Assembly: GCF_006345805.1 (NCBI RefSeq)
Contig: NC_042998.1
Coordinates: 176,452,001 to 176,516,000 of the forward strand
DNA: 64,000 nt
Source: Octopus sinensis
Lineage: Eukaryota
Reading direction: 5' to 3'
Numbering within the stretch: the stretch's first letter is position 1; each line of letters begins with the position of its first letter. This document shows positions 1-64,000 of this stretch, in pieces. The notes below the pieces were generated by a model, which worked only from the letters and a program-made list of their open reading frames with translations, did not search any database and had not been told where the DNA came from. The translations under genes were made by a program, and so were the position numbers.

Positions 1-1
1 T

Positions 2-57
<56 letters not shown>

Positions 58-58
58 A

Positions 59-98
<40 letters not shown>

Positions 99-100
99 CA

Positions 101-1100
101 CTGGATCATACAAAGTAAAATTTTTGGATATAGATGTTTTGAAAAGAGCAAACAATTATAAATGTCATGAAAAATCTTTCTGGGAATTTAAACATAATTA
201 TGTTGGTGTCAGAAATTTCTGATGACAAGATCTATTAGTTGATATTTGTAAGATATTTATATCAAATATTTAGAAAATGTTTTTTAAGAGTTTTTATTTT
301 CGTTGGTGATCGATATTTATAGATTCAGGTATTATCCCATCTGTAAGTAGAAGTGTTTCCAAAAGGAACGATTTTCATGTCGACACTTAGAGAAAATTTC
401 ATTCTGTTTATTTAATGACAGGTAGTCTTTTGTTAGGATTTTAGATTTTTTCTGTTAAGAAGGTTTTAAATTTGCTTACACCTGTTGATATATGGAGTCA
501 CCTTATCAATTACTGACCTGTTTATCATGATGATTCTTTTGTTTTCATTTTTCAGATGAATTCTATCAAATACTGTATTTCTATATTCGGATGCCAGAAT
601 ATAAATATGTGTTGCGTATATCGGTTTTTCAAATAATTAGCTATAAGCTCTATATAATTACTATCTACGTAATAAGGTGAAACCACCTTGACTCGATATA
701 CCTCTGACTTATCAAGAAACTTTCTATCGGTAGAGAAAGAAATATTGCTATCACAGTTACTCACAAATCGAGGCTCAGACCCATTTTTAACACTGTGGAC
801 ACCACCAGATTAAATGATGCTGCGCAGGTGTCGAAACTATAGTGATATCCGTTTGGGTAGCTGAGGATAAGAAAGTACATATGTTGTACTCGATTGTGAA
901 TTTCTTATACCTTATTCTGGTTACTCTTGATTGCTCTTCATTCTTGCAAAGCTGAAAGTGTTTGTGGATTGACAGTTTATGGGGATCACTTACTTTGGTA
1001 TTGCTTGGTTTTCTTCGTAAATAGCCGAATTAGGTTTGGACAATGTATATATATTGGTGTCTAGATTTTAGAGTTTCTGTAGCATAGAATTTATTCTATT
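101..1100 (-). mobile_element. Possible highly decayed Penelope-like element remnant
   Basis: Broken minus-strand peptides (..KFLDK.., FEKPIYA../..FWHP..) loosely recall the PLE RT thumb region; next to (TA)n. Weak. Confidence 0.25.
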
Positions 1101-1724
1101 AATATTTTATATTTAAATAGAAAATTAGAAGAGGTAATCATACTCCACATTTTGCTACTCATATGAAGTACATATAAATATGTATTTCAACAATTTCTAT
1201 CAAATGCGCTCTCTTTCTTCAGCATAAAAAATCCCAGGTGACAATAACTTATATGGCAGATTGTTGCACAAGTTCTAGCTGTTTTGATAAAGGAAATCGG
1301 AAAGGTCTGAAATGATTTCATTGGCATTTACTTGTACCAATGAGCACTCTTTTGATAGACAACACGTTGATCTCATAAGTGTCGCGTGGTCGAAATAAAC
1401 ATAATTACCAAACTTTCAATTCATTATTTCGTTCTTTTTTTTGCATTTCAATTTGTACATTTGTACTCCCGACTGCGTATGTAATCATTTTTTAATTATT
1501 ATCAACTGATAACAAAATAAGTAGTATATTGAAAAATAAAAATATTTTCTGGTGGGTGGGAGCATTTGTAACTTCAAAGGTCAAAACGAAGCCTTTGGGC
1601 AAAATGGCTTGAGAACCTTTACTCTACAAGTTGCTTACTAGTGCTTTTAAGACGATGTGTGTGTAGTAGTAGATAGCTTATTTCTATTCAGAAGTTTGTT
1701 GTTGTATTGCAAAGATTATCTGTA

Positions 1725-1767
<43 letters not shown>

Positions 1768-2791
1768 ATATATGCGGCTGTTTGTATGTGCATCTATTTA
1801 CAAAGTGATCGATAAAGTTATGACTATAGAAATGCATATTAACATGGATAAATATTTATGGGTATATATGTATATTAGTATACATGTGCCTATGTAACCA
1901 TGGATCTGAAAGTATGTATATGCATAGAACTACCCTCCCATAGTCTTAAAGAGTCATAGTCTAAAAACGTCAACAGCGATTGTTGGTTGAATCTCAGTTT
2001 TGTCTGATAAAACACCCTTTAACAAGTGAGGGACTTAAAATATAAAACATCACCAACAGGCATTTAAATATAAACAAAAACTGATAATTTTATGGTTTAA
2101 TACTTCTTTTATACATCGTTTCTAGTGTAACAAAAACTTTAATAAAAGATAAGCATTTCTCTGACACACATAGATACAACAAACTTTTCATTTAAAATGC
2201 GGTAAATATTAGTTACAACTGAACCGAAAATCATGCTACTTTAATTTCAAAGATAAACAAAATATTTCTACAAACACAAATGCAAACACTGACTTACACT
2301 CAAAATTACTAATAGGCCTGAACCTTGATCTCTATATAATTGTTATATTAGCTCATCCAGTTTTAAATGGAAAGTGTCTTGATAAAGCTTTGCTATATTG
2401 GACCAAAGAGACATCATGATGCAGTCAGAAATTATGTCGAGCCTAGAGGCAAATTTTTACAAGACGCTACACACAACATATTCTTCCAGTATTTCAAATA
2501 TGGAAACGGTATATTATTAGTTAAATCTATATGAAATCTGAAAGACAAATTACAAGAAACATAAATGATAAACAGATTGGTCGTTTACAAAGCTTCTCGA
2601 AACAAACTGAACTGCAGAATGATTTAACGACCAAGCAAATGACTATACGTAAATAAACAAAAAGTATAAAATAATCTTTAAGTACTGGTATGAAGTTCGC
2701 TGCTTTCTGAAACGCTTTGAATTGCCGACAGAGTAATGAAAAGAACCGTTTGCAAAAATATCTTATAGATGCATTTCACAAAAATATACTC

Positions 2792-3148
2792 GTAGAGTCT
2801 CAATCAAGAATGTTACAATAAATTTGGTTCTACTTTCATTATTGAGACTTCGCGTCAATAAAATATTAAAATAATAACCTCTATTAACACACACACTCAC
2901 ACATACAAATAATGGTAACTATAATATTATTATAGTTATTATTATTTGTATGTATGTGTGTGTGTGTGTGTGTGTGTTAATAGAGGTTATTATTTTAATA
3001 TTTTATTGACGCTAAGTCTCAAAAATGAAAGTAGAGCCAAATTTATTGTAAAATTCTTGATTGAGATTCTACAATAAATTTGGCTCTACTTTCATTTTTG
3101 AGACTTAGCGTCAATAAAATAAGTCTCAATAATGAAGGTAAAGCCAAC
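2792..3148. repeat. Fold-back palindrome (2792-3072) with two additional inverted arms
   Basis: 2792-2920 is the near-perfect reverse complement of 2930-3072. 3071-3120 repeats the left arm again; 3121-3148 repeats the right arm. Confidence 0.9.
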
Positions 3149-3797
3149 ATGCATGTATATATATTTATACAAATGTGAGAGAGTGTACGTGTATGTATGT
3201 ATATATACGTATATACGCACAAACACTTATGTATAGGATTATATATATATGTATAGGATTATATTATATATTATATATATATGTGTGTATGCACCACTAA
3301 GAGTAAATGTATATTTGTGAGTGTGTGTATGCGTTGCATGCATGAATATATGAGTGTGTTTTGAGGAATGATAAATATGCATACACGCACCAACATACTT
3401 ATAATGCTTACCTATTAAAGGTAAATCGTCATAAATTTGTAAATATATCTGCAGACATAATGCACATAATTACATATATACCTGCATAGAGACAGATGGA
3501 CAGATAGATAAGTCGATAGATAGGAAGGTAGGTAGTTAAATAGGTATAAAGATAGTAAGATAAACAGTTTGGTAGCTAGATAGATACACTGATATATATA
3601 TAGCTAGCTAGAAAGATAGGTAGATAGGTAGATATATGAACTCATACAACATTACTTTTTTTATATTTGAGATGTGTGAGCACCCCCACCCCCAACCCAC
3701 ACTCACGCTCTCTAATAATCGCTTGGCCTCTGCCTATGAATACCGCTAATTACGTTTGTCATCGGCTTCGCTCTCCCCACCCTCTCTCTCTCTCTCT

Positions 3798-3866
<69 letters not shown>

Positions 3867-4440
3867 ACATATTATATATATATATATATATATATAAAAT
3901 CACACCATACATACATATATATATATTATTATATATAAATATAAATAAATATATATATATATATATGTATATATGAGTGTGTGTATGTATGTATGTATGT
4001 ATGCATGAGTGCATGTGTGAAAGAGACGGAGAGAGAGAGTAGTACTCTATCATATTTAAAATATCTTATTGTGAATAAATACGCGCGCGTATATATAACT
4101 GTGTGTATGAGATTTTGGCAAAAAAGCACTTGGAATGCGCGCTTTTTGCTCATATCTGAATATGTAGCATCCTGAGAAAAGAGAGAGAGAGAGAGATTGA
4201 AAGAAAAAAGTATGTGTGTGTGTGTTTTTCAGTGTTTATATATGTAAATACATTAAAAGTATAAGAATGTATGCATATATTTTTGCGTGTTATCTTTTTC
4301 TTTAAAAAAATATGTATCTATTTTACTGTGTTGGTTTTTAGTAAGTGCATGCATGAGTATGGCGATTGCGATTGGGTTCATATGTAATGCTGCCTGTTCA
4401 AAAATATATGCATGTACTATAATGATAGATATGAGTGTAT

Positions 4441-4642
4441 ACTCTTTTACTCTTTTACTTTGTTTCAGTCATTTGACCGCGGCCATGCTGGAGCACCGCC
4501 TTTAATCGAGCAACTCGACCCCGGGACTTATTCTTTTGTAAGCCCAGTACTTATTCAATCGGTCTCTTTTGCCGAACCGCTAAGTAACGGGGACATAAAC
4601 AATGCTAGGGGGACAAACACGACACACAAACACCACACACAC

Positions 4643-4691
<49 letters not shown>

Positions 4692-4883
4692 TATATATAA
4701 TATATATATATACATATATACGACAGGCGTCTTTCAGTTTCCGTCTACCAAATCCACTCACAAGGCTTTGGTCGGCCCGAGGCTATAGTAGAAGACACTT
4801 GCCCAAGGTGCCACGCAGTGGGACTGAACCCGGAACCATGTGGTTCGTAAACAAGCTACTTACCACACAGCCACTCCTACCTA
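4441..4883 (-). mobile_element. tRNA-derived SINE family A (Octopus-type, internal (TA)n/(CA)n)
   Basis: Head with A/B-box-like GGCTGTGTGGT...GGTTCAGTCCC, body CCTTGGGCAAGTGTC, tail GAAACAAAGTAAAAGAGTAAAAGAG. More than 10 homologous copies in the window. Confidence 0.9.
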
Positions 4884-5044
4884 TGTTTATATGTTGTATG
4901 TATTTTCATACATATAACAATGCTTTGTACAGACACTGATATACGAGTCAAGATTTTCTTGAAATTTTGAGCCCTTTATATTTAATAATATAGCAGCAGG
5001 AAAAAATTACTTTATTTCTTATATTTACTTAATTATTCGACAAA

Positions 5045-5310
5045 TGTTCCAATTTTCATCGATGTTCTCGTTGACTTCAATGTATCACTACCATAGCAAC
5101 GCAACACCGTTTAAAGAGAAGCATTTATCCTGCTCCGCTGCCAATTGTTCCGTAGCTTACTGTAATTCTTCATCACTGGAAATTTTTGCTCTTTAAACAG
5201 TGCTTCAAATATGTAGAAGAGTTGATTATCACATGGTACAAGATTCTCATGAATATGCTAGGCAATGTGCTTGTTCAAAGCCATATTCATGATACATTGC
5301 CATGAAGGAG
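5045..5310 (-). mobile_element. Decayed mariner transposase C-terminal fragment
   Basis: Minus translation with stops and frameshifts: YGFEQ..AYS.NLVPCDNQLF...FSSDEELQ..EQDK.F..GV, matching the mariner YSPDLAPSD..LF / F.SDEE / QD..FY..GI region. Confidence 0.6.
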
Positions 5311-5410
5311 CAGGCATTCAACATTCCATAGCGCTTTCCACTTGTTACGATCTCTCGTCTCTGAAGCAAATTAGCGTAATAAGCACCTATGATTGTGTAT
5401 CTTGTGCAAG

Positions 5411-5852
5411 TATGTGTGTGTGGTTAAAAAGGTCACTTTGCAGGCAAGTAGTTCCGGGTTTAGCCTTACTGTGCGACATTTTGGGCCGGTGTCTTCTACT
5501 ATAGCCCCGGGCCGACCAATACTTTGTGAGTGAACTTGGCTGCCAGAAACTTTGTGAAAGCACGTCGTATAAGTGTGTGTATGTGTGTATATATGTGTGT
5601 GTGTGTCTGTGTGTGTGTCTGTATGTGTCTGTGTCTTTGTGTTTATGTTTGTCCCTCTTCACACCACTTGACAACTAGTGTTGGTTTGTTTATGTCCACG
5701 AAAGTTAGTAGATTTGGCAAAAGAGACTGATAGAATAAGGACCAGATTTTAAAAAAATGAAAATAAGTACAGGACACAATCTATTACACTAGACTCTTCA
5801 CGACGATGCCCAAGCATGGCCGCAGACATATGACTGAAACGAGTAAAAGAAC
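5411..5852 (+). mobile_element. SINE family A, diverged
   Basis: Homologous to 4441-4883 in the opposite orientation. Confidence 0.8.
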
Positions 5853-6009
5853 AGAGGAAAGATAATTAACGCCTCGTTATCTGAATTGTAGAAGATTGTA
5901 AACACAATCTGGCATCAATTTCATCATCTCTAATACTGCACCAGGACACTGCTAAAGCCACGATTCAGTTCACACCTTCAGTTCATATATATATATATAT
6001 ATATATATC

Positions 6010-6156
6010 ACTTAGCGGTTAGACAAAAGAGAACGATAGAATAAGTACTGGGCTTACAAAGAATAAGTCCCGGGGTCGATTTGATCGACTAAAGGCGGTG
6101 CTCCAGCATGGCCGCAGTCAAATGACTGAAACAAGTAAAAGAATAAAAGATAAAAG

Positions 6157-6158
<2 letters not shown>
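6010..6158 (+). mobile_element. SINE family A, 3' part
   Basis: CTTAGCGGTT...GGGGTCGATTTG...CCAGCATGGCCGCAGTCAAATGACTGAAACAAGTAAAAGA. Confidence 0.85.
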
Positions 6159-6192
<34 letters not shown>

Positions 6193-6242
6193 ATATAATA
6201 TATATATATATATAATATGTATGTATGTATGTATATATATAT

Positions 6243-6600
6243 ATGGGTACAGGACGTCACAAACCGTAACATGAAATACGAAACAAATGAGTTGAATACG
6301 CAAACAACGAGAGAAACAAATGGAAAACAGGACAAGTAACATAAAGAACGATCCTTCATCAGTTGACGGCCGTCCATCTACTCCTCATTTCGAGCATTGA
6401 ACGACAATATGAGTCTTCGAAAGCAGTTGCTCCCACAAAAGCCAAAATAAAATTTGGGATTAAAAGGAAGGTCAAAGTTGGTAACAAAAACAGGACAGTG
6501 GAGACATACAAGGAAACCGAACGAAAACCAACATGGGGGGGGGTGTCATAAGATCAGACGAAGGTAAAATAGTGAACGCTGGAGAAATATTTTCTTTGGC
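6243..6600 (-). mobile_element. Unclassified repeat (PLE-tail-like), homologous to 25970-26160 (+)
   Basis: Both loci share GAGTAGATG..GCCG.CAACT.ATGAA.G.TCGTTCTTTAT...GTTTTCCATTTGTT...TGACGTCCT.TAC; both are bordered by microsatellites. Confidence 0.6.
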
Positions 6601-6615
6601 ATAGATAGATAGATG

Positions 6616-6651
<36 letters not shown>

Positions 6652-6670
6652 GGCAGACAGACAGACAGAC

Positions 6671-6715
<45 letters not shown>

Positions 6716-6833
6716 CATGCATACATACATGCATACATACATGCATACATACATACATACATACATATATGCACGAACGCATACATTCATACATACAAAC
6801 ATATATCCAGACACATGCATACATACAAACATG

Positions 6834-6869
<36 letters not shown>

Positions 6870-6984
6870 TACATGATGCATACGTGCATGCATATATACA
6901 TACACACATACATACATTCATACATACACATACATAAACATACATACATACATGTATACATACATGCATACATACATACATACA

Positions 6985-7014
<30 letters not shown>

Positions 7015-7015
<1 letters not shown>

Positions 7016-7921
7016 CAGATGAAAAGATGAGCAGAAGACTATGCATAAATATGTCAGTAGAAATCGCCGTTATGATAGTAACATCGATCAGCAAGGCAGT
7101 TTATCATGGATGAATAGCCAGATTACCTCCTCCCCACACACACACACACTTTGAAGGGTATGCGCTTGCAATCCAGGAACAGGACATATCAACCAAGTAG
7201 CTAATGCACAAAAGGGATAGAGATGCAGGAAAAGCCGTAAAATGTGACAACCGAAGCAGACTCTGTGGAGTTCACACTAAAGATATCACCCACTTAATAA
7301 ACAGTTATCCGAAAATGTCATCACGGTATTATCTACCAATGAGACATGACTTTGTAGTTAGGACACTCTATAATGAAATCCGTTGGAAGGATAATCTTGA
7401 GGACAAAGAAATAAAACCCCACAATATGGTAGAAGCCATAGCCACTCATAATAAAAAGGAATACTGGTGGAATGTACCAGTGAAGACCTCAATAAAATGT
7501 AAGCACAACAGTCTTGATATAATGATTTGAGATAGAGAAGAGAAAATGTGCACAGTTGTGAAAATTAGCTGCCCAGTGGATTTTAACATACAGCTGAAGA
7601 TCAGTGAAAAAGAGAACACATATGCTGAACTATTGAGAAATCTGCAGTTACAGTATCCAGAGTACAAGTTCAGGTTTTTACTTGTAATTATTGGAGCCCT
7701 GGGATATGTAACACACTGCCTAAATACCAATCTTGAAAAATTATGCTTAGCTAATTCGAAAACTACAGATCCAATCCATCTCTGGAATTGTAAATATCTG
7801 TAAAACTTTCCAGAAATTTATCATTTACGTATATATGAGCATGTCTAGATATGCAACTATATACATAAAACATACAAATCTGTACATACATACATACATA
7901 CATACATACATACATACATAC

Positions 7922-7953
<32 letters not shown>

Positions 7954-8068
7954 AACAAATAAAAAATACCCTGTTGTTGATGTTGAAATTTCAATGAAGG
8001 AATGTTGGATCTAGGTTAGAAACCGGTTCTTTATTGTCAAGAAATTTTGAAATAAACTGAATAATGGC
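7015..8068 (+). mobile_element. 5'-truncated RLE-type non-LTR retrotransposon (R4/Dong-like), family flanked by (CATA)n
   Basis: EGYALAIQEQDISTK...CDNRSRLCG..DITHLINSYPKM..RHD..; YWWNVPVKT...LDIMI...VVKISCP...YAELL...IIGALG = zinc-knuckle plus PD-(D/E)xK endonuclease C-terminus with stops. 3' UTR ends AATAATGG(CATA)n. Confidence 0.85.
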
Positions 8069-8090
8069 ATACATACATACACACTCACTT

Positions 8091-8152
<62 letters not shown>

Positions 8153-8595
8153 CATACATATTTCTATCTTGCCTCTTCGTTCTACATTCCTACCGTCTTT
8201 CTATATTCTCTCTATCTTTTTCAATCTATTTATCCATTTATTCATACATACATCATTCTTTCTCGAATTTTCCTTCCCCTTTCTTTCTTTCTCTCTTTCT
8301 TCTCTCTTTCCTTTCTTTTTCTCTCCATTCTTTCTTTCTTTCTTCTGCCATCTCCTCCAATTATTTTTGCACTGTTTCTTTTCGTTTGTCATTCTCATTT
8401 TTTTTTTTTTACTTCTCTTTGTATTTTTTTTCTATCTTTCTTCCCGTCTTTATATCTTTGCTTCATTTATTCTTTGCTTATTCACGTTCCTTCTCTTTCT
8501 TCCTCATCTTTCTTTCCATTCTTCTTTTCTTTCTTTTTCCATTCATTCCACCCATATTCTTTCTTACCTGTCAATTTTTCTATTTCTCTCTATAC

Positions 8596-8638
<43 letters not shown>

Positions 8639-10086
8639 GGTATGTCTGTCCATATGTTTATATGTATTTATGCACTTTCGTTCTGCGTATACGTATATGC
8701 ATATGTTTACCTGTCTACTGTCTCCATACCCCGCCCTGCCTTCCTTCCAGCCCATTGTGTCTACTACATGTCACGTCAATTTAGTATAATAGTTATAGCT
8801 CCTGGCAAAATATTTCTACTGCGTGAAAGAATAAAAGTTGTTTTTGATCGAAAATAAAATATTCGCACATTCTTTCTACATGTACGGGTATGTAATACAA
8901 CTAGGAGCTTACACAGAGGTCCATACACACACACACACACACACACACAACACACACACACACACACACACACACAGATACATATACACACTCACACACT
9001 TTTGTGTGTGTATGTATAGATATACATATGTTGTTATGTATAGATTCATACATTACATAACACCAAAAGTCAGATGAATTCAATTCACTATAACAACGAA
9101 TTTCTCGTCTTGCTAAAAAAAATACATTTTTCGGATTAAAGTATCCTGGTGATTTCGACCTAGATTGACTTCGAAATGAGTTAGAACTTCGCATGTTCTC
9201 CCTACTTTCTCCCTTCCCTCCCCTCTCTCTTTTTAACTCTCTCTCTCCTCTCTCTCTTTCTTTTTCCCCTCTCCTCGTTTCCCCGACTCTCTCTTTCACT
9301 CTCTGAAACAATTTACACCAGTCAATATCAATATCTAAAATAAATCCGTTTGCTCTATAAATTGAGCAAATATTGTTCGAGAAAAATTACTTAAAACCCA
9401 ACTGAGAGAGGATATAAATAAATTGTGACGTAATCTTAAAACACTGGTCAATTTAATTCTGACCATCATTGGGTGCTTTCAGCAGAGTTCATTATTTTGG
9501 ATTCATTTCAACCATACGCTAATTCTTTTCTGGTAGTTACTATCTGCTGGAAAACTAGGGTTTGTTTTCTTGCAGATATAAACTACGACTGCTTTCATCA
9601 CCTCAAATCCAAAAACTTGGCTAAAATTCCAATGCATTCGTTTTATTAACACAATGGTGCTTATGTTTATATTATTTTTGAGCTAGTATACTGCTCTCGT
9701 CAACTTTCCACACATTCTGCGTTCGCTGCTTGGCTGAATTTTAAAAATCTTTGCCTTTATCAAGTTCGTTCTAACGGTTTGTTGTTGAGTGGTTGCAATT
9801 AGCGATTCAATTTCACGTTTCAGGCATCTAGCTTTTAGTCACAACTGGTGCACGTATCATTGTGTTTGTTCTTCACCGTAGTGTTTGTTTATGTTCCATA
9901 ACTTAATGCTTCGACAAAAAGATCGACAGAATATGTACCACTCTTACAAATAAAACTGGAATTAATTTGAACAATAATAAAAACTTTAAAGGTAATTCAA
10001 CAACATTGCCGCAGTCATATGACTGAAATATCTAAAAGACTAAAAGAATGTACAAATAAACGCAAAAAGTATTCGTCTATTTTCAG

Positions 10087-10273
10087 AGTGCTTTCATTAT
10101 CTACGTACGAAGATCTCTTGGCTACTGGTAGTTGCGATAACACGATCAAAGTATGGATTTTGTCAACTGCACAACTGAAGCAAACACTTGTGGGTCATAA
10201 AAAGAGTGTTTGGTGTGTTCATCTCTTCAGCCACAATATTGTGATCAGTGGATCGCATGATACAACCATCAGG
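10087..10273 (+). CDS. Internal coding exon of a WD40-repeat protein (FBXW7/beta-TrCP-like propeller type; orthology not determinable)
   Basis: Acceptor tttcag (AG 10085-10086), donor AGG|gtaaga at 10274. Translates VLSLSTYEDLLATGSCDNTIKVWILSTAQLKQTLVGHKKSVWCVHLFSHNIVISGSHDTTIR, with typical WD40 motifs (TGSxDxTIKVW, LxGH, SGSxDxTIR). Ends in phase 0. Confidence 0.9.
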
Positions 10274-10364
10274 GTAAGATTAAATAAAGATACTTCAGTT
10301 CTACTATGCAGAGTTATATTTGTTATTGTAGGCATTATGTTTGAACGTGTATATGCATATATAT

Positions 10365-10700
10365 GTGGTGAGGTTCCAATTCGGGAGTTCTGAGGTTGTG
10401 GGGAGCAGAGTCACGCTTTAATTGCCATTACTCCTAGATCCGTTCTGACCTGGAATTGTGGGACCTGTCAGGGTCCCGTCTATGGGTTAAATAGATTTTT
10501 CGCGAGTAGAGGAGGCTCCCGTCGTTTTTGACAAAACCGTAGGGAATGCGGCTCTTCTAGGAGAAAGATACTCTGACATAAAACTTGCAGTCAAAAGAGT
10601 ACCTGTTATCTCGCAATGCTTGTCACTGGAACCTAATAAGGCGAGCAAGAGTAGTGGCAAATTGTTGTACAAACTTTTGTCGCTTAAACCCAGTGGTATA
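10365..10700 (+). mobile_element. Decayed interspersed repeats, including an RTE-5'UTR-like motif
   Basis: CTTCTAGGAGAAAGATACTCTGACATAAAACTTGC shared with 49845-49900. Confidence 0.4.
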
Positions 10701-11035
10701 ACGATATCTTCCTATCATTTAATTTTTCGATCCGTTTTGTATTTTATAAAGTCCAATGGTGATGGGGATATATACATATATATATATATATCTGTATATA
10801 TAATATTCATATATATGGAGTGTACACGCACACAATAGCTAAATACATACATGCGCGCGCTAGCTCACACGCACGCCCACGCGCGCTCATGCACATGCCA
10901 GGTCACCGTCATACTTGTCCTTCTGGCCTCCCCCCCCCGTCTGAAGTCAACTTCTTATTCCAATCATTTCAGGATGCGCTGACCATCTATTTGAGACTCG
11001 CTTGTTCTTCTCTCTCTATTTTTCTCTCCCCATCT

Positions 11036-11076
11036 ATCCTTTTCGTAGAAGAGTGTATGCTCGAAACCTTAAGGAT
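11036..11076 (+). ncRNA. Diverged copy of the U6 hammerhead-like motif
   Basis: ATCCTTT-TCGTAGA-A-GAGT(GTAT)GCTC-GAAAC-CTT-AAGGAT. Helix I has a different sequence but still pairs (ATCCTT/AAGGAT); core partly decayed. Confidence 0.4.
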
Positions 11077-11166
11077 TTCTTCCAGGTTTCCTGACCGTCA
11101 ACCTAACTCTCCTTGTTTCTTACCTCTTCTTCGTCTTCTTTTAAATTTTTGTACTTTATATATATT

Positions 11167-11197
<31 letters not shown>

Positions 11198-11200
11198 TAT

Positions 11201-11247
<47 letters not shown>

Positions 11248-11327
11248 TACATACATACATACATTCATACATACATACATACATACATACATACATACTT
11301 ACATACATAATACATACATACATACAT

Positions 11328-11400
<73 letters not shown>

Positions 11401-13014
11401 CACACAATGATTTCTAGCATGTACTCTAAATCGAGGTTTTAGGATAGCGAATATGGTCGATAAAATCGAACCAGTACTTAACTAATACTAATTTTATGGA
11501 TCTTGGAAGAATGACAGTCAAAGTGGAAGTCAAAGGGATTTGAACTCGGAATTAAGTCACGTAACTAAAAACCATAATATATTTTTCTTTTGTTGCTACA
11601 ATATTCTACAGAGTATATCCAGAAATGTTAAGCCAACATTGAATGTGTTGTCAGATATCAACATCTTGTACGTACAAAAAGTAGTATCTTTTATCTTTTT
11701 GCTTTGTTCTTTCTGTCAATCAATCACCTGAAGTTCTTCAAAGACCAGTCAGTTAAATCGTTAACGGTATGATTGGTTTAGACTATTGGAACCACTCAAA
11801 GGTATTACATATTATATTGTTTTCAAAAGAGTGGCAAAGTGTTTATCTTTTTTGTTACGTAAAACTTGTATCGAGGTCGCCACTCCAAAATGGCAAAAAT
11901 CAAGTTGAGAATCGTATATAAGTAGGTCTTTAAAATACTAGAACTTGTGTAACTAAATCTTAATACATCAATATGATAACCAATGACAATGTCGTATCAA
12001 TTTGTCCAGTTCCATTCAATAATGACACAATCTCAAATCTTCACAGATTCAAATTTCGATCAGTTTTTCGTGGCAAACTAAACGAAGGAGGCAAAAAAAA
12101 AAACGTGAATTGGAAAACAATAAGAGAATAACAGTAATGAAGACTTTAAATGTTTTCAAATAATATGTGTGTGTAAGGGAGAGAAAGAGGGATAGGCAGA
12201 GAGAAATAAAGATAGATAGAGCGAGAGAGAAAGAGAGTGGTGTGTGTTTGAGTGTGCGCGCGTGTGTATCTTTGAGTTTGAGTTTGTCCTCCCCACCGCT
12301 TGAGAATCGGTGTTCGTTTGTTTACCTCCCTGCAAACACGCTGTTCGCCAAAAGAAGGCGACAGATTAAGTACGAGAATTGTTTAAAAATGTTCTTTCTG
12401 TAGATTTGTTCGTCTCAACTCTTCAAGGCGATGCCCCAGCATGGCAGCAGTCCTATCACAGAAAAAAAAGTAAAGATAAAAAAATAAAAATAAAAATAAA
12501 GAATAATATCTGAAATGGGCAAAGTTTTCCAAGTTTCAGTATAACTTTGAATAACTAAACGAGGCCGTTAAATTATCCATGACCAGAATCACAAATTCTG
12601 TAACCGTTTAATTTTTTTCTAACGGGTAATTAGCCCTAAAATTTAGTCAAAAGAAAAAAGAACTACAGTCGGAATATCAGACTCAGCCACACATGTAATA
12701 TTTCTTTCACTCCAAGAAACCAAACTGCTTCAGCTGAGAAAAACAGTTCAGTGGTTATGTAATACACTACATCACTCTTGTAGCCAAGTGGGACATCTAG
12801 AAAAGCATTCAGGTGTTAAATTCTAACATGTTTTGGTAAAGAACTTTGAAAATCTAAAATGCTTGAAAATCTAATCTGCTGAAACAAAACTAAATTTTGA
12901 TTTTTTCTTTCTTTACTCGTTTGTCTTACTCTAGGCAAGTATAGATTGAGAAAACCTATGATCGAACGCGTTGCAGCTACGACCATCTTTGTAATTTTAA
13001 GTTTAATAAATAAT

Positions 13015-13265
13015 AAATGCACCCTCTTAAAGCCTAGCCAGAATCATGGGCCCGGTTTACCGGTTTCTATGGCGTATGCGTTCTCCAGCTGGACGGAATG
13101 CCAGTCCATCGCAGTGTTACTCATTTTTGCCAGCTGAGTGGACTGGAGCAACGTGAAATGAAGAGTTTTGCTCAAGAACACAGCGCGTCGCCCTGTCCAG
13201 GAATCGAAACGACAATCTTACGATCATGATGCTGACACCCTAACCACTAAGCTACGCGCCTCCAC
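13015..13265 (-). mobile_element. tRNA-derived SINE family B
   Basis: Head GTGGAGGCGCGTAGCTTAGTGGTTAGGG...GTTTCGATTCC (A/B boxes), body CTTGAGCAAAAC..TTGCTCCAGTCCACTCAGCTGG. Confidence 0.85.
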
Positions 13266-13451
13266 GTATAGTTTTAAGTATAGCGTATCAAAAATTACAT
13301 CACCCAATCTGTCCTTCCTATTTTAAGGTGGCATTGTGTGGTTTTTTACAGACTTGGAGGCTATATTTAGTGAGTCGGGCAACTTGGTTGGCTCTTTATA
13401 TTTTGGTGGAATGGAATTGGGCATTTACTACATGCTTGAAATCGTTTATCT

Positions 13452-13698
13452 GTTATTTTACTTGTTTCAGTCCATTAGGCTGCGGTCTTACTGGGGCACC
13501 GGTTTGAAGAATTTTAGTCGAACTAATCGACCCCGGGATTTATTTTTTTTAAAGTCTGGTACTTATTCTATCTGTCCCTTTTATCGGACTGCTAAGATAC
13601 GAGGACCTAAACACACCAACACCGGTTGTCAAGCGACGGTGGGAGACAAATACTGACGCAAAGACACACTCACACACGCACGCACACACACACACACA

Positions 13699-13790
<92 letters not shown>

Positions 13791-13963
13791 ACATATATGT
13801 ATGTATGTATGTACAAACGACGGGCTTCTTTCAGTTTCCGTCAACCAAATCCACTCACAAAGCTTTGGAGTCTATAATGGAAGACATTTACCCAAGGTGC
13901 TACCTAGTGAGACTGAACTAGGAACCATATGGTTAGGGAACAAATTTTTTACCACAGAGCCAC
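13452..13963 (-). mobile_element. SINE family A
   Basis: Full-length diverged copy with expanded internal microsatellite. Confidence 0.85.
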
Positions 13964-14954
13964 GATGAGTATAGAATATATCATTTTAATTGTTCTATTT
14001 CTTTTATATACAGTTTGAAATTTCAACATTTTTATCTAAACCTGTCCAATGAGACACCGAATCATCGCTGCTTGCAATGTTAAACATTTGTAGTATTTGA
14101 CAGTATTTCAATACAGCGGAAATACAACAGAATGGCAGAATTGTCAGTCTGTCAGACGAGATGTCTTATGTTATTTGTTCCAATTCATTGCACCCTTCGG
14201 TGGTAGACTTAACCCGTCATGCATTTTAACATCAACATCAGCCTTTAGTGGATTTCACTCAGTTACAAGCCTTTGGGTCGGGTATCTGGTTTTAGAAAAA
14301 AAACCTCTTTGTCCCACTCGATCGACGACAACTGCCCTTTCTTCCCTGACTAAACGGTAACAAATATCCTTTGCCCATGAGTTATATTGATACGAAGGAA
14401 GAAGTTGAAAGTAAGCGAAAGCCTTGTAGCTAGGGTGTTTGAGTCACGGTTGTAAGGTAGATTTGTTTCCTGGATCAAGTGGTACTTCGTTTCACGTACT
14501 CTTGCTTATTCAAATGAAAATGAACACTGGCCAAGCTCTGGTGCAGTTCGTCCTCTCTTCTCCTCCAGCTGTCACAACGTCAATGTTCCGCAGGATCGTG
14601 AATAGAAAGACCGAGGAGGGGTCTATATCGACCCACCAATAAATAGGGACCTTAAAAGGAAACAATTGCCGGAAGCATGATACATACTATCCGGTCATAC
14701 TCGGCTGCAGTTGCCAACAACGGGATTTTCATTTTTTTTTTGTTTTTATTTCATTTTTCTTAAGGTAATAAAATTTTCTTGCCTAATGTTCTGGTCTTGT
14801 GGAACCCTTCGCTATAACAAAATCTGTAGAACAATAAGAGTTGGCGGATAGTAGTTCTCCACTTCAGTATTACAATAAATTGTCCTTGATTTCATTTTTG
14901 TTGTTTGGAGACACTCACTACTTGGAACGTTATATACCACGGTTGATAGACGTA

Positions 14955-15155
14955 CGGAGTGGGCCAAAAGTCACTCAAGAAATAAGTTCGATACGCCCCA
15001 GAATTGTCAAAGATATGTTTCAGTTTTTCTAAAATTGAATGAAATAAAATAAAAATAAATGATGAATACACACACCGTTGTACATGGTGGACAAAATAAT
15101 TATAAAATAATATAACATGTCAAATGTTTTGGTGCTTGACTTTTGGCCCACCCTG
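14955..15155. mobile_element. Tc1/mariner-type MITE (201 bp)
   Basis: 19-bp TIRs CGGAGTGGGCCAAAAGTCA / TGACTTTTGGCCCACCCTG (17/19 match), flanked by TA on both sides (14953-54, 15156-57). Confidence 0.85.
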
Positions 15156-15359
15156 TATTTCAAAGAATACTGTTATCTGACTACTCAGATTCCACACACT
15201 ACCACTGACCGTCTTGGAAGACTATTCGATTGATAAAAAATACCAGTAACAGATTGTGGATAATTCAAATTCCACTAAATTTGTCTGTTAGCTAATTCAA
15301 TTTATTATATATTAAGGCACAACAGTAATATATATGATTGACGTTTCACTTGGTTACAT

Positions 15360-15630
15360 CTCTCTCTCTATCCGCTCAGTCGAAGTCGACTCTCGGTCAC
15401 TCGTTGGATCAGTGTCCTCCAGTCAGTTCTATCCTGGGCCGCTTCCTTCAGATTGGCCATGTCCATTCCGGTATCACTCCTGATGGTGTCAAGCCAGCGG
15501 GTTCTTGGTCGGCCTCTTTCTCTCTTGCCACTGACCATTCCGAGCATGATGTCCTTCTCCAGGGATTCTCTCCGCATAATATGACCAAAATATGCCAATC
15601 TACGCTTGGTGATCCCAGCTTGGTTACAAC
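15360..15630 (-). mobile_element. RTE (BovB-like) LINE 3' end
   Basis: ITKRRLAYFGHIMRRESLEKDIMLGMVSGKRERGRPRTRWLDTI...DRTDWR...VTESRLRL is the typical RTE ORF C-terminus. Confidence 0.9.
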
Positions 15631-15634
15631 ATAG

Positions 15635-15668
<34 letters not shown>

Positions 15669-16321
15669 ATATATAATATATATTTACATACTACCAGCAA
15701 CATATCGAGGGTATTCAACGTAATATACACCGTCCTTTCCTAACTCTGCTTTAGCGATTTACCAGATTCAGTAATTATATATTATTGCAACTGTAATCAT
15801 CATCATCGTCGTCGTCGTTGTCGTCGGCAGTGTTGGCAGCGTCGGTGGCGTCGGTGGCGTCGGCGTCGTCGACATCGTCATCAACATGTTATCTGGTTGT
15901 TATTCTCTAGTTCACCATTGATATTGTTATTCTATTAGTTAGTTTTACATGAAAGAAACTTCCTTCATTGCACAGTTCATATATTTTCTATATATATAAG
16001 CTTTGTTATAGAATCTTCACCCAATCCACTCATTCACCTACACATTCGTCTGTCTGCCTCTATTACTCCGCCTCACGCTTCATCTCATCCTGGTTTTTCT
16101 TTCTGTCATGTTTGTTTACTGACATACGCTAAATAAAAGAAACCACTATTATTTCCGCTATCTTGCTGTTAGTTTCTTTATACCTTCACCGCTAATGCTA
16201 TGTAGAACTCCAAGGTGGGACACCCACCGACCGCATTGCCCGACTGACGGGCCTGCCTCAGTCCTCGCTTGGTCCAGGAATAATAATAGCAACAACAACA
16301 ACAACAATAATAATTTTAATT

Positions 16322-16490
16322 ATCTTTTCTACTATAGGCACAAGCCCTAAAATTTTGGGTGAGAAGGCTAGTCAATTACATCGACACCTGTAGGCAAATG
16401 GTACTTCTTTTATCGACCTCAAACGGACAAGAAGCAAAGTCGATCTCGGCAGAATTTGAATTCAGAACGTAAAGACGGACGAAATGCCGA
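16322..16490 (-). mobile_element. SINE family C fragment
   Basis: Reverse complement of the 54235 element body (TTCAAATTCTGCCGAGATCGACTTTGC...GGTCGATAAAAGAAGTACCA). Confidence 0.7.
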
Positions 16491-16499
16491 CCATGTGTG

Positions 16500-17515
16500 G
16501 TCAATCAGCCTCAGTTGTTCTGTCAGAGTTGACCAGAAAATTCGAGAGGATGGTGACATTTTTCACACTCAACCACTGGCTCAGGATGGCGTCCATACCA
16601 TTTAGTAAGAGTATTTGGTAGTGCTTACATATCTTCCAATATAAATATTGTCCTAATCTGTCATGGTGATTCTTATTTTCGTTTGGTGTTAGCACAGGAC
16701 AGCCCGAAGTGAGATAGTCTATCGTTTTATCAAGTGAATTGCAGAATCTGAATTTTGGGTTAGCACCGTTTTTAATTACACTGACCCGTGTAATTTCTGG
16801 TAAACAATCTTTGGTCTTGTACTGCATGTATGAAACCTTCTGTTTCTGCTTTCAGCCCTGACATTCTCAACTACTGATGGATTCCTGCCTGGACATCATT
16901 AGCATTTTGACGGAAAATATACTGTTCATGCAAGACCTTCTAACTCCACCGTTCACCAAGTTGTTTCTGCTCATTCTTTTTAGCACTCTGTTTGATTCGT
17001 TTTACTTTCTTGCGAGCAGCAGTTTCAAGTTCATCCAGAATCAACGTCACGTCCCCATGCGAATTTACAAGCTTCCTTGACAACAGAGTGCGACTTTTTA
17101 CTGCTTTCACGTTCGTACACAAACTACAGTATCCAGCTCCCTGTCCTAGATAACTGTTCATTTCTTTTGCAGAGGTTTTATAGTAGAGTTCTAATTGCAT
17201 CATTCTTCACCCCTCCACTGCTTTCTGCTGGAATTCTGTGGGATTCCAATAAATGATATTAAAACTGTACGAGACTGCTGGGATTGCTGTTGCGTTAATG
17301 GCCCCGATGCGATTTTTAAGGCTAAATTCAATCTTCTGTACAAGTCTCATTCTCCTGTAGCAACTCTTTGTTCTTTCTTCCTTCATAGTGGCAAGACTTC
17401 GTTTAAATCAAGTATTTATGAATATCTTGTGGGTCAAGATCCTCGATGATAGTGTCGATAGCTAATTTAATGGACGCTGCTTCTCTGAGCTTGCCTATAA
17501 CAACAGCTGCTTTAT
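16500..17515 (-). mobile_element. Decayed R4/Dong-like RLE LINE fragment
   Basis: ..GLKAETEG..; NPKFRFCNSLDKTIDYLTSGCPVL...HDRLGQYLYWKICKHY. 5' side abuts a (TAA)n-type array. Confidence 0.8.
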
Positions 17516-17540
17516 TACTATTATTATTATTATCATTATT

Positions 17541-17577
<37 letters not shown>

Positions 17578-17619
17578 CCATCCTCCTCCTCCTCCTTCTT
17601 CTTCTTCTTCTTCTTCTTC

Positions 17620-17660
<41 letters not shown>

Positions 17661-18176
17661 TGCTACAAGGGCGATGGATGAAGGGGACAGTTAAAAATAT
17701 ATAAAATATGGAGATTTACATAGGAAATCGAATAACAAAAGTATATAAACAAACGATCTATATATTTTACTTAATGTAGACACAAAAAAAAAATTAAACA
17801 AAATATAAAATCGATGATATAAAAGTATGGATGGTCTACGAATATCGAAGGATGATGATGATAGCAATGGTGATGGCAGTGATGATGATGATGATGATGA
17901 GGATGATGATGAGGAGGAGAGAGGAGGAGGAGGAGGAGGAGGAACAAAAGGAGATGGGTGAGGATGAATGTCCTCTTGATACAGAAGAACCTCCATCTAC
18001 AGCCTGTCTGGGAATCCCACATATCCAAGATCAGTCTGAACTCCAAGTGCAGGGTCTATAGGGTGCTCCTGACCTCGGGCATTTGTAAGGGATCCCATGC
18101 CCACACAGTCTAAGAGTGTGTGTCGAGTTACGAACCCTAGGATGCTCCATGCTCCCACCTGAATTCATAAATACAT

Positions 18177-18270
<94 letters not shown>

Positions 18271-18288
18271 TATATAATATATATATAT

Positions 18289-18322
<34 letters not shown>

Positions 18323-18383
18323 TATGTGTGTGTGTGTGTGTGTTGTATCTATCTATCTATCTTTCTATCTATCTATCTATCTA

Positions 18384-18421
<38 letters not shown>

Positions 18422-18686
18422 TAAGTAGATACCTGCACACATACATATATAGGAACAGGTATACATAGGCACATATGTACATACGTTCATACATACCTAT
18501 GCATATATATGTTGTTGACATCACATTTGCTAGCATGAATGTAAAATATATTACAAATGGCGAAGCAAGTTTCTTTTATGATGACACTTGAAATGACATC
18601 ATTACAGCTACATATGCATTATGCATACATACAAGCATATAAAAACATTTATGCGTATATATATACATACATACATACATATATAT

Positions 18687-18775
<89 letters not shown>

Positions 18776-18902
18776 CATATATAATATATATAAATACATA
18801 TATAAATACTAAATAATATATATAAATACATATATAAATACTAAAAACCTATCCATTCTTGTTGCTTCTTTCTCGCATATATAATATATATATATACTTA
18901 CA

Positions 18903-18934
<32 letters not shown>

Positions 18935-19339
18935 TAGAAAAAATGAGGTACATGCATACATACATATATATATATATATAGATATATATATATATACATA
19001 CATACATACATATACACATATAAATACATATGCATATACTTATATATATATGTATGTATATATATCTATATGTATATGTATATATATATAATATATATAT
19101 AAACATATATATATATACATATGAACATATATATATAAGCACACACACATATATACATACGTATACATATATGTGTGTGTATGTACACACACATATATAT
19201 ATATATATGTATATATATATGTGTGTATGTGTATGTGTGTATATATATATATATAGACTAGATACACACACGCACACACATGCGTATGTGCACACAAATA
19301 TGTCTGTGTCTGTGCCAGTGTATGTGTATCTCTGTAAAG

Positions 19340-19381
<42 letters not shown>

Positions 19382-19574
19382 TGTGTGTGTGTCTGTATGT
19401 GTGTGTCTGTGTGTGTGTCTGACTGTGTGTGTGCGTGCGTGTGTGTGTGTGTTTTGTGTGTTTGTCTGTCCGTGTCTGTGGGAAATGTTTTATATTATAT
19501 TCCATCGAATTTCTTTTTCTCCTGCTGTAATTTTCTTTTCAGGAGTTTGCATTCATTTTTAGAGATGCTTTTGC

Positions 19575-19980
19575 CAAAGCTGTTGATGATGATGATGCTG
19601 TTATTGTTGTTGTTGCTGTTCTTGTTGTTATAGATGTTCTTACCGCTGCTACTGCTGCTATTTATTATGATGGTGATGACGACGATGATGATGATGTTTT
19701 TTTTTTGTCTCTTCTCTGTCATATATCAGACAAGTAAATCTATAGTCCACAATTATACAATATTGGTATCCATTATGCATTATTATTGCTGTTGTTATTC
19801 TTGTTCTTCCTGTTATTATGATTCTGCTATTTGTTTTTCGCGGTGCTGCAACTACTGCTGCTGCTGCTGCTGTCTTTTGTCTTAACTTTTATTTCTATTG
19901 TCTTTTTTATCGTTGTTATTATTATTATTGCTAATGATGTTCCGGTAGTTATGTTGGTTTTATTGTTGTTGTTGCTGTTG

Positions 19981-20017
<37 letters not shown>

Positions 20018-20085
20018 CATTATTATTATTATTATCATTATTATTATTATCATTATTATTATTATTATTATTATTATTGTTATTA

Positions 20086-20129
<44 letters not shown>

Positions 20130-20306
20130 TAAAAGAAATCATCATCATCATCATCATCATCATCGTCGTCGTCGTCATCATCATCGTTGTTGTTGTTCTT
20201 CTTGTGCTATTATTATTATTATTATCATTATGCTGGAAACAAGAAACACGATAACTGCAACAACTACTACTACTACCATCACCACCACCAACAACAACAA
20301 CATTGT

Positions 20307-20369
<63 letters not shown>

Positions 20370-20680
20370 CACTACTACTACTACTACTACCACTACTACT
20401 ACTACTACCACTACTACTATATTGCTGCTGCCGCCTCCGCTGCTACCACCAGCACCAGCACCAGCACCGCAGCCGCCGCAACGACTACTACTACTAATTC
20501 TGGTATTGTTATTGTCACTATAATTTTGGTTTTACTGTTTTTGCAGCTGTGGTTCTTGTTATTGTTTACGTTGTTGTTGTTGTTGATGATGATGATGATG
20601 ATGGTGGTGATGATGATGATGATGGTGGTGGTGGCGTTGGATGATAATTTCAATGATGATGATGATAATGATGATGATGC
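19575..20680. repeat. Composite trinucleotide microsatellite array
   Basis: Successive (GAT), (GTT), (GCT), (TTA), (CAT), (CTA), (CCA) runs. Confidence 0.95.
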
Positions 20681-22048
20681 GCCTGTTGTTGTTTACCTCA
20701 CATCGACTCAGTTTTTCTTTTGTCTGAGACAAACAATGACATCAAGATGAAAAACAACGAAATTATATACATACATATGTATGTATAAACGCACACGCAT
20801 GCACGCACACACACACATACAGCACACGCAGACACACATACACATATATCTCCATATCCTGACAATTCTTATTATTTGAAGTATATTGTGAAGTGAGCAC
20901 CATTGTATAAATGTTAGCTTCCGATGAATCTATTTCACTTCACTTGCAGGCTTAATACCTTTTCTATTTTTTTTTTTTGTATAAAACATGAATACCACAC
21001 AATCTTCTTTGAAAATATTTTTCAAATATATGACTGTGTGTCGCTGTCAGTAATCCATATGTAGACATATATTGACAGGGAAATATAGTGTAGATAAACG
21101 TTTAGTGTGGTGATTTTGCGATCCAGTTTCGATTTCCAATAGTGGTCATTTCACTGTACAGTGTCATTGATGCTCTTGAGAAAAGCATTTACGTCGCACA
21201 AAACTCATTTCAGTACTTCCCTCGTGAGACTTTGCAGCCTGTGTACAGGATATAGACTATGTACTTGATAACCTAACTCCTTGATAGTTTTATCATTAAA
21301 ACTTTTGGTGTTTATCAACAAAAGTTTGATAGAATAATTACGTATTTATAGGGTATTTACGTCATCAATAATTCTGTGAATTATGCTATTGAAAAGTTTT
21401 CAAAGATTGACGTAGCAAGAATTGGTGTGGAGGAAGAAACATGAATACCATATTATATTCATTATTTTCTTTATTTTTCTACATTTTTCTTCCTTTTTAG
21501 TGGGTTTTATATCCCGCTCGTGTCAACTTTCCCAACCCATTTTTGTTTTATTAGTTAAGAAACCTGCATCCAGTAATCGCGGTGTCAACTAGAAAGTTCA
21601 GGAGTATGGAGCTACTCAGAAGTTGCTTCTAATCTCAGATGTGCTATCTCGTATCAAATGTCTGGTATCTGGTGATTGTCAATGATCCCAGAATGAGTCA
21701 AAGAGTATATGATGGTTCTGTGTCTAAGATATGCAGATTTCGGAGGAAAGATGTCCTCCTGGCATGTATTACATGGATCCACCGGTGAGTTAGTCTGCCC
21801 TAATGTTGTGTGACCCAGTTCCCTTAACTAAGAGTTAAATACGCATGTGGTGAATGGGAGACTTCAATAGGCCTTAGGCGAAAGGGGGACTAACAGAGTA
21901 AATTGTAAATTCACCGTGAGTAGACTATATCTCCCCGCCACCACCACCACCAAAACTCATGAGCCTTCAGACTTTCGAATGAAGATCCATGGTCACCGAC
22001 ACTAGTAAAATATATATAGTACATGGAGAGATTAAGATAGGGAGAGAG

Positions 22049-22093
<45 letters not shown>

Positions 22094-22254
22094 AGTAACT
22101 AACGACCCAAACTACACTATTTCTCTCTTGCTCTCTTTCTCTCTTCCTCACTCCTCACGAAGCACAAGGACGGAAAATGCTAAACTATTCTCTCCACAGT
22201 TACACTAATTAAATTGATTAAACTCTTATGTAACCCCCAAAACGATTAAAGCTC

Positions 22255-22478
22255 CTTTCGAGTCATATAGATTCATAGGGCCGGTTTCCCGATTTCTGTG
22301 GCGTATATATTCCCCGCCTGGACGGGACGCCGGTCAGTCGCAAGATTACTCATTTTTGCCAGCTGAGCTGGAGCAACGTGAAATGAAGTCTTTTGTTCAA
22401 TAAGCTAAGGACGCATAGCCTGGTATAAGAATTGAAATCGCTGTCCAACAATTTAACCACAAAGCCACGCGCCTCCAC
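22255..22478 (-). mobile_element. SINE family B
   Basis: Homologous to 13015-13265, including most of the tail. Confidence 0.8.
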
Positions 22479-24714
22479 TTATATAACTAATTATTTCTAT
22501 CACAGACTTCTTGATTTATCCTTTTCCTTCTATTCTTCTCAAGTTGATACCATAAATTTTAATTATTGTTGCTGTTATCTAACTTCAAGTCAGTTCTGAC
22601 ATATTTGACTCATGATTGAAACCGCTCCAGATGTGACCATTATTAAGGACTACCTTATCCAATGGTTCTTCTCTTTTTTTAAAGACAAATGAGTGTGATT
22701 TGTGAATATTTGGCTTCTATTCCTTCCAGGTTAGACGACTACAAATAGGTCCTCCGTTTGCTTGACAAAGCTATTATTTCTGCGGTCGTGCTGATTGACT
22801 CTACCACCTGAGTATAGTTTTAAAATGTGTTAATATTTCATGATATGCACATATTTCATCCTATGGTTTATCAGTTGTTGTTAAGGTTTCGAATGCAGAA
22901 ACATTCAATTTTTCAGTAAGATTTCCTTTAATCTGTTTGAAACAATCGATGAAGACTGATTTGTGTTAAGTCGTGGACTAGAAGCAGAAAGCTAAGTTGT
23001 TTATTATTTATTTATTATTTTTTTTTTGTTCTTGCTCAACTCTTCGATCATATTTTAAAGTGCATAAATATCTATCTCTACAATAACTATATCCAAACAT
23101 TACATAAATGGCCAACTCTCCTTCTTAACTTACATATATAATGTTTTTACTTGCTCAATAATTATTAGTAACTATACATCTATCGTTAACCGTGCAATTT
23201 ATTAACTATACGCCAGACTACCGCTACGCATAATATCCAACGTACTAAGAAAACAGTGAAACCATAACAATAAGCTTTCCTTAAAATGAAGAATAATAAA
23301 ACGATAAAAATATCAAACTGAATAAAAAATTAATTATACATTTATAACATAAATGTAATACTGCCGCTCCTTAACTCGCAATATGGCTAGTAACAATGAT
23401 ACTGCCAGAACCAAACGAAACTGGGCAGAATATAATGTCAATACTCTTATGAGCACTTGGTTCAACTTAAACAAACACAATGAAATTGATGCTAATATCT
23501 GCAACACGATTATCAGGAAATTCGTCTATCTCTTATGACAGCGTTCGAGATAAATTGAAAACAAAATTAAAGAAATCAGCAGATGGTATTACGTAGTTCG
23601 TAAACACGTGGAGAAACTCGAAATAATGGTAATCATAAAGAAAACAACAGCGTTAATGACTAATCTGACTTTATTTCATTCAGACAGTCAACAATAGCAG
23701 TAACAACAACATCCTAATTAATGTGCCAACCGAAGTGGCCTGTACGTGATCGTTCTATCTGCGAGAAATAGCAGCCAAATCTTCAGCAAATACCCTGAAA
23801 CGCGTCTGTAGCTGTCTGACTGGCAGTGTGAAGCGGCTGACCTCCCTTGTTCGAAGGTTATAATGGACAGAGTTTGTGTGTCAAATAGCTATCTTAAGGC
23901 GATGGCCTCATGGAGCTAATCAGCGACAGCTTTTAGTCTTATATCTATAAGACTGCCATATTAATATGGCGATAACAATTAATTTCCAGTAACGCTGCCG
24001 TAATCTCTTTTAGAGAGACTTAGTAATTTTAATATTTCTATTATTGAAAAAAAGGAAAACATATTCAACAATGTACTCATAAATAGACAAAAAAGACGAA
24101 TTGATCATGGCTGGAACGCTTATGGTCATAGGCCTCAATTGAGAATGAGCTGGTATTGATACTAATTAACACCCTGTAGAAGTTAGTATAAATAATTCTT
24201 TAGTAAACGATCCCAATTTAGGTATTCGTAGATAGCCAATAACTGAAACTATGAAGAACCTTACCTCACATCACCTTCAAATTTACCCCCTGCTGCCGCA
24301 ACAAGTCACTCCAATTGAACATAGTAATAATAAATACAAGTACTCAACTCAGCTAAACAACAGCGATCAATAATTCATTATTGTTTGACCGTTCTCACAA
24401 ATTTACTCTTGGGGCGTTTTTGAGACCATTCAGCTCTGATGCGAAAATACTCGAATGTATTGAGTTCAAGTACTTTCATGAAGATTAGTGTGTTTGGTGG
24501 CGAATCCAGAGTAGATGATGGTGCCTTCAACGTCCACTATCAAAACTGATACATTAGCTGAAGAACAAATATTACCGACCATTGCGCCCAACAACTAACT
24601 GAATGGTATGGTTTAGAAGCCGTTCTCAAATGAATCACAAGAGGTAATAACTCTCTTAACCTTATTCTGACAGATTTACTTGATTTGTTTCTGGTGATCA
24701 GGTGTTTGTACCGC

Positions 24715-24891
24715 ACATTAGCTCACTGTGCAGGTGCACAGTGTACCGCACGTCATATGTCGGAGTGATCGCAGAGCAACGCAAGATGAAACGTTTTGCT
24801 CATGAACACAATGCACGAGCCTGTCAGAGAATCGAACTCACGATCACGCAATCGAGAGTGCAAAACCCTAACCACTAGGCTACGCGCCTTC
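24715..24891 (-). mobile_element. SINE family B head with a different tail
   Basis: GAAGGCGCGTAGCCTAGTGGTTAGGG...GAGTTCGATTC head; tail unrelated to the 13015 copy. Confidence 0.7.
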
Positions 24892-25355
24892 GAAATGTTT
24901 AGCATACCGCTATATCAGTAGGATTACTTAATCACTGTAAGCGGTAACAGACCAGATGGTCTTTGCAGTCCAAAAGTTTGCAGTCCTTAAAGCATCGACT
25001 GTCTTCTGACTAGAAGCTTTTACAACCAGCGACGCTTACAACCCTTACATCCAGTGATTATTACAGCGTCTGGTCTTACAGTCTCGCTGCCATTTCGATA
25101 TGTGTTGCAGCAACAAGACATGACTAATATCAGATTGATCTATCTATCGTTCTATGTACACTGTCATCTATAGAATAAACTAATATTTATCGTGAACATA
25201 AATTAATTACTTTGTAGCTTGTGTTCTCACTGAAAGCACGAGTTCGCTGTATTGTCACAACATATATCAATGTACAAACACAAATCTGTATCACATCTAG
25301 CTATCTGTCTCTCTCTGTCTCTGTATGTCTGTCTGTCTGTCTGTCTCTCTGTCTC

Positions 25356-25388
<33 letters not shown>

Positions 25389-25389
25389 G

Positions 25390-25474
<85 letters not shown>

Positions 25475-25489
25475 ATATATATATATATA

Positions 25490-25614
25490 TATCATCATCA
25501 TTGTACGACCGTGGTCGAGACAATGGAATTTACCATGCTACGCCAGACTTTACGGTCCATCATGGCATTACGGAGGTCCTGTTGCTGGATGCCTGTATCC
25601 CTGTGAGATTACAT
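25490..25614 (-). mobile_element. Short RTE-like LINE 3' end with (TGA)n tail
   Basis: ..DTGIQQQDLRNAMMDRKVWRSMVNSIVST.. followed by TGATGATGA. Confidence 0.7.
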
Positions 25615-25619
25615 CATAT

Positions 25620-25687
<68 letters not shown>

Positions 25688-26215
25688 ATACATATATATT
25701 ATATCACACACATATAGTATAATATAAACATATATATGTATATGTGTATATACACGTGCACACACATATATCGATTAACGAATGACTAAGAACAGAAGTT
25801 ACGCAACCATTTTTATCAGCTGGGATACGTATGTATATAAATATGAAATGACTATACATGCAGAGATACATTAGTGTTTCTGTCTGCATATTTATTATAT
25901 ATATCAATGTTTCACTGTGTGTGTGTGTGTGTGTGTGTGTTGTGTGTGTGTGTGTGTGTTGTTGTTGCAGAAGCTTGAAATGTTGAGTAGATGAAACAGC
26001 CGACAACTAATGAATGGTCGTTCTTTATTTTGTTTGTCTTGTTTTCCATTTGTTCCTTTCGTTGTTCACTAAAAAAGTTCGTATTCCATGTTTTCGTATT
26101 CCGTATTTCATGTTGTTTACGTTCTATGACGTCCTATACGCATATATGCATGTGTATATAAATGATAGATCGTTAGCTTCTACACGCATTTTTTTCTCTC
26201 CTTGTTTTTTTCTGA

Positions 26216-26257
26216 GTATCTTTCTGTCGAAGAGCGTAGGCTCGAAACGTAAAATAC
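26216..26257 (+). ncRNA. Minimal hammerhead-like motif with U6 (CUGUCGA), same family as 28153
   Basis: GTATCTTT-CTGTCGA-A-GAGC(GTAG)GCTC-GAAAC-GTA-AAATAC. Flanks 26165-26350 are homologous to 28085-28265 and 61545-61740. Confidence 0.55.
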
Positions 26258-26386
26258 TTTTTCTATTTCTATTCCTGAGCGCTATACTAATACATTTGTT
26301 TCTTTGTACTCCACCTGCCTTCGTCTTTTGTTTATTTTCGTAAACTTTCCCGTTATATGTATGTATACATGCATATATATGTATTA

Positions 26387-26444
<58 letters not shown>

Positions 26445-26446
<2 letters not shown>

Positions 26447-27360
26447 AAAATAATCCCAGGATGGAATTTGTAAACATTTAATGCATCGCTACGCGCGTTT
26501 CCACAAATTACATGTCTCTTAAGATTACAGTCCATATTCCTGGAATGATTACAGTGTAGTCTGTTGTATCCATGGGCACTGGGTTGATCATCTTCGTGGA
26601 TTCATTTCTTCAGGCGATATAACATTAATGGGTGTACAACAGAGGATTGTTTATCCCTTTTGACCAGTGAGAAGGTTGATTGAGTTATGTGGATATTTCC
26701 GCATGTATTTGCTGGGGAGAAGGGGAAGGTAATGGAAAGAGAGGGAAGAATGTTAGGTATATGGGGATGATGGTGTGTGTGGTGACGTTGGACTTATTTT
26801 ACTATTCAGTTTGCAGATGTCATTTAAAGCATGACCTACTTCAATAAATTCTGATGTGACCAGGTCAGCAGGTACAGCCACTACAGCCATCAGCTGTTGG
26901 AGTTCATTGTCTGAATTGATAAATGATACTTTCTTAGGATGACGTTTAATTATTTCTGGTGGTACAGTGGTATAGTGTATAGCATCCTAAACGTTGCTTG
27001 GTTTATTTGTTTGTGTTCTTTCCTTGTTAAGGGCGGTTGATGTTATTCGAACAGTTTTTTTTTTCAAATGATGATCACTTCAGAGTGTCTCTTAATCACA
27101 TTTTCCCTGGATGTGATGATTTCCAGAATTACATATATACCCCTATTGGTTTTTTACATTTTAATTCAAAGCATTACTTACAAGTATTACTGTATTATTT
27201 TGGAACATTGCTTAAACAGCAATACAATTTCATGATTTCGCTTGTAATAATAATACTGGAGTACCCGAGCCGTCAATAAGGTCGGAGTTATTATTGAAAA
27301 AGTTACCCGATGACAGTTGATTAGAGAATGTGTTACTAAAAATATCTAATTAACAGAACT
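26445..27360 (-). mobile_element. Penelope-like element 3' remnant carrying the 26485 hammerhead
   Basis: Broken peptide EIITSREN..KR..SE.III..K...NNINR recalls the GIY-YIG C-terminus; purine-rich tract on + strand; terminal hammerhead motif. Confidence 0.4.
26485..26618 (-). ncRNA. Type I hammerhead motif at the end of a PLE-like remnant
   Basis: Minus strand: ATCGC-CTGAAGA-[~105 nt, helix II CACGAA/TTTGTG offset by 8 nt]-GAAAC-GCGC-GTA-GCGAT. Palindromic helix III ACGCGCGT. Confidence 0.6.
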
Positions 27361-27494
27361 AAATTATATTTGCCACACCAAAAATACTATGCAGGTATGT
27401 TTCATTGTCCAATAGAGACATGCATACGTACATACATACATACATACATACATACATACATACATACGTACGTACGTACGTACGTATGTATGTA

Positions 27495-27830
27495 CTCTCC
27501 TCTCCCCTCCTTTTCCATCCCCCTCCTCTTCTCCTCTCCTTCCTTCTCCCCCTTCCCTCTCTTCTCTCCTTCTCCCCCTCCCCCTCTCCTTTCCTTCCTT
27601 CTCCCCCCTCACCCCCTCATCTCATCTCATCTCTCTCCTCCCCCTCATCTCTCCTCCCTCCTCCTCCTCCCTCCCCTCTCTCCCTCTCCCCCTCATCTCT
27701 CCTCCTCTCCCCTCCCCCTCATCTCCTCTCTCCCCTCCCCCTCATCTCTCTTTCCTCCTCCACTCCTCTCTCTCTTCTCCCCCCTTTCACTCTCCCCACA
27801 ACCCCCACTCTACCCCAACCCCCAGCCGAA
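27495..27830. repeat. Polypyrimidine/polypurine low-complexity tract
   Basis: About 330 bp almost entirely C/T, with many C3-C6 runs. Confidence 0.9.
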
Positions 27831-28152
27831 CCTATACCCCACATGGGCTTTCCCCACCTCCCCACATCACACCACACTACACTACACTACACCATACGAC
27901 ATTACACATCACATCATACATACATACACACGTCCAGACCTTTCATACGTACATACATACTCACTCATACACACACGCACCCTTATGTTGGGGCGAGGTC
28001 ATTTGACCCTGTTATCTCCCCTACTATCCCTCTTGCGTCTAACGTCTGATCTCTGACTTCTGGCCGAAATCAGACCGCCAATATTGAATCGTTAGCTCCT
28101 GCACGCATTTTTTTTTCTATCCTTGTTTCTATCCGTGTTTCTTTTCTGTGTA

Positions 28153-28190
28153 TCTTTCTGTTGAAGAGCGTAGGCTCGAAACGTAAAAGA
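28153..28190 (+). ncRNA. Minimal hammerhead-like motif with non-canonical U6 (CUGUUGA), within a PLE-like terminal repeat
   Basis: TCTTT-CTGTTGA-A-GAGC(GTAG)GCTC-GAAAC-GTA-AAAGA: 5-bp helix I, 4-bp helix II, loopless ACGT helix III. Confidence 0.6.
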
Positions 28191-28560
28191 CTTGTTTTAT
28201 TTCTATTCCTGAGCGCCATACTAATACAATTGTTTGTTTGTACTCCACCTGCCTTCGTCTTTTCTTTATTACAATTATGCATTTATTGTAGAACACAAGA
28301 AGCTTTATCAATTTATTCTGTATTTCGTCTTTAGTTGAATCAATTTTCCTAAAGATGAAAATATTTTTGTCGAATTGTAAATAATTTACAGAAACTCTAC
28401 TAACTATATTTTCAAAATTGCTGTAATTCTACAAGGATGGAGATTATATAAAACACCATATAGCAATTAGATTCATTAATTATGCATGGCAATGAATAAT
28501 TAGCACTCCACAAAAGCGGTTCTGATGATATACATTTCTCTTTCATTCACTCTCTCTCTT

Positions 28561-28593
<33 letters not shown>

Positions 28594-28705
28594 TTCCCTC
28601 TCTCTCTTTCCCTGCGTATATATGTCTGTGTGTATATATTTGCGTGTGTACATATGTATGTATATATATTGTAATATAAATACACCACACACACACACAC
28701 ACCAT

Positions 28706-28759
<54 letters not shown>

Positions 28760-28772
28760 ACACATATGTATG

Positions 28773-28811
<39 letters not shown>

Positions 28812-28931
28812 ATATAGATAGATAGATCTTATATCATTTATTTGCTCCAGTCATTAGATTGTGGCCATATGTATGTATGGATATATATATAATATATATA
28901 TATATATATAATATATTATATACGTACATGG

Positions 28932-28989
<58 letters not shown>

Positions 28990-29191
28990 GTCTTTTATCA
29001 TTTACTTGCTCCAGTCACTAGATTGTGGCCACGCTGGGGCACCAACTTGAAGGGTTTGAGTTAAGCGAAATGATCTGAGCATTGATATTCGAAGCCTGAT
29101 AATTTACAATTTCCGATCTCACAAATTTACTCTTGAAGCTTTTTAGGGACTATCCAGCTCTGAGTTTTACAATTCTGTAATAAAAAAAAAA

Positions 29192-29235
<44 letters not shown>

Positions 29236-29275
29236 TAATAATAATAATCATGATGATGATGATGATGATGATGAT

Positions 29276-29836
29276 GATATGCCCTGATGCAGTACCACAG
29301 AGTGGCTCTCATCGCTTCTGATCTTAAATGAGTGGAAGTTTTATTATGTACATTGTTTTGTCTTGGTATAAAAGATGGGCTACAGCAAACATTCTGCTCA
29401 ATACCAGAGATTTGGTTGTCAGTTGTTTGACCTTAACCAGTTGAGCGTATCCCTTAGTGGCTGATGATATGTACATCTCTGATCACAAGCAGAAGTAGTG
29501 GGGGAGCATCATAGCCATATGTTGAGAGGGATTGTTTGGGGTTTGAATAATTCACCTCTGGAAACATGGGTGTTTTGTTCAACATCCTTAAACAACCCTT
29601 ATTCAGGGACCTTTTGAGCGTAATGGGTTACTCGACCAGAAGAAAATTCTAAGTGGGCCCCACCTTCAAGGTCATGCGCTGTTTATGTTGATATGAGATC
29701 ATCATTTCGCGCACATATAGTTGTGATGCATGTGCCTAGTGTATCCTTATCTGACGGGTAGTCATGATGGGTATACTGGGCTTCGTATATTTTACTCCAG
29801 TGTCACTTTGATGGCATGCACTGCTCTCTCACTCAG
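29276..29836. mobile_element. Unclassified ~560-bp non-coding interspersed element between trinucleotide arrays
   Basis: Sharp boundaries against (TAA)(TGA)n on the left and (CTA)(TAA)n on the right; higher GC than the flanks; no credible ORF. Confidence 0.45.
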
Positions 29837-29911
<75 letters not shown>

Positions 29912-29914
<3 letters not shown>

Positions 29915-30048
29915 AAGACCAAAGCTTATTAACCCGGAACTACCAAGCCAATGTGATAAAAAATGGAGCTGACCCAAAATGCCGATTCTGTAACGATGAG
30001 ATTGAAACTATAGGCCACCTAATCTCAGGATATAGACTCTACACCCTC
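29912..30048 (+). mobile_element. R4/Dong-like LINE fragment
   Basis: QDQSLLTRNYQANVIKNGADPKCRFCNDEIETIGHLISG directly after (TAA)n. Confidence 0.8.
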
Positions 30049-30060
30049 AGATTAGGTGGT

Positions 30061-30364
30061 CTATTCTTTGTAAGCCTAGTACTTATTCTATCGGTCTCTT
30101 TTGCCGAACCGCTAAGTTACAGGACGTAAACACACCAGCATCGTTTGTCAAGCGATATTGGGGGGACAAACACAGACACACAAACATATTCACATACATA
30201 TATACATATACATATATACGATGGGCTTCTTTCAGTTTCCGTCTACCAAATCCACTCACAAGGCTTTGGTCGGCCCGAGGCTATAGTAGAAGACACTTGC
30301 GGGATTGAACCCGGAAACATGTGGTTGGCAAACAAGCTACTTACCACACAACCACTCCTACGCC
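30061..30364 (-). mobile_element. SINE family A (partial)
   Basis: Homologous to the other copies. Confidence 0.85.
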
Positions 30365-30899
30365 ATAGTTGATTTAGCTAGACTTGTGACATACAAAGGC
30401 AAAATGTGGAATAACGTAGATTCCCCCGTTTCCATGACTAGAAATCATGAGTTACCAAGATAGTCTATGTATTATTATCCGTCTGTTGTGATATCAAAGA
30501 TTCGAGAAACAACACAGACAATGCGCAGCATTGCATAAAATGTGGAATGATGCGATATAGACACGAAATAATAATTCTGCAGATAAAATATTAAAAAGAA
30601 AAAAAATGACTAATACAAATGATGAAACTGATTCAATACTTTCTAATTTTAAAAACATAAGAAAAAAATATTACCTACTTGATAGAAATTGAATCGTAAT
30701 TTATCAAAGATTAATCTTTCCTGAATCCTCCTCCTCCTTCTCCTCCTCCTCCTCTTCATCATCATCATCATCATCATCATCATTGTAGTTGTTAAAGTTG
30801 TTATTATGTAGGTTATTACTGCTTTGTTTTATACGATGTATTCTAAGTCTCATCTAGACACCTCAAGTAACAGCAAGATGGACGTTTTATTGCGAGTGT

Positions 30900-32485
30900 T
30901 ATTTATGATTAGCAATGATGCATTGAACGAAAACGAGACCAGAATCTGAGAATTAAGGTTCTGTTGTAGAGCAAATTGTTAATTGTTCCTTCACTATCTC
31001 TAAACTGATATCCTGCTTTTGCCTTCCTTAATACTAAATTGAGGCGGATTAAACGTAAATATAGCACAAATATTAAAGGTAATAACGAGTCTCCCTGGTA
31101 AATTTCTCTCTCGATATTACCTTTCCTTAAGTAAAGATCTACTTTCCATTTTTTAATGCTATAGCTTATTAACACTCTTATGCTGTCTGCAATATTGAAT
31201 GTGTAATTTTGTCATAGATTTTTCTTAAAAATCTATCCATACTTCTTTTAGAACTGCTTTGTCTACATATTAGGTATCATGTTTTCCTCTAGAGTTCTTC
31301 CTGCAACCTTTCTGGAAATAGATTCTTGCTGTCAAAGTGCTCATAAAGGCCTTCTGAGAGCATTCTTGTCAACAGCTTCTACACTAATGGTAAACAAGTG
31401 ATTGGTTTGTAATTACTAGTACCAAGGTCAGTGGTGTCATGCAGTGAACAAACAACAATGGGCGTAAGCTATCACCCTGAAAAATCCCTCTTCTGATACC
31501 CAGGGTGCCCAAGCTTATTTTATTTATCCTGAGTTACATTCAAGTATAAAAATCAACCACCACAGACCCCAATTATCAATTTATAAAATGCATATCATAA
31601 AATTTATATATTATTTATAAATTTCATTTATAAAAGTCGTTAGTTTAATAAAAATATTCAAATTACACAGAATATTTTAATGATGCTTCTCTCACTTTAT
31701 AAAGTATAAAAATCAACCACCACAGACCCCAATTATCAATTTATAAAATACATATCATAAAGCTTTTTCCGTAAGATGTCAGTTCAATTTTCCACCCCAC
31801 CATACTTCTCTTCAGGAAACACGTTACATTCCTTGCAATTCTAAACATATCCAAGCACTCGATGATCCACGAATGTGGAATCATATCATAAGCTTTGCGA
31901 TAGGCAATCCAGGCTATTCCCAAATGTGCCCTCCTTCGTTTATAATCTTGCATTACCATTTTGTCTATCAATAATTGATCTTTGGTTCCTCCGTATCTCC
32001 GTCTACAGCCTTTTTGTTCCGTCGGTAATATATCATTCTCATCAAGAAATTTGTACAGTTCTTCTGTAATTCCTCTTTACAATAACTTCCATATTAATGG
32101 GAGGCAAGAAATTGGTCTGTAATTGTCAGCAGCATTTCCCTTTTATGCATCCTTCAGACAAAATACTGTTCGTCCTTTTCTCAACGATCTCGAGATTTCT
32201 TCTTCTCCATTGATCAATGCATTTAATTGCCCTGCGATCAACTTACGGCAATTACTTCAGGCTACAGAGCCATTCAGCTGTAGTATTATGTTATTCTTAC
32301 TTACTCCATATCTTACTCCCGAAAAGTAAACTTCCATCAGCATCAGAGATTAATCTTCCACGTTTTTTATCATCATTAATCTCTTGATAAAATCTTTTTG
32401 GGTCGGTTCTAAACAATTTTATTTTGCCAGTATTGCTTATTTCGTTGTCCAAACCTAGCTAGCTTTGCTTTTTTTAGAAAATATG
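30900..32485 (-). mobile_element. Cluster of decayed R4-like reverse transcriptase fragments
   Basis: IYQGDSLLPLIFVL; YKPITCLP; RRGIFQGDSL; NYRPISCLPLIWKL; [21 protein letters not shown]. These are RT motifs from at least two copies. Confidence 0.85.
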
Positions 32486-32486
32486 C

Positions 32487-32532
<46 letters not shown>

Positions 32533-32992
32533 AAAAGAAAAGGAAAGGAAGATCAACTAGGAAGGGGAAGGTGACATTTAATTCAGCAAGTTCAGTATAA
32601 TCCATTCAAATCGACAGCGAGAACAGGAGGACTGCTTAGGAATGGTTATAAACAGGAATTGAGGTAGAAATTGGACATAAGGGAAGATGCTAGAGAGAAG
32701 GGCGGGCGCATCACCACCGAGAGAAGGTGCCTACTGCAGCGCACCTTCCGTCGGGGAATAAGTTGAAAGTTGCAGAGACATGTCATATATTTTTTGTATT
32801 ATATTAGGACCATAACATACAGAGTTTTGAGTGGAACTCACTTGGTTGTAAATAAACAAGCAGCCAGCATGGTTCTAGTGGCAACTAAAAATTGTGATTT
32901 CCAGAGAGGGAGAGGCACAGAGAGAGGGGAAGGAGTGAGATAGAGGAAGAGGAAGCGAGGAATGAATTACAGAGGGGAGAATAAGAATAAGA

Positions 32993-33055
<63 letters not shown>

Positions 33056-33058
<3 letters not shown>

Positions 33059-33247
33059 TAGTTTTACTTTTATAGCGGGCTTTCACTTCACTACCGAGCG
33101 CAGCTCTGTGTGCCTTGGGTATGTGCCGTGGTTTGCTGTGATGCTCTTATGGTTACTGTATTGAAAGCGTTTTGCGTAGGATGTGTGCAGTGCCCATTAG
33201 TGCAATTTTCTGTATGTTATATGTGTTTGTAAATCCTGGTGTTTTTG

Positions 33248-33250
<3 letters not shown>
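33056..33250 (-). mobile_element. R4/Dong-like LINE 3' end, copy 1, in (TAA)n
   Basis: ..TPGFTNTYNIQKIALMGTAHILRKTLSIQ* plus 3' UTR, homologous to 54121-54560. Confidence 0.85.
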
Positions 33251-33292
<42 letters not shown>

Positions 33293-33379
33293 CATTATTA
33301 TTATTAATATTATTATTATTATTTATTATTATTATTATTATTATATTATTATTATTATTATTATTATATTATTATTATT

Positions 33380-33571
33380 CAGTAGTTTTACTTTTATAGC
33401 GGGCTTTCACTTCACTACCGAGCGCAGCTCTGTGTGCCTTGGGTATGTGCCGTGGTTTGCTGTGATGCTCTTATGGTTACTGTATTGAAAGCGTTTTGCG
33501 TAGGATGTGTGCAGTGCCCATTAGTGCAATTTTCTGTATGTTATATGTGTTTGTAAATCCTGGTGTTTTTG

Positions 33572-33574
<3 letters not shown>
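33380..33574 (-). mobile_element. R4/Dong-like LINE 3' end, copy 2 (tandem duplicate)
   Basis: Same sequence and same truncation point as 33056-33250. Confidence 0.85.
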
Positions 33575-33618
<44 letters not shown>

Positions 33619-33636
33619 ATTATTATTATTATTGTT

Positions 33637-33702
<66 letters not shown>

Positions 33703-33816
33703 ATATGGAATATTGAATATGGAACCATAATAAGGATATTATTGAGTCACAGAGGTCCAGTGTGGCAGATTGCATGCCAAGGCGAGCTATTATTGTCTAC
33801 ATCACAAGATATGACA
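33703..33816 (+). CDS. Next coding exon of the same WD40-repeat gene
   Basis: Acceptor ttattcag|ATATGG, donor ACA|gtaagt at 33817. 114 nt, phase 0/0. IWNIEYGTIIRILLSHRGPVWQIACQGELLLSTSQDMT continues the previous exon in register (...SHDTTIR|IWN...). Implied intron 10274-33702 (23,429 bp). Confidence 0.85.
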
Positions 33817-34104
33817 GTAAGTTGACTTTACATAAAATATATCAAAAAGTGACACTTTTGTAATGCTGTGGGCAGGAAAGCTTCGATGGACCAAGATTAT
33901 CCATGTGATCACTAACTCCCTCAATGGGTATCTAGAATGTAAAAACGGAACAGGAAGGAAGGAAACTTCATTGGAATCCCTTAGTTGACTGTTGGTAAAT
34001 TACAGAAAATGCTTATGGGACGGGATTTGGTCTTAAATGCAACAGAATGTTCCGGGCTTAACATACGTCTTCAATGACACCTAATTTACTTATGTTATCT
34101 ATCT

Positions 34105-34503
34105 ATATATACATATCACTTCATACATACACACGCACATACATATATACATACATAAATACGTGCATACATAATACATACATAAATACAAGCATGCATA
34201 CATACATACATACATTCATACATGCACACGTGTACATACACATATATATGTATGTATGTAGATATACGTTTTATATATATATATATATATTATATATATA
34301 TACTTACACACACACACATATTACTTATGTATACATTCATGCATAGATATTTATGTGTGTGTATGTACACGTACGTTTTATATAGATATATATATATATC
34401 TATGTGTGTGTATACATATATATATATATAAATATATATGCACGTATATATATACTTACACACACGCACACACACACACGCATATATATTATTTATGTGT
34501 ATG

Positions 34504-34535
<32 letters not shown>

Positions 34536-34761
34536 TGGATGGATGGATGGATGGATGGATGGATGGATGGATGGGTGGATGGATGGATGGATGGATGGGT
34601 GCATGGGTAGATGAATGAATGGATGGATGGATGGATGGATGGCTAGCAAGATAGATTACTCTTAGCAGAATAAGGAGAATAGGAGGCACTGAGAGGTTTA
34701 ATAATACATTCATACATACACACGTGTACATACACATATATATGTATGTATGTAGATATAC

Positions 34762-34804
<43 letters not shown>

Positions 34805-35684
34805 CTTACACACACACATATTACTTATGTATACATTCATGCATAGATATTTATGTGTGTGTATGTACACGTACGTTTTATATAGATATATATATATATC
34901 TATGTGTGTGTATACATATATATATATATATATATATAAATATATATGCACGTATATATATACTTACACACACGCACACACACACACGCATATATATTAT
35001 TTATGTGTATGTATATGTACGTATGTATGTATGGATGGATGGATGGATGGATGGATGGATGGATGGATGGATGGGTGGATGGATGGATGGATGGATGGAT
35101 GGGTGGATGGATGGATGGGTGGATGGATGGATGGGTGGATGGATGGATGGATGGGTGGATGGATGGATGGATGGATGGATGGATGGATGGGTGCATGGGT
35201 AGATGAATGAATGGATGGATGGATGGATGGATGGATGGATGGATGGCTAGCAAGATATATTACTCTTAGCAGAATAAGGAGAATAGGAGGCACTGAAGAG
35301 GTTTAATAAACCCGGAATATTCCTACTGCTTTCATCAATTGCTTTAAAGATCAAATCCCGTATCGTATCTTTAATTTGCAAAAAGTTCAATAAGTGATTT
35401 TACTGAAGTTTCCTTCCTTCTTCGTTCGTTTTTTTCGATTTTAAACACATCTTGAGTGAGGTTTTGTTTTTGCTTCCTAATTTTTTATCTTTTGTTTGTT
35501 TTATAGTCATTAAATTGCGGCCATGCTGGATCACAGTCTTGGAAAAAAAATTTAGTCGAATGAATAGACCGCAGTATTTAATTTTGTTTGCTAAGCCTGG
35601 TACTTATTCTATAGGTGTCTTTTGCCGAACCGCTAAGTTACAGGGACGTAAGCACACCGACACTGGTTGTCAAGCAGACACCAA

Positions 35685-35740
<56 letters not shown>

Positions 35741-35763
35741 TACACACACACACACGCACACAA

Positions 35764-35798
<35 letters not shown>

Positions 35799-35905
35799 CG
35801 ACGGGATATTTTCAGTTTCGTCTACCAAGTTCACTCACATGGCTTTGGTCGGCCTGAGGCTATAGCAGAAGATACAAGGCCAAGATGCCATGCGGTGGGA
35901 CTGAA
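34105..35905. repeat. Left arm of a large inverted duplication (contains an internal ~0.55-kb tandem duplication and a family A SINE at 35487-35949)
   Basis: Reverse complement of 37792-39030, including unique sequence (e.g. 35281-35460 vs 38250-38435). Confidence 0.9.
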
Positions 35906-36034
35906 CCCGGAATCATATGGTTAGGAAGCAAGCGTCTTACTACACAGCAGATTTTAGATATTTTTTTTCTCTGCAAATCTTTCTTTCTTTCCTCCTTTTC
36001 TTTTCTGTTTTGAAAATATTGTAGAGTTGAACTA

Positions 36035-36184
36035 GAGAGTATCTGAATCGTAAAACCAACTGGGAAATTGATATTGATATATATAATTGTGTCACTGTAT
36101 TTCAATTGTATACATACATACATACATACATACATACATACATACATACATACATACATACATACATACATACATACATACATT

Positions 36185-36216
<32 letters not shown>

Positions 36217-36222
36217 CATACA

Positions 36223-36256
<34 letters not shown>

Positions 36257-36727
36257 CATACATACATACATACATACATACATACATACATACATACATT
36301 CATACATACATACATACATACATACATACATACATACATACATACGTACATACATACGTACACATATGCATACATAGGTGTGTGTATGTGTGCATGCTTG
36401 TCTGTGTATGTATGTTTGTATGTATTTATGTATGTATGCATGTATGTATGTATGTATGTATGTAAATATGTATGTATGTGCGTATGTATGTATGTATGTA
36501 TGTATGTATATATGTATGTATGTGTGTATCAATGTATGTATGCATGTATATATGTATGTGTATGTATGTGTGTATGTATGTATGTATGTACGTACGTACG
36601 TAATTATGTATGTATACCTGTATGTATATTTGTATATATATATATATATATATGTATGTCTATTAAATATAGTGACACTGATTACGAATATTAATTCGCC
36701 AGTTGGCTGAAAGATCAGATCCTCTCT
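36035..36727. repeat. Fold-back/MITE-like element with ~70-bp imperfect terminal inverted repeats and (CATA)n/(TATG)n arms
   Basis: GAGAGTATCTGA...CCAACTGG...GTGTCACTGTATTT vs AAATATAGTGACAC...CCAGTTGG...TCAGATCCTCTC. A related terminus occurs at 49421-49449. Confidence 0.7.
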
Positions 36728-37735
36728 TATACAACCTTTCTATATTTTCCAAAAAATATTTAATTCACTAACTCTTGGAATTATCTCCCTTCCTTATTGT
36801 GTTTAAGATTTAAGATCTCATAGAGGGAGTACTTGTGCACTAATTACAATCTTAGTTAACAGACGACTTTTTTCAACTCACGAAACTACAAATTTGAAAC
36901 CGTAGGCAATGTGTATTTACAATGTGGAAAGTTTCCTTAGTTGTATCATTGATATCAATAATATAATGCACTTAATATCATTATTTAGCAGGATTGCTTT
37001 GAATTTATGGCATCATATGATTTTACTGTTGTTGCTATTGTTGCTGTGGTTCTTGTTGTTACTGTTGGCGTCGTTGTTGTTGTTTAGCCTCAGAACAGGC
37101 CAAAAGGATTTCCAGCCATGAGAATGTCGTCTGTTATTTCAGACGTAGTATATTGAAACTATAATATCCAATAATGAGTCCATCCCTCAATTTTTTTAAC
37201 TCCGTTGTGGTTTGGAAGATATCTAAGATATCTAAAATAGATTTCAGGCTATTAATGTCACCACGTAAAGTCTACCTCGTTTACGTATGTAATTTACAAA
37301 ATAATATTATTAATGGAGTTTTAAGTGTCTTATTATTTAAAACAATACCAGTTTGTGTATAACATTTTAAGATGAACTGGTTTATCATAGTTAACAATAC
37401 GTAAACTTCAGGTTTGAAGTAAACAATAGAGAACAACATTGCTTGCATGTAAGGAAATGACTCCTGCAGTTGTCTTTGATTAATTATGGCATTGGTAAAT
37501 GTTAGTTTTCGTAGCACGATTCTCTTTCAATAAAGCAAATGAAATTGTTCGTATGTAAAAGGATAACATTTACAAGAATTCGTGAGAGCACACATTTATA
37601 TATATGACGGTGTGTGTGTGTGTGTGTGAGTATGTGCGTGCATGTATATATGCATATATTCATGTATTATATATATGTATATGTATGTATGACAATGTAT
37701 ATATGCATATATATATATATATATTATATATATAT

Positions 37736-37791
<56 letters not shown>

Positions 37792-37795
<4 letters not shown>

Positions 37796-37898
37796 GTCCC
37801 ACCGCATGGCATCTTGGCCTTGTGTCTTCTGCTATAGCCTCAGGCCGACCAAAGCCATGTGAGTGAACTTGGTAGACGAAACTGAAAATATCCCGTCG

Positions 37899-37937
<39 letters not shown>

Positions 37938-37965
37938 TTTGTGTGCGTGCGTGTGTGTGTGTGTG

Positions 37966-38010
<45 letters not shown>

Positions 38011-38588
38011 TTGGTGTCTGTGTTTGCCTCGCGCCACTGCTTGACAACCAGTGTCGGTGTGCTTACGTCCCTGTAACTTAGCGGTTCGGCAAAAGACACC
38101 TATAGAATAAGTACCAGGCTTAGCAAACAAAATTAAATACTGCGGTCTATTCATTCGACTAAATTTTTTTTCCAAGACTGTGATCCAGCATGGCCGCAAT
38201 TTAATGACTATAAAACAAACAAAAGATAAAAAATTAGGAAGCAAAAACAAAAACCTCACTCAAGGTGTGTTTAAAATCGAAAAAAACGAACGAAGAAGGA
38301 AGGAAACTTCAGTAAAATCACTTTATTGAACTTTTTGCAAATTAAAGATACGATACGGGATTTGATCTTTAAAGCAATTGATGAAAGCAGTAGGAATATT
38401 CCGGGTTTATTAAACCTCTTCAGTGCCTCCTATTCTCCTTATTCTGCTAAGAGTAATCTATCTTGCTAGCCATCCATCCATCCATCCATCCATCCATTCA
38501 TTCATCTACCCATGCACCCATCCATCCATCCATCCATCCATCCACCCATCCATCCATCCATCCATCCATCCATCCATACATACATACA

Positions 38589-38620
<32 letters not shown>

Positions 38621-38825
38621 CATACACATAAATAATATATATGCGTGTGTGTGTGTGCGTGTGTGTAAGTATATATATACGTGCATATATATTTATATAT
38701 ATATATATATATGTATACACACACATAGATATATATATATATCTATATAAAACGTACGTGTACATACACACACATAAATATAATGCATGAATGTATACAT
38801 AAGTAATTTGTGTGTGTGTGTAAGT

Positions 38826-38861
<36 letters not shown>

Positions 38862-39030
38862 ATATAAAACGTATATCTACATACATACATATATATGTGT
38901 ATGTACACGTGTGTATGTATGAATGTATGTATGTATGTATGCATGCTTGTATTTATGTATGTATTATGTATGCACGTATTTATGTATGTATATATGTATG
39001 TGCGTGTGTATGTATGAAGTGATATGTATA
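37792..39030. repeat. Right arm of the inverted duplication (includes a family A SINE at 37792-38232, + strand)
   Basis: See left arm. Differs by a few substitutions and indels, and by a ~19-bp segment absent from the left arm. Confidence 0.9.
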
Positions 39031-39682
39031 TATATATATATATATATAGATATATATATATATATACATACGCATATATATATATATATACGCATGTGTG
39101 TGAGTGTGTGTATGTGTGTATGTATGCGTGCATGCACGCATGCGTGTGCATTTATATATATGCATATATACGCATATATATACGTATATACACACATACA
39201 TACATATATGCATATACATATATTCATAAATATATATATATGCATACACACGCGCACAAATGCATATATGTGTATATATATGCATGCGCGTGCGCGTGTG
39301 TGTGCGTGCGTGCGTTCGTGTGTGTGTATATCCCTTGAATTAAAGACCTAACAACTATTCGAAGAAAGTTAGAAGTATGAAGAATACAAGTTTTCCAAAG
39401 TACTGAATGTTTGTCGAAATTTGCTTCGCAAAACCATAAAAAAAAAGAAATGAATCCTCCAGAAATAAAACTTACAACATATATACAGAATGGACAGTGA
39501 CACAAACAAGAACTTGTTAATTGACAATGTAACTAAGAGATTTTAAAAGAAAAAATAACAACATGAAACGTTACAATGACATCAACGAAGAAGCTAAGTT
39601 TATAGCGAAAAAGAAAACGTAAATTATGCAATGTAATGGAATGTTTCAACGAAACAGACACTACGAATAAAACTAGACGTGT

Positions 39683-39915
39683 TCTTTTACTTTTTTACTT
39701 GTTTCAGTCATTTGACTGTGACCATGCTGGAGCACCGCCTTTAGTCGAGCAAATCGACCCCTGGACTTATTCTTTGTAAGCCTAGTACTTATTCTATCGG
39801 TCTCTTTTGCCGAACCGCTAAGTTACGGGGAACGCCAACACACCAGCATCGGTTGTCAAGCGATGTTGGGGGGACAAACACAGAAGCACAAACGTATACA
39901 TATACATATACATAC

Positions 39916-39952
<37 letters not shown>

Positions 39953-40152
39953 TATAATATATATATATATATACATATATACATATATACGACGGGCTTC
40001 TTTCAGTTTCCGCTTACCAAATCCACTCACAAAGCTTTGGTCGGCCCGCGACTATAGTAGAAGACACCTGCCCAAGGTGCCACGCAGTGAGACTGAACCT
40101 GGAACCATATGGTTGGTAGGCAAGCTACTTACCATACAGCCACTCCTACGCC
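39683..40152 (-). mobile_element. SINE family A, full length
   Basis: Complete head-to-tail copy. Confidence 0.9.
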
Positions 40153-40289
40153 TATATTAAGAAATCCAATTAAGTTATAAAAGGGCTTAATGAGTAAAAG
40201 TAGTAACGGTCATTTTCAAAGCATTTTTTCTGATGGTCCGATAACTGAAGAGATGCCGGCATGGTTTTCCGCCCCGATATCAGAAACTG

Positions 40290-40327
<38 letters not shown>

Positions 40328-40495
40328 CGCCTACAGAAAAATACTTCCATCACCCGTCACTTGTGCGCTATACTAGCAGATCTACCCATCATCTCACAGC
40401 GGAATTTAAACTCAGAATTTAGCGACGGGTGAAATACTGCGAAGCATTTCATGCAGCGTATTAAGGATTCTGCCGGCTCACTGCTTCGAGCAAAA

Positions 40496-40587
<92 letters not shown>

Positions 40588-42794
40588 CATCATCATCATC
40601 ATCATCATCATGTGTTTGTGTCGTGCGCTAAAAGATGCGCATTGAACTAGTTTGATTTCCGCTTAATCTTTTCAAAATCAGCTCATTCTCATAATAAAGA
40701 AGAAACAAAACAAAAGACGCATGCACTTTATATATTTTGCTCTCTTTCTCGCAATGTCAGCGATATATTCTGTCAAAATATCGGTTGATTTTCCGTATTC
40801 CTCCATTTGCTTTTCGTAAAAATTTTAATCAAAGAAGGAACAATAGCTTAACAGCAAAATAAAAAGAATGCTGATGATATAACATTGCTGTAGAATTGTA
40901 AAACCTGAAGAAAATTTAAAGCCGGATTTTCAAATTTTTCTCGGGTGAATTTAATGGCAAGTCAGCAGAATTTAAAAACGCTTAGCGCTGAACAGAGTAC
41001 TAAAACAGACTAGGAGTCAGCAGATGGATTGGGTGTACAGTTTAATTTGATTTACGAGATTAATTTGTTAAAATAACACGAGAATGAAACTGGAATAAAA
41101 AAAATATATATATATATATAATGAAACGTTTCGAATTGCAACTATCAATCAAACGGGTTTAAATATGATGTGCTGACGGAAGAAATAACTAGAATCTTAC
41201 GTCGTTTAAAACGATAATGCTACTATTGGCAAGAATCACTTTTTCATTGCCTTTTATGCCTTCACTGTCTATGAAAATCTTCAAGTGAAAATCCTCAAAA
41301 ATATTTTTAACTGATTAGAATGTTATTGGATTTTGCGATGAGCTACTGTGAAAATCAAATTAAAACGAATGCATGTTAAGAATTAATGACAAATGCACTT
41401 AGGATGTGAGATTGCTTTGGATGAGATAACACTATTGCGTAATATGTAATCAGAAAGATTTTGATACTCATTAACCGCATTCGTAATCTTCCTCATAAGA
41501 TCCATCGCTCAAATTTTATATAAATTTGGAATAAAACGATGGCTTGGATTCGGTCTAATTGCCTAATTTTCTTGTTCCTATTTACATCGGACTAAAATCC
41601 AAGTTAGGGTAATTATTAATCGACAATGAACGTTCAGCTGAATATACTTGCACTTTTGCTGGCCTATTTTTAAGAATAAAAAGGGAGTGAAACAAGATTT
41701 AATCTGTTAATTTGACAGATGGAATTGGCAGACCTCATTTAGTGAAATCGGTAACACGATCACCTGGCAAACAGTAGATGTGCGATTTGACACCCGTGAA
41801 CGGTTCTGTTCTTTTTTCAGTGTCTTAGGCTGTATTTGTAAATGCCTTAAATATAATTCACATAAAAAAATAGGAACATAACCGTTACAGCTAATTAATA
41901 TTAATTTTCTGAGGTTTGCTTCTCGTCATAATTGTTGAATAATTAAAAGAAATACCGCGAGTTTGAAGTTACGCAACTACAATTGACTGAAGCCACAGTC
42001 GAAAGGCCGGAAGTTCATTTTCGTGACCAGCTGTGTTAATTTCAGACAAAGATTAAGTTGAATCAGTATGTAATATATGACTGCTCAACAGAGTGTACGC
42101 GGTTTATTTTCAATTGAAATAAAATTAATCTTTTCTGAATGTGTTTGGGACCCTAATTGCAAATATACCTTTAGTTTTTCTTTAGTATGTCTAGGTTTTT
42201 TAAAAATATAACAACTTTCTTCTTCTGAAATTTATTTGTATTTAAGATATACTAAATAATATTTGAAACGGAAATTGTTTATTTCTTAAGCAGCACAGTG
42301 TAGAGTTGACTGATTAATTCCTATATAATTAACTTTAATTTTATTTTTATATCATTTTTTCAATTAAATACATCTGTAATTTAAGAATATATATTATGTT
42401 TTTTAAGGTGCTATGAATATGATTTTCTTTTGTAAACTTGATCTGGGTGATCACTAGGAGTTACCAATTATGCCTTCTTTGTTCCTCATATACTACACCA
42501 AGATTTTCTGGAAAGAAATCTAGATAAGAATGCAAGAAATATAATTTTGACGACGTTAGACTGGCCATGCCTTTACAGATATTAAAAAGGTTCTCACCTC
42601 TATATACAGGAATCATTATTCCACAGAATGATTTTGCTTAACCATTTAAAAGTCCATCAAGCATTTTAATTCCCGTGTGTTGAAGGTGATCTTCAAATTT
42701 AGTATCTTCCATTATCTGCTTCATTTGCAGCGCCACTAAAATTCCCGGCTTTAATTTTGCATTACTCAGATTTAGGAGTATTTTTAGAAATATA

Positions 42795-43803
42795 CTAGCA
42801 TTAAAGACCCGTCATTGCCGGGTCATAGTGCTAGTGCATGTATATATGTGTATATATATGTGTACATATTACATGTACATCTATATATATACATCTACAC
42901 ATAAAATACAAACTACAAAGTTATATCTTGATATCGCTAGTGATAACAATATTCAAAATATATAACAGAGTGGAATTGTTAGCTCGTCTCTTGTAATTTC
43001 GATCAATTGTATCTTGTCCTCCCTCTTGTATAGAAGTTTGGCTACAATCCAGCCTACCTCTACTTCGGGGGGGGGGGAGCATTAAAAATTTTTTTCCGGG
43101 ACGTCCTACGTCCCAGATATAAAGGTAAAAATAAAATATTTCCACTTTGCAAGTTCGAGTCGAATACTCCCTTGACTCGAAACTTGCTTCTATTGTGGCG
43201 AATTTACCGCCTCTGATTAGATATCTTTCATAGTCGCACCAAGACACTTTTCGAAGGTGCTTTCCTCCAGGTGTTCAAATCTTTTTTTTTTTCTCTACAT
43301 TGTATACTTTATAGACAATAGTCTTTTCTTTAATTTAATTTTTTATTATCCATCTGGACTATTCCATTTCTGCACGCTAATTTTATTTTTAATTTATTCC
43401 CATTCATGTGAAACCACTTATTCAAGTTCAAGTCATTGATGCAATTTTGTACCAATTGCTATTTTTACTTTTGTTATGCTACGATTATATTATACTTTAG
43501 TTTGATTTTAATTATTACTTACTACATATAATTCAATTGTTATTATTATTTTTATTGTTAAAGTGAAAGTATCTGACATAAAATAGAAAAATGTTTTTGT
43601 TTCACTTTTAACACGTAATACTGAAATAGTTGAGAAGATATGATATTGCTGTGGGCTCGCTCTAGGCAAGAAGTTGAACATCTTTTTTGCCCATGAAACA
43701 TGGACCTTAAGTAAGGCATGTGTAAAATTTGAATGAAATTGGTTGTGTAGTTCTCAAGTTTTAGGGAAACAGACACACATTCTCAGTTTTATATATATAA
43801 AGA
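42795..43803 (-). mobile_element. Non-autonomous Helitron (1009 bp)
   Basis: Minus strand starts A|TCTTTATATATATAAAACTGAG and ends with hairpin GACCCG-gcaatga-CGGGTC, then TTTAATG-CTAG|T: TC...CTAG termini, subterminal hairpin, A^T target site, no TSD. Confidence 0.85.
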
Positions 43804-45000
43804 TTGAAATGCTCTTAGACTGAATCCACCCACTACTTTAACAAAATTACTAACTGTACCAAATGACTTCTTTAGGTTAGCTCAAATTACAAATTGGACA
43901 CTGGACTTTCCTGAAGTATATATTGATTATAGTGACCAGTCACGTATCGCTATTCTATAGATATAATGAACAAAAGTATTTTGTAATCAGTATACCAGTA
44001 ACTTTGAGATTTCCACAAATATTCTCTTGATAAACTAATATTCAATGGTGTCATACAATATATCCATAAGATAAGAGTGAGTGGGCAATGAGGGCGCATG
44101 ACTTTACTTTCCCTTTATGCAGTAGCATTTCTGGCAAATTTTGTGAATAAATGAAAAGGTGCAAATCAGTATATGTATCTATGACGAAATTTCAATGTTT
44201 CATTGGTGTCATTACAATAGCAGAATGGAACATCTACTGTAAAGCTTATTAGTAAGGTAAAATTTGCTTTCAATAGTGTTTAACTCGCGGATTTGGGTGA
44301 AGTAAATTGCTTTCCATCTGCGTGAAAGCGGAAAGCTCCGCATTCTCTTTAGACATTCTTTCACAATACCATTCAAATGCTGATGAGTAAATTACCTTAA
44401 CCAATTAAGCACTTCATCACTGTCCATTTCATTGTCCATGGAGCTAGTCCCTCGATTACGAAAAAGGGAAAACCGGTATTGCTTCATTATGTTGAACTGA
44501 TCTGTGTGCTGGATTACAGGTTTAAATAAACCCAGTTACGTTAACACTACAAAAATAGCAGTCAGTAAGAACTCTTTGCTCTCTATATATTATGAATATT
44601 GCATCAGTCTTTTCCGCCCACTATTCTTGGTTGTATGGGTGTGGTAGAGTTTTCAGACACCTTCTACATAGGATCCTATCGAAATTAACTGGTATGTTAA
44701 TTACAAAATACTTTTGTTCATTATGATTGCTGTTGGAAAGATTTGAAGAATCCATTTTGCGATTCTTTCTTGCTACATTCTAATCGCAATTATGAAAAAA
44801 AAAAAAAAAGAAAAGAAAACGAACAAACAATCAAACAATGAATAATTACAAAAATCATTCGTACTACTGAAAATCCAAGAATATTTTCTGGTCTATCCAA
44901 AATAACTTCCACTGGAAATCTTTTGTTGACTTGTGAAAGAAGTAGAGTCCATTTTGATCCAGTAGGAGATTCAGCTTTTGAAAACTGCTTCATATTTATT

Positions 45001-45370
45001 ACTTACTGGTACTTGTGGCGACATTCACCCTGGGTGAGTTGGGTCGGCTTCTTCTACTCATGGAAGAAGTTTCGTGGGAATATGTGGGTTTCACAAGCGG
45101 TCCCCAACAATCCCGCATGTGGAGACATCCTGTTTGCCGCAGATTGTCAGCAGACGCAGGGACAGAGCGACCGAGGAGCCGCCGGTTGCCGAAGCAGAAA
45201 CTCTGAGGATTTTCACCGTCTGCTGGGTTGTGGCCTTAATATCACTCGGTGTCAGACCAATCCGCCTTGGGTGGCCCTACCAGGAACCGAAGTTCCCGAC
45301 GGCATAGCTCTGACACTACCCGTTGCCAGCGTCCCCACCACGGTGAGGGGGGATGGACTCTGGGGACGCC
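45001..45370 (-). mobile_element. Non-coding RTE-derived non-autonomous retroelement (5'UTR plus 3' end) with TSD
   Basis: 12-bp TSD TTCATATTTATT (44989-45000, 45371-45382). BovB/RTE 5'UTR-like motif GAGCTATGCCG..GTAGGGCCACCCAAGGCGGA..GGTC. Tail CAAGTACCAGTAAGT. Confidence 0.8.
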
Positions 45371-46415
45371 TTCATATTTATTGCTTATCTTATTATGAGT
45401 TCTCAAAAATTAATGACAGCTGTAAAGTAAAATTACTTTTTACTATTGAATATGATCACTATGATAATTAACAAAATATTCACGGGACTTCAAACTATAC
45501 GAGAGTGAACTATCTACTGTCCTTCCTATTCAGCAGTAGCGGTACAAAAGTGTATAAAAGTTGTTACGATAAACAAAGTTAAGAAGACATCAGGCGATGT
45601 TAAAACTTGCTTTAATATTGTCAATCGTGCATGACAAGCCCATTAAAGAAAAATTAGCCTAAATGCTTAATTGTCTTCAACCATCAAATTATACAGATCT
45701 TTCTACCCGAATATCAACAAGACTGAACAGCGAGCAAGTAAGAGAGCGCAACCAGTATCTCTCTACTAACTGTAGATGTAATTAGATTCGAGAAATCATT
45801 ATGGAATAGCTCTGGGCAGAAATATTAATGAAATTAGCTCTAGGATAGACAGTATTAGCATAGGGATCTGAAAGTTTGTTTATAAATATGAATATGAAAT
45901 ATGATTTATACAGATTGTCCAATCAAAACGGTTACACTTCTAATAAGATATTCTAATTACATTTAAATTTAATTAAATATTTAATGATGCAATCAGTGAT
46001 AATTACAGAAGAGACGATGTCGAATTTGCAATCATAAAGGATAAGAGAATCGTATGAAAACGCATGTGTGTAGATATAAATATGTGTATATAGATTTGCG
46101 TGCTTATGTATGCGCGTGTCAGTATATGTATATATAAATTGGTGTGTGTGTGTGTGTGCGTATGTGTATGTGTATGTATGTGTGTTTGTGTTTGTGTGTG
46201 TTCGTATAGGTCAAACATCAGTGGTCTCCTTTTTTTCGCTTTTCTGTTGATGATCAATTATCAGCTCCTTCTCTAAGGCTAATTATGCGAAACCTGGGTG
46301 TAGATTCAATCACGGCACATAAATATCTTAACGCACTTTAAAGACTTCGACCAAACGTATGAAAGCATGTGTGTGTGTGTATGTGTGTGCGTGCGTATGT
46401 ATGTATATGTGTGTA

Positions 46416-46459
<44 letters not shown>

Positions 46460-47766
46460 TATAATTCTTATATCTATCTATCTATCAATCTATCTATTTA
46501 TCTGTCAATCTATCTGTCTTTCTATCTCTATGGACCCGGAAAAAATTAAAACAAAGGGTTACCTACTTGCAAACAAATGTGGTAACATGTAACACCATTG
46601 ACCGAGGTTACCGTGGTCTTTTCCGTAGGCTTTTCTTTCCACGGATAAACCTTATCTGCTTCCCCTTTACACTTTACATCATGACATTTCTGTGATACAC
46701 GATCCCTATTGATCGTTTTTTCTTTTTTCTTTTTTCTTTCCCTGTCTTTCTATCTCTCTACCCCTCTCTCCCTCCCTCCCTCACCCCCTCTCTCTTGTAT
46801 ACATGTAAAACTGTACTCTAGTTTTATCTTTTTATCAAGATTACCCCATAGTTTCTTATGAGTAAAGTTCCTAAACCCATCTTTAATATTTGTAGAGGTT
46901 CATACCCTCATCGTAAAAATGAAGTGATGTTGTCGTGTACCGCTGCCTCTTAACGGAAGACAGGCCGTGTCAATATGACTGGTGTAGATATTACTGCGAG
47001 AATTCGAAATTTTAATTTATACATCATCAATTAAGTATTTCATTTTTGCCTGAGAGCAGTATATGTTGTCTGTATGCTTATTTTAGCATTCTTTTGTGCT
47101 ATGAATATTGATTCCTTCATAAATTGTATATTTTTGAGGGTAATTCTAAAAAAATATACATGTGTTGTCTACTAATGTTTTTTTGTATTTTTTGGTTGTA
47201 GTGCATTACTATAGAGTCTTGTTGTAAGTGCATGATGAGCCGGTTGGTGATACAAAATACATTATATCTAACCATATATTCGAACATTGACAATATTCTA
47301 CAAAAGTACTGAAATTAAGAACCTGTTTTTTTTTTTGTGGGGGTGGATTAGTAAGACATCAGAATCATGCAAAACCTGCAATCAAGCAAACAAAGAGCAA
47401 CGTTATTTATAAATACGACTGCAAACGTGAAAGTTGTAATCTTCACGTCTTGAACTCTTATATTAGCCATAATCTTCTGCGGACTTATCATGCACATGCA
47501 ATAAGAAGCAAAACGACTGCAATGTACTACATCATTCAACACAAAATAAAAGAAAATCAGAGGATAATATGGCGATAAACAAATACTCAAAGCAAAACTT
47601 AAAATAAGCCATGTATGATTTAAAAGCTAATGACAATATACAAGAATGACAAAAGCCAATGGAATTATAATCACGTATATTTTGCTACAATTAAATTATT
47701 CGGTAACACAAAGAAATTTATTACTTAATAATTTCACCACACTAATACTTGAATTGGATTTATTTT

Positions 47767-48162
47767 GGCTGTGTGGTAAGTAACCAACCACATGGTTCCG
47801 GGTTCAGTCCCACTGCGTGACATATTAGGCAAATGTCTTTTACTATAGCCTCGGGCCGACCAAAGCCTTGTGAGTGGATTTGGTAGACGGAAACTGAAAG
47901 AAGCCCGTCGTATGTATGTATATGCATATATATATATATATGTATGTGTATATTTGTGTGTCTGTGTTTATCCCCCCAACATCAATTGACAACCGATGCT
48001 GGTGTGTTTACATCCCCGTAACTTAGCAGTTCGGCAAAAGAGTCCGATAGAATAAGTACTAGGCTTACAAAGAATAAGTCCTGGGGTCGATTTGCTCGAC
48101 TAAAGGCGGTGCTCCAGCATGGCCACAGTCAAATGACTGAAACAAGTAAAAGAGTAAAAGAG
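47767..48162 (+). mobile_element. SINE family A
   Basis: Near full-length copy. Confidence 0.9.
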
Positions 48163-48163
48163 C

Positions 48164-49110
48164 ATGGTGATTGACGATAAAAGCAGAAATACTAGCCTCT
48201 ATTTCACCTACTCTGAAGAAGAATACGCCCCCGCATCTATCTACGAAGCTGTAAAAATACACAAACGAAACGACTACCTCAGGCTCATAATATTTCAAAT
48301 AAACATAGTGACAGAAAAGATCGCAAAACAATTAGATAATACTAGCAAACATGCGCATACAGAAATATACAGTTTCCAAAGAGCTCCTGGAGATCTTAGA
48401 AGAAATCAGCATTCCTGCCTTTGAAGTATAAAGTCTGTTTACTAACGTTACAGCAGCAAAAGTAAAAGAAACAATATTGAATAGTGTATAAAAACAACCC
48501 AAAATAAACCACCGGATACCCACTAACACACCGAGGAAATTATTAGTCTTGTACAATAGAAATGTCCACAAGATAAATTATTTATGCACAATGACGAAGT
48601 CGTCACAGTTTCTCCTTTAGGATCTATGGTCGTGACATCTATGGGGGAAAATGGCATCAGTGCAAGACATTCAATATACTCATCGCTATGGACACACCGG
48701 AAGATGTCGAGAAATTAAAGAAAGCCCTACAAACAATCCGTAATAAGATTTAACATTTAGAACAGTAGAACAGCAGAAATACAATTCCCAGCAAAACAAT
48801 GACACAATTTCTAGACATAAACATTCTGATATAAAATAATAGATAAATCACGTCCATTTCTATCAAACACGCAAATAATTGCATCTAGATATATGGAGAC
48901 AGCAAATCTCCACGCTGATGCAAAATATCATTTAGATTTTAGATACCAAATATATTGTAGATATAAAATGTCATTTAGAAGAACATTTAGATTTTTCTCA
49001 ATAATTGAAGTCTCAGATAAAGAAAAGCAGAATAAAGGCTATTCTAATCAACATCGAGTATTCTACCAAATTAATAGACCAAGTCACTAAACAATACAGG
49101 AAGAAATACA
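48164..49110 (+). mobile_element. Decayed Penelope-like reverse transcriptase
   Basis: YAPASIYEAVKIHKRNDYLRLII (cf. YGxPKIHK..PLRPII), AFEV*SLFTNV (cf. SFDVxSLFTNVP), DEVVTVSPLG (cf. DGVAMGSPLG), QFLDINI, in correct order with stops and frameshifts. Confidence 0.8.
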
Positions 49111-49385
49111 ATGCAACAAATACATCAGACATTCCACCTACACAAACCACATATAATATGTATTAAATAAATCAAATGCTTACTAACTGTAGAATAGCTG
49201 TGTATACATTATCAAAAGTTTCATGAAACAGAACACAATATACATTAAAACCAAAATATAAATTGCTTGTGATTATGTACTAACAAAAACGCTAAAATGG
49301 AAATTATATTTATCAGTGGCAAACCATAAGCATGAAAAATACATATATACATACATACGTACATGTATGTATATTTGTGTGTGCG

Positions 49386-49423
<38 letters not shown>

Positions 49424-49538
49424 TTCACCAGTTGGCTAATAGATCAGATGTATGTATGATGTATGTATGTATGTATGTATGTATGTATGTATGTATGTAT
49501 GTATGTATGTATGTATGTATGTGTGTATGTATGTATAT

Positions 49539-50075
49539 GTCAGGTCACTTTCGAGTGCTACTGGTAACATGTAACCCAGTACTACTTGTTGCATGGTCGG
49601 GTCGTCGGCGACTAAACCGGCAACCCCACCAAGCTCGCTTGGTGAGGAGGATGTTTATTGGTCACCCTGCGGGATGAAAAACAAAACCCGTCAAAGGGCG
49701 GAGGAACTCTTGAGAGTCAACGGCCATCCAATAAATGTCTTAAGGCTGTATTATGCTCGGGGACATAGATATAATCGGACTGAATACCCGATCGCGCGGT
49801 TAAACCATTAGGAGTGAAGGACTCCTAGCCTTTGTCAGGGCATCCTTCTAGGAGAAGGCAACTCAGGTAACTGGGATAACTCCGACATAAAACCTGCGGT
49901 GATGTTGACTTGTTCTTCTTTTCGGATTATGGCTGCTGTTGCTTAGTGAGTAAGATTGACTCAGTGCACAGCCTTTCCTCACTTAAAAAATATCTTCTTG
50001 CACAGGCATTGCACGATAACAACATTGATTAAGCTTCGTGCAATGGCCATACTCGATTATGAGGGGGCAGCCACC
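49539..50075 (+). mobile_element. Structured non-coding retroelement-like repeat embedded in (TATG)n
   Basis: Second copy at 63887-64000 with the same start, also after (TATG)n. Contains the RTE-5'UTR-like CCTAGCCTTTG..GGCATCCTTCTAGGAGAAGGCAACTC and several hairpins. Confidence 0.7.
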
Positions 50076-50426
50076 ATGTATGTATGCATGTATAGTATAT
50101 TATCTATTATTGCAAATCGGTAATTGTATGCTTCACGACTCCAATTATTATTTTGGACATACAGGTGCAACACTGTTCTGCTGGATCACTTTGCACTTAC
50201 AGCAAAAGGCAATTGCAATGCACTGTAACATACAACATAAAACAAAACAAGATCGTCAATGGACAGCACATCTATATCATACAGAATTCATCATAAAAAT
50301 GGATGATTAATGACAGATGCAATAACCATGACTCAGCTTAATGCTAAAACAAAACACAAGCAATGTATACAAGCTATGATGACGTAGAAATTTAATGGTT
50401 AAATTTCAAATTCCGGTAGTAATGTC

Positions 50427-50680
50427 CAGTGTTTCTCAACTGCAGTTCATATGGCCCTTTCGGGGTCCATATAAGATTTTGTTGTTAAAATTTATCTCCA
50501 ATAAATTCGTTATACTTTTACAATACACAAAATATTTTAATAATTTTTTTATACAATTCCTAATATTTTGATTATAAAGATATAATAGGATTTTTAAAGA
50601 TGGAGTGATGGTGAGGGTACATCAAAGTATAATCAAAGACTAAAAGGGCTCCATAAGTAAAAACTGGCTGAGAAACATTG
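50427..50680. mobile_element. Old hAT(Charlie)-like MITE
   Basis: Terminal inverted repeats CAGTGTTTCTCAAC / GCTGAGAAACATTG; no recognisable TSD. Confidence 0.55.
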
Positions 50681-50956
50681 GCCTACATCAACCAGGTCGA
50701 CCCTGTCTATTATAAAGAAGCAGTAACAGATGACATCATGCTTAATATGAAGAAGGTTTAGAAGGGTTAATGAGTGATTTAAGAACTTTTACTGTAACAA
50801 AAAACCCATGAAACTTATAGAAAAATATGGAGGGAAAATAAATTTGATAAGAAAGATGAAACTAGAAAACAACTGTGTTTATTGATATGCTTTTTCCCCC
50901 ATTACAACATATCTAAAAGAAAAGGTGAGATCGATTAAATCCAGATAATATGCGCA

Positions 50957-50993
<37 letters not shown>

Positions 50994-51335
50994 TAGCACA
51001 CGTTTACCAGGACTGAGTAGACATCGTATGAACAGAAACGAAAGTGGTATTCATGTTTATGCTTAACGTCTGCAAGACAGAGTTCCGTTGTTAAATGATC
51101 TGCTATGGTATATTTTCTGTTTATATTTTACAGCCTTCAACCGAGTAGAATTAGCAGGTGGCATTGCTTTGTTATATCTGTCCATTAATTAGTGAATTTT
51201 TGTGGCTGCCAGTCTTGTATGGTTTCGATACATTGACATCAGACAATACCGCGCGACATTACACTATACACACATCCACCAACGCATACCCACGCGACAG
51301 ATTGATATATATATGATCGTGGGCTGGGTTCTTAC

Positions 51336-51420
51336 CACATAAGAAAACACTGGATTTGTGGAATGGTCACCATTGGGAGTATTTTCTTCGCAAGTCTGGT
51401 TCATTATTGTTGACCTGTAG
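51336..51420 (-). CDS. Candidate exon of an unidentified minus-strand gene (possibly carrying the start codon)
   Basis: Non-repetitive sequence. Acceptor ttcttgttgtttag (alternative ctacag 6 nt inside), donor GTG|gtaaga. One open frame (MNQTCEENTPNGDHSTNPVFSYV). No partner exon found. Confidence 0.25.
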
Positions 51421-51980
51421 CTAAACAACAAGAATAACCCCTCCCACATACACTTTTTCTTCTTTAATCTTATGTTCATTAATTAATTGTCATATATAAA
51501 ATCCAATGAGATCATTGCATATGCTTTCTTTAAGAGAGTGTCCACTATGGTGTATGCGTTTAGGAGTGTGTGTGTGTGTATTTAACTGTTAGTGTACACA
51601 GTCACACAGAAACACATACACACACACAAACAGAAACACACACACGCATACACTCACACACACACACACTCACTCACGCGCGCACACACGCACACATAAA
51701 CAGCTCTAATTGGCATATCCAGCCTTCGGACAAAATTAATTGACTAAAAAAGAAAAAAAGACACATAACTGACAATGAAAGAATAATTGACAAAAAAGAT
51801 AACAAATACTATCAACAGAGAATATCATCATAAAAAACTTGCTTTGTTTTTATTATTGTCTGACTGATATTTGTTTCAGGAAAAAGTATCTTTTGACATT
51901 AGTTAAATAGGAAAAAAAAATTTAATGAGAAAATATTGAAACATTTCGTAATAACATTTTAACATTTTGTGATTCATTTA

Positions 51981-52065
<85 letters not shown>

Positions 52066-52071
52066 GCCTGA

Positions 52072-52121
<50 letters not shown>

Positions 52122-52127
52122 GCCTGA

Positions 52128-52197
<70 letters not shown>

Positions 52198-52203
52198 GCC
52201 TGA

Positions 52204-52249
<46 letters not shown>

Positions 52250-52255
52250 GCCTGA

Positions 52256-52286
<31 letters not shown>

Positions 52287-52309
52287 CTGTCTGTCTGTCT
52301 GTCTGTCTA

Positions 52310-52342
<33 letters not shown>

Positions 52343-52345
52343 ATG
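51981..52345. repeat. (TATC)n array with periodic TGCCTGAC interruptions, grading into (TGTC)n
   Basis: Four identical interruptions form a higher-order repeat. Confidence 0.9.
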
Positions 52346-52874
52346 TCTGCCTGTGTAAGTATGTATGTATGTATGTATGTATGTAGTATGTGCGTGTATG
52401 AATGAGTGTACGTATGTATGCATGTATGTGTGTATATGCGTATGTATGTATTTATATGTAATATACATGTCTATAATACACACATACGTGTGTGTGTATG
52501 CGTATGTGTGTTGTGTGTGTGTATGCCTTGTGTTTGTGTGTGCGTGATGGGTGTGTGTGCGCGCGCGCGTGCGTGCGTGTGTGGCTTAGAAAATGAAAAA
52601 GAAAATAAATTTCTAAAATTTCACATCTGGCTACTCTTATGCATCCATCATAAAACTGGGCATGTGGAAAAGGAAAGCCATTGTACTAGATAAAGAACAG
52701 TTACTTTTAAGCTATGACCTTCGGGTGTATCGATCGATATTGCAGAGCACGCCCGAAACGAAATCAAAGTTCCGTCAATTCTTTTGGACAATCACTTGGT
52801 ATTTATGGAATTCTTGGAATGGGATTTTTTTTTTTTCTCATTGGAACTTGTTTTTACAGTTGCTTCTATTTGCT

Positions 52875-53201
52875 GTGAAGGCACGTGGCTTCGTAGTTAG
52901 TATGTTCGGGACACAATCGTAAAGTCGCGAGATCGATTCCCGGCGGTGCGATGTGTCTTTTAGCAGGACACTTTATTTCTCGTTGCTCCAGTTCACTTAT
53001 TTGGCCAAAGTGAATAATATTTGTATTTCAAAGGGCCAGCCTTTTCACGTTCTGTCACGCTGAGTCTCCCTGAGAACTACGTTAAGGGTACGCGTATCTG
53101 TGGAATGCTCAGCCACTGGCACGTTAATTTCACGAGCAGCCTATTCCGTTGATCGGATCACCTGGAACCCTTGTCGTCGTCGTAAGTGGCGGAATGCCAG
53201 T
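52875..53201 (+). mobile_element. SINE family B head with a third tail type
   Basis: GTGAAGGCACGTGGCTTCGTAGTTAG head and TTGCTCCAGTTCAC body; distinct tail CAAAGGGCCAGCC...GGAATGCCAG. Confidence 0.75.
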
Positions 53202-53699
53202 TTTTAATTCTATTTGTTAGTAGACTCATTGCTATTAAGCTACTTCCATTACGTAATGTTGAAATACCAAAATTCAAAGTAACAAGAGTACCCAAACATG
53301 AGATTTAGTCCGTGATAATTCATAGATATACTTAAGGTATTCAACAATCCCGTGTGATAATCAACTCCTGAATCTCTTCCCTGTGCAAATGCTGTATCAA
53401 TTGATTTATATATGAAATTGATGACCTTGATATAATGTTCTGGAACTATAACTTCCCTTTCCTAAAACGGTTTACAAGTAAGGTGTTGATGTACTAAATA
53501 ACGTAAAGAAAATATTCTTAATGAATCGAAATTGAAATAGTTGGAGAAAGAACTTCTTATTCAGTTGACAGATACACAGACTCTGTAGTACTGACGAGGA
53601 CTAATAACGCTGAAACATGTCCGTTGTTATAGTCCCGCTAGATACAACATTTTTATTTAAGCATGAGAATTATTATCATTTCTACAGAGTTACTCGTCA

Positions 53700-53950
53700 T
53701 ATTACGCACAAATTAGGACCTCCGTTTCCGGTTTTAAATCCCTTTTAGTCATCCACAGCCATCTTTTTTCTCTGCCTGTCTTATCTTCAACCTCCCTATG
53801 AAGTTGTCCATGCATTCTTTTCTTTATCCACCTATTTTCAGCTTCATTTATTCTCAAATGCTTGTACAGTGCTTTATCTTTGTAATCTTCCATCCTACAC
53901 AAGTTTGACCTTAATTCCAATAATAGCGGTTCTGTAACATTTTTTTAAAT
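53700..53950 (-). mobile_element. R4-like LINE fragment
   Basis: W.KKRMHGQL.RE...WLWMTKRDLKPETEVLICA. Confidence 0.75.
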
Positions 53951-54120
53951 ACCATGCTATTATTATTATCATTATTAATATTACAACTACTACTACTACT
54001 ATTATTATTACTACTACTACGACGACGACGTACCATGCTATTAACTTTATTATTATTATTTTATTATTATTATTATTATTATTATTATATTATTATTATA
54101 TTATTATTATTATTATTACT

Positions 54121-55756
54121 CAGTAGTTTTATTTTTATAACGTGCTTTCACTTCACTACCGAGCGCAGCTCTGTGTGCCTTGGGTATGTGCTGTGATCTG
54201 TTGTGATGCTCTGATGGTTACTGTATTGAAAGTGCGGCGAGCTGGCAGAAACGTTAGCACGCCGGATGAAATGCTTAGCGGTATTTCGTCTGTCGTTACG
54301 TTGTGAGTTCAAATTCCGCCGAGGTCAACTTTGCCTTTCATCCTTTCGGGGTCGATAAATTAAGTACCAGTTACGCTCTGGGGTCGATATAATCGACTTA
54401 ATACCTATGTCTGTCCTTGTTTGTCCCCTCTATGTTTAGCCCCTTGTGGGTAATAAAGAAATAGGTTACTGTATTGAAAGTGTTCTGCATAGGATGTGTG
54501 CAGTGCCTACTAGTGCAATTTTCTGTATGTTATATGTGTTTGTAAGTCCTGGTGTTTTTGTTATGTATTTGTCTGAATATTTTTTTATCATGCCTAATGC
54601 ACCTACTATGATGGGAAATGTTTCTGTTTTTAGATTCCACATTCTAGTTACCTCTATTTCCAGGTCTTTGTCTTTTGAAAGTTTCTCCATTTCTTTTAGA
54701 GATACGTTGTCATTTGCTGGTATTGATGCATCAATTAGAAAGCATTTTTTTCTTCATGATCTCTGACAACTATATCTGGTCTGTTGGTCTTAATTTCTCT
54801 ATCTGTGTGTATTCGCATATCCCAGGTATGGTTGCTTTCTCGTTTCCTGTGACCTTTTCTGGCGTGTGCCTATACCATCTTTTTTCTGTTATTCCATAAT
54901 GTTGGCATAGCTTCTAGTGTATGTAGGTTCCAACTCTGTCATGTCTGTGAATATATTCCTTCTTTGCCAGGACTGGGCAGCCAGAGATAAGATGATTTAT
55001 TGTTTCTTGTCCATCTCCACATATTCTGCAGTTACTTGTTATATTTCTTTTCATTACATGTTTTGATAATTTCTGGTGGGGAAGCTTTGGTCTTGTGCTG
55101 CAATTAAAAATCCCTCTGTTTCTGCTTTGAGTCCTGAGCTTCTCAACCATTGCTGGGATTTTTCTTTGTCTATTTCTTTTGCGTTTAGTTTAGTCCAGTA
55201 TTTGCCATGAAAGGGCTTTTCTTGCCATCGTTTTATCATGGTCCATTGCTGTTCTAGTTTTAGTTTGGATTTCATTTGTTTCATAGCTTTTGTTGTTTCT
55301 TCTTCTTCTTCTTCTTCTTCTTCTTCTTCTTCTTCTTCTTCTTCTTCTTCTTCTTCATATTTGTTAGGTGGTATGATTTCTTGTTTGTATTTGTCAGCTT
55401 CCTTAAATACTGAGAACAGTTTTTTGTTTTGCTCGTGTTTTGCCGTTATTTGTATCAGTGTTCTTTCCTTATGAAGTAGATATTTTTGCAGTCCTATGGT
55501 GGTTATTTTATAGTAGTTTTGCAGCTATATAATAGGGCCTCTACTATATATACGTTGTATATATAGCCTTTCTATGTCAGATTTTGGGTGATGCATCCTA
55601 GATCCTGTCATTATTTTTCTTGTTTTCCTATCTATTTTGGTCAGTTCATTTAGTGTCCAGTTAAGGATATTGTAGCTGTAACTTATAACTGGGACGGCTA
55701 AAGTGTTAATACCTATTATCTTGTTTTTAGCATTGAGCTCTGTTTTTAGTATTTTC
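54121..55756 (-). mobile_element. 5'-truncated R4/Dong-like RLE LINE with (TAA)n 3' flank
   Basis: KILKTELNAK.KIIGINTLAVPVISYS...WQEKPFHGKY...GLKAETEGFLIAAQDQS...CRICGDGQETINHLISGCPVLAKKEYIHRHD...IIVGALG...IQKIALVGTAHILCRTLSIQ*. Frameshifted; contains an internal (GAA)n expansion. Confidence 0.92.
54235..54463 (+). mobile_element. SINE family C (Meta-domain-like) inserted into the LINE
   Basis: Perfect 19-bp TSD GGTTACTGTATTGAAAGTG (54216-54234, 54464-54482). B-box GAGTTCAAATTCC. GCCTTTCATCCTTTCGGGGTCGATAAATTAAGTACCAG resembles the MetaSINE central domain. Confidence 0.9.
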
Positions 55757-55890
55757 GGTTACTTCTGCGGCGTTATGGCCTAGTTTAAACTCATAAAGCG
55801 TAAGTTCCCAAATTAGACTACTTTTCATGTTCATCTGTGCCGTTTTCAAATCACATACGGAGTGAAGCAATGCACAACGCGTCAGCGTAC
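55757..55890 (-). mobile_element. Mariner transposase N-terminal HTH fragment
   Basis: MNMKSSLIWELTLYEFKLGHNAAEVT (cf. LYEFxxGxxAAEA of Mos1/Hsmar1-type HTH). Confidence 0.7.
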
Positions 55891-56154
55891 CAACTACCAA
55901 GATACTACCAACCACAGCGGAGATCCAGCGCGGCTTGAACCGTTTCGAACACGCGATGTGCAAGCTACAATCTAGCACGTATACAAATATTGCAAAACCT
56001 TTTACCGACTCCAAACGGATGAAAGACAAGGCAACCTCGGCGAAATTTGAACGAAGAATATAAAGGCGGCTGAAATGCTGCTACGCCTTTTCCCGGCGAT
56101 TTAGCTTTTCTGACGGCTTGCCACCTTGTGAATATTGATATTAAATCAAGCTGA

Positions 56155-56350
56155 GGGCGACAAACTGGCATAGTTACTACCGCGACGGGCAAAATGCTTA
56201 GCGTCACTTCGTCCTTCTTTACATTTTGAGCTCAAGGTCATCGAGGTCGACCTTACCCTTCAGCCTTTCGGGGTCGATAAAATAAGGACCAGTTGTAATC
56301 GAATTGCTTCCAACCTCGAAATTGCTGATCGTGTACCAACATTTGAAGTC
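56155..56350 (+). mobile_element. SINE family C, diverged (an inverted fragment lies at ~55975-56115)
   Basis: GGCGA.CAAACTGGCA...GAGGTCGACCTTACC.TTCAGCCTTTCGGGGTCGATAAAATAAG. Confidence 0.7.
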
Positions 56351-56859
56351 GACATTAAATCAAGTTCACTTAATGCAGTCTACCATCATCTGTAAACTAC
56401 TGGGAGACAGTTGTTATGTCATAGAAAATATACAAACTGTATATCAAAAAGTAATATAGAGTTTCAAATATCAAACAAAATAGAGGAAAATGTATTGTTT
56501 CACGTTAAATCTTTTTTAGCTTCTAAAATATTTTGGTATTTTGCTCAATGAATCGGACTGTGACTTCTTTTTATAAAAATTTGTTATATACTCAAACATA
56601 TAAAAAATTAACAATCCTATTTGTAGAGCATAAAACACTGAATATTGTGAATATGTGAAGATTTTTTCAATGCGAAATAATGAAAGAATACATTATTTTC
56701 TGACTTCCACAGTATTTGAAACCTTGTTATAAATTTTCGAAGATACGACTTTTAGATGTGAAATTTCATTAACGATATACGACAGACAAATGTATGTATG
56801 TATGTATGTATGTATGTATGTATGTATGTATGTATGTATGTATGTATGTATGTATGTAT

Positions 56860-57204
56860 GGCATTATCCAGTTTTATTTCAAGATTTTTTGCCAATACAG
56901 GAGTCGGTTTCAAGGTTACTTCATTGGAATTTCAACATCAGCATGGTATTTCTGCATGTATGTGTGTATATGTGCAGTGTTAAGAATCAGTGCATGTGCA
57001 GATTTGTATGCTTTGTTTTATGTATGTATTCTCATGCATATAGTTGCGTGTCTAGACAAGCTCAAATATGCTTAAATGATAAACTTCTGGAAAGCTTTTA
57101 CAACTTTTTCCAGTTCCAATGATTGCTTGGATCTGTAGTTTTCGAATTAGCTTTCTCCTTTCTGGTTTTGAGAAACCTAATTTTTCAAGATTGGTCCTTA
57201 GGCA
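56860..57204 (-). mobile_element. 3' end of the (CATA)n-associated RLE LINE family, copy 1
   Basis: [33 protein letters not shown] plus 3' UTR, homologous to 7715-8068; (TATG)n on both sides. Confidence 0.85.
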
Positions 57205-57267
57205 GTATGTATGTATGTAGTATGTATGTATGTATGTATGTATGTATGTATGTATGTATGTATGTAT

Positions 57268-57611
57268 GGCATTATCCAGTTTTATTTCAAGATTTTTTGC
57301 CAATACAGGAGTCGGTTTCAAGGTTACTTCATGGAATTTCAACATCAGCATGGTATTTCTGCATGTATGTGTGTATATGTGCAGTGTTAAGAATCAGTGC
57401 ATGTGCAGATTTGTATGCTTTGTTTTATGTATGTATTCTCATGCATATAGTTGCATGTCTAGACAAGCTCAAATATGCTTAAATGATAAACTTCTGGAAA
57501 GCTTTTACAACTTTTTCCAGTTCCAATGATTGCTTGGATCTGTAGTTTTCGAATTAGCTTTCTCCTTTCTGGTTTTGAGAAACCTAATTTTTCAAGATTG
57601 GTCCTTAGGCA
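57268..57611 (-). mobile_element. Tandem duplicate of 56860-57204
   Basis: Same truncation point; about 2 differences seen. Confidence 0.85.
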
Positions 57612-58637
57612 GTATGTATGTATGTATGTATATTATGAGAGATGACTAAGAACGTGTACATATGAGAAAGAGAGAAAGATTGATGAATGTGTGAAAGAAA
57701 AGAAAAACCAATTTGACGTGAAAGTCACAGAAGGTCTTTTTTATATCTCATACTAACACTACTATTAAACTACAACTCCATGACAATTTTCAGCCTTTCT
57801 ACATCTCTTTTGTTAATTCATACCTACTTTACTCCAGGGACATCTCAGACCCGAAATTTTATTGATTTATATATTTATTCATTTATTTATTTTGCTCATG
57901 CATTATTCTATTTTGCATCTGGATGTTCCTGGGAAATTTGTTAAAGGTTTGATGAGAAACGGCAAATTTGCTTCAAGCTGAACATCGAAACTGGCAGATA
58001 TAGATTATGTTCTCCATATTCACTTCCTAAGAATCATATAAAGATATAAATAATCTCTTTCTATAAATATTATTATAAGCTGTCTTTTTTTTTGTGGTTG
58101 TTATTGTATCTTAAGAATGTGCTAAAGAGATTCTTCTTTGGAAATGTTCGATAGCAAAACAGCAATTTTTATCAAGGCATTACCACCTGCTTCTGTAGAT
58201 TCGATATTGCTAGTATAAAGCAATTTCAACTGTATCTGAACAGATGCACCTGACGTATGTAGGAGAAGGTTGGGTAGTGCGTAGTAGAAGAATCACCATA
58301 GTTTAAAGCCCTTTAATAGGTCTCGTTTGTCTGTGAGTAATGTGGGTTGCAATGATTCCAGCGTTCCCATGGTGAGGATGGTAACAATAATGATACGATA
58401 ACGGTTATAATATGGTTAATAATGTGACTCCTGCGCAAATGTAAGTATATTTGATTGCAACAACCCTCTGCAATCATCTTCCACCGTAGAACAGATAACA
58501 GGCAAAACCGAGCTCGGATGAACACATTAGTTTGGGAACGATATCAATATGTGTGTATCTATGTATGGTAATGTATTGTATGTATCTATGTATGCAAGTA
58601 TGTATTTTCACACACACACACGCAAACACGCATATAT

Positions 58638-58681
<44 letters not shown>

Positions 58682-58901
58682 TATGCACTGTATATAGTTC
58701 ATGCACCTAGATTATTCATATACACTCTGCTATCTATACACACGGACATACGTATATACACATATATTAATATATATACATAAATATGCATATGAGCGTA
58801 TGGGTCTATCTGTCTATCTGTCTGTCTGCCTCTCTCTCTATATGTGTGTGTGTGTGTAGTAGTAGTAGAAGTAATAGTAGTAGTAGTAGTAGTAGTAGTA
58901 T

Positions 58902-58932
<31 letters not shown>

Positions 58933-58949
58933 AGCAGCAGTAGTAGTAC

Positions 58950-59001
<52 letters not shown>

Positions 59002-59491
59002 TAGTAGTAGTAGTAGATACGGCATAACCCAAATGGTGTCCTTTTAAAGCACATCTGCTCGTTCCAGTACCCAAAACCTGTATGTAGATGTTATATTTGT
59101 GGAAGGTGTGCATAAAATTCATCACATAGTAAAACAGGAGATTGGAAAAAAAGATTTTGGTATTATTTACTCACCATTACACGTGTTTCAATTTTTTCTT
59201 TTTTTTTTTTTTTTTTTTTTGTTGGACAGAGAATCGAATAATATTATTTGATTCTATATCTGAAGAATTTCTAATAGGAGATATCTCACATGTTTCTCCT
59301 ACTTGTTACAATTTTGTGATTCCTATTATCAAATGAAGCACATATAACGCTGAATAAATTTTTTTCCCCAATCTCCTTCTGCTATAGCCCCGAGCCCACC
59401 ATTGACGCCTGCGTATAACGGTTTCTTCACCAGGTTATTAGTGTCACAATGTCTAAGCGATGATACTAATTACAAAGTGTAGAAATCTCAG

Positions 59492-59591
59492 NNNNNNNNN
59501 NNNNNNNNNNNNNNNNNNNNNNNNNNNNNNNNNNNNNNNNNNNNNNNNNNNNNNNNNNNNNNNNNNNNNNNNNNNNNNNNNNNNNNNNNNN
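59492..59591. other. Assembly gap (100 N)
   Basis: Run of exactly 100 N. Confidence 1.
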
Positions 59592-59592
59592 T

Positions 59593-59910
59593 ATGTGCCT
59601 CATGTCGGGCGGTTGGCTCATCCTGTATTGTGGAGATGAGGATGTATAGCTCGTTTTTGAAGACATCTATTTTAACCTTATGCCGTATTCTTAGTTTTTG
59701 TTGCAGTGCATTGAAGAGCTATGGGCCTTTGAGCTATGGGCCTTTGAGCCATAGGCTATTGCAGCACCTGGTCCTGAACTTAGATACAGTGGATGGTACC
59801 TTTAGTACAATACAATGACGTCAAGTTCTGGCATTTGTATAACACTCAATGCCGAAATTAAGTACTAGCTCTTCTAGAGCTTTCCATATGTAGAATATTG
59901 CATTGCTGCT
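59593..59910 (-). mobile_element. CR1-group LINE ORF2 C-terminal fragment
   Basis: IFYIWKALEELVLNFGI...NART*RHCIVLK...RTRCCNSLWLKGP*LFNAL...DVFKNEL..LISTIQDEP; internal 15-bp tandem duplication. Confidence 0.7.
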
Positions 59911-60039
59911 TTTTATAATACTTAAGAGGCACAAGGGTCTACTGCAGCCTGCTTAACTTTCGGAATGGTATACTTACCAAAAGTTACCTTGTATTGCTTT
60001 TAGTAGTGTGGCTTGCATGTATACACACGAACATACACA

Positions 60040-60072
<33 letters not shown>

Positions 60073-60081
60073 CATACATAC

Positions 60082-60149
<68 letters not shown>

Positions 60150-60204
60150 TATAACCTCATGAGTATAACCTCACCCACTAAGATGTCTAGAGAACTTATA
60201 TGTA

Positions 60205-60296
60205 TTTTAGCTGATGAGTACGGGACACTTTTATCTGCTGCAATTTTTGCCAACTTGTAATAAAGCCTGTCTTTGTATGAAACAATTGTACTAAAA
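60205..60296 (+). ncRNA. Type I hammerhead ribozyme motif (PLE/retrozyme-like)
   Basis: TTTTAG (60205-10), CTGATGA (60211-17), helix II GTACGGGACA...TGTCTTTGTAT, GAAAC (60279-83), AATT, GTA (60288-90), CTAAAA (60291-96). Perfect 6-bp helix I, intact core, palindromic helix III ACAATTGT. Confidence 0.8.
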
Positions 60297-60323
60297 CTAA
60301 TCCATTCTTGTTGCTTCTGTCTC

Positions 60324-60378
<55 letters not shown>

Positions 60379-60491
60379 CGTAGTTCTCCAGGTGTTCAGG
60401 TACGGTACTTGATTATACATGTTCCCTGCATATGGAGATCTAGTTGTGCTTCCTATATATATATATATAATATATATTATATATATATATT

Positions 60492-60583
<92 letters not shown>

Positions 60584-60847
60584 TAGATAAATATATATAA
60601 ATTAATTAGAGATAAAACCCCTATTACGCAAATCAAACAGTGAAAAACATAAACCAAAAGATAATAATGATAATAATTAATATAATATACATAAAATATA
60701 AAATTTAAAAATTTAAATTATTTAAATTTAAAATTTAAATTATTAATTTATAGTTATAATTTTAAAAAAATTTTATTATTATTTTTTATTAAATATATAT
60801 AACTATCAAAAAGTATTAAAAAGTTTAATATAAGATCAAAAGTAAAA

Positions 60848-60941
60848 CCACTACGTTTCATGACCATAACCTAATTCGAATTACAATAATTTAAATTCAA
60901 TTAATAATTCGAATTATGGTTATAGTCAATCTTCAGTTTAA
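60848..60941 (-). ncRNA. Degenerate hammerhead-like motif with long helix II
   Basis: Minus strand: CTGAAGA-T-TGACTATAACCATAATTCGAATTA...TAATTCGAATTAGGTTATGGTCA-T-GAAAC-GTA. Helix II about 23 bp, but helix I does not pair. Confidence 0.4.
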
Positions 60942-61614
60942 AGATAATCGTTAAATAAATATGCAAATATATTTAAACAATATTTTTAAAGAAATAAATA
61001 AAATAATTTTTCTTATAAAAACTCTATTATCAAACTAGAAACTTTAACGATTATGATTATGTCATACAATCCAATTATAATGTTAAATATTAATTTTTAA
61101 GAAAATGTATTCATCTATTCAGACTGAATATGGCTTTAAAAAATATATAATAAACTCACGAATAACCTAATCTCAGTTATAGTCAGAGTGCATTGCTTTC
61201 CGTTACGTAATAAATGAAAAAAAATCTATTGTAAATACACAAAAGAAAAGTATCCGTTTGTGCACTCAATATACGTTATACGCTTTTTACTTTTCGTTTG
61301 TGCATATACTATATATTTTTTCATTTATTTTATATATGTATATATCGGGAAGAGATGTCTTCCTGGGGCTATTAACGTCAGTAGCACTGTCCTATATAGG
61401 ACGCTACACTTGGTTGACAATTATATGTTTCGATTCCATATTACTGCTGTGTATATCTCGCTCAGAGATTTAATATAGTATATTTCATTTTATATATATA
61501 TCTTATATATATATATATATATATATAATATCATTATATATATGATAGATCTGTTAGCCACTACACACATTTTTTCTCTCTTTGTTTCTCTCCTGTTTTT
61601 TTTTTTTCTGTTTT

Positions 61615-61653
61615 CCGTTCTGTAGAAGAGCGTAGGCTCGAAACGCAAAATAC
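61615..61653 (+). ncRNA. Degenerate copy of the U6 hammerhead-like motif (CUGUAGA)
   Basis: CTGTAGA-A-GAGC(GTAG)GCTC-GAAAC-GCA. Cleavage triplet mutated GTA>GCA and helix I weak. Confidence 0.45.
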
Positions 61654-62144
61654 TTTTTCTATTCCTGAGCGTTATACTAATACATCTGTTTGTTTTGTAC
61701 ACACCTGTCTTCGTCTTTTGTTTGTTTTTTCGTAACTCTCCTATATATCTATCTATATATATATATATCTATATATATATTATTATATATAATATGTATA
61801 TATATATCCATATATTAGATTTTTATGTATGTATATTTCATTTATTAGCTATATATATAAACAATATCGAACGCACATACGCAGTGTAAGTGCTTCGCTG
61901 GTTCGTCGATCGGTGACGATTTGAGGCGTTGGAGATGGCACTCTCGAAACGCCGGGTGTTAAAACACCTAAAAGTCAGCCAGAGATAGACATGCGAGTGA
62001 ACTTATGCCAAGTTCCATTCAGGAGCGATGGATATCGATGTTCCGTCATTTTCGTGATGTATCAACATTACGTACCCGAACCGAACCGGTGGGAAATTAT
62101 ATTATACTATATTATATGCAAACTTGTGTGCACGCATACATATT

Positions 62145-62300
62145 GGCGTAGGAGTAGCTGTGTGGTAAGTAGCTTGCTTACCAACCACATGGTTCCGGGT
62201 TCAGTCCTACACACCTTGGGAAAGTGTCTTCTACTATAGCCTCGGCCGACCAAAGCGTTGTGAGTGGATTTGGTAGACGAAACTGAAAAAAAACCCGTCG

Positions 62301-62370
<70 letters not shown>

Positions 62371-62590
62371 ATATGTATGTGTGTGTGGTGTGTGTGTGGT
62401 GTGGTGGTGTGTGTGTGTGTTGTCCCCGACATCATCGCTTGACATCGGTTCGGCAAAAAGGACCGATAGAATAAGTACTTGGATTACAAAGAATAAGTCC
62501 TGGGGTCGATTTGCTCGACTAAAGGCGGTGCTCCAGCATGGCAACAGTCACATGACTGAAACAAGTAAAAGAATAATAAGAGTAAAGAGT
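62145..62590 (+). mobile_element. SINE family A, full length
   Basis: GGCGTAGGAGTAGCTGTGTGGTAAG...GAAACAAGTAAAAGA. Confidence 0.9.
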
Positions 62591-62831
62591 ATATACACAT
62601 AAATGTGTTTGTGAGAATTTTATGGAACATTTCTGTAATATCTTGTGTATATGTCTCGACCATTTAATGAATATTCTGTAAATATTACAAATATTTCCCA
62701 GTTCATCATAGAATTAGTTCTGCAATATCATGATACTTATATAGAGAGGTTATTCTGCATATTCCAGATATCTTTCCGAAAATACGTCCGTGTATATACA
62801 TATCAGTATACATGTGGGTGGGTTGTATATC

Positions 62832-62866
<35 letters not shown>

Positions 62867-62939
62867 TATATATAGATATATATATATATATAATATCAGT
62901 ATGCATGTGTGTGTGTGTATCTATATATATCAGTATGCA

Positions 62940-62970
<31 letters not shown>

Positions 62971-63727
62971 TATATATATATCTGTGTGTATGTCTATTTG
63001 TTCGTATGTGTGTGTGTTTGTTTGTGTGTATATGTGTTTGTGTGTGTGTGTGTGTGTGTACGTGTGCATGTATGTGTTCATGTTTGTGTGTGTGTGTGTT
63101 TGTTTATGTGTGTGTGTGTGTGTGTGTGTGTTTGTGTGTGTGTATGCGTGTGTGTTAGACCTGAGTCAAAGCAACGTCAGTTCGGTATGTGATTTGCACC
63201 AAATCAAATACGTATTTGTATCGGATGGTAATTCATGCATTAACGGTACAGTTAGCTGCAGGTTTTACTAAGCGTTGATCACGCTTCACCTAATACGATA
63301 GGTCGAAACAGTTGACGGAACCCAATTTACCAGGATTATTTCTCCCTAGCACACTTTCCATATAGACGTAAGGGAAAATTCGTGTGTGTGTGGAATCATG
63401 TGCATGTGTATATATGTATATACAAATATGCATGCATGTATGTATGTATGTATGTATGTATGTATGTATGTATGTATGTATGTATGTATGTATGTATGTA
63501 TATATGATTATATTTGTTTATGTAGATATGTATGTATAATATGTGTATGTATGTATACATATGGTCGTACTTATTGAGATTACTTTCATGCATACATATT
63601 TGTGTGATTTCGTAATGTATGTTTGTCTGTATGTGTGTACATGTATTTGTGTCTGTGTACTTAGATCTGTGTGTATGGGTAGGTTTGGGATTGTAAATGG
63701 ACAGAATACTCACTAGATTCCTAGGTG

Positions 63728-63760
<33 letters not shown>

Positions 63761-63822
63761 CAAGTCAGAGATAAATACAAACTCACATAAACACGCACAC
63801 GTATATATGTCTAATTGTATAG

Positions 63823-63853
<31 letters not shown>

Positions 63854-63886
63854 TGTATGTATGTATGTATGTATGTATGTATGTAT

Positions 63887-64000
63887 GGTCAGGTCACTTT
63901 CGAGTGCTACTGGTAACATGTAACCCAGTACAACCTGTTGCATGGTCAGGTCGTCGGCGACTAAACCGGCAACCCCACCAAGCTTGCTTGGTGAGGAGGG
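63887..64000 (+). mobile_element. 5' part of the 49539 repeat family (runs off the window)
   Basis: GTCAGGTCACTTTCGAGTGCTACTGG...CACCAAGCTTGCTTGGTGAGGAGG after (TATG)n. Confidence 0.8.

What the first reader, a model, noticed from the sequence alone, without database searches (positions are those of the whole stretch)
60148..60325. Canonical, apparently intact hammerhead ribozyme in a ~175-bp element embedded in (TA)n
Seen: all conserved core nucleotides are present (CTGATGA, GAAA, GTA triplet). Helix I is a perfect 6 bp (TTTTAG/CTAAAA), helix II is extended and closed by G.U, and helix III AC-AATT-GT is a perfect palindrome. The motif makes up about half of a short non-coding island bounded by (TA)n. 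Established: such type I hammerheads mark PLE termini and small non-autonomous retrozymes, which can yield circular RNAs in metazoans. Inference: a self-cleaving mini-retroelement or PLE terminal repeat. It is on the same strand as the WD40 gene, so it could cut the pre-mRNA if that gene extends this far.
Basis: partly seen in the sequence, partly recalled or inferred. Interest (0 to 1): 0.75.

Follow-up and report, generated by a model that had tools for sequence, protein, structure and literature searches.

The report
Snapped-off tip of Penelope retrotransposon
This 178-base island is the broken-off end of an abundant protein-coding jumping gene (a Penelope-like retrotransposon of a known kind) sitting in an intron; its hammerhead self-cutting RNA motif is real but is predicted to cut poorly on its own, and it carries a conserved signal that likely marks where the element's messenger RNA ends.

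Summary
The hammerhead motif is real (window 60205-60296, + strand). Its helices covary across related families in this genome, although Rfam misses it. It is not a stand-alone retrozyme. It is the 5'-truncated 3' tip of a Penelope-like element (PLE) with at least 605 exact-core copies. Longer copies carry an RT + GIY-YIG frame on the same strand, with the motifs that define the Hydra clade, and they insert into (TA)n. All 36 two-armed inverted insertions examined pair the element's two different fixed ends. The copy lies in sense orientation in a ~42.7-kb intron of an FBXW7-like gene. Its palindromic helix III predicts cleavage as a dimer, and no matching partner lies in the gene. Copy 5' ends do not pile up at the predicted cut. 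The unusual trait is a 61-nt helix II holding a conserved A(A/T)TAAA 17-26 nt before the cut, a likely poly(A) signal. This scan reported the same kind of element and hexamer before, in another genome. Verdict: a new family of a known kind.

The parts
60157..60324 (+). 5'-truncated 3' tip (pLTR end) of a Hydra-type Penelope-like element, single-armed, ending at the family's site A (TCTCG|TATA)
   Evidence: 97-98% identity to the top genomic copies over query 10-178; same 3' end as most single-armed copies
60148..60156 (+). 9-nt junction duplication (AGTATAACC; AGTATAACCTCA occurs at 60148 and 60162), likely a template slip at a TCA microhomology during 5' truncation
   Evidence: one search shows the repeat; other copies align only from query position 9-10; slip mechanism is inference
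60205..60296 (+). Type I hammerhead motif: helix I 60205-60210/60291-60296, core 60211-60217 and 60279-60282, predicted cut after 60290
   Evidence: sequence; covariation in alignment A2
60218..60278 (+). Enlarged helix II (61 nt): 7-bp base stem plus apical hairpin TGCAA-TTT-TTG(C)CA; this copy has a one-base insertion in the apical stem
   Evidence: (apical helix: 4 of 6 pairs with two-sided change)
60259..60264 (+). AATAAA inside helix II, 26 nt before the predicted cut, followed by a U/GU-rich tract at 60302-60324; likely the element's polyadenylation signal
   Evidence: A(A/T)TAAA in 15 of 15 family variants and 209 of 212 fetched copies, the most conserved 6-column block of the helix II interior; function inferred
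60282..60289 (+). Palindromic helix III strand ACAATTGT, predicted dimerisation arm
   Evidence: related families carry ACGATCGT, ACGATTGT and ACATATGT; 100% of cells pair; self-duplex -6.4 kcal/mol
60059..60147 (.). (TA)n target microsatellite, 5' side
   Evidence: sequence
60325..60372 (.). (TA)n target microsatellite, 3' side
   Evidence: sequence
33817..64000 (+). Host intron of an FBXW7-like F-box/WD40 gene (donor GT at 33817; next exon at about G000:C2:176528480, beyond the window; ~42.7 kb)
   Evidence: protein P0034 maps exon by exon to C2:176395286-176622972 on +

Best explanation
The island is the last 168 bases of an endonuclease-bearing Penelope-like retrotransposon with Hydra-clade motifs, likely written into a (TA)n run by target-primed reverse transcription that stopped early, and it likely is an inert passenger in this intron. 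Shown: the full unit is ~4.6 kb, with pLTR, a ~118-nt tail, one ~950-aa RT + GIY-YIG frame, a ~1.4-kb 3' region and the hammerhead near its end; copies end at one of two fixed sites, +35 (A) or about +153 (B) from the predicted cut; inverted two-armed insertions always pair one A with one B end. Inferred: the element's protein, probably as a dimer, nicks both strands of TA repeats and starts cDNA internally at A and at B on an RNA that is continuous across the hammerhead cut site (uncut or re-ligated); this copy is an A-initiated cDNA that ran ~170 nt, slipped 9 nt and was joined to the target. Inferred: in the parent RNA the hammerhead cuts only when two motifs pair through the palindromic helix III or with help from the element's protein, and the A(A/T)TAAA in helix II ends a share of transcripts by ordinary polyadenylation at about the same place, while read-through RNA serves as template.
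For: Copy family and polarity. RT and endonuclease frame on the same strand upstream, in the window's own subfamily: L031. pLTR-ORF-pLTR units with hammerhead-to-hammerhead spacing of 4.57-4.76 kb in 10 of 11 two-hammerhead loci, 1.75 kb in the internally deleted L079. Tail equals the sequence between pLTR end and ATG. Intact 947-aa frame in a sister subfamily, L209, with RWK, ADKT, GLYRDD, CKCRIKSKC, CQLC..E and CVH, matching the Hydra definition (PMC8557442 section 11). A+B pairing in 24 of 24 divergent pairs and 12 of 12 further inverted arms, as expected from two internal start sites and extension of both strands shown in vitro for an Anolis PLE (PMC11167929). Template continuity: 0 of 30 ORF-start copies begin at the cut and 25 run through the upstream hammerhead; copies starting at the cut in AT flanks number 4 against 2 at a control position. 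Dimer dependence: palindromic helix III kept in all 15 variants; low monomer activity of PLE hammerheads (PMC4209133).
Against: No intact frame or 5' pLTR was found in the window's own subfamily among the copies fetched (L031 is frameshifted and 5'-truncated); the intact frame is from a sister subfamily 78% identical over the body. Clade assignment rests on motifs and by-eye comparison with the published alignment, not on a tree. The unit (4.6 kb) and tail (~118 nt) are longer than published for Hydra elements (<3 kb) and PLE tails (30-40 bp). Pfam gives no significant hit for the protein. Cleavage, polyadenylation and transcription were not measured.
Confidence: 0.9

Rival explanations
1. The island is a short non-coding retrozyme of ~170-180 nt that is excised by two hammerheads, circularised and re-inserted.
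For: Size and type I topology fit the 170-400-nt range of metazoan retrozymes (PMC7229834 passages). The 5' and 3' pLTRs of one locus are closer to each other (0.7%) than between loci (2.5%) in 11 loci, which a circular template would give.
Against: No tandem arrays: 1 same-strand pair among the first 100 hits, with identical junctions like a local duplication. 5' ends are scattered from -38 to beyond -2100 and lead into an RT frame. The within-locus similarity is equally expected from a tandem transcript, and own pLTR was strictly closest in only 6 of 11 loci.
Confidence: 0.03
2. Whatever its origin, this sense copy acts on the host FBXW7-like pre-mRNA, by ribozyme cleavage or by premature intronic polyadenylation at its AATAAA, and shifts output towards short isoforms.
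For: It is intronic and in sense orientation; core, hexamer and downstream U/GU tract are intact; the gene has an annotated alternative last exon in the same intron in a related species (P0004, window 47202-47312).
Against: No compatible partner hammerhead in sense within 232,401 bases covering the gene. The monomer fold is disfavoured. The copy is young (~2% diverged), so intactness is not evidence of selection. A full-length 411-aa protein is annotated across it.
Confidence: 0.1
3. The motif is a chance match in AT-rich repeat DNA and has no selected structure.
For: No Rfam hit; the isolated strand is not more stable than shuffles; the bare core pattern occurs in 14 of 100 shuffles.
Against: Invariant core with compensatory changes in all four helices across families whose proteins differ by up to ~44%; same position as published Hydra hammerheads.
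Confidence: 0.01

Closest known systems
Hydra clade of C-terminal EN+ Penelope-like elements (Craig et al. 2021, PMC8557442; passages, section 11 and supplement extracts read), including Hydra-1_Obim of Octopus bimaculoides
   Same: Single frame RT then GIY-YIG; RWK, DKT, CxCx5C, CxxC and CxH motifs; (TA)n targeting; a hammerhead near the 3' end with palindromic helix III; a G..U pair at the base of helix II is also seen in some listed members.
   Different: A different family from Hydra-1_Obim (2.5 kb, other hammerhead sequence). Unit ~4.6 kb against <3 kb; frame ~950 aa with Asn-rich insertions (16% N); ~1.4 kb between stop codon and hammerhead; helix II region 61 nt against 12-25 nt in the listed Hydra hammerheads; A(A/T)TAAA inside helix II.
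PAc (Poseidon of Anolis carolinensis; Frangieh et al. 2024, PMC11167929; parts 1-2 of 4 read)
   Same: Two fixed 3' ends with the tail between them; AT-rich targets; hammerhead upstream of the start sites; insertions made from RNA that is not cut at the hammerhead.
   Different: Other clade; in PAc the hammerhead overlaps the start codon and the start sites lie in the frame, whereas here both sites precede the ATG (+35 and ~+153 against +210) and the tail is ~118 nt rather than 30-40.
Metazoan non-LTR retrozymes (PMC7229834, passages; bioRxiv 10.64898/2026.07.22.740005, part 1 of 5)
   Same: Type I hammerhead, small AT-rich island, link to PLE pLTRs.
   Different: No tandem unit, no fixed monomer length, and longer copies encode the enzyme.
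PLE minimal hammerheads (Cervera and De la Pena 2014, PMC4209133; parts 1-2 of 4 read)
   Same: Larger than usual helix II, small palindromic helix III, mostly dispersed single motifs from truncated PLEs, some as close opposite-strand pairs.
   Different: Helix I is a full 6 bp and helix II is far longer than their 7-8 bp.

Membership tests
Type I hammerhead ribozyme | Conserved core CUGANGA, GAAA, NUH | tested here: met
   invariant in 15 of 15 variants
Type I hammerhead ribozyme | Three helices with covariation, helix I open-ended | tested here: met
Type I hammerhead ribozyme | Match to an Rfam hammerhead model | tested here: not met
   no hammerhead family at gathering score or E<=10; the 61-nt helix II is the likely reason
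Type I hammerhead ribozyme | Site-specific self-cleavage | not testable with these tools
   indirect genomic test found no pile-up of 5' ends at the cut
EN+ Penelope-like element | Single frame with RT and C-terminal GIY-YIG on the strand of the pLTR | tested here: met
   L031 (own subfamily, frameshifted); L209 intact 947 aa; recognised by motifs, Pfam silent
EN+ Penelope-like element | pLTR-ORF-pLTR partial tandems, inverted 5'-truncated copies, tail at one end | tested here: met
Hydra clade | RWK motif and DKG changed to DKT | tested here: met
   IRRIRWKT and PADKTGN in L209
Hydra clade | CxCx5C linker, CxxC and CxH around the catalytic E and N, no CCHH | tested here: met
   CKCRIKSKC, CQLCSME, CVH; one Cys only between the GIY and YIG triplets; definition
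Hydra clade | Insertion into (TA)n | tested here: met
   TA runs at or within a few bases of nearly all 85 arm ends listed
Hydra clade | Generally short (<3 kb) | tested here: not met
   unit 4.57-4.76 kb; a tendency in the paper, not a diagnostic
Hydra clade | Phylogenetic grouping of the RT with described Hydra members | not tested
   reference proteins were seen only as text in the supplement and compared by eye
Non-LTR retrozyme | Tandem repeats of a 150-450-nt unit, each with a hammerhead | tested here: not met
Non-LTR retrozyme | Non-coding, non-autonomous | tested here: not met
   family encodes RT + EN
Non-LTR retrozyme | Abundant small circular RNA | not testable with these tools
   only assembled contigs of uncertain kind were available

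The most novel reading that the evidence does not exclude
This octopus Hydra lineage has built its polyadenylation signal into the ribozyme: A(A/T)TAAA in helix II puts the host 3'-end cleavage site on the hammerhead's own cut site, so one 90-nt module sorts each transcript into polyadenylated message, ribozyme-cut RNA or read-through template. Every sense intronic stub, including this one in the FBXW7-like gene, is then a portable premature poly(A) site.
Probability: 0.25. Interest if true: 0.55.

Novelty: new member of a known kind. Interest (0 to 1): 0.27.

Why it matters
As filed, it adds an undescribed, recently active ~4.6-kb octopus family to the Hydra clade and shows that isolated hammerheads in (TA)n are retrotransposon debris that Rfam misses. 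Two things are usable. The 36-of-36 pairing of site A with site B ends turns the published remark that the tail is often at one end only into a strict rule, and gives a genomic test of the two-start-site, both-strand model from PAc. The conserved hexamer offers a concrete answer to the open question of how PLE transcripts end and what their hammerheads are for; if it works as a poly(A) signal, about a thousand stubs could truncate host transcripts.

Tried and rejected
Rfam scans: no hammerhead hit, only microsatellite-driven miRNA matches. Single-strand folding: no stability signal. Pfam on the element's protein: nothing significant; the homologue search gave 17 unnamed proteins at 33-43% identity and one partial octopus hit. 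Expression: no RNA holder listed; four runs guessed to be RNA were laid as contigs on a sister copy and cover it, which shows presence only and nothing on starts, ends, strand or circles. No reads or contigs were laid on the window itself, so transcription across this copy is open. Idea that copies begin at the hammerhead cut, prompted by the 39-nt stub at 18839: rejected, 4 against 2 at a control site and 0 of 30 ORF-start copies. 'Core intact in 182 of 189 copies' was not used: many loci were selected by an exact core pattern and two rows were unrelated sequence. The cluster of apparent 5' ends at -300 to -302 marks where alignment to the reference copy breaks, not real ends. Within-locus pLTR identity does not separate a circle from a tandem transcript. 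Paper searches found no description of this family or of a poly(A) hexamer inside a PLE hammerhead; one search returned one review, seen as a listing only; subscription journals, Repbase and Dfam were not searchable, and the bioRxiv supplements were not seen.

Full report
Observation. Rfam finds no hammerhead and the strand alone folds no better than shuffles, so the motif is not canonical in the Rfam sense. A strict descriptor hit 0 of 100 shuffled windows. The decisive support is comparative: in 15 variants taken from related families of the same genome the core is invariant, helix I changes from TTTTAG/CTAAAA through TTTTGG/CTGAAA to TTTCGG/CCGAAA and GCGG/CCGC, helix III stays self-complementary (ACAATTGT, ACGATTGT, ACGATCGT, ACATATGT), 12 of 25 pairs show two-sided changes and 0 of 500 shuffles reach that (the rows are related, so this is not a P value).

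What the island is. A search of the own genome gave 1814 candidates, of which 40 were scored; the best are 97-98% identical over query positions 10-178. A 28-base core pattern has 605 exact matches against 0 for the reversed control, and a second subfamily pattern has 358. Copies share the 3' end and extend upstream to variable lengths. Walking upstream in the window's own subfamily reaches a frameshifted RT + GIY-YIG frame on the same strand in L031. A sister subfamily (~80% DNA identity) gives whole pLTR-ORF-pLTR units: 11 loci have two sense hammerheads, 4.57-4.76 kb apart in 10 and 1.75 kb in one deleted copy. L209 holds an uninterrupted 947-aa frame with RWK, ADKT, GLYRDD, CKCRIKSKC, a GIY-YIG core without CCHH, CQLC..E and CVH. 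These are the features by which Craig et al. define the Hydra clade, with (TA)n targeting (PMC8557442 section 11). Their octopus member Hydra-1_Obim is 2.5 kb and has a different hammerhead (supplement), so this is another family. I did not build a tree; the published alignment was compared by eye. The host is an octopus by the names that sources give the gene's proteins.

Not a retrozyme. Of the first 100 listed exact-core hits, 50 form 25 divergent inverted pairs, 2 form one same-strand pair and 48 are single. The same-strand pair has identical junctions and looks like a local duplication (L151). Retrozymes are defined by tandem non-coding units (PMC7229834 passages; bioRxiv 10.64898/2026.07.22.740005 part 1).

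How copies are made. Copies end at site A, 35 nt after the predicted cut, or at site B, about 153 nt after it; the ~118-nt tail between them is the sequence that precedes the ATG at +210. I fetched 24 of the 25 divergent pairs, the same-strand pair and 35 of the 48 singles. All 24 divergent pairs have one A and one B end. Twelve of the 35 singles carry a shorter or diverged inverted arm, in all 12 of the other type; 23 show none within the fetched flank, 20 of them not B-ended. The window's copy belongs to this commonest class, and its 5' junction repeats 9 bases. This fits the in vitro work on PAc, where both target strands are cut and extended, reverse transcription starts at two internal sites that bound the tail, and hammerhead mutants insert normally (PMC11167929 parts 1-2). 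Craig et al. note that the tail is often at one end only. That the template spans the cut site is shown by this copy itself and by 25 of 30 best-scoring ORF-start copies that run through the upstream hammerhead, none starting at the cut (two of the 30 rows are arms of one locus). Copies that start at the cut in AT-rich flanks number 4 genome-wide against 2 at a control position. The template is therefore uncut or re-ligated; pLTR identity within loci cannot decide which.

What the ribozyme likely does. Helix III has one to two stable pairs as a monomer; the constrained hammerhead fold costs 8.2 kcal/mol over the minimum for this copy (1.8-10.9 in four relatives), whereas the helix III strand self-pairs at -6.4 kcal/mol. 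Published PLE hammerheads of this build cut weakly and as dimers (PMC4209133) or with protein help. Selection keeps the fold in active lineages, but this stub needs no function of its own to look intact at ~2% divergence.

The unusual trait. Helix II spans 61 nt, against 12-25 nt in the published Hydra table. It holds an apical hairpin with compensatory changes and an A(A/T)TAAA 17-26 nt before the cut in 15 of 15 variants and 209 of 212 fetched copies; only the two main poly(A) hexamers occur, while the strand facing it varies; background in the same elements' 3' regions is 7 of 46, 5 of 45 and 0 of 63 windows (copies are related, AT content is high). A U/GU-rich tract follows the cut. That this spacing matches a metazoan poly(A) site is recalled textbook knowledge; the function is inferred and untested.

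Host gene. The WD40 exon at ~10086-10273 belongs to an FBXW7-like gene whose 411-aa protein P0034 maps to eight exons from C2:176395286 to 176622972 on +. The element lies in the ~42.7-kb intron that starts at window 33817, about 26 kb from the donor. In 232,401 bases covering the gene, the only family pieces are this copy, a 39-nt coreless stub at 18839 and one weak 71% match in L129; the descriptor found one other sense hammerhead-like motif with a different helix III and four antisense ones. Cleavage of the pre-mRNA in cis is therefore unlikely; premature polyadenylation is the more plausible effect, and neither was measured.

Verdict. Observation confirmed; interpretation half right. A new, recently active family of a described clade, with a sharp two-end rule and a possible poly(A) module inside the ribozyme. 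The scan has reported the same class several times on other DNA; the look-up by this sequence found nothing. Interest 0.27.

Noticed in passing
window 18839-18877 (+): 39-nt 3' tip of the sister subfamily in the large (TA)n at 18180-19255; it starts within 2 nt of the predicted hammerhead cut and lacks the core. One of 4 such copies genome-wide, not an excess over the control.
   Followed up: yes
window 47202-47312 (+): Alternative last exon of the FBXW7-like gene with polypyrimidine tract, AG and in-frame stop; 89% identical to the end of the 255-aa O. bimaculoides protein P0004, which would give a short isoform with about three WD40 repeats.
   Followed up: partly
L214, L215, L216, L222, L225: A more distant Hydra-type family (56-60% protein identity, intact 842-aa frames in three copies) with hammerhead helix III ACATATGT and the hexamer 17 nt before the cut; L215 has two hammerheads 891 nt apart before the frame.
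   Followed up: partly
L077:8953-9900; L076 about 8161; L081 about 1089 (oriented coordinates): Other Hydra-like RT fragments and other hammerhead families lie right beside these insertions, as expected if several families target the same (TA)n runs.
   Followed up: no
L128:7018 (+), L128:7369 (-), L130:6529 (-), L132:3732 (-), L134:9790 (-): Five further hammerhead-like motifs of other families in introns of the same host gene, four of five antisense.
   Followed up: no
L031:9049-9254: The window's subfamily has a ~102-nt tandem duplication (88% identical) in the 3' region upstream of the hammerhead that other subfamilies lack or carry differently.
   Followed up: no
window 32993-33699 and 56796-57631: Two-copy tandem duplications of 324 and 407 bases at 94-99% identity, each bounded by microsatellites; could be assembly artefacts or recent duplications.
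   Followed up: no
window 59492-59591: A 100-N assembly gap 560 bases upstream of the element.
   Followed up: no
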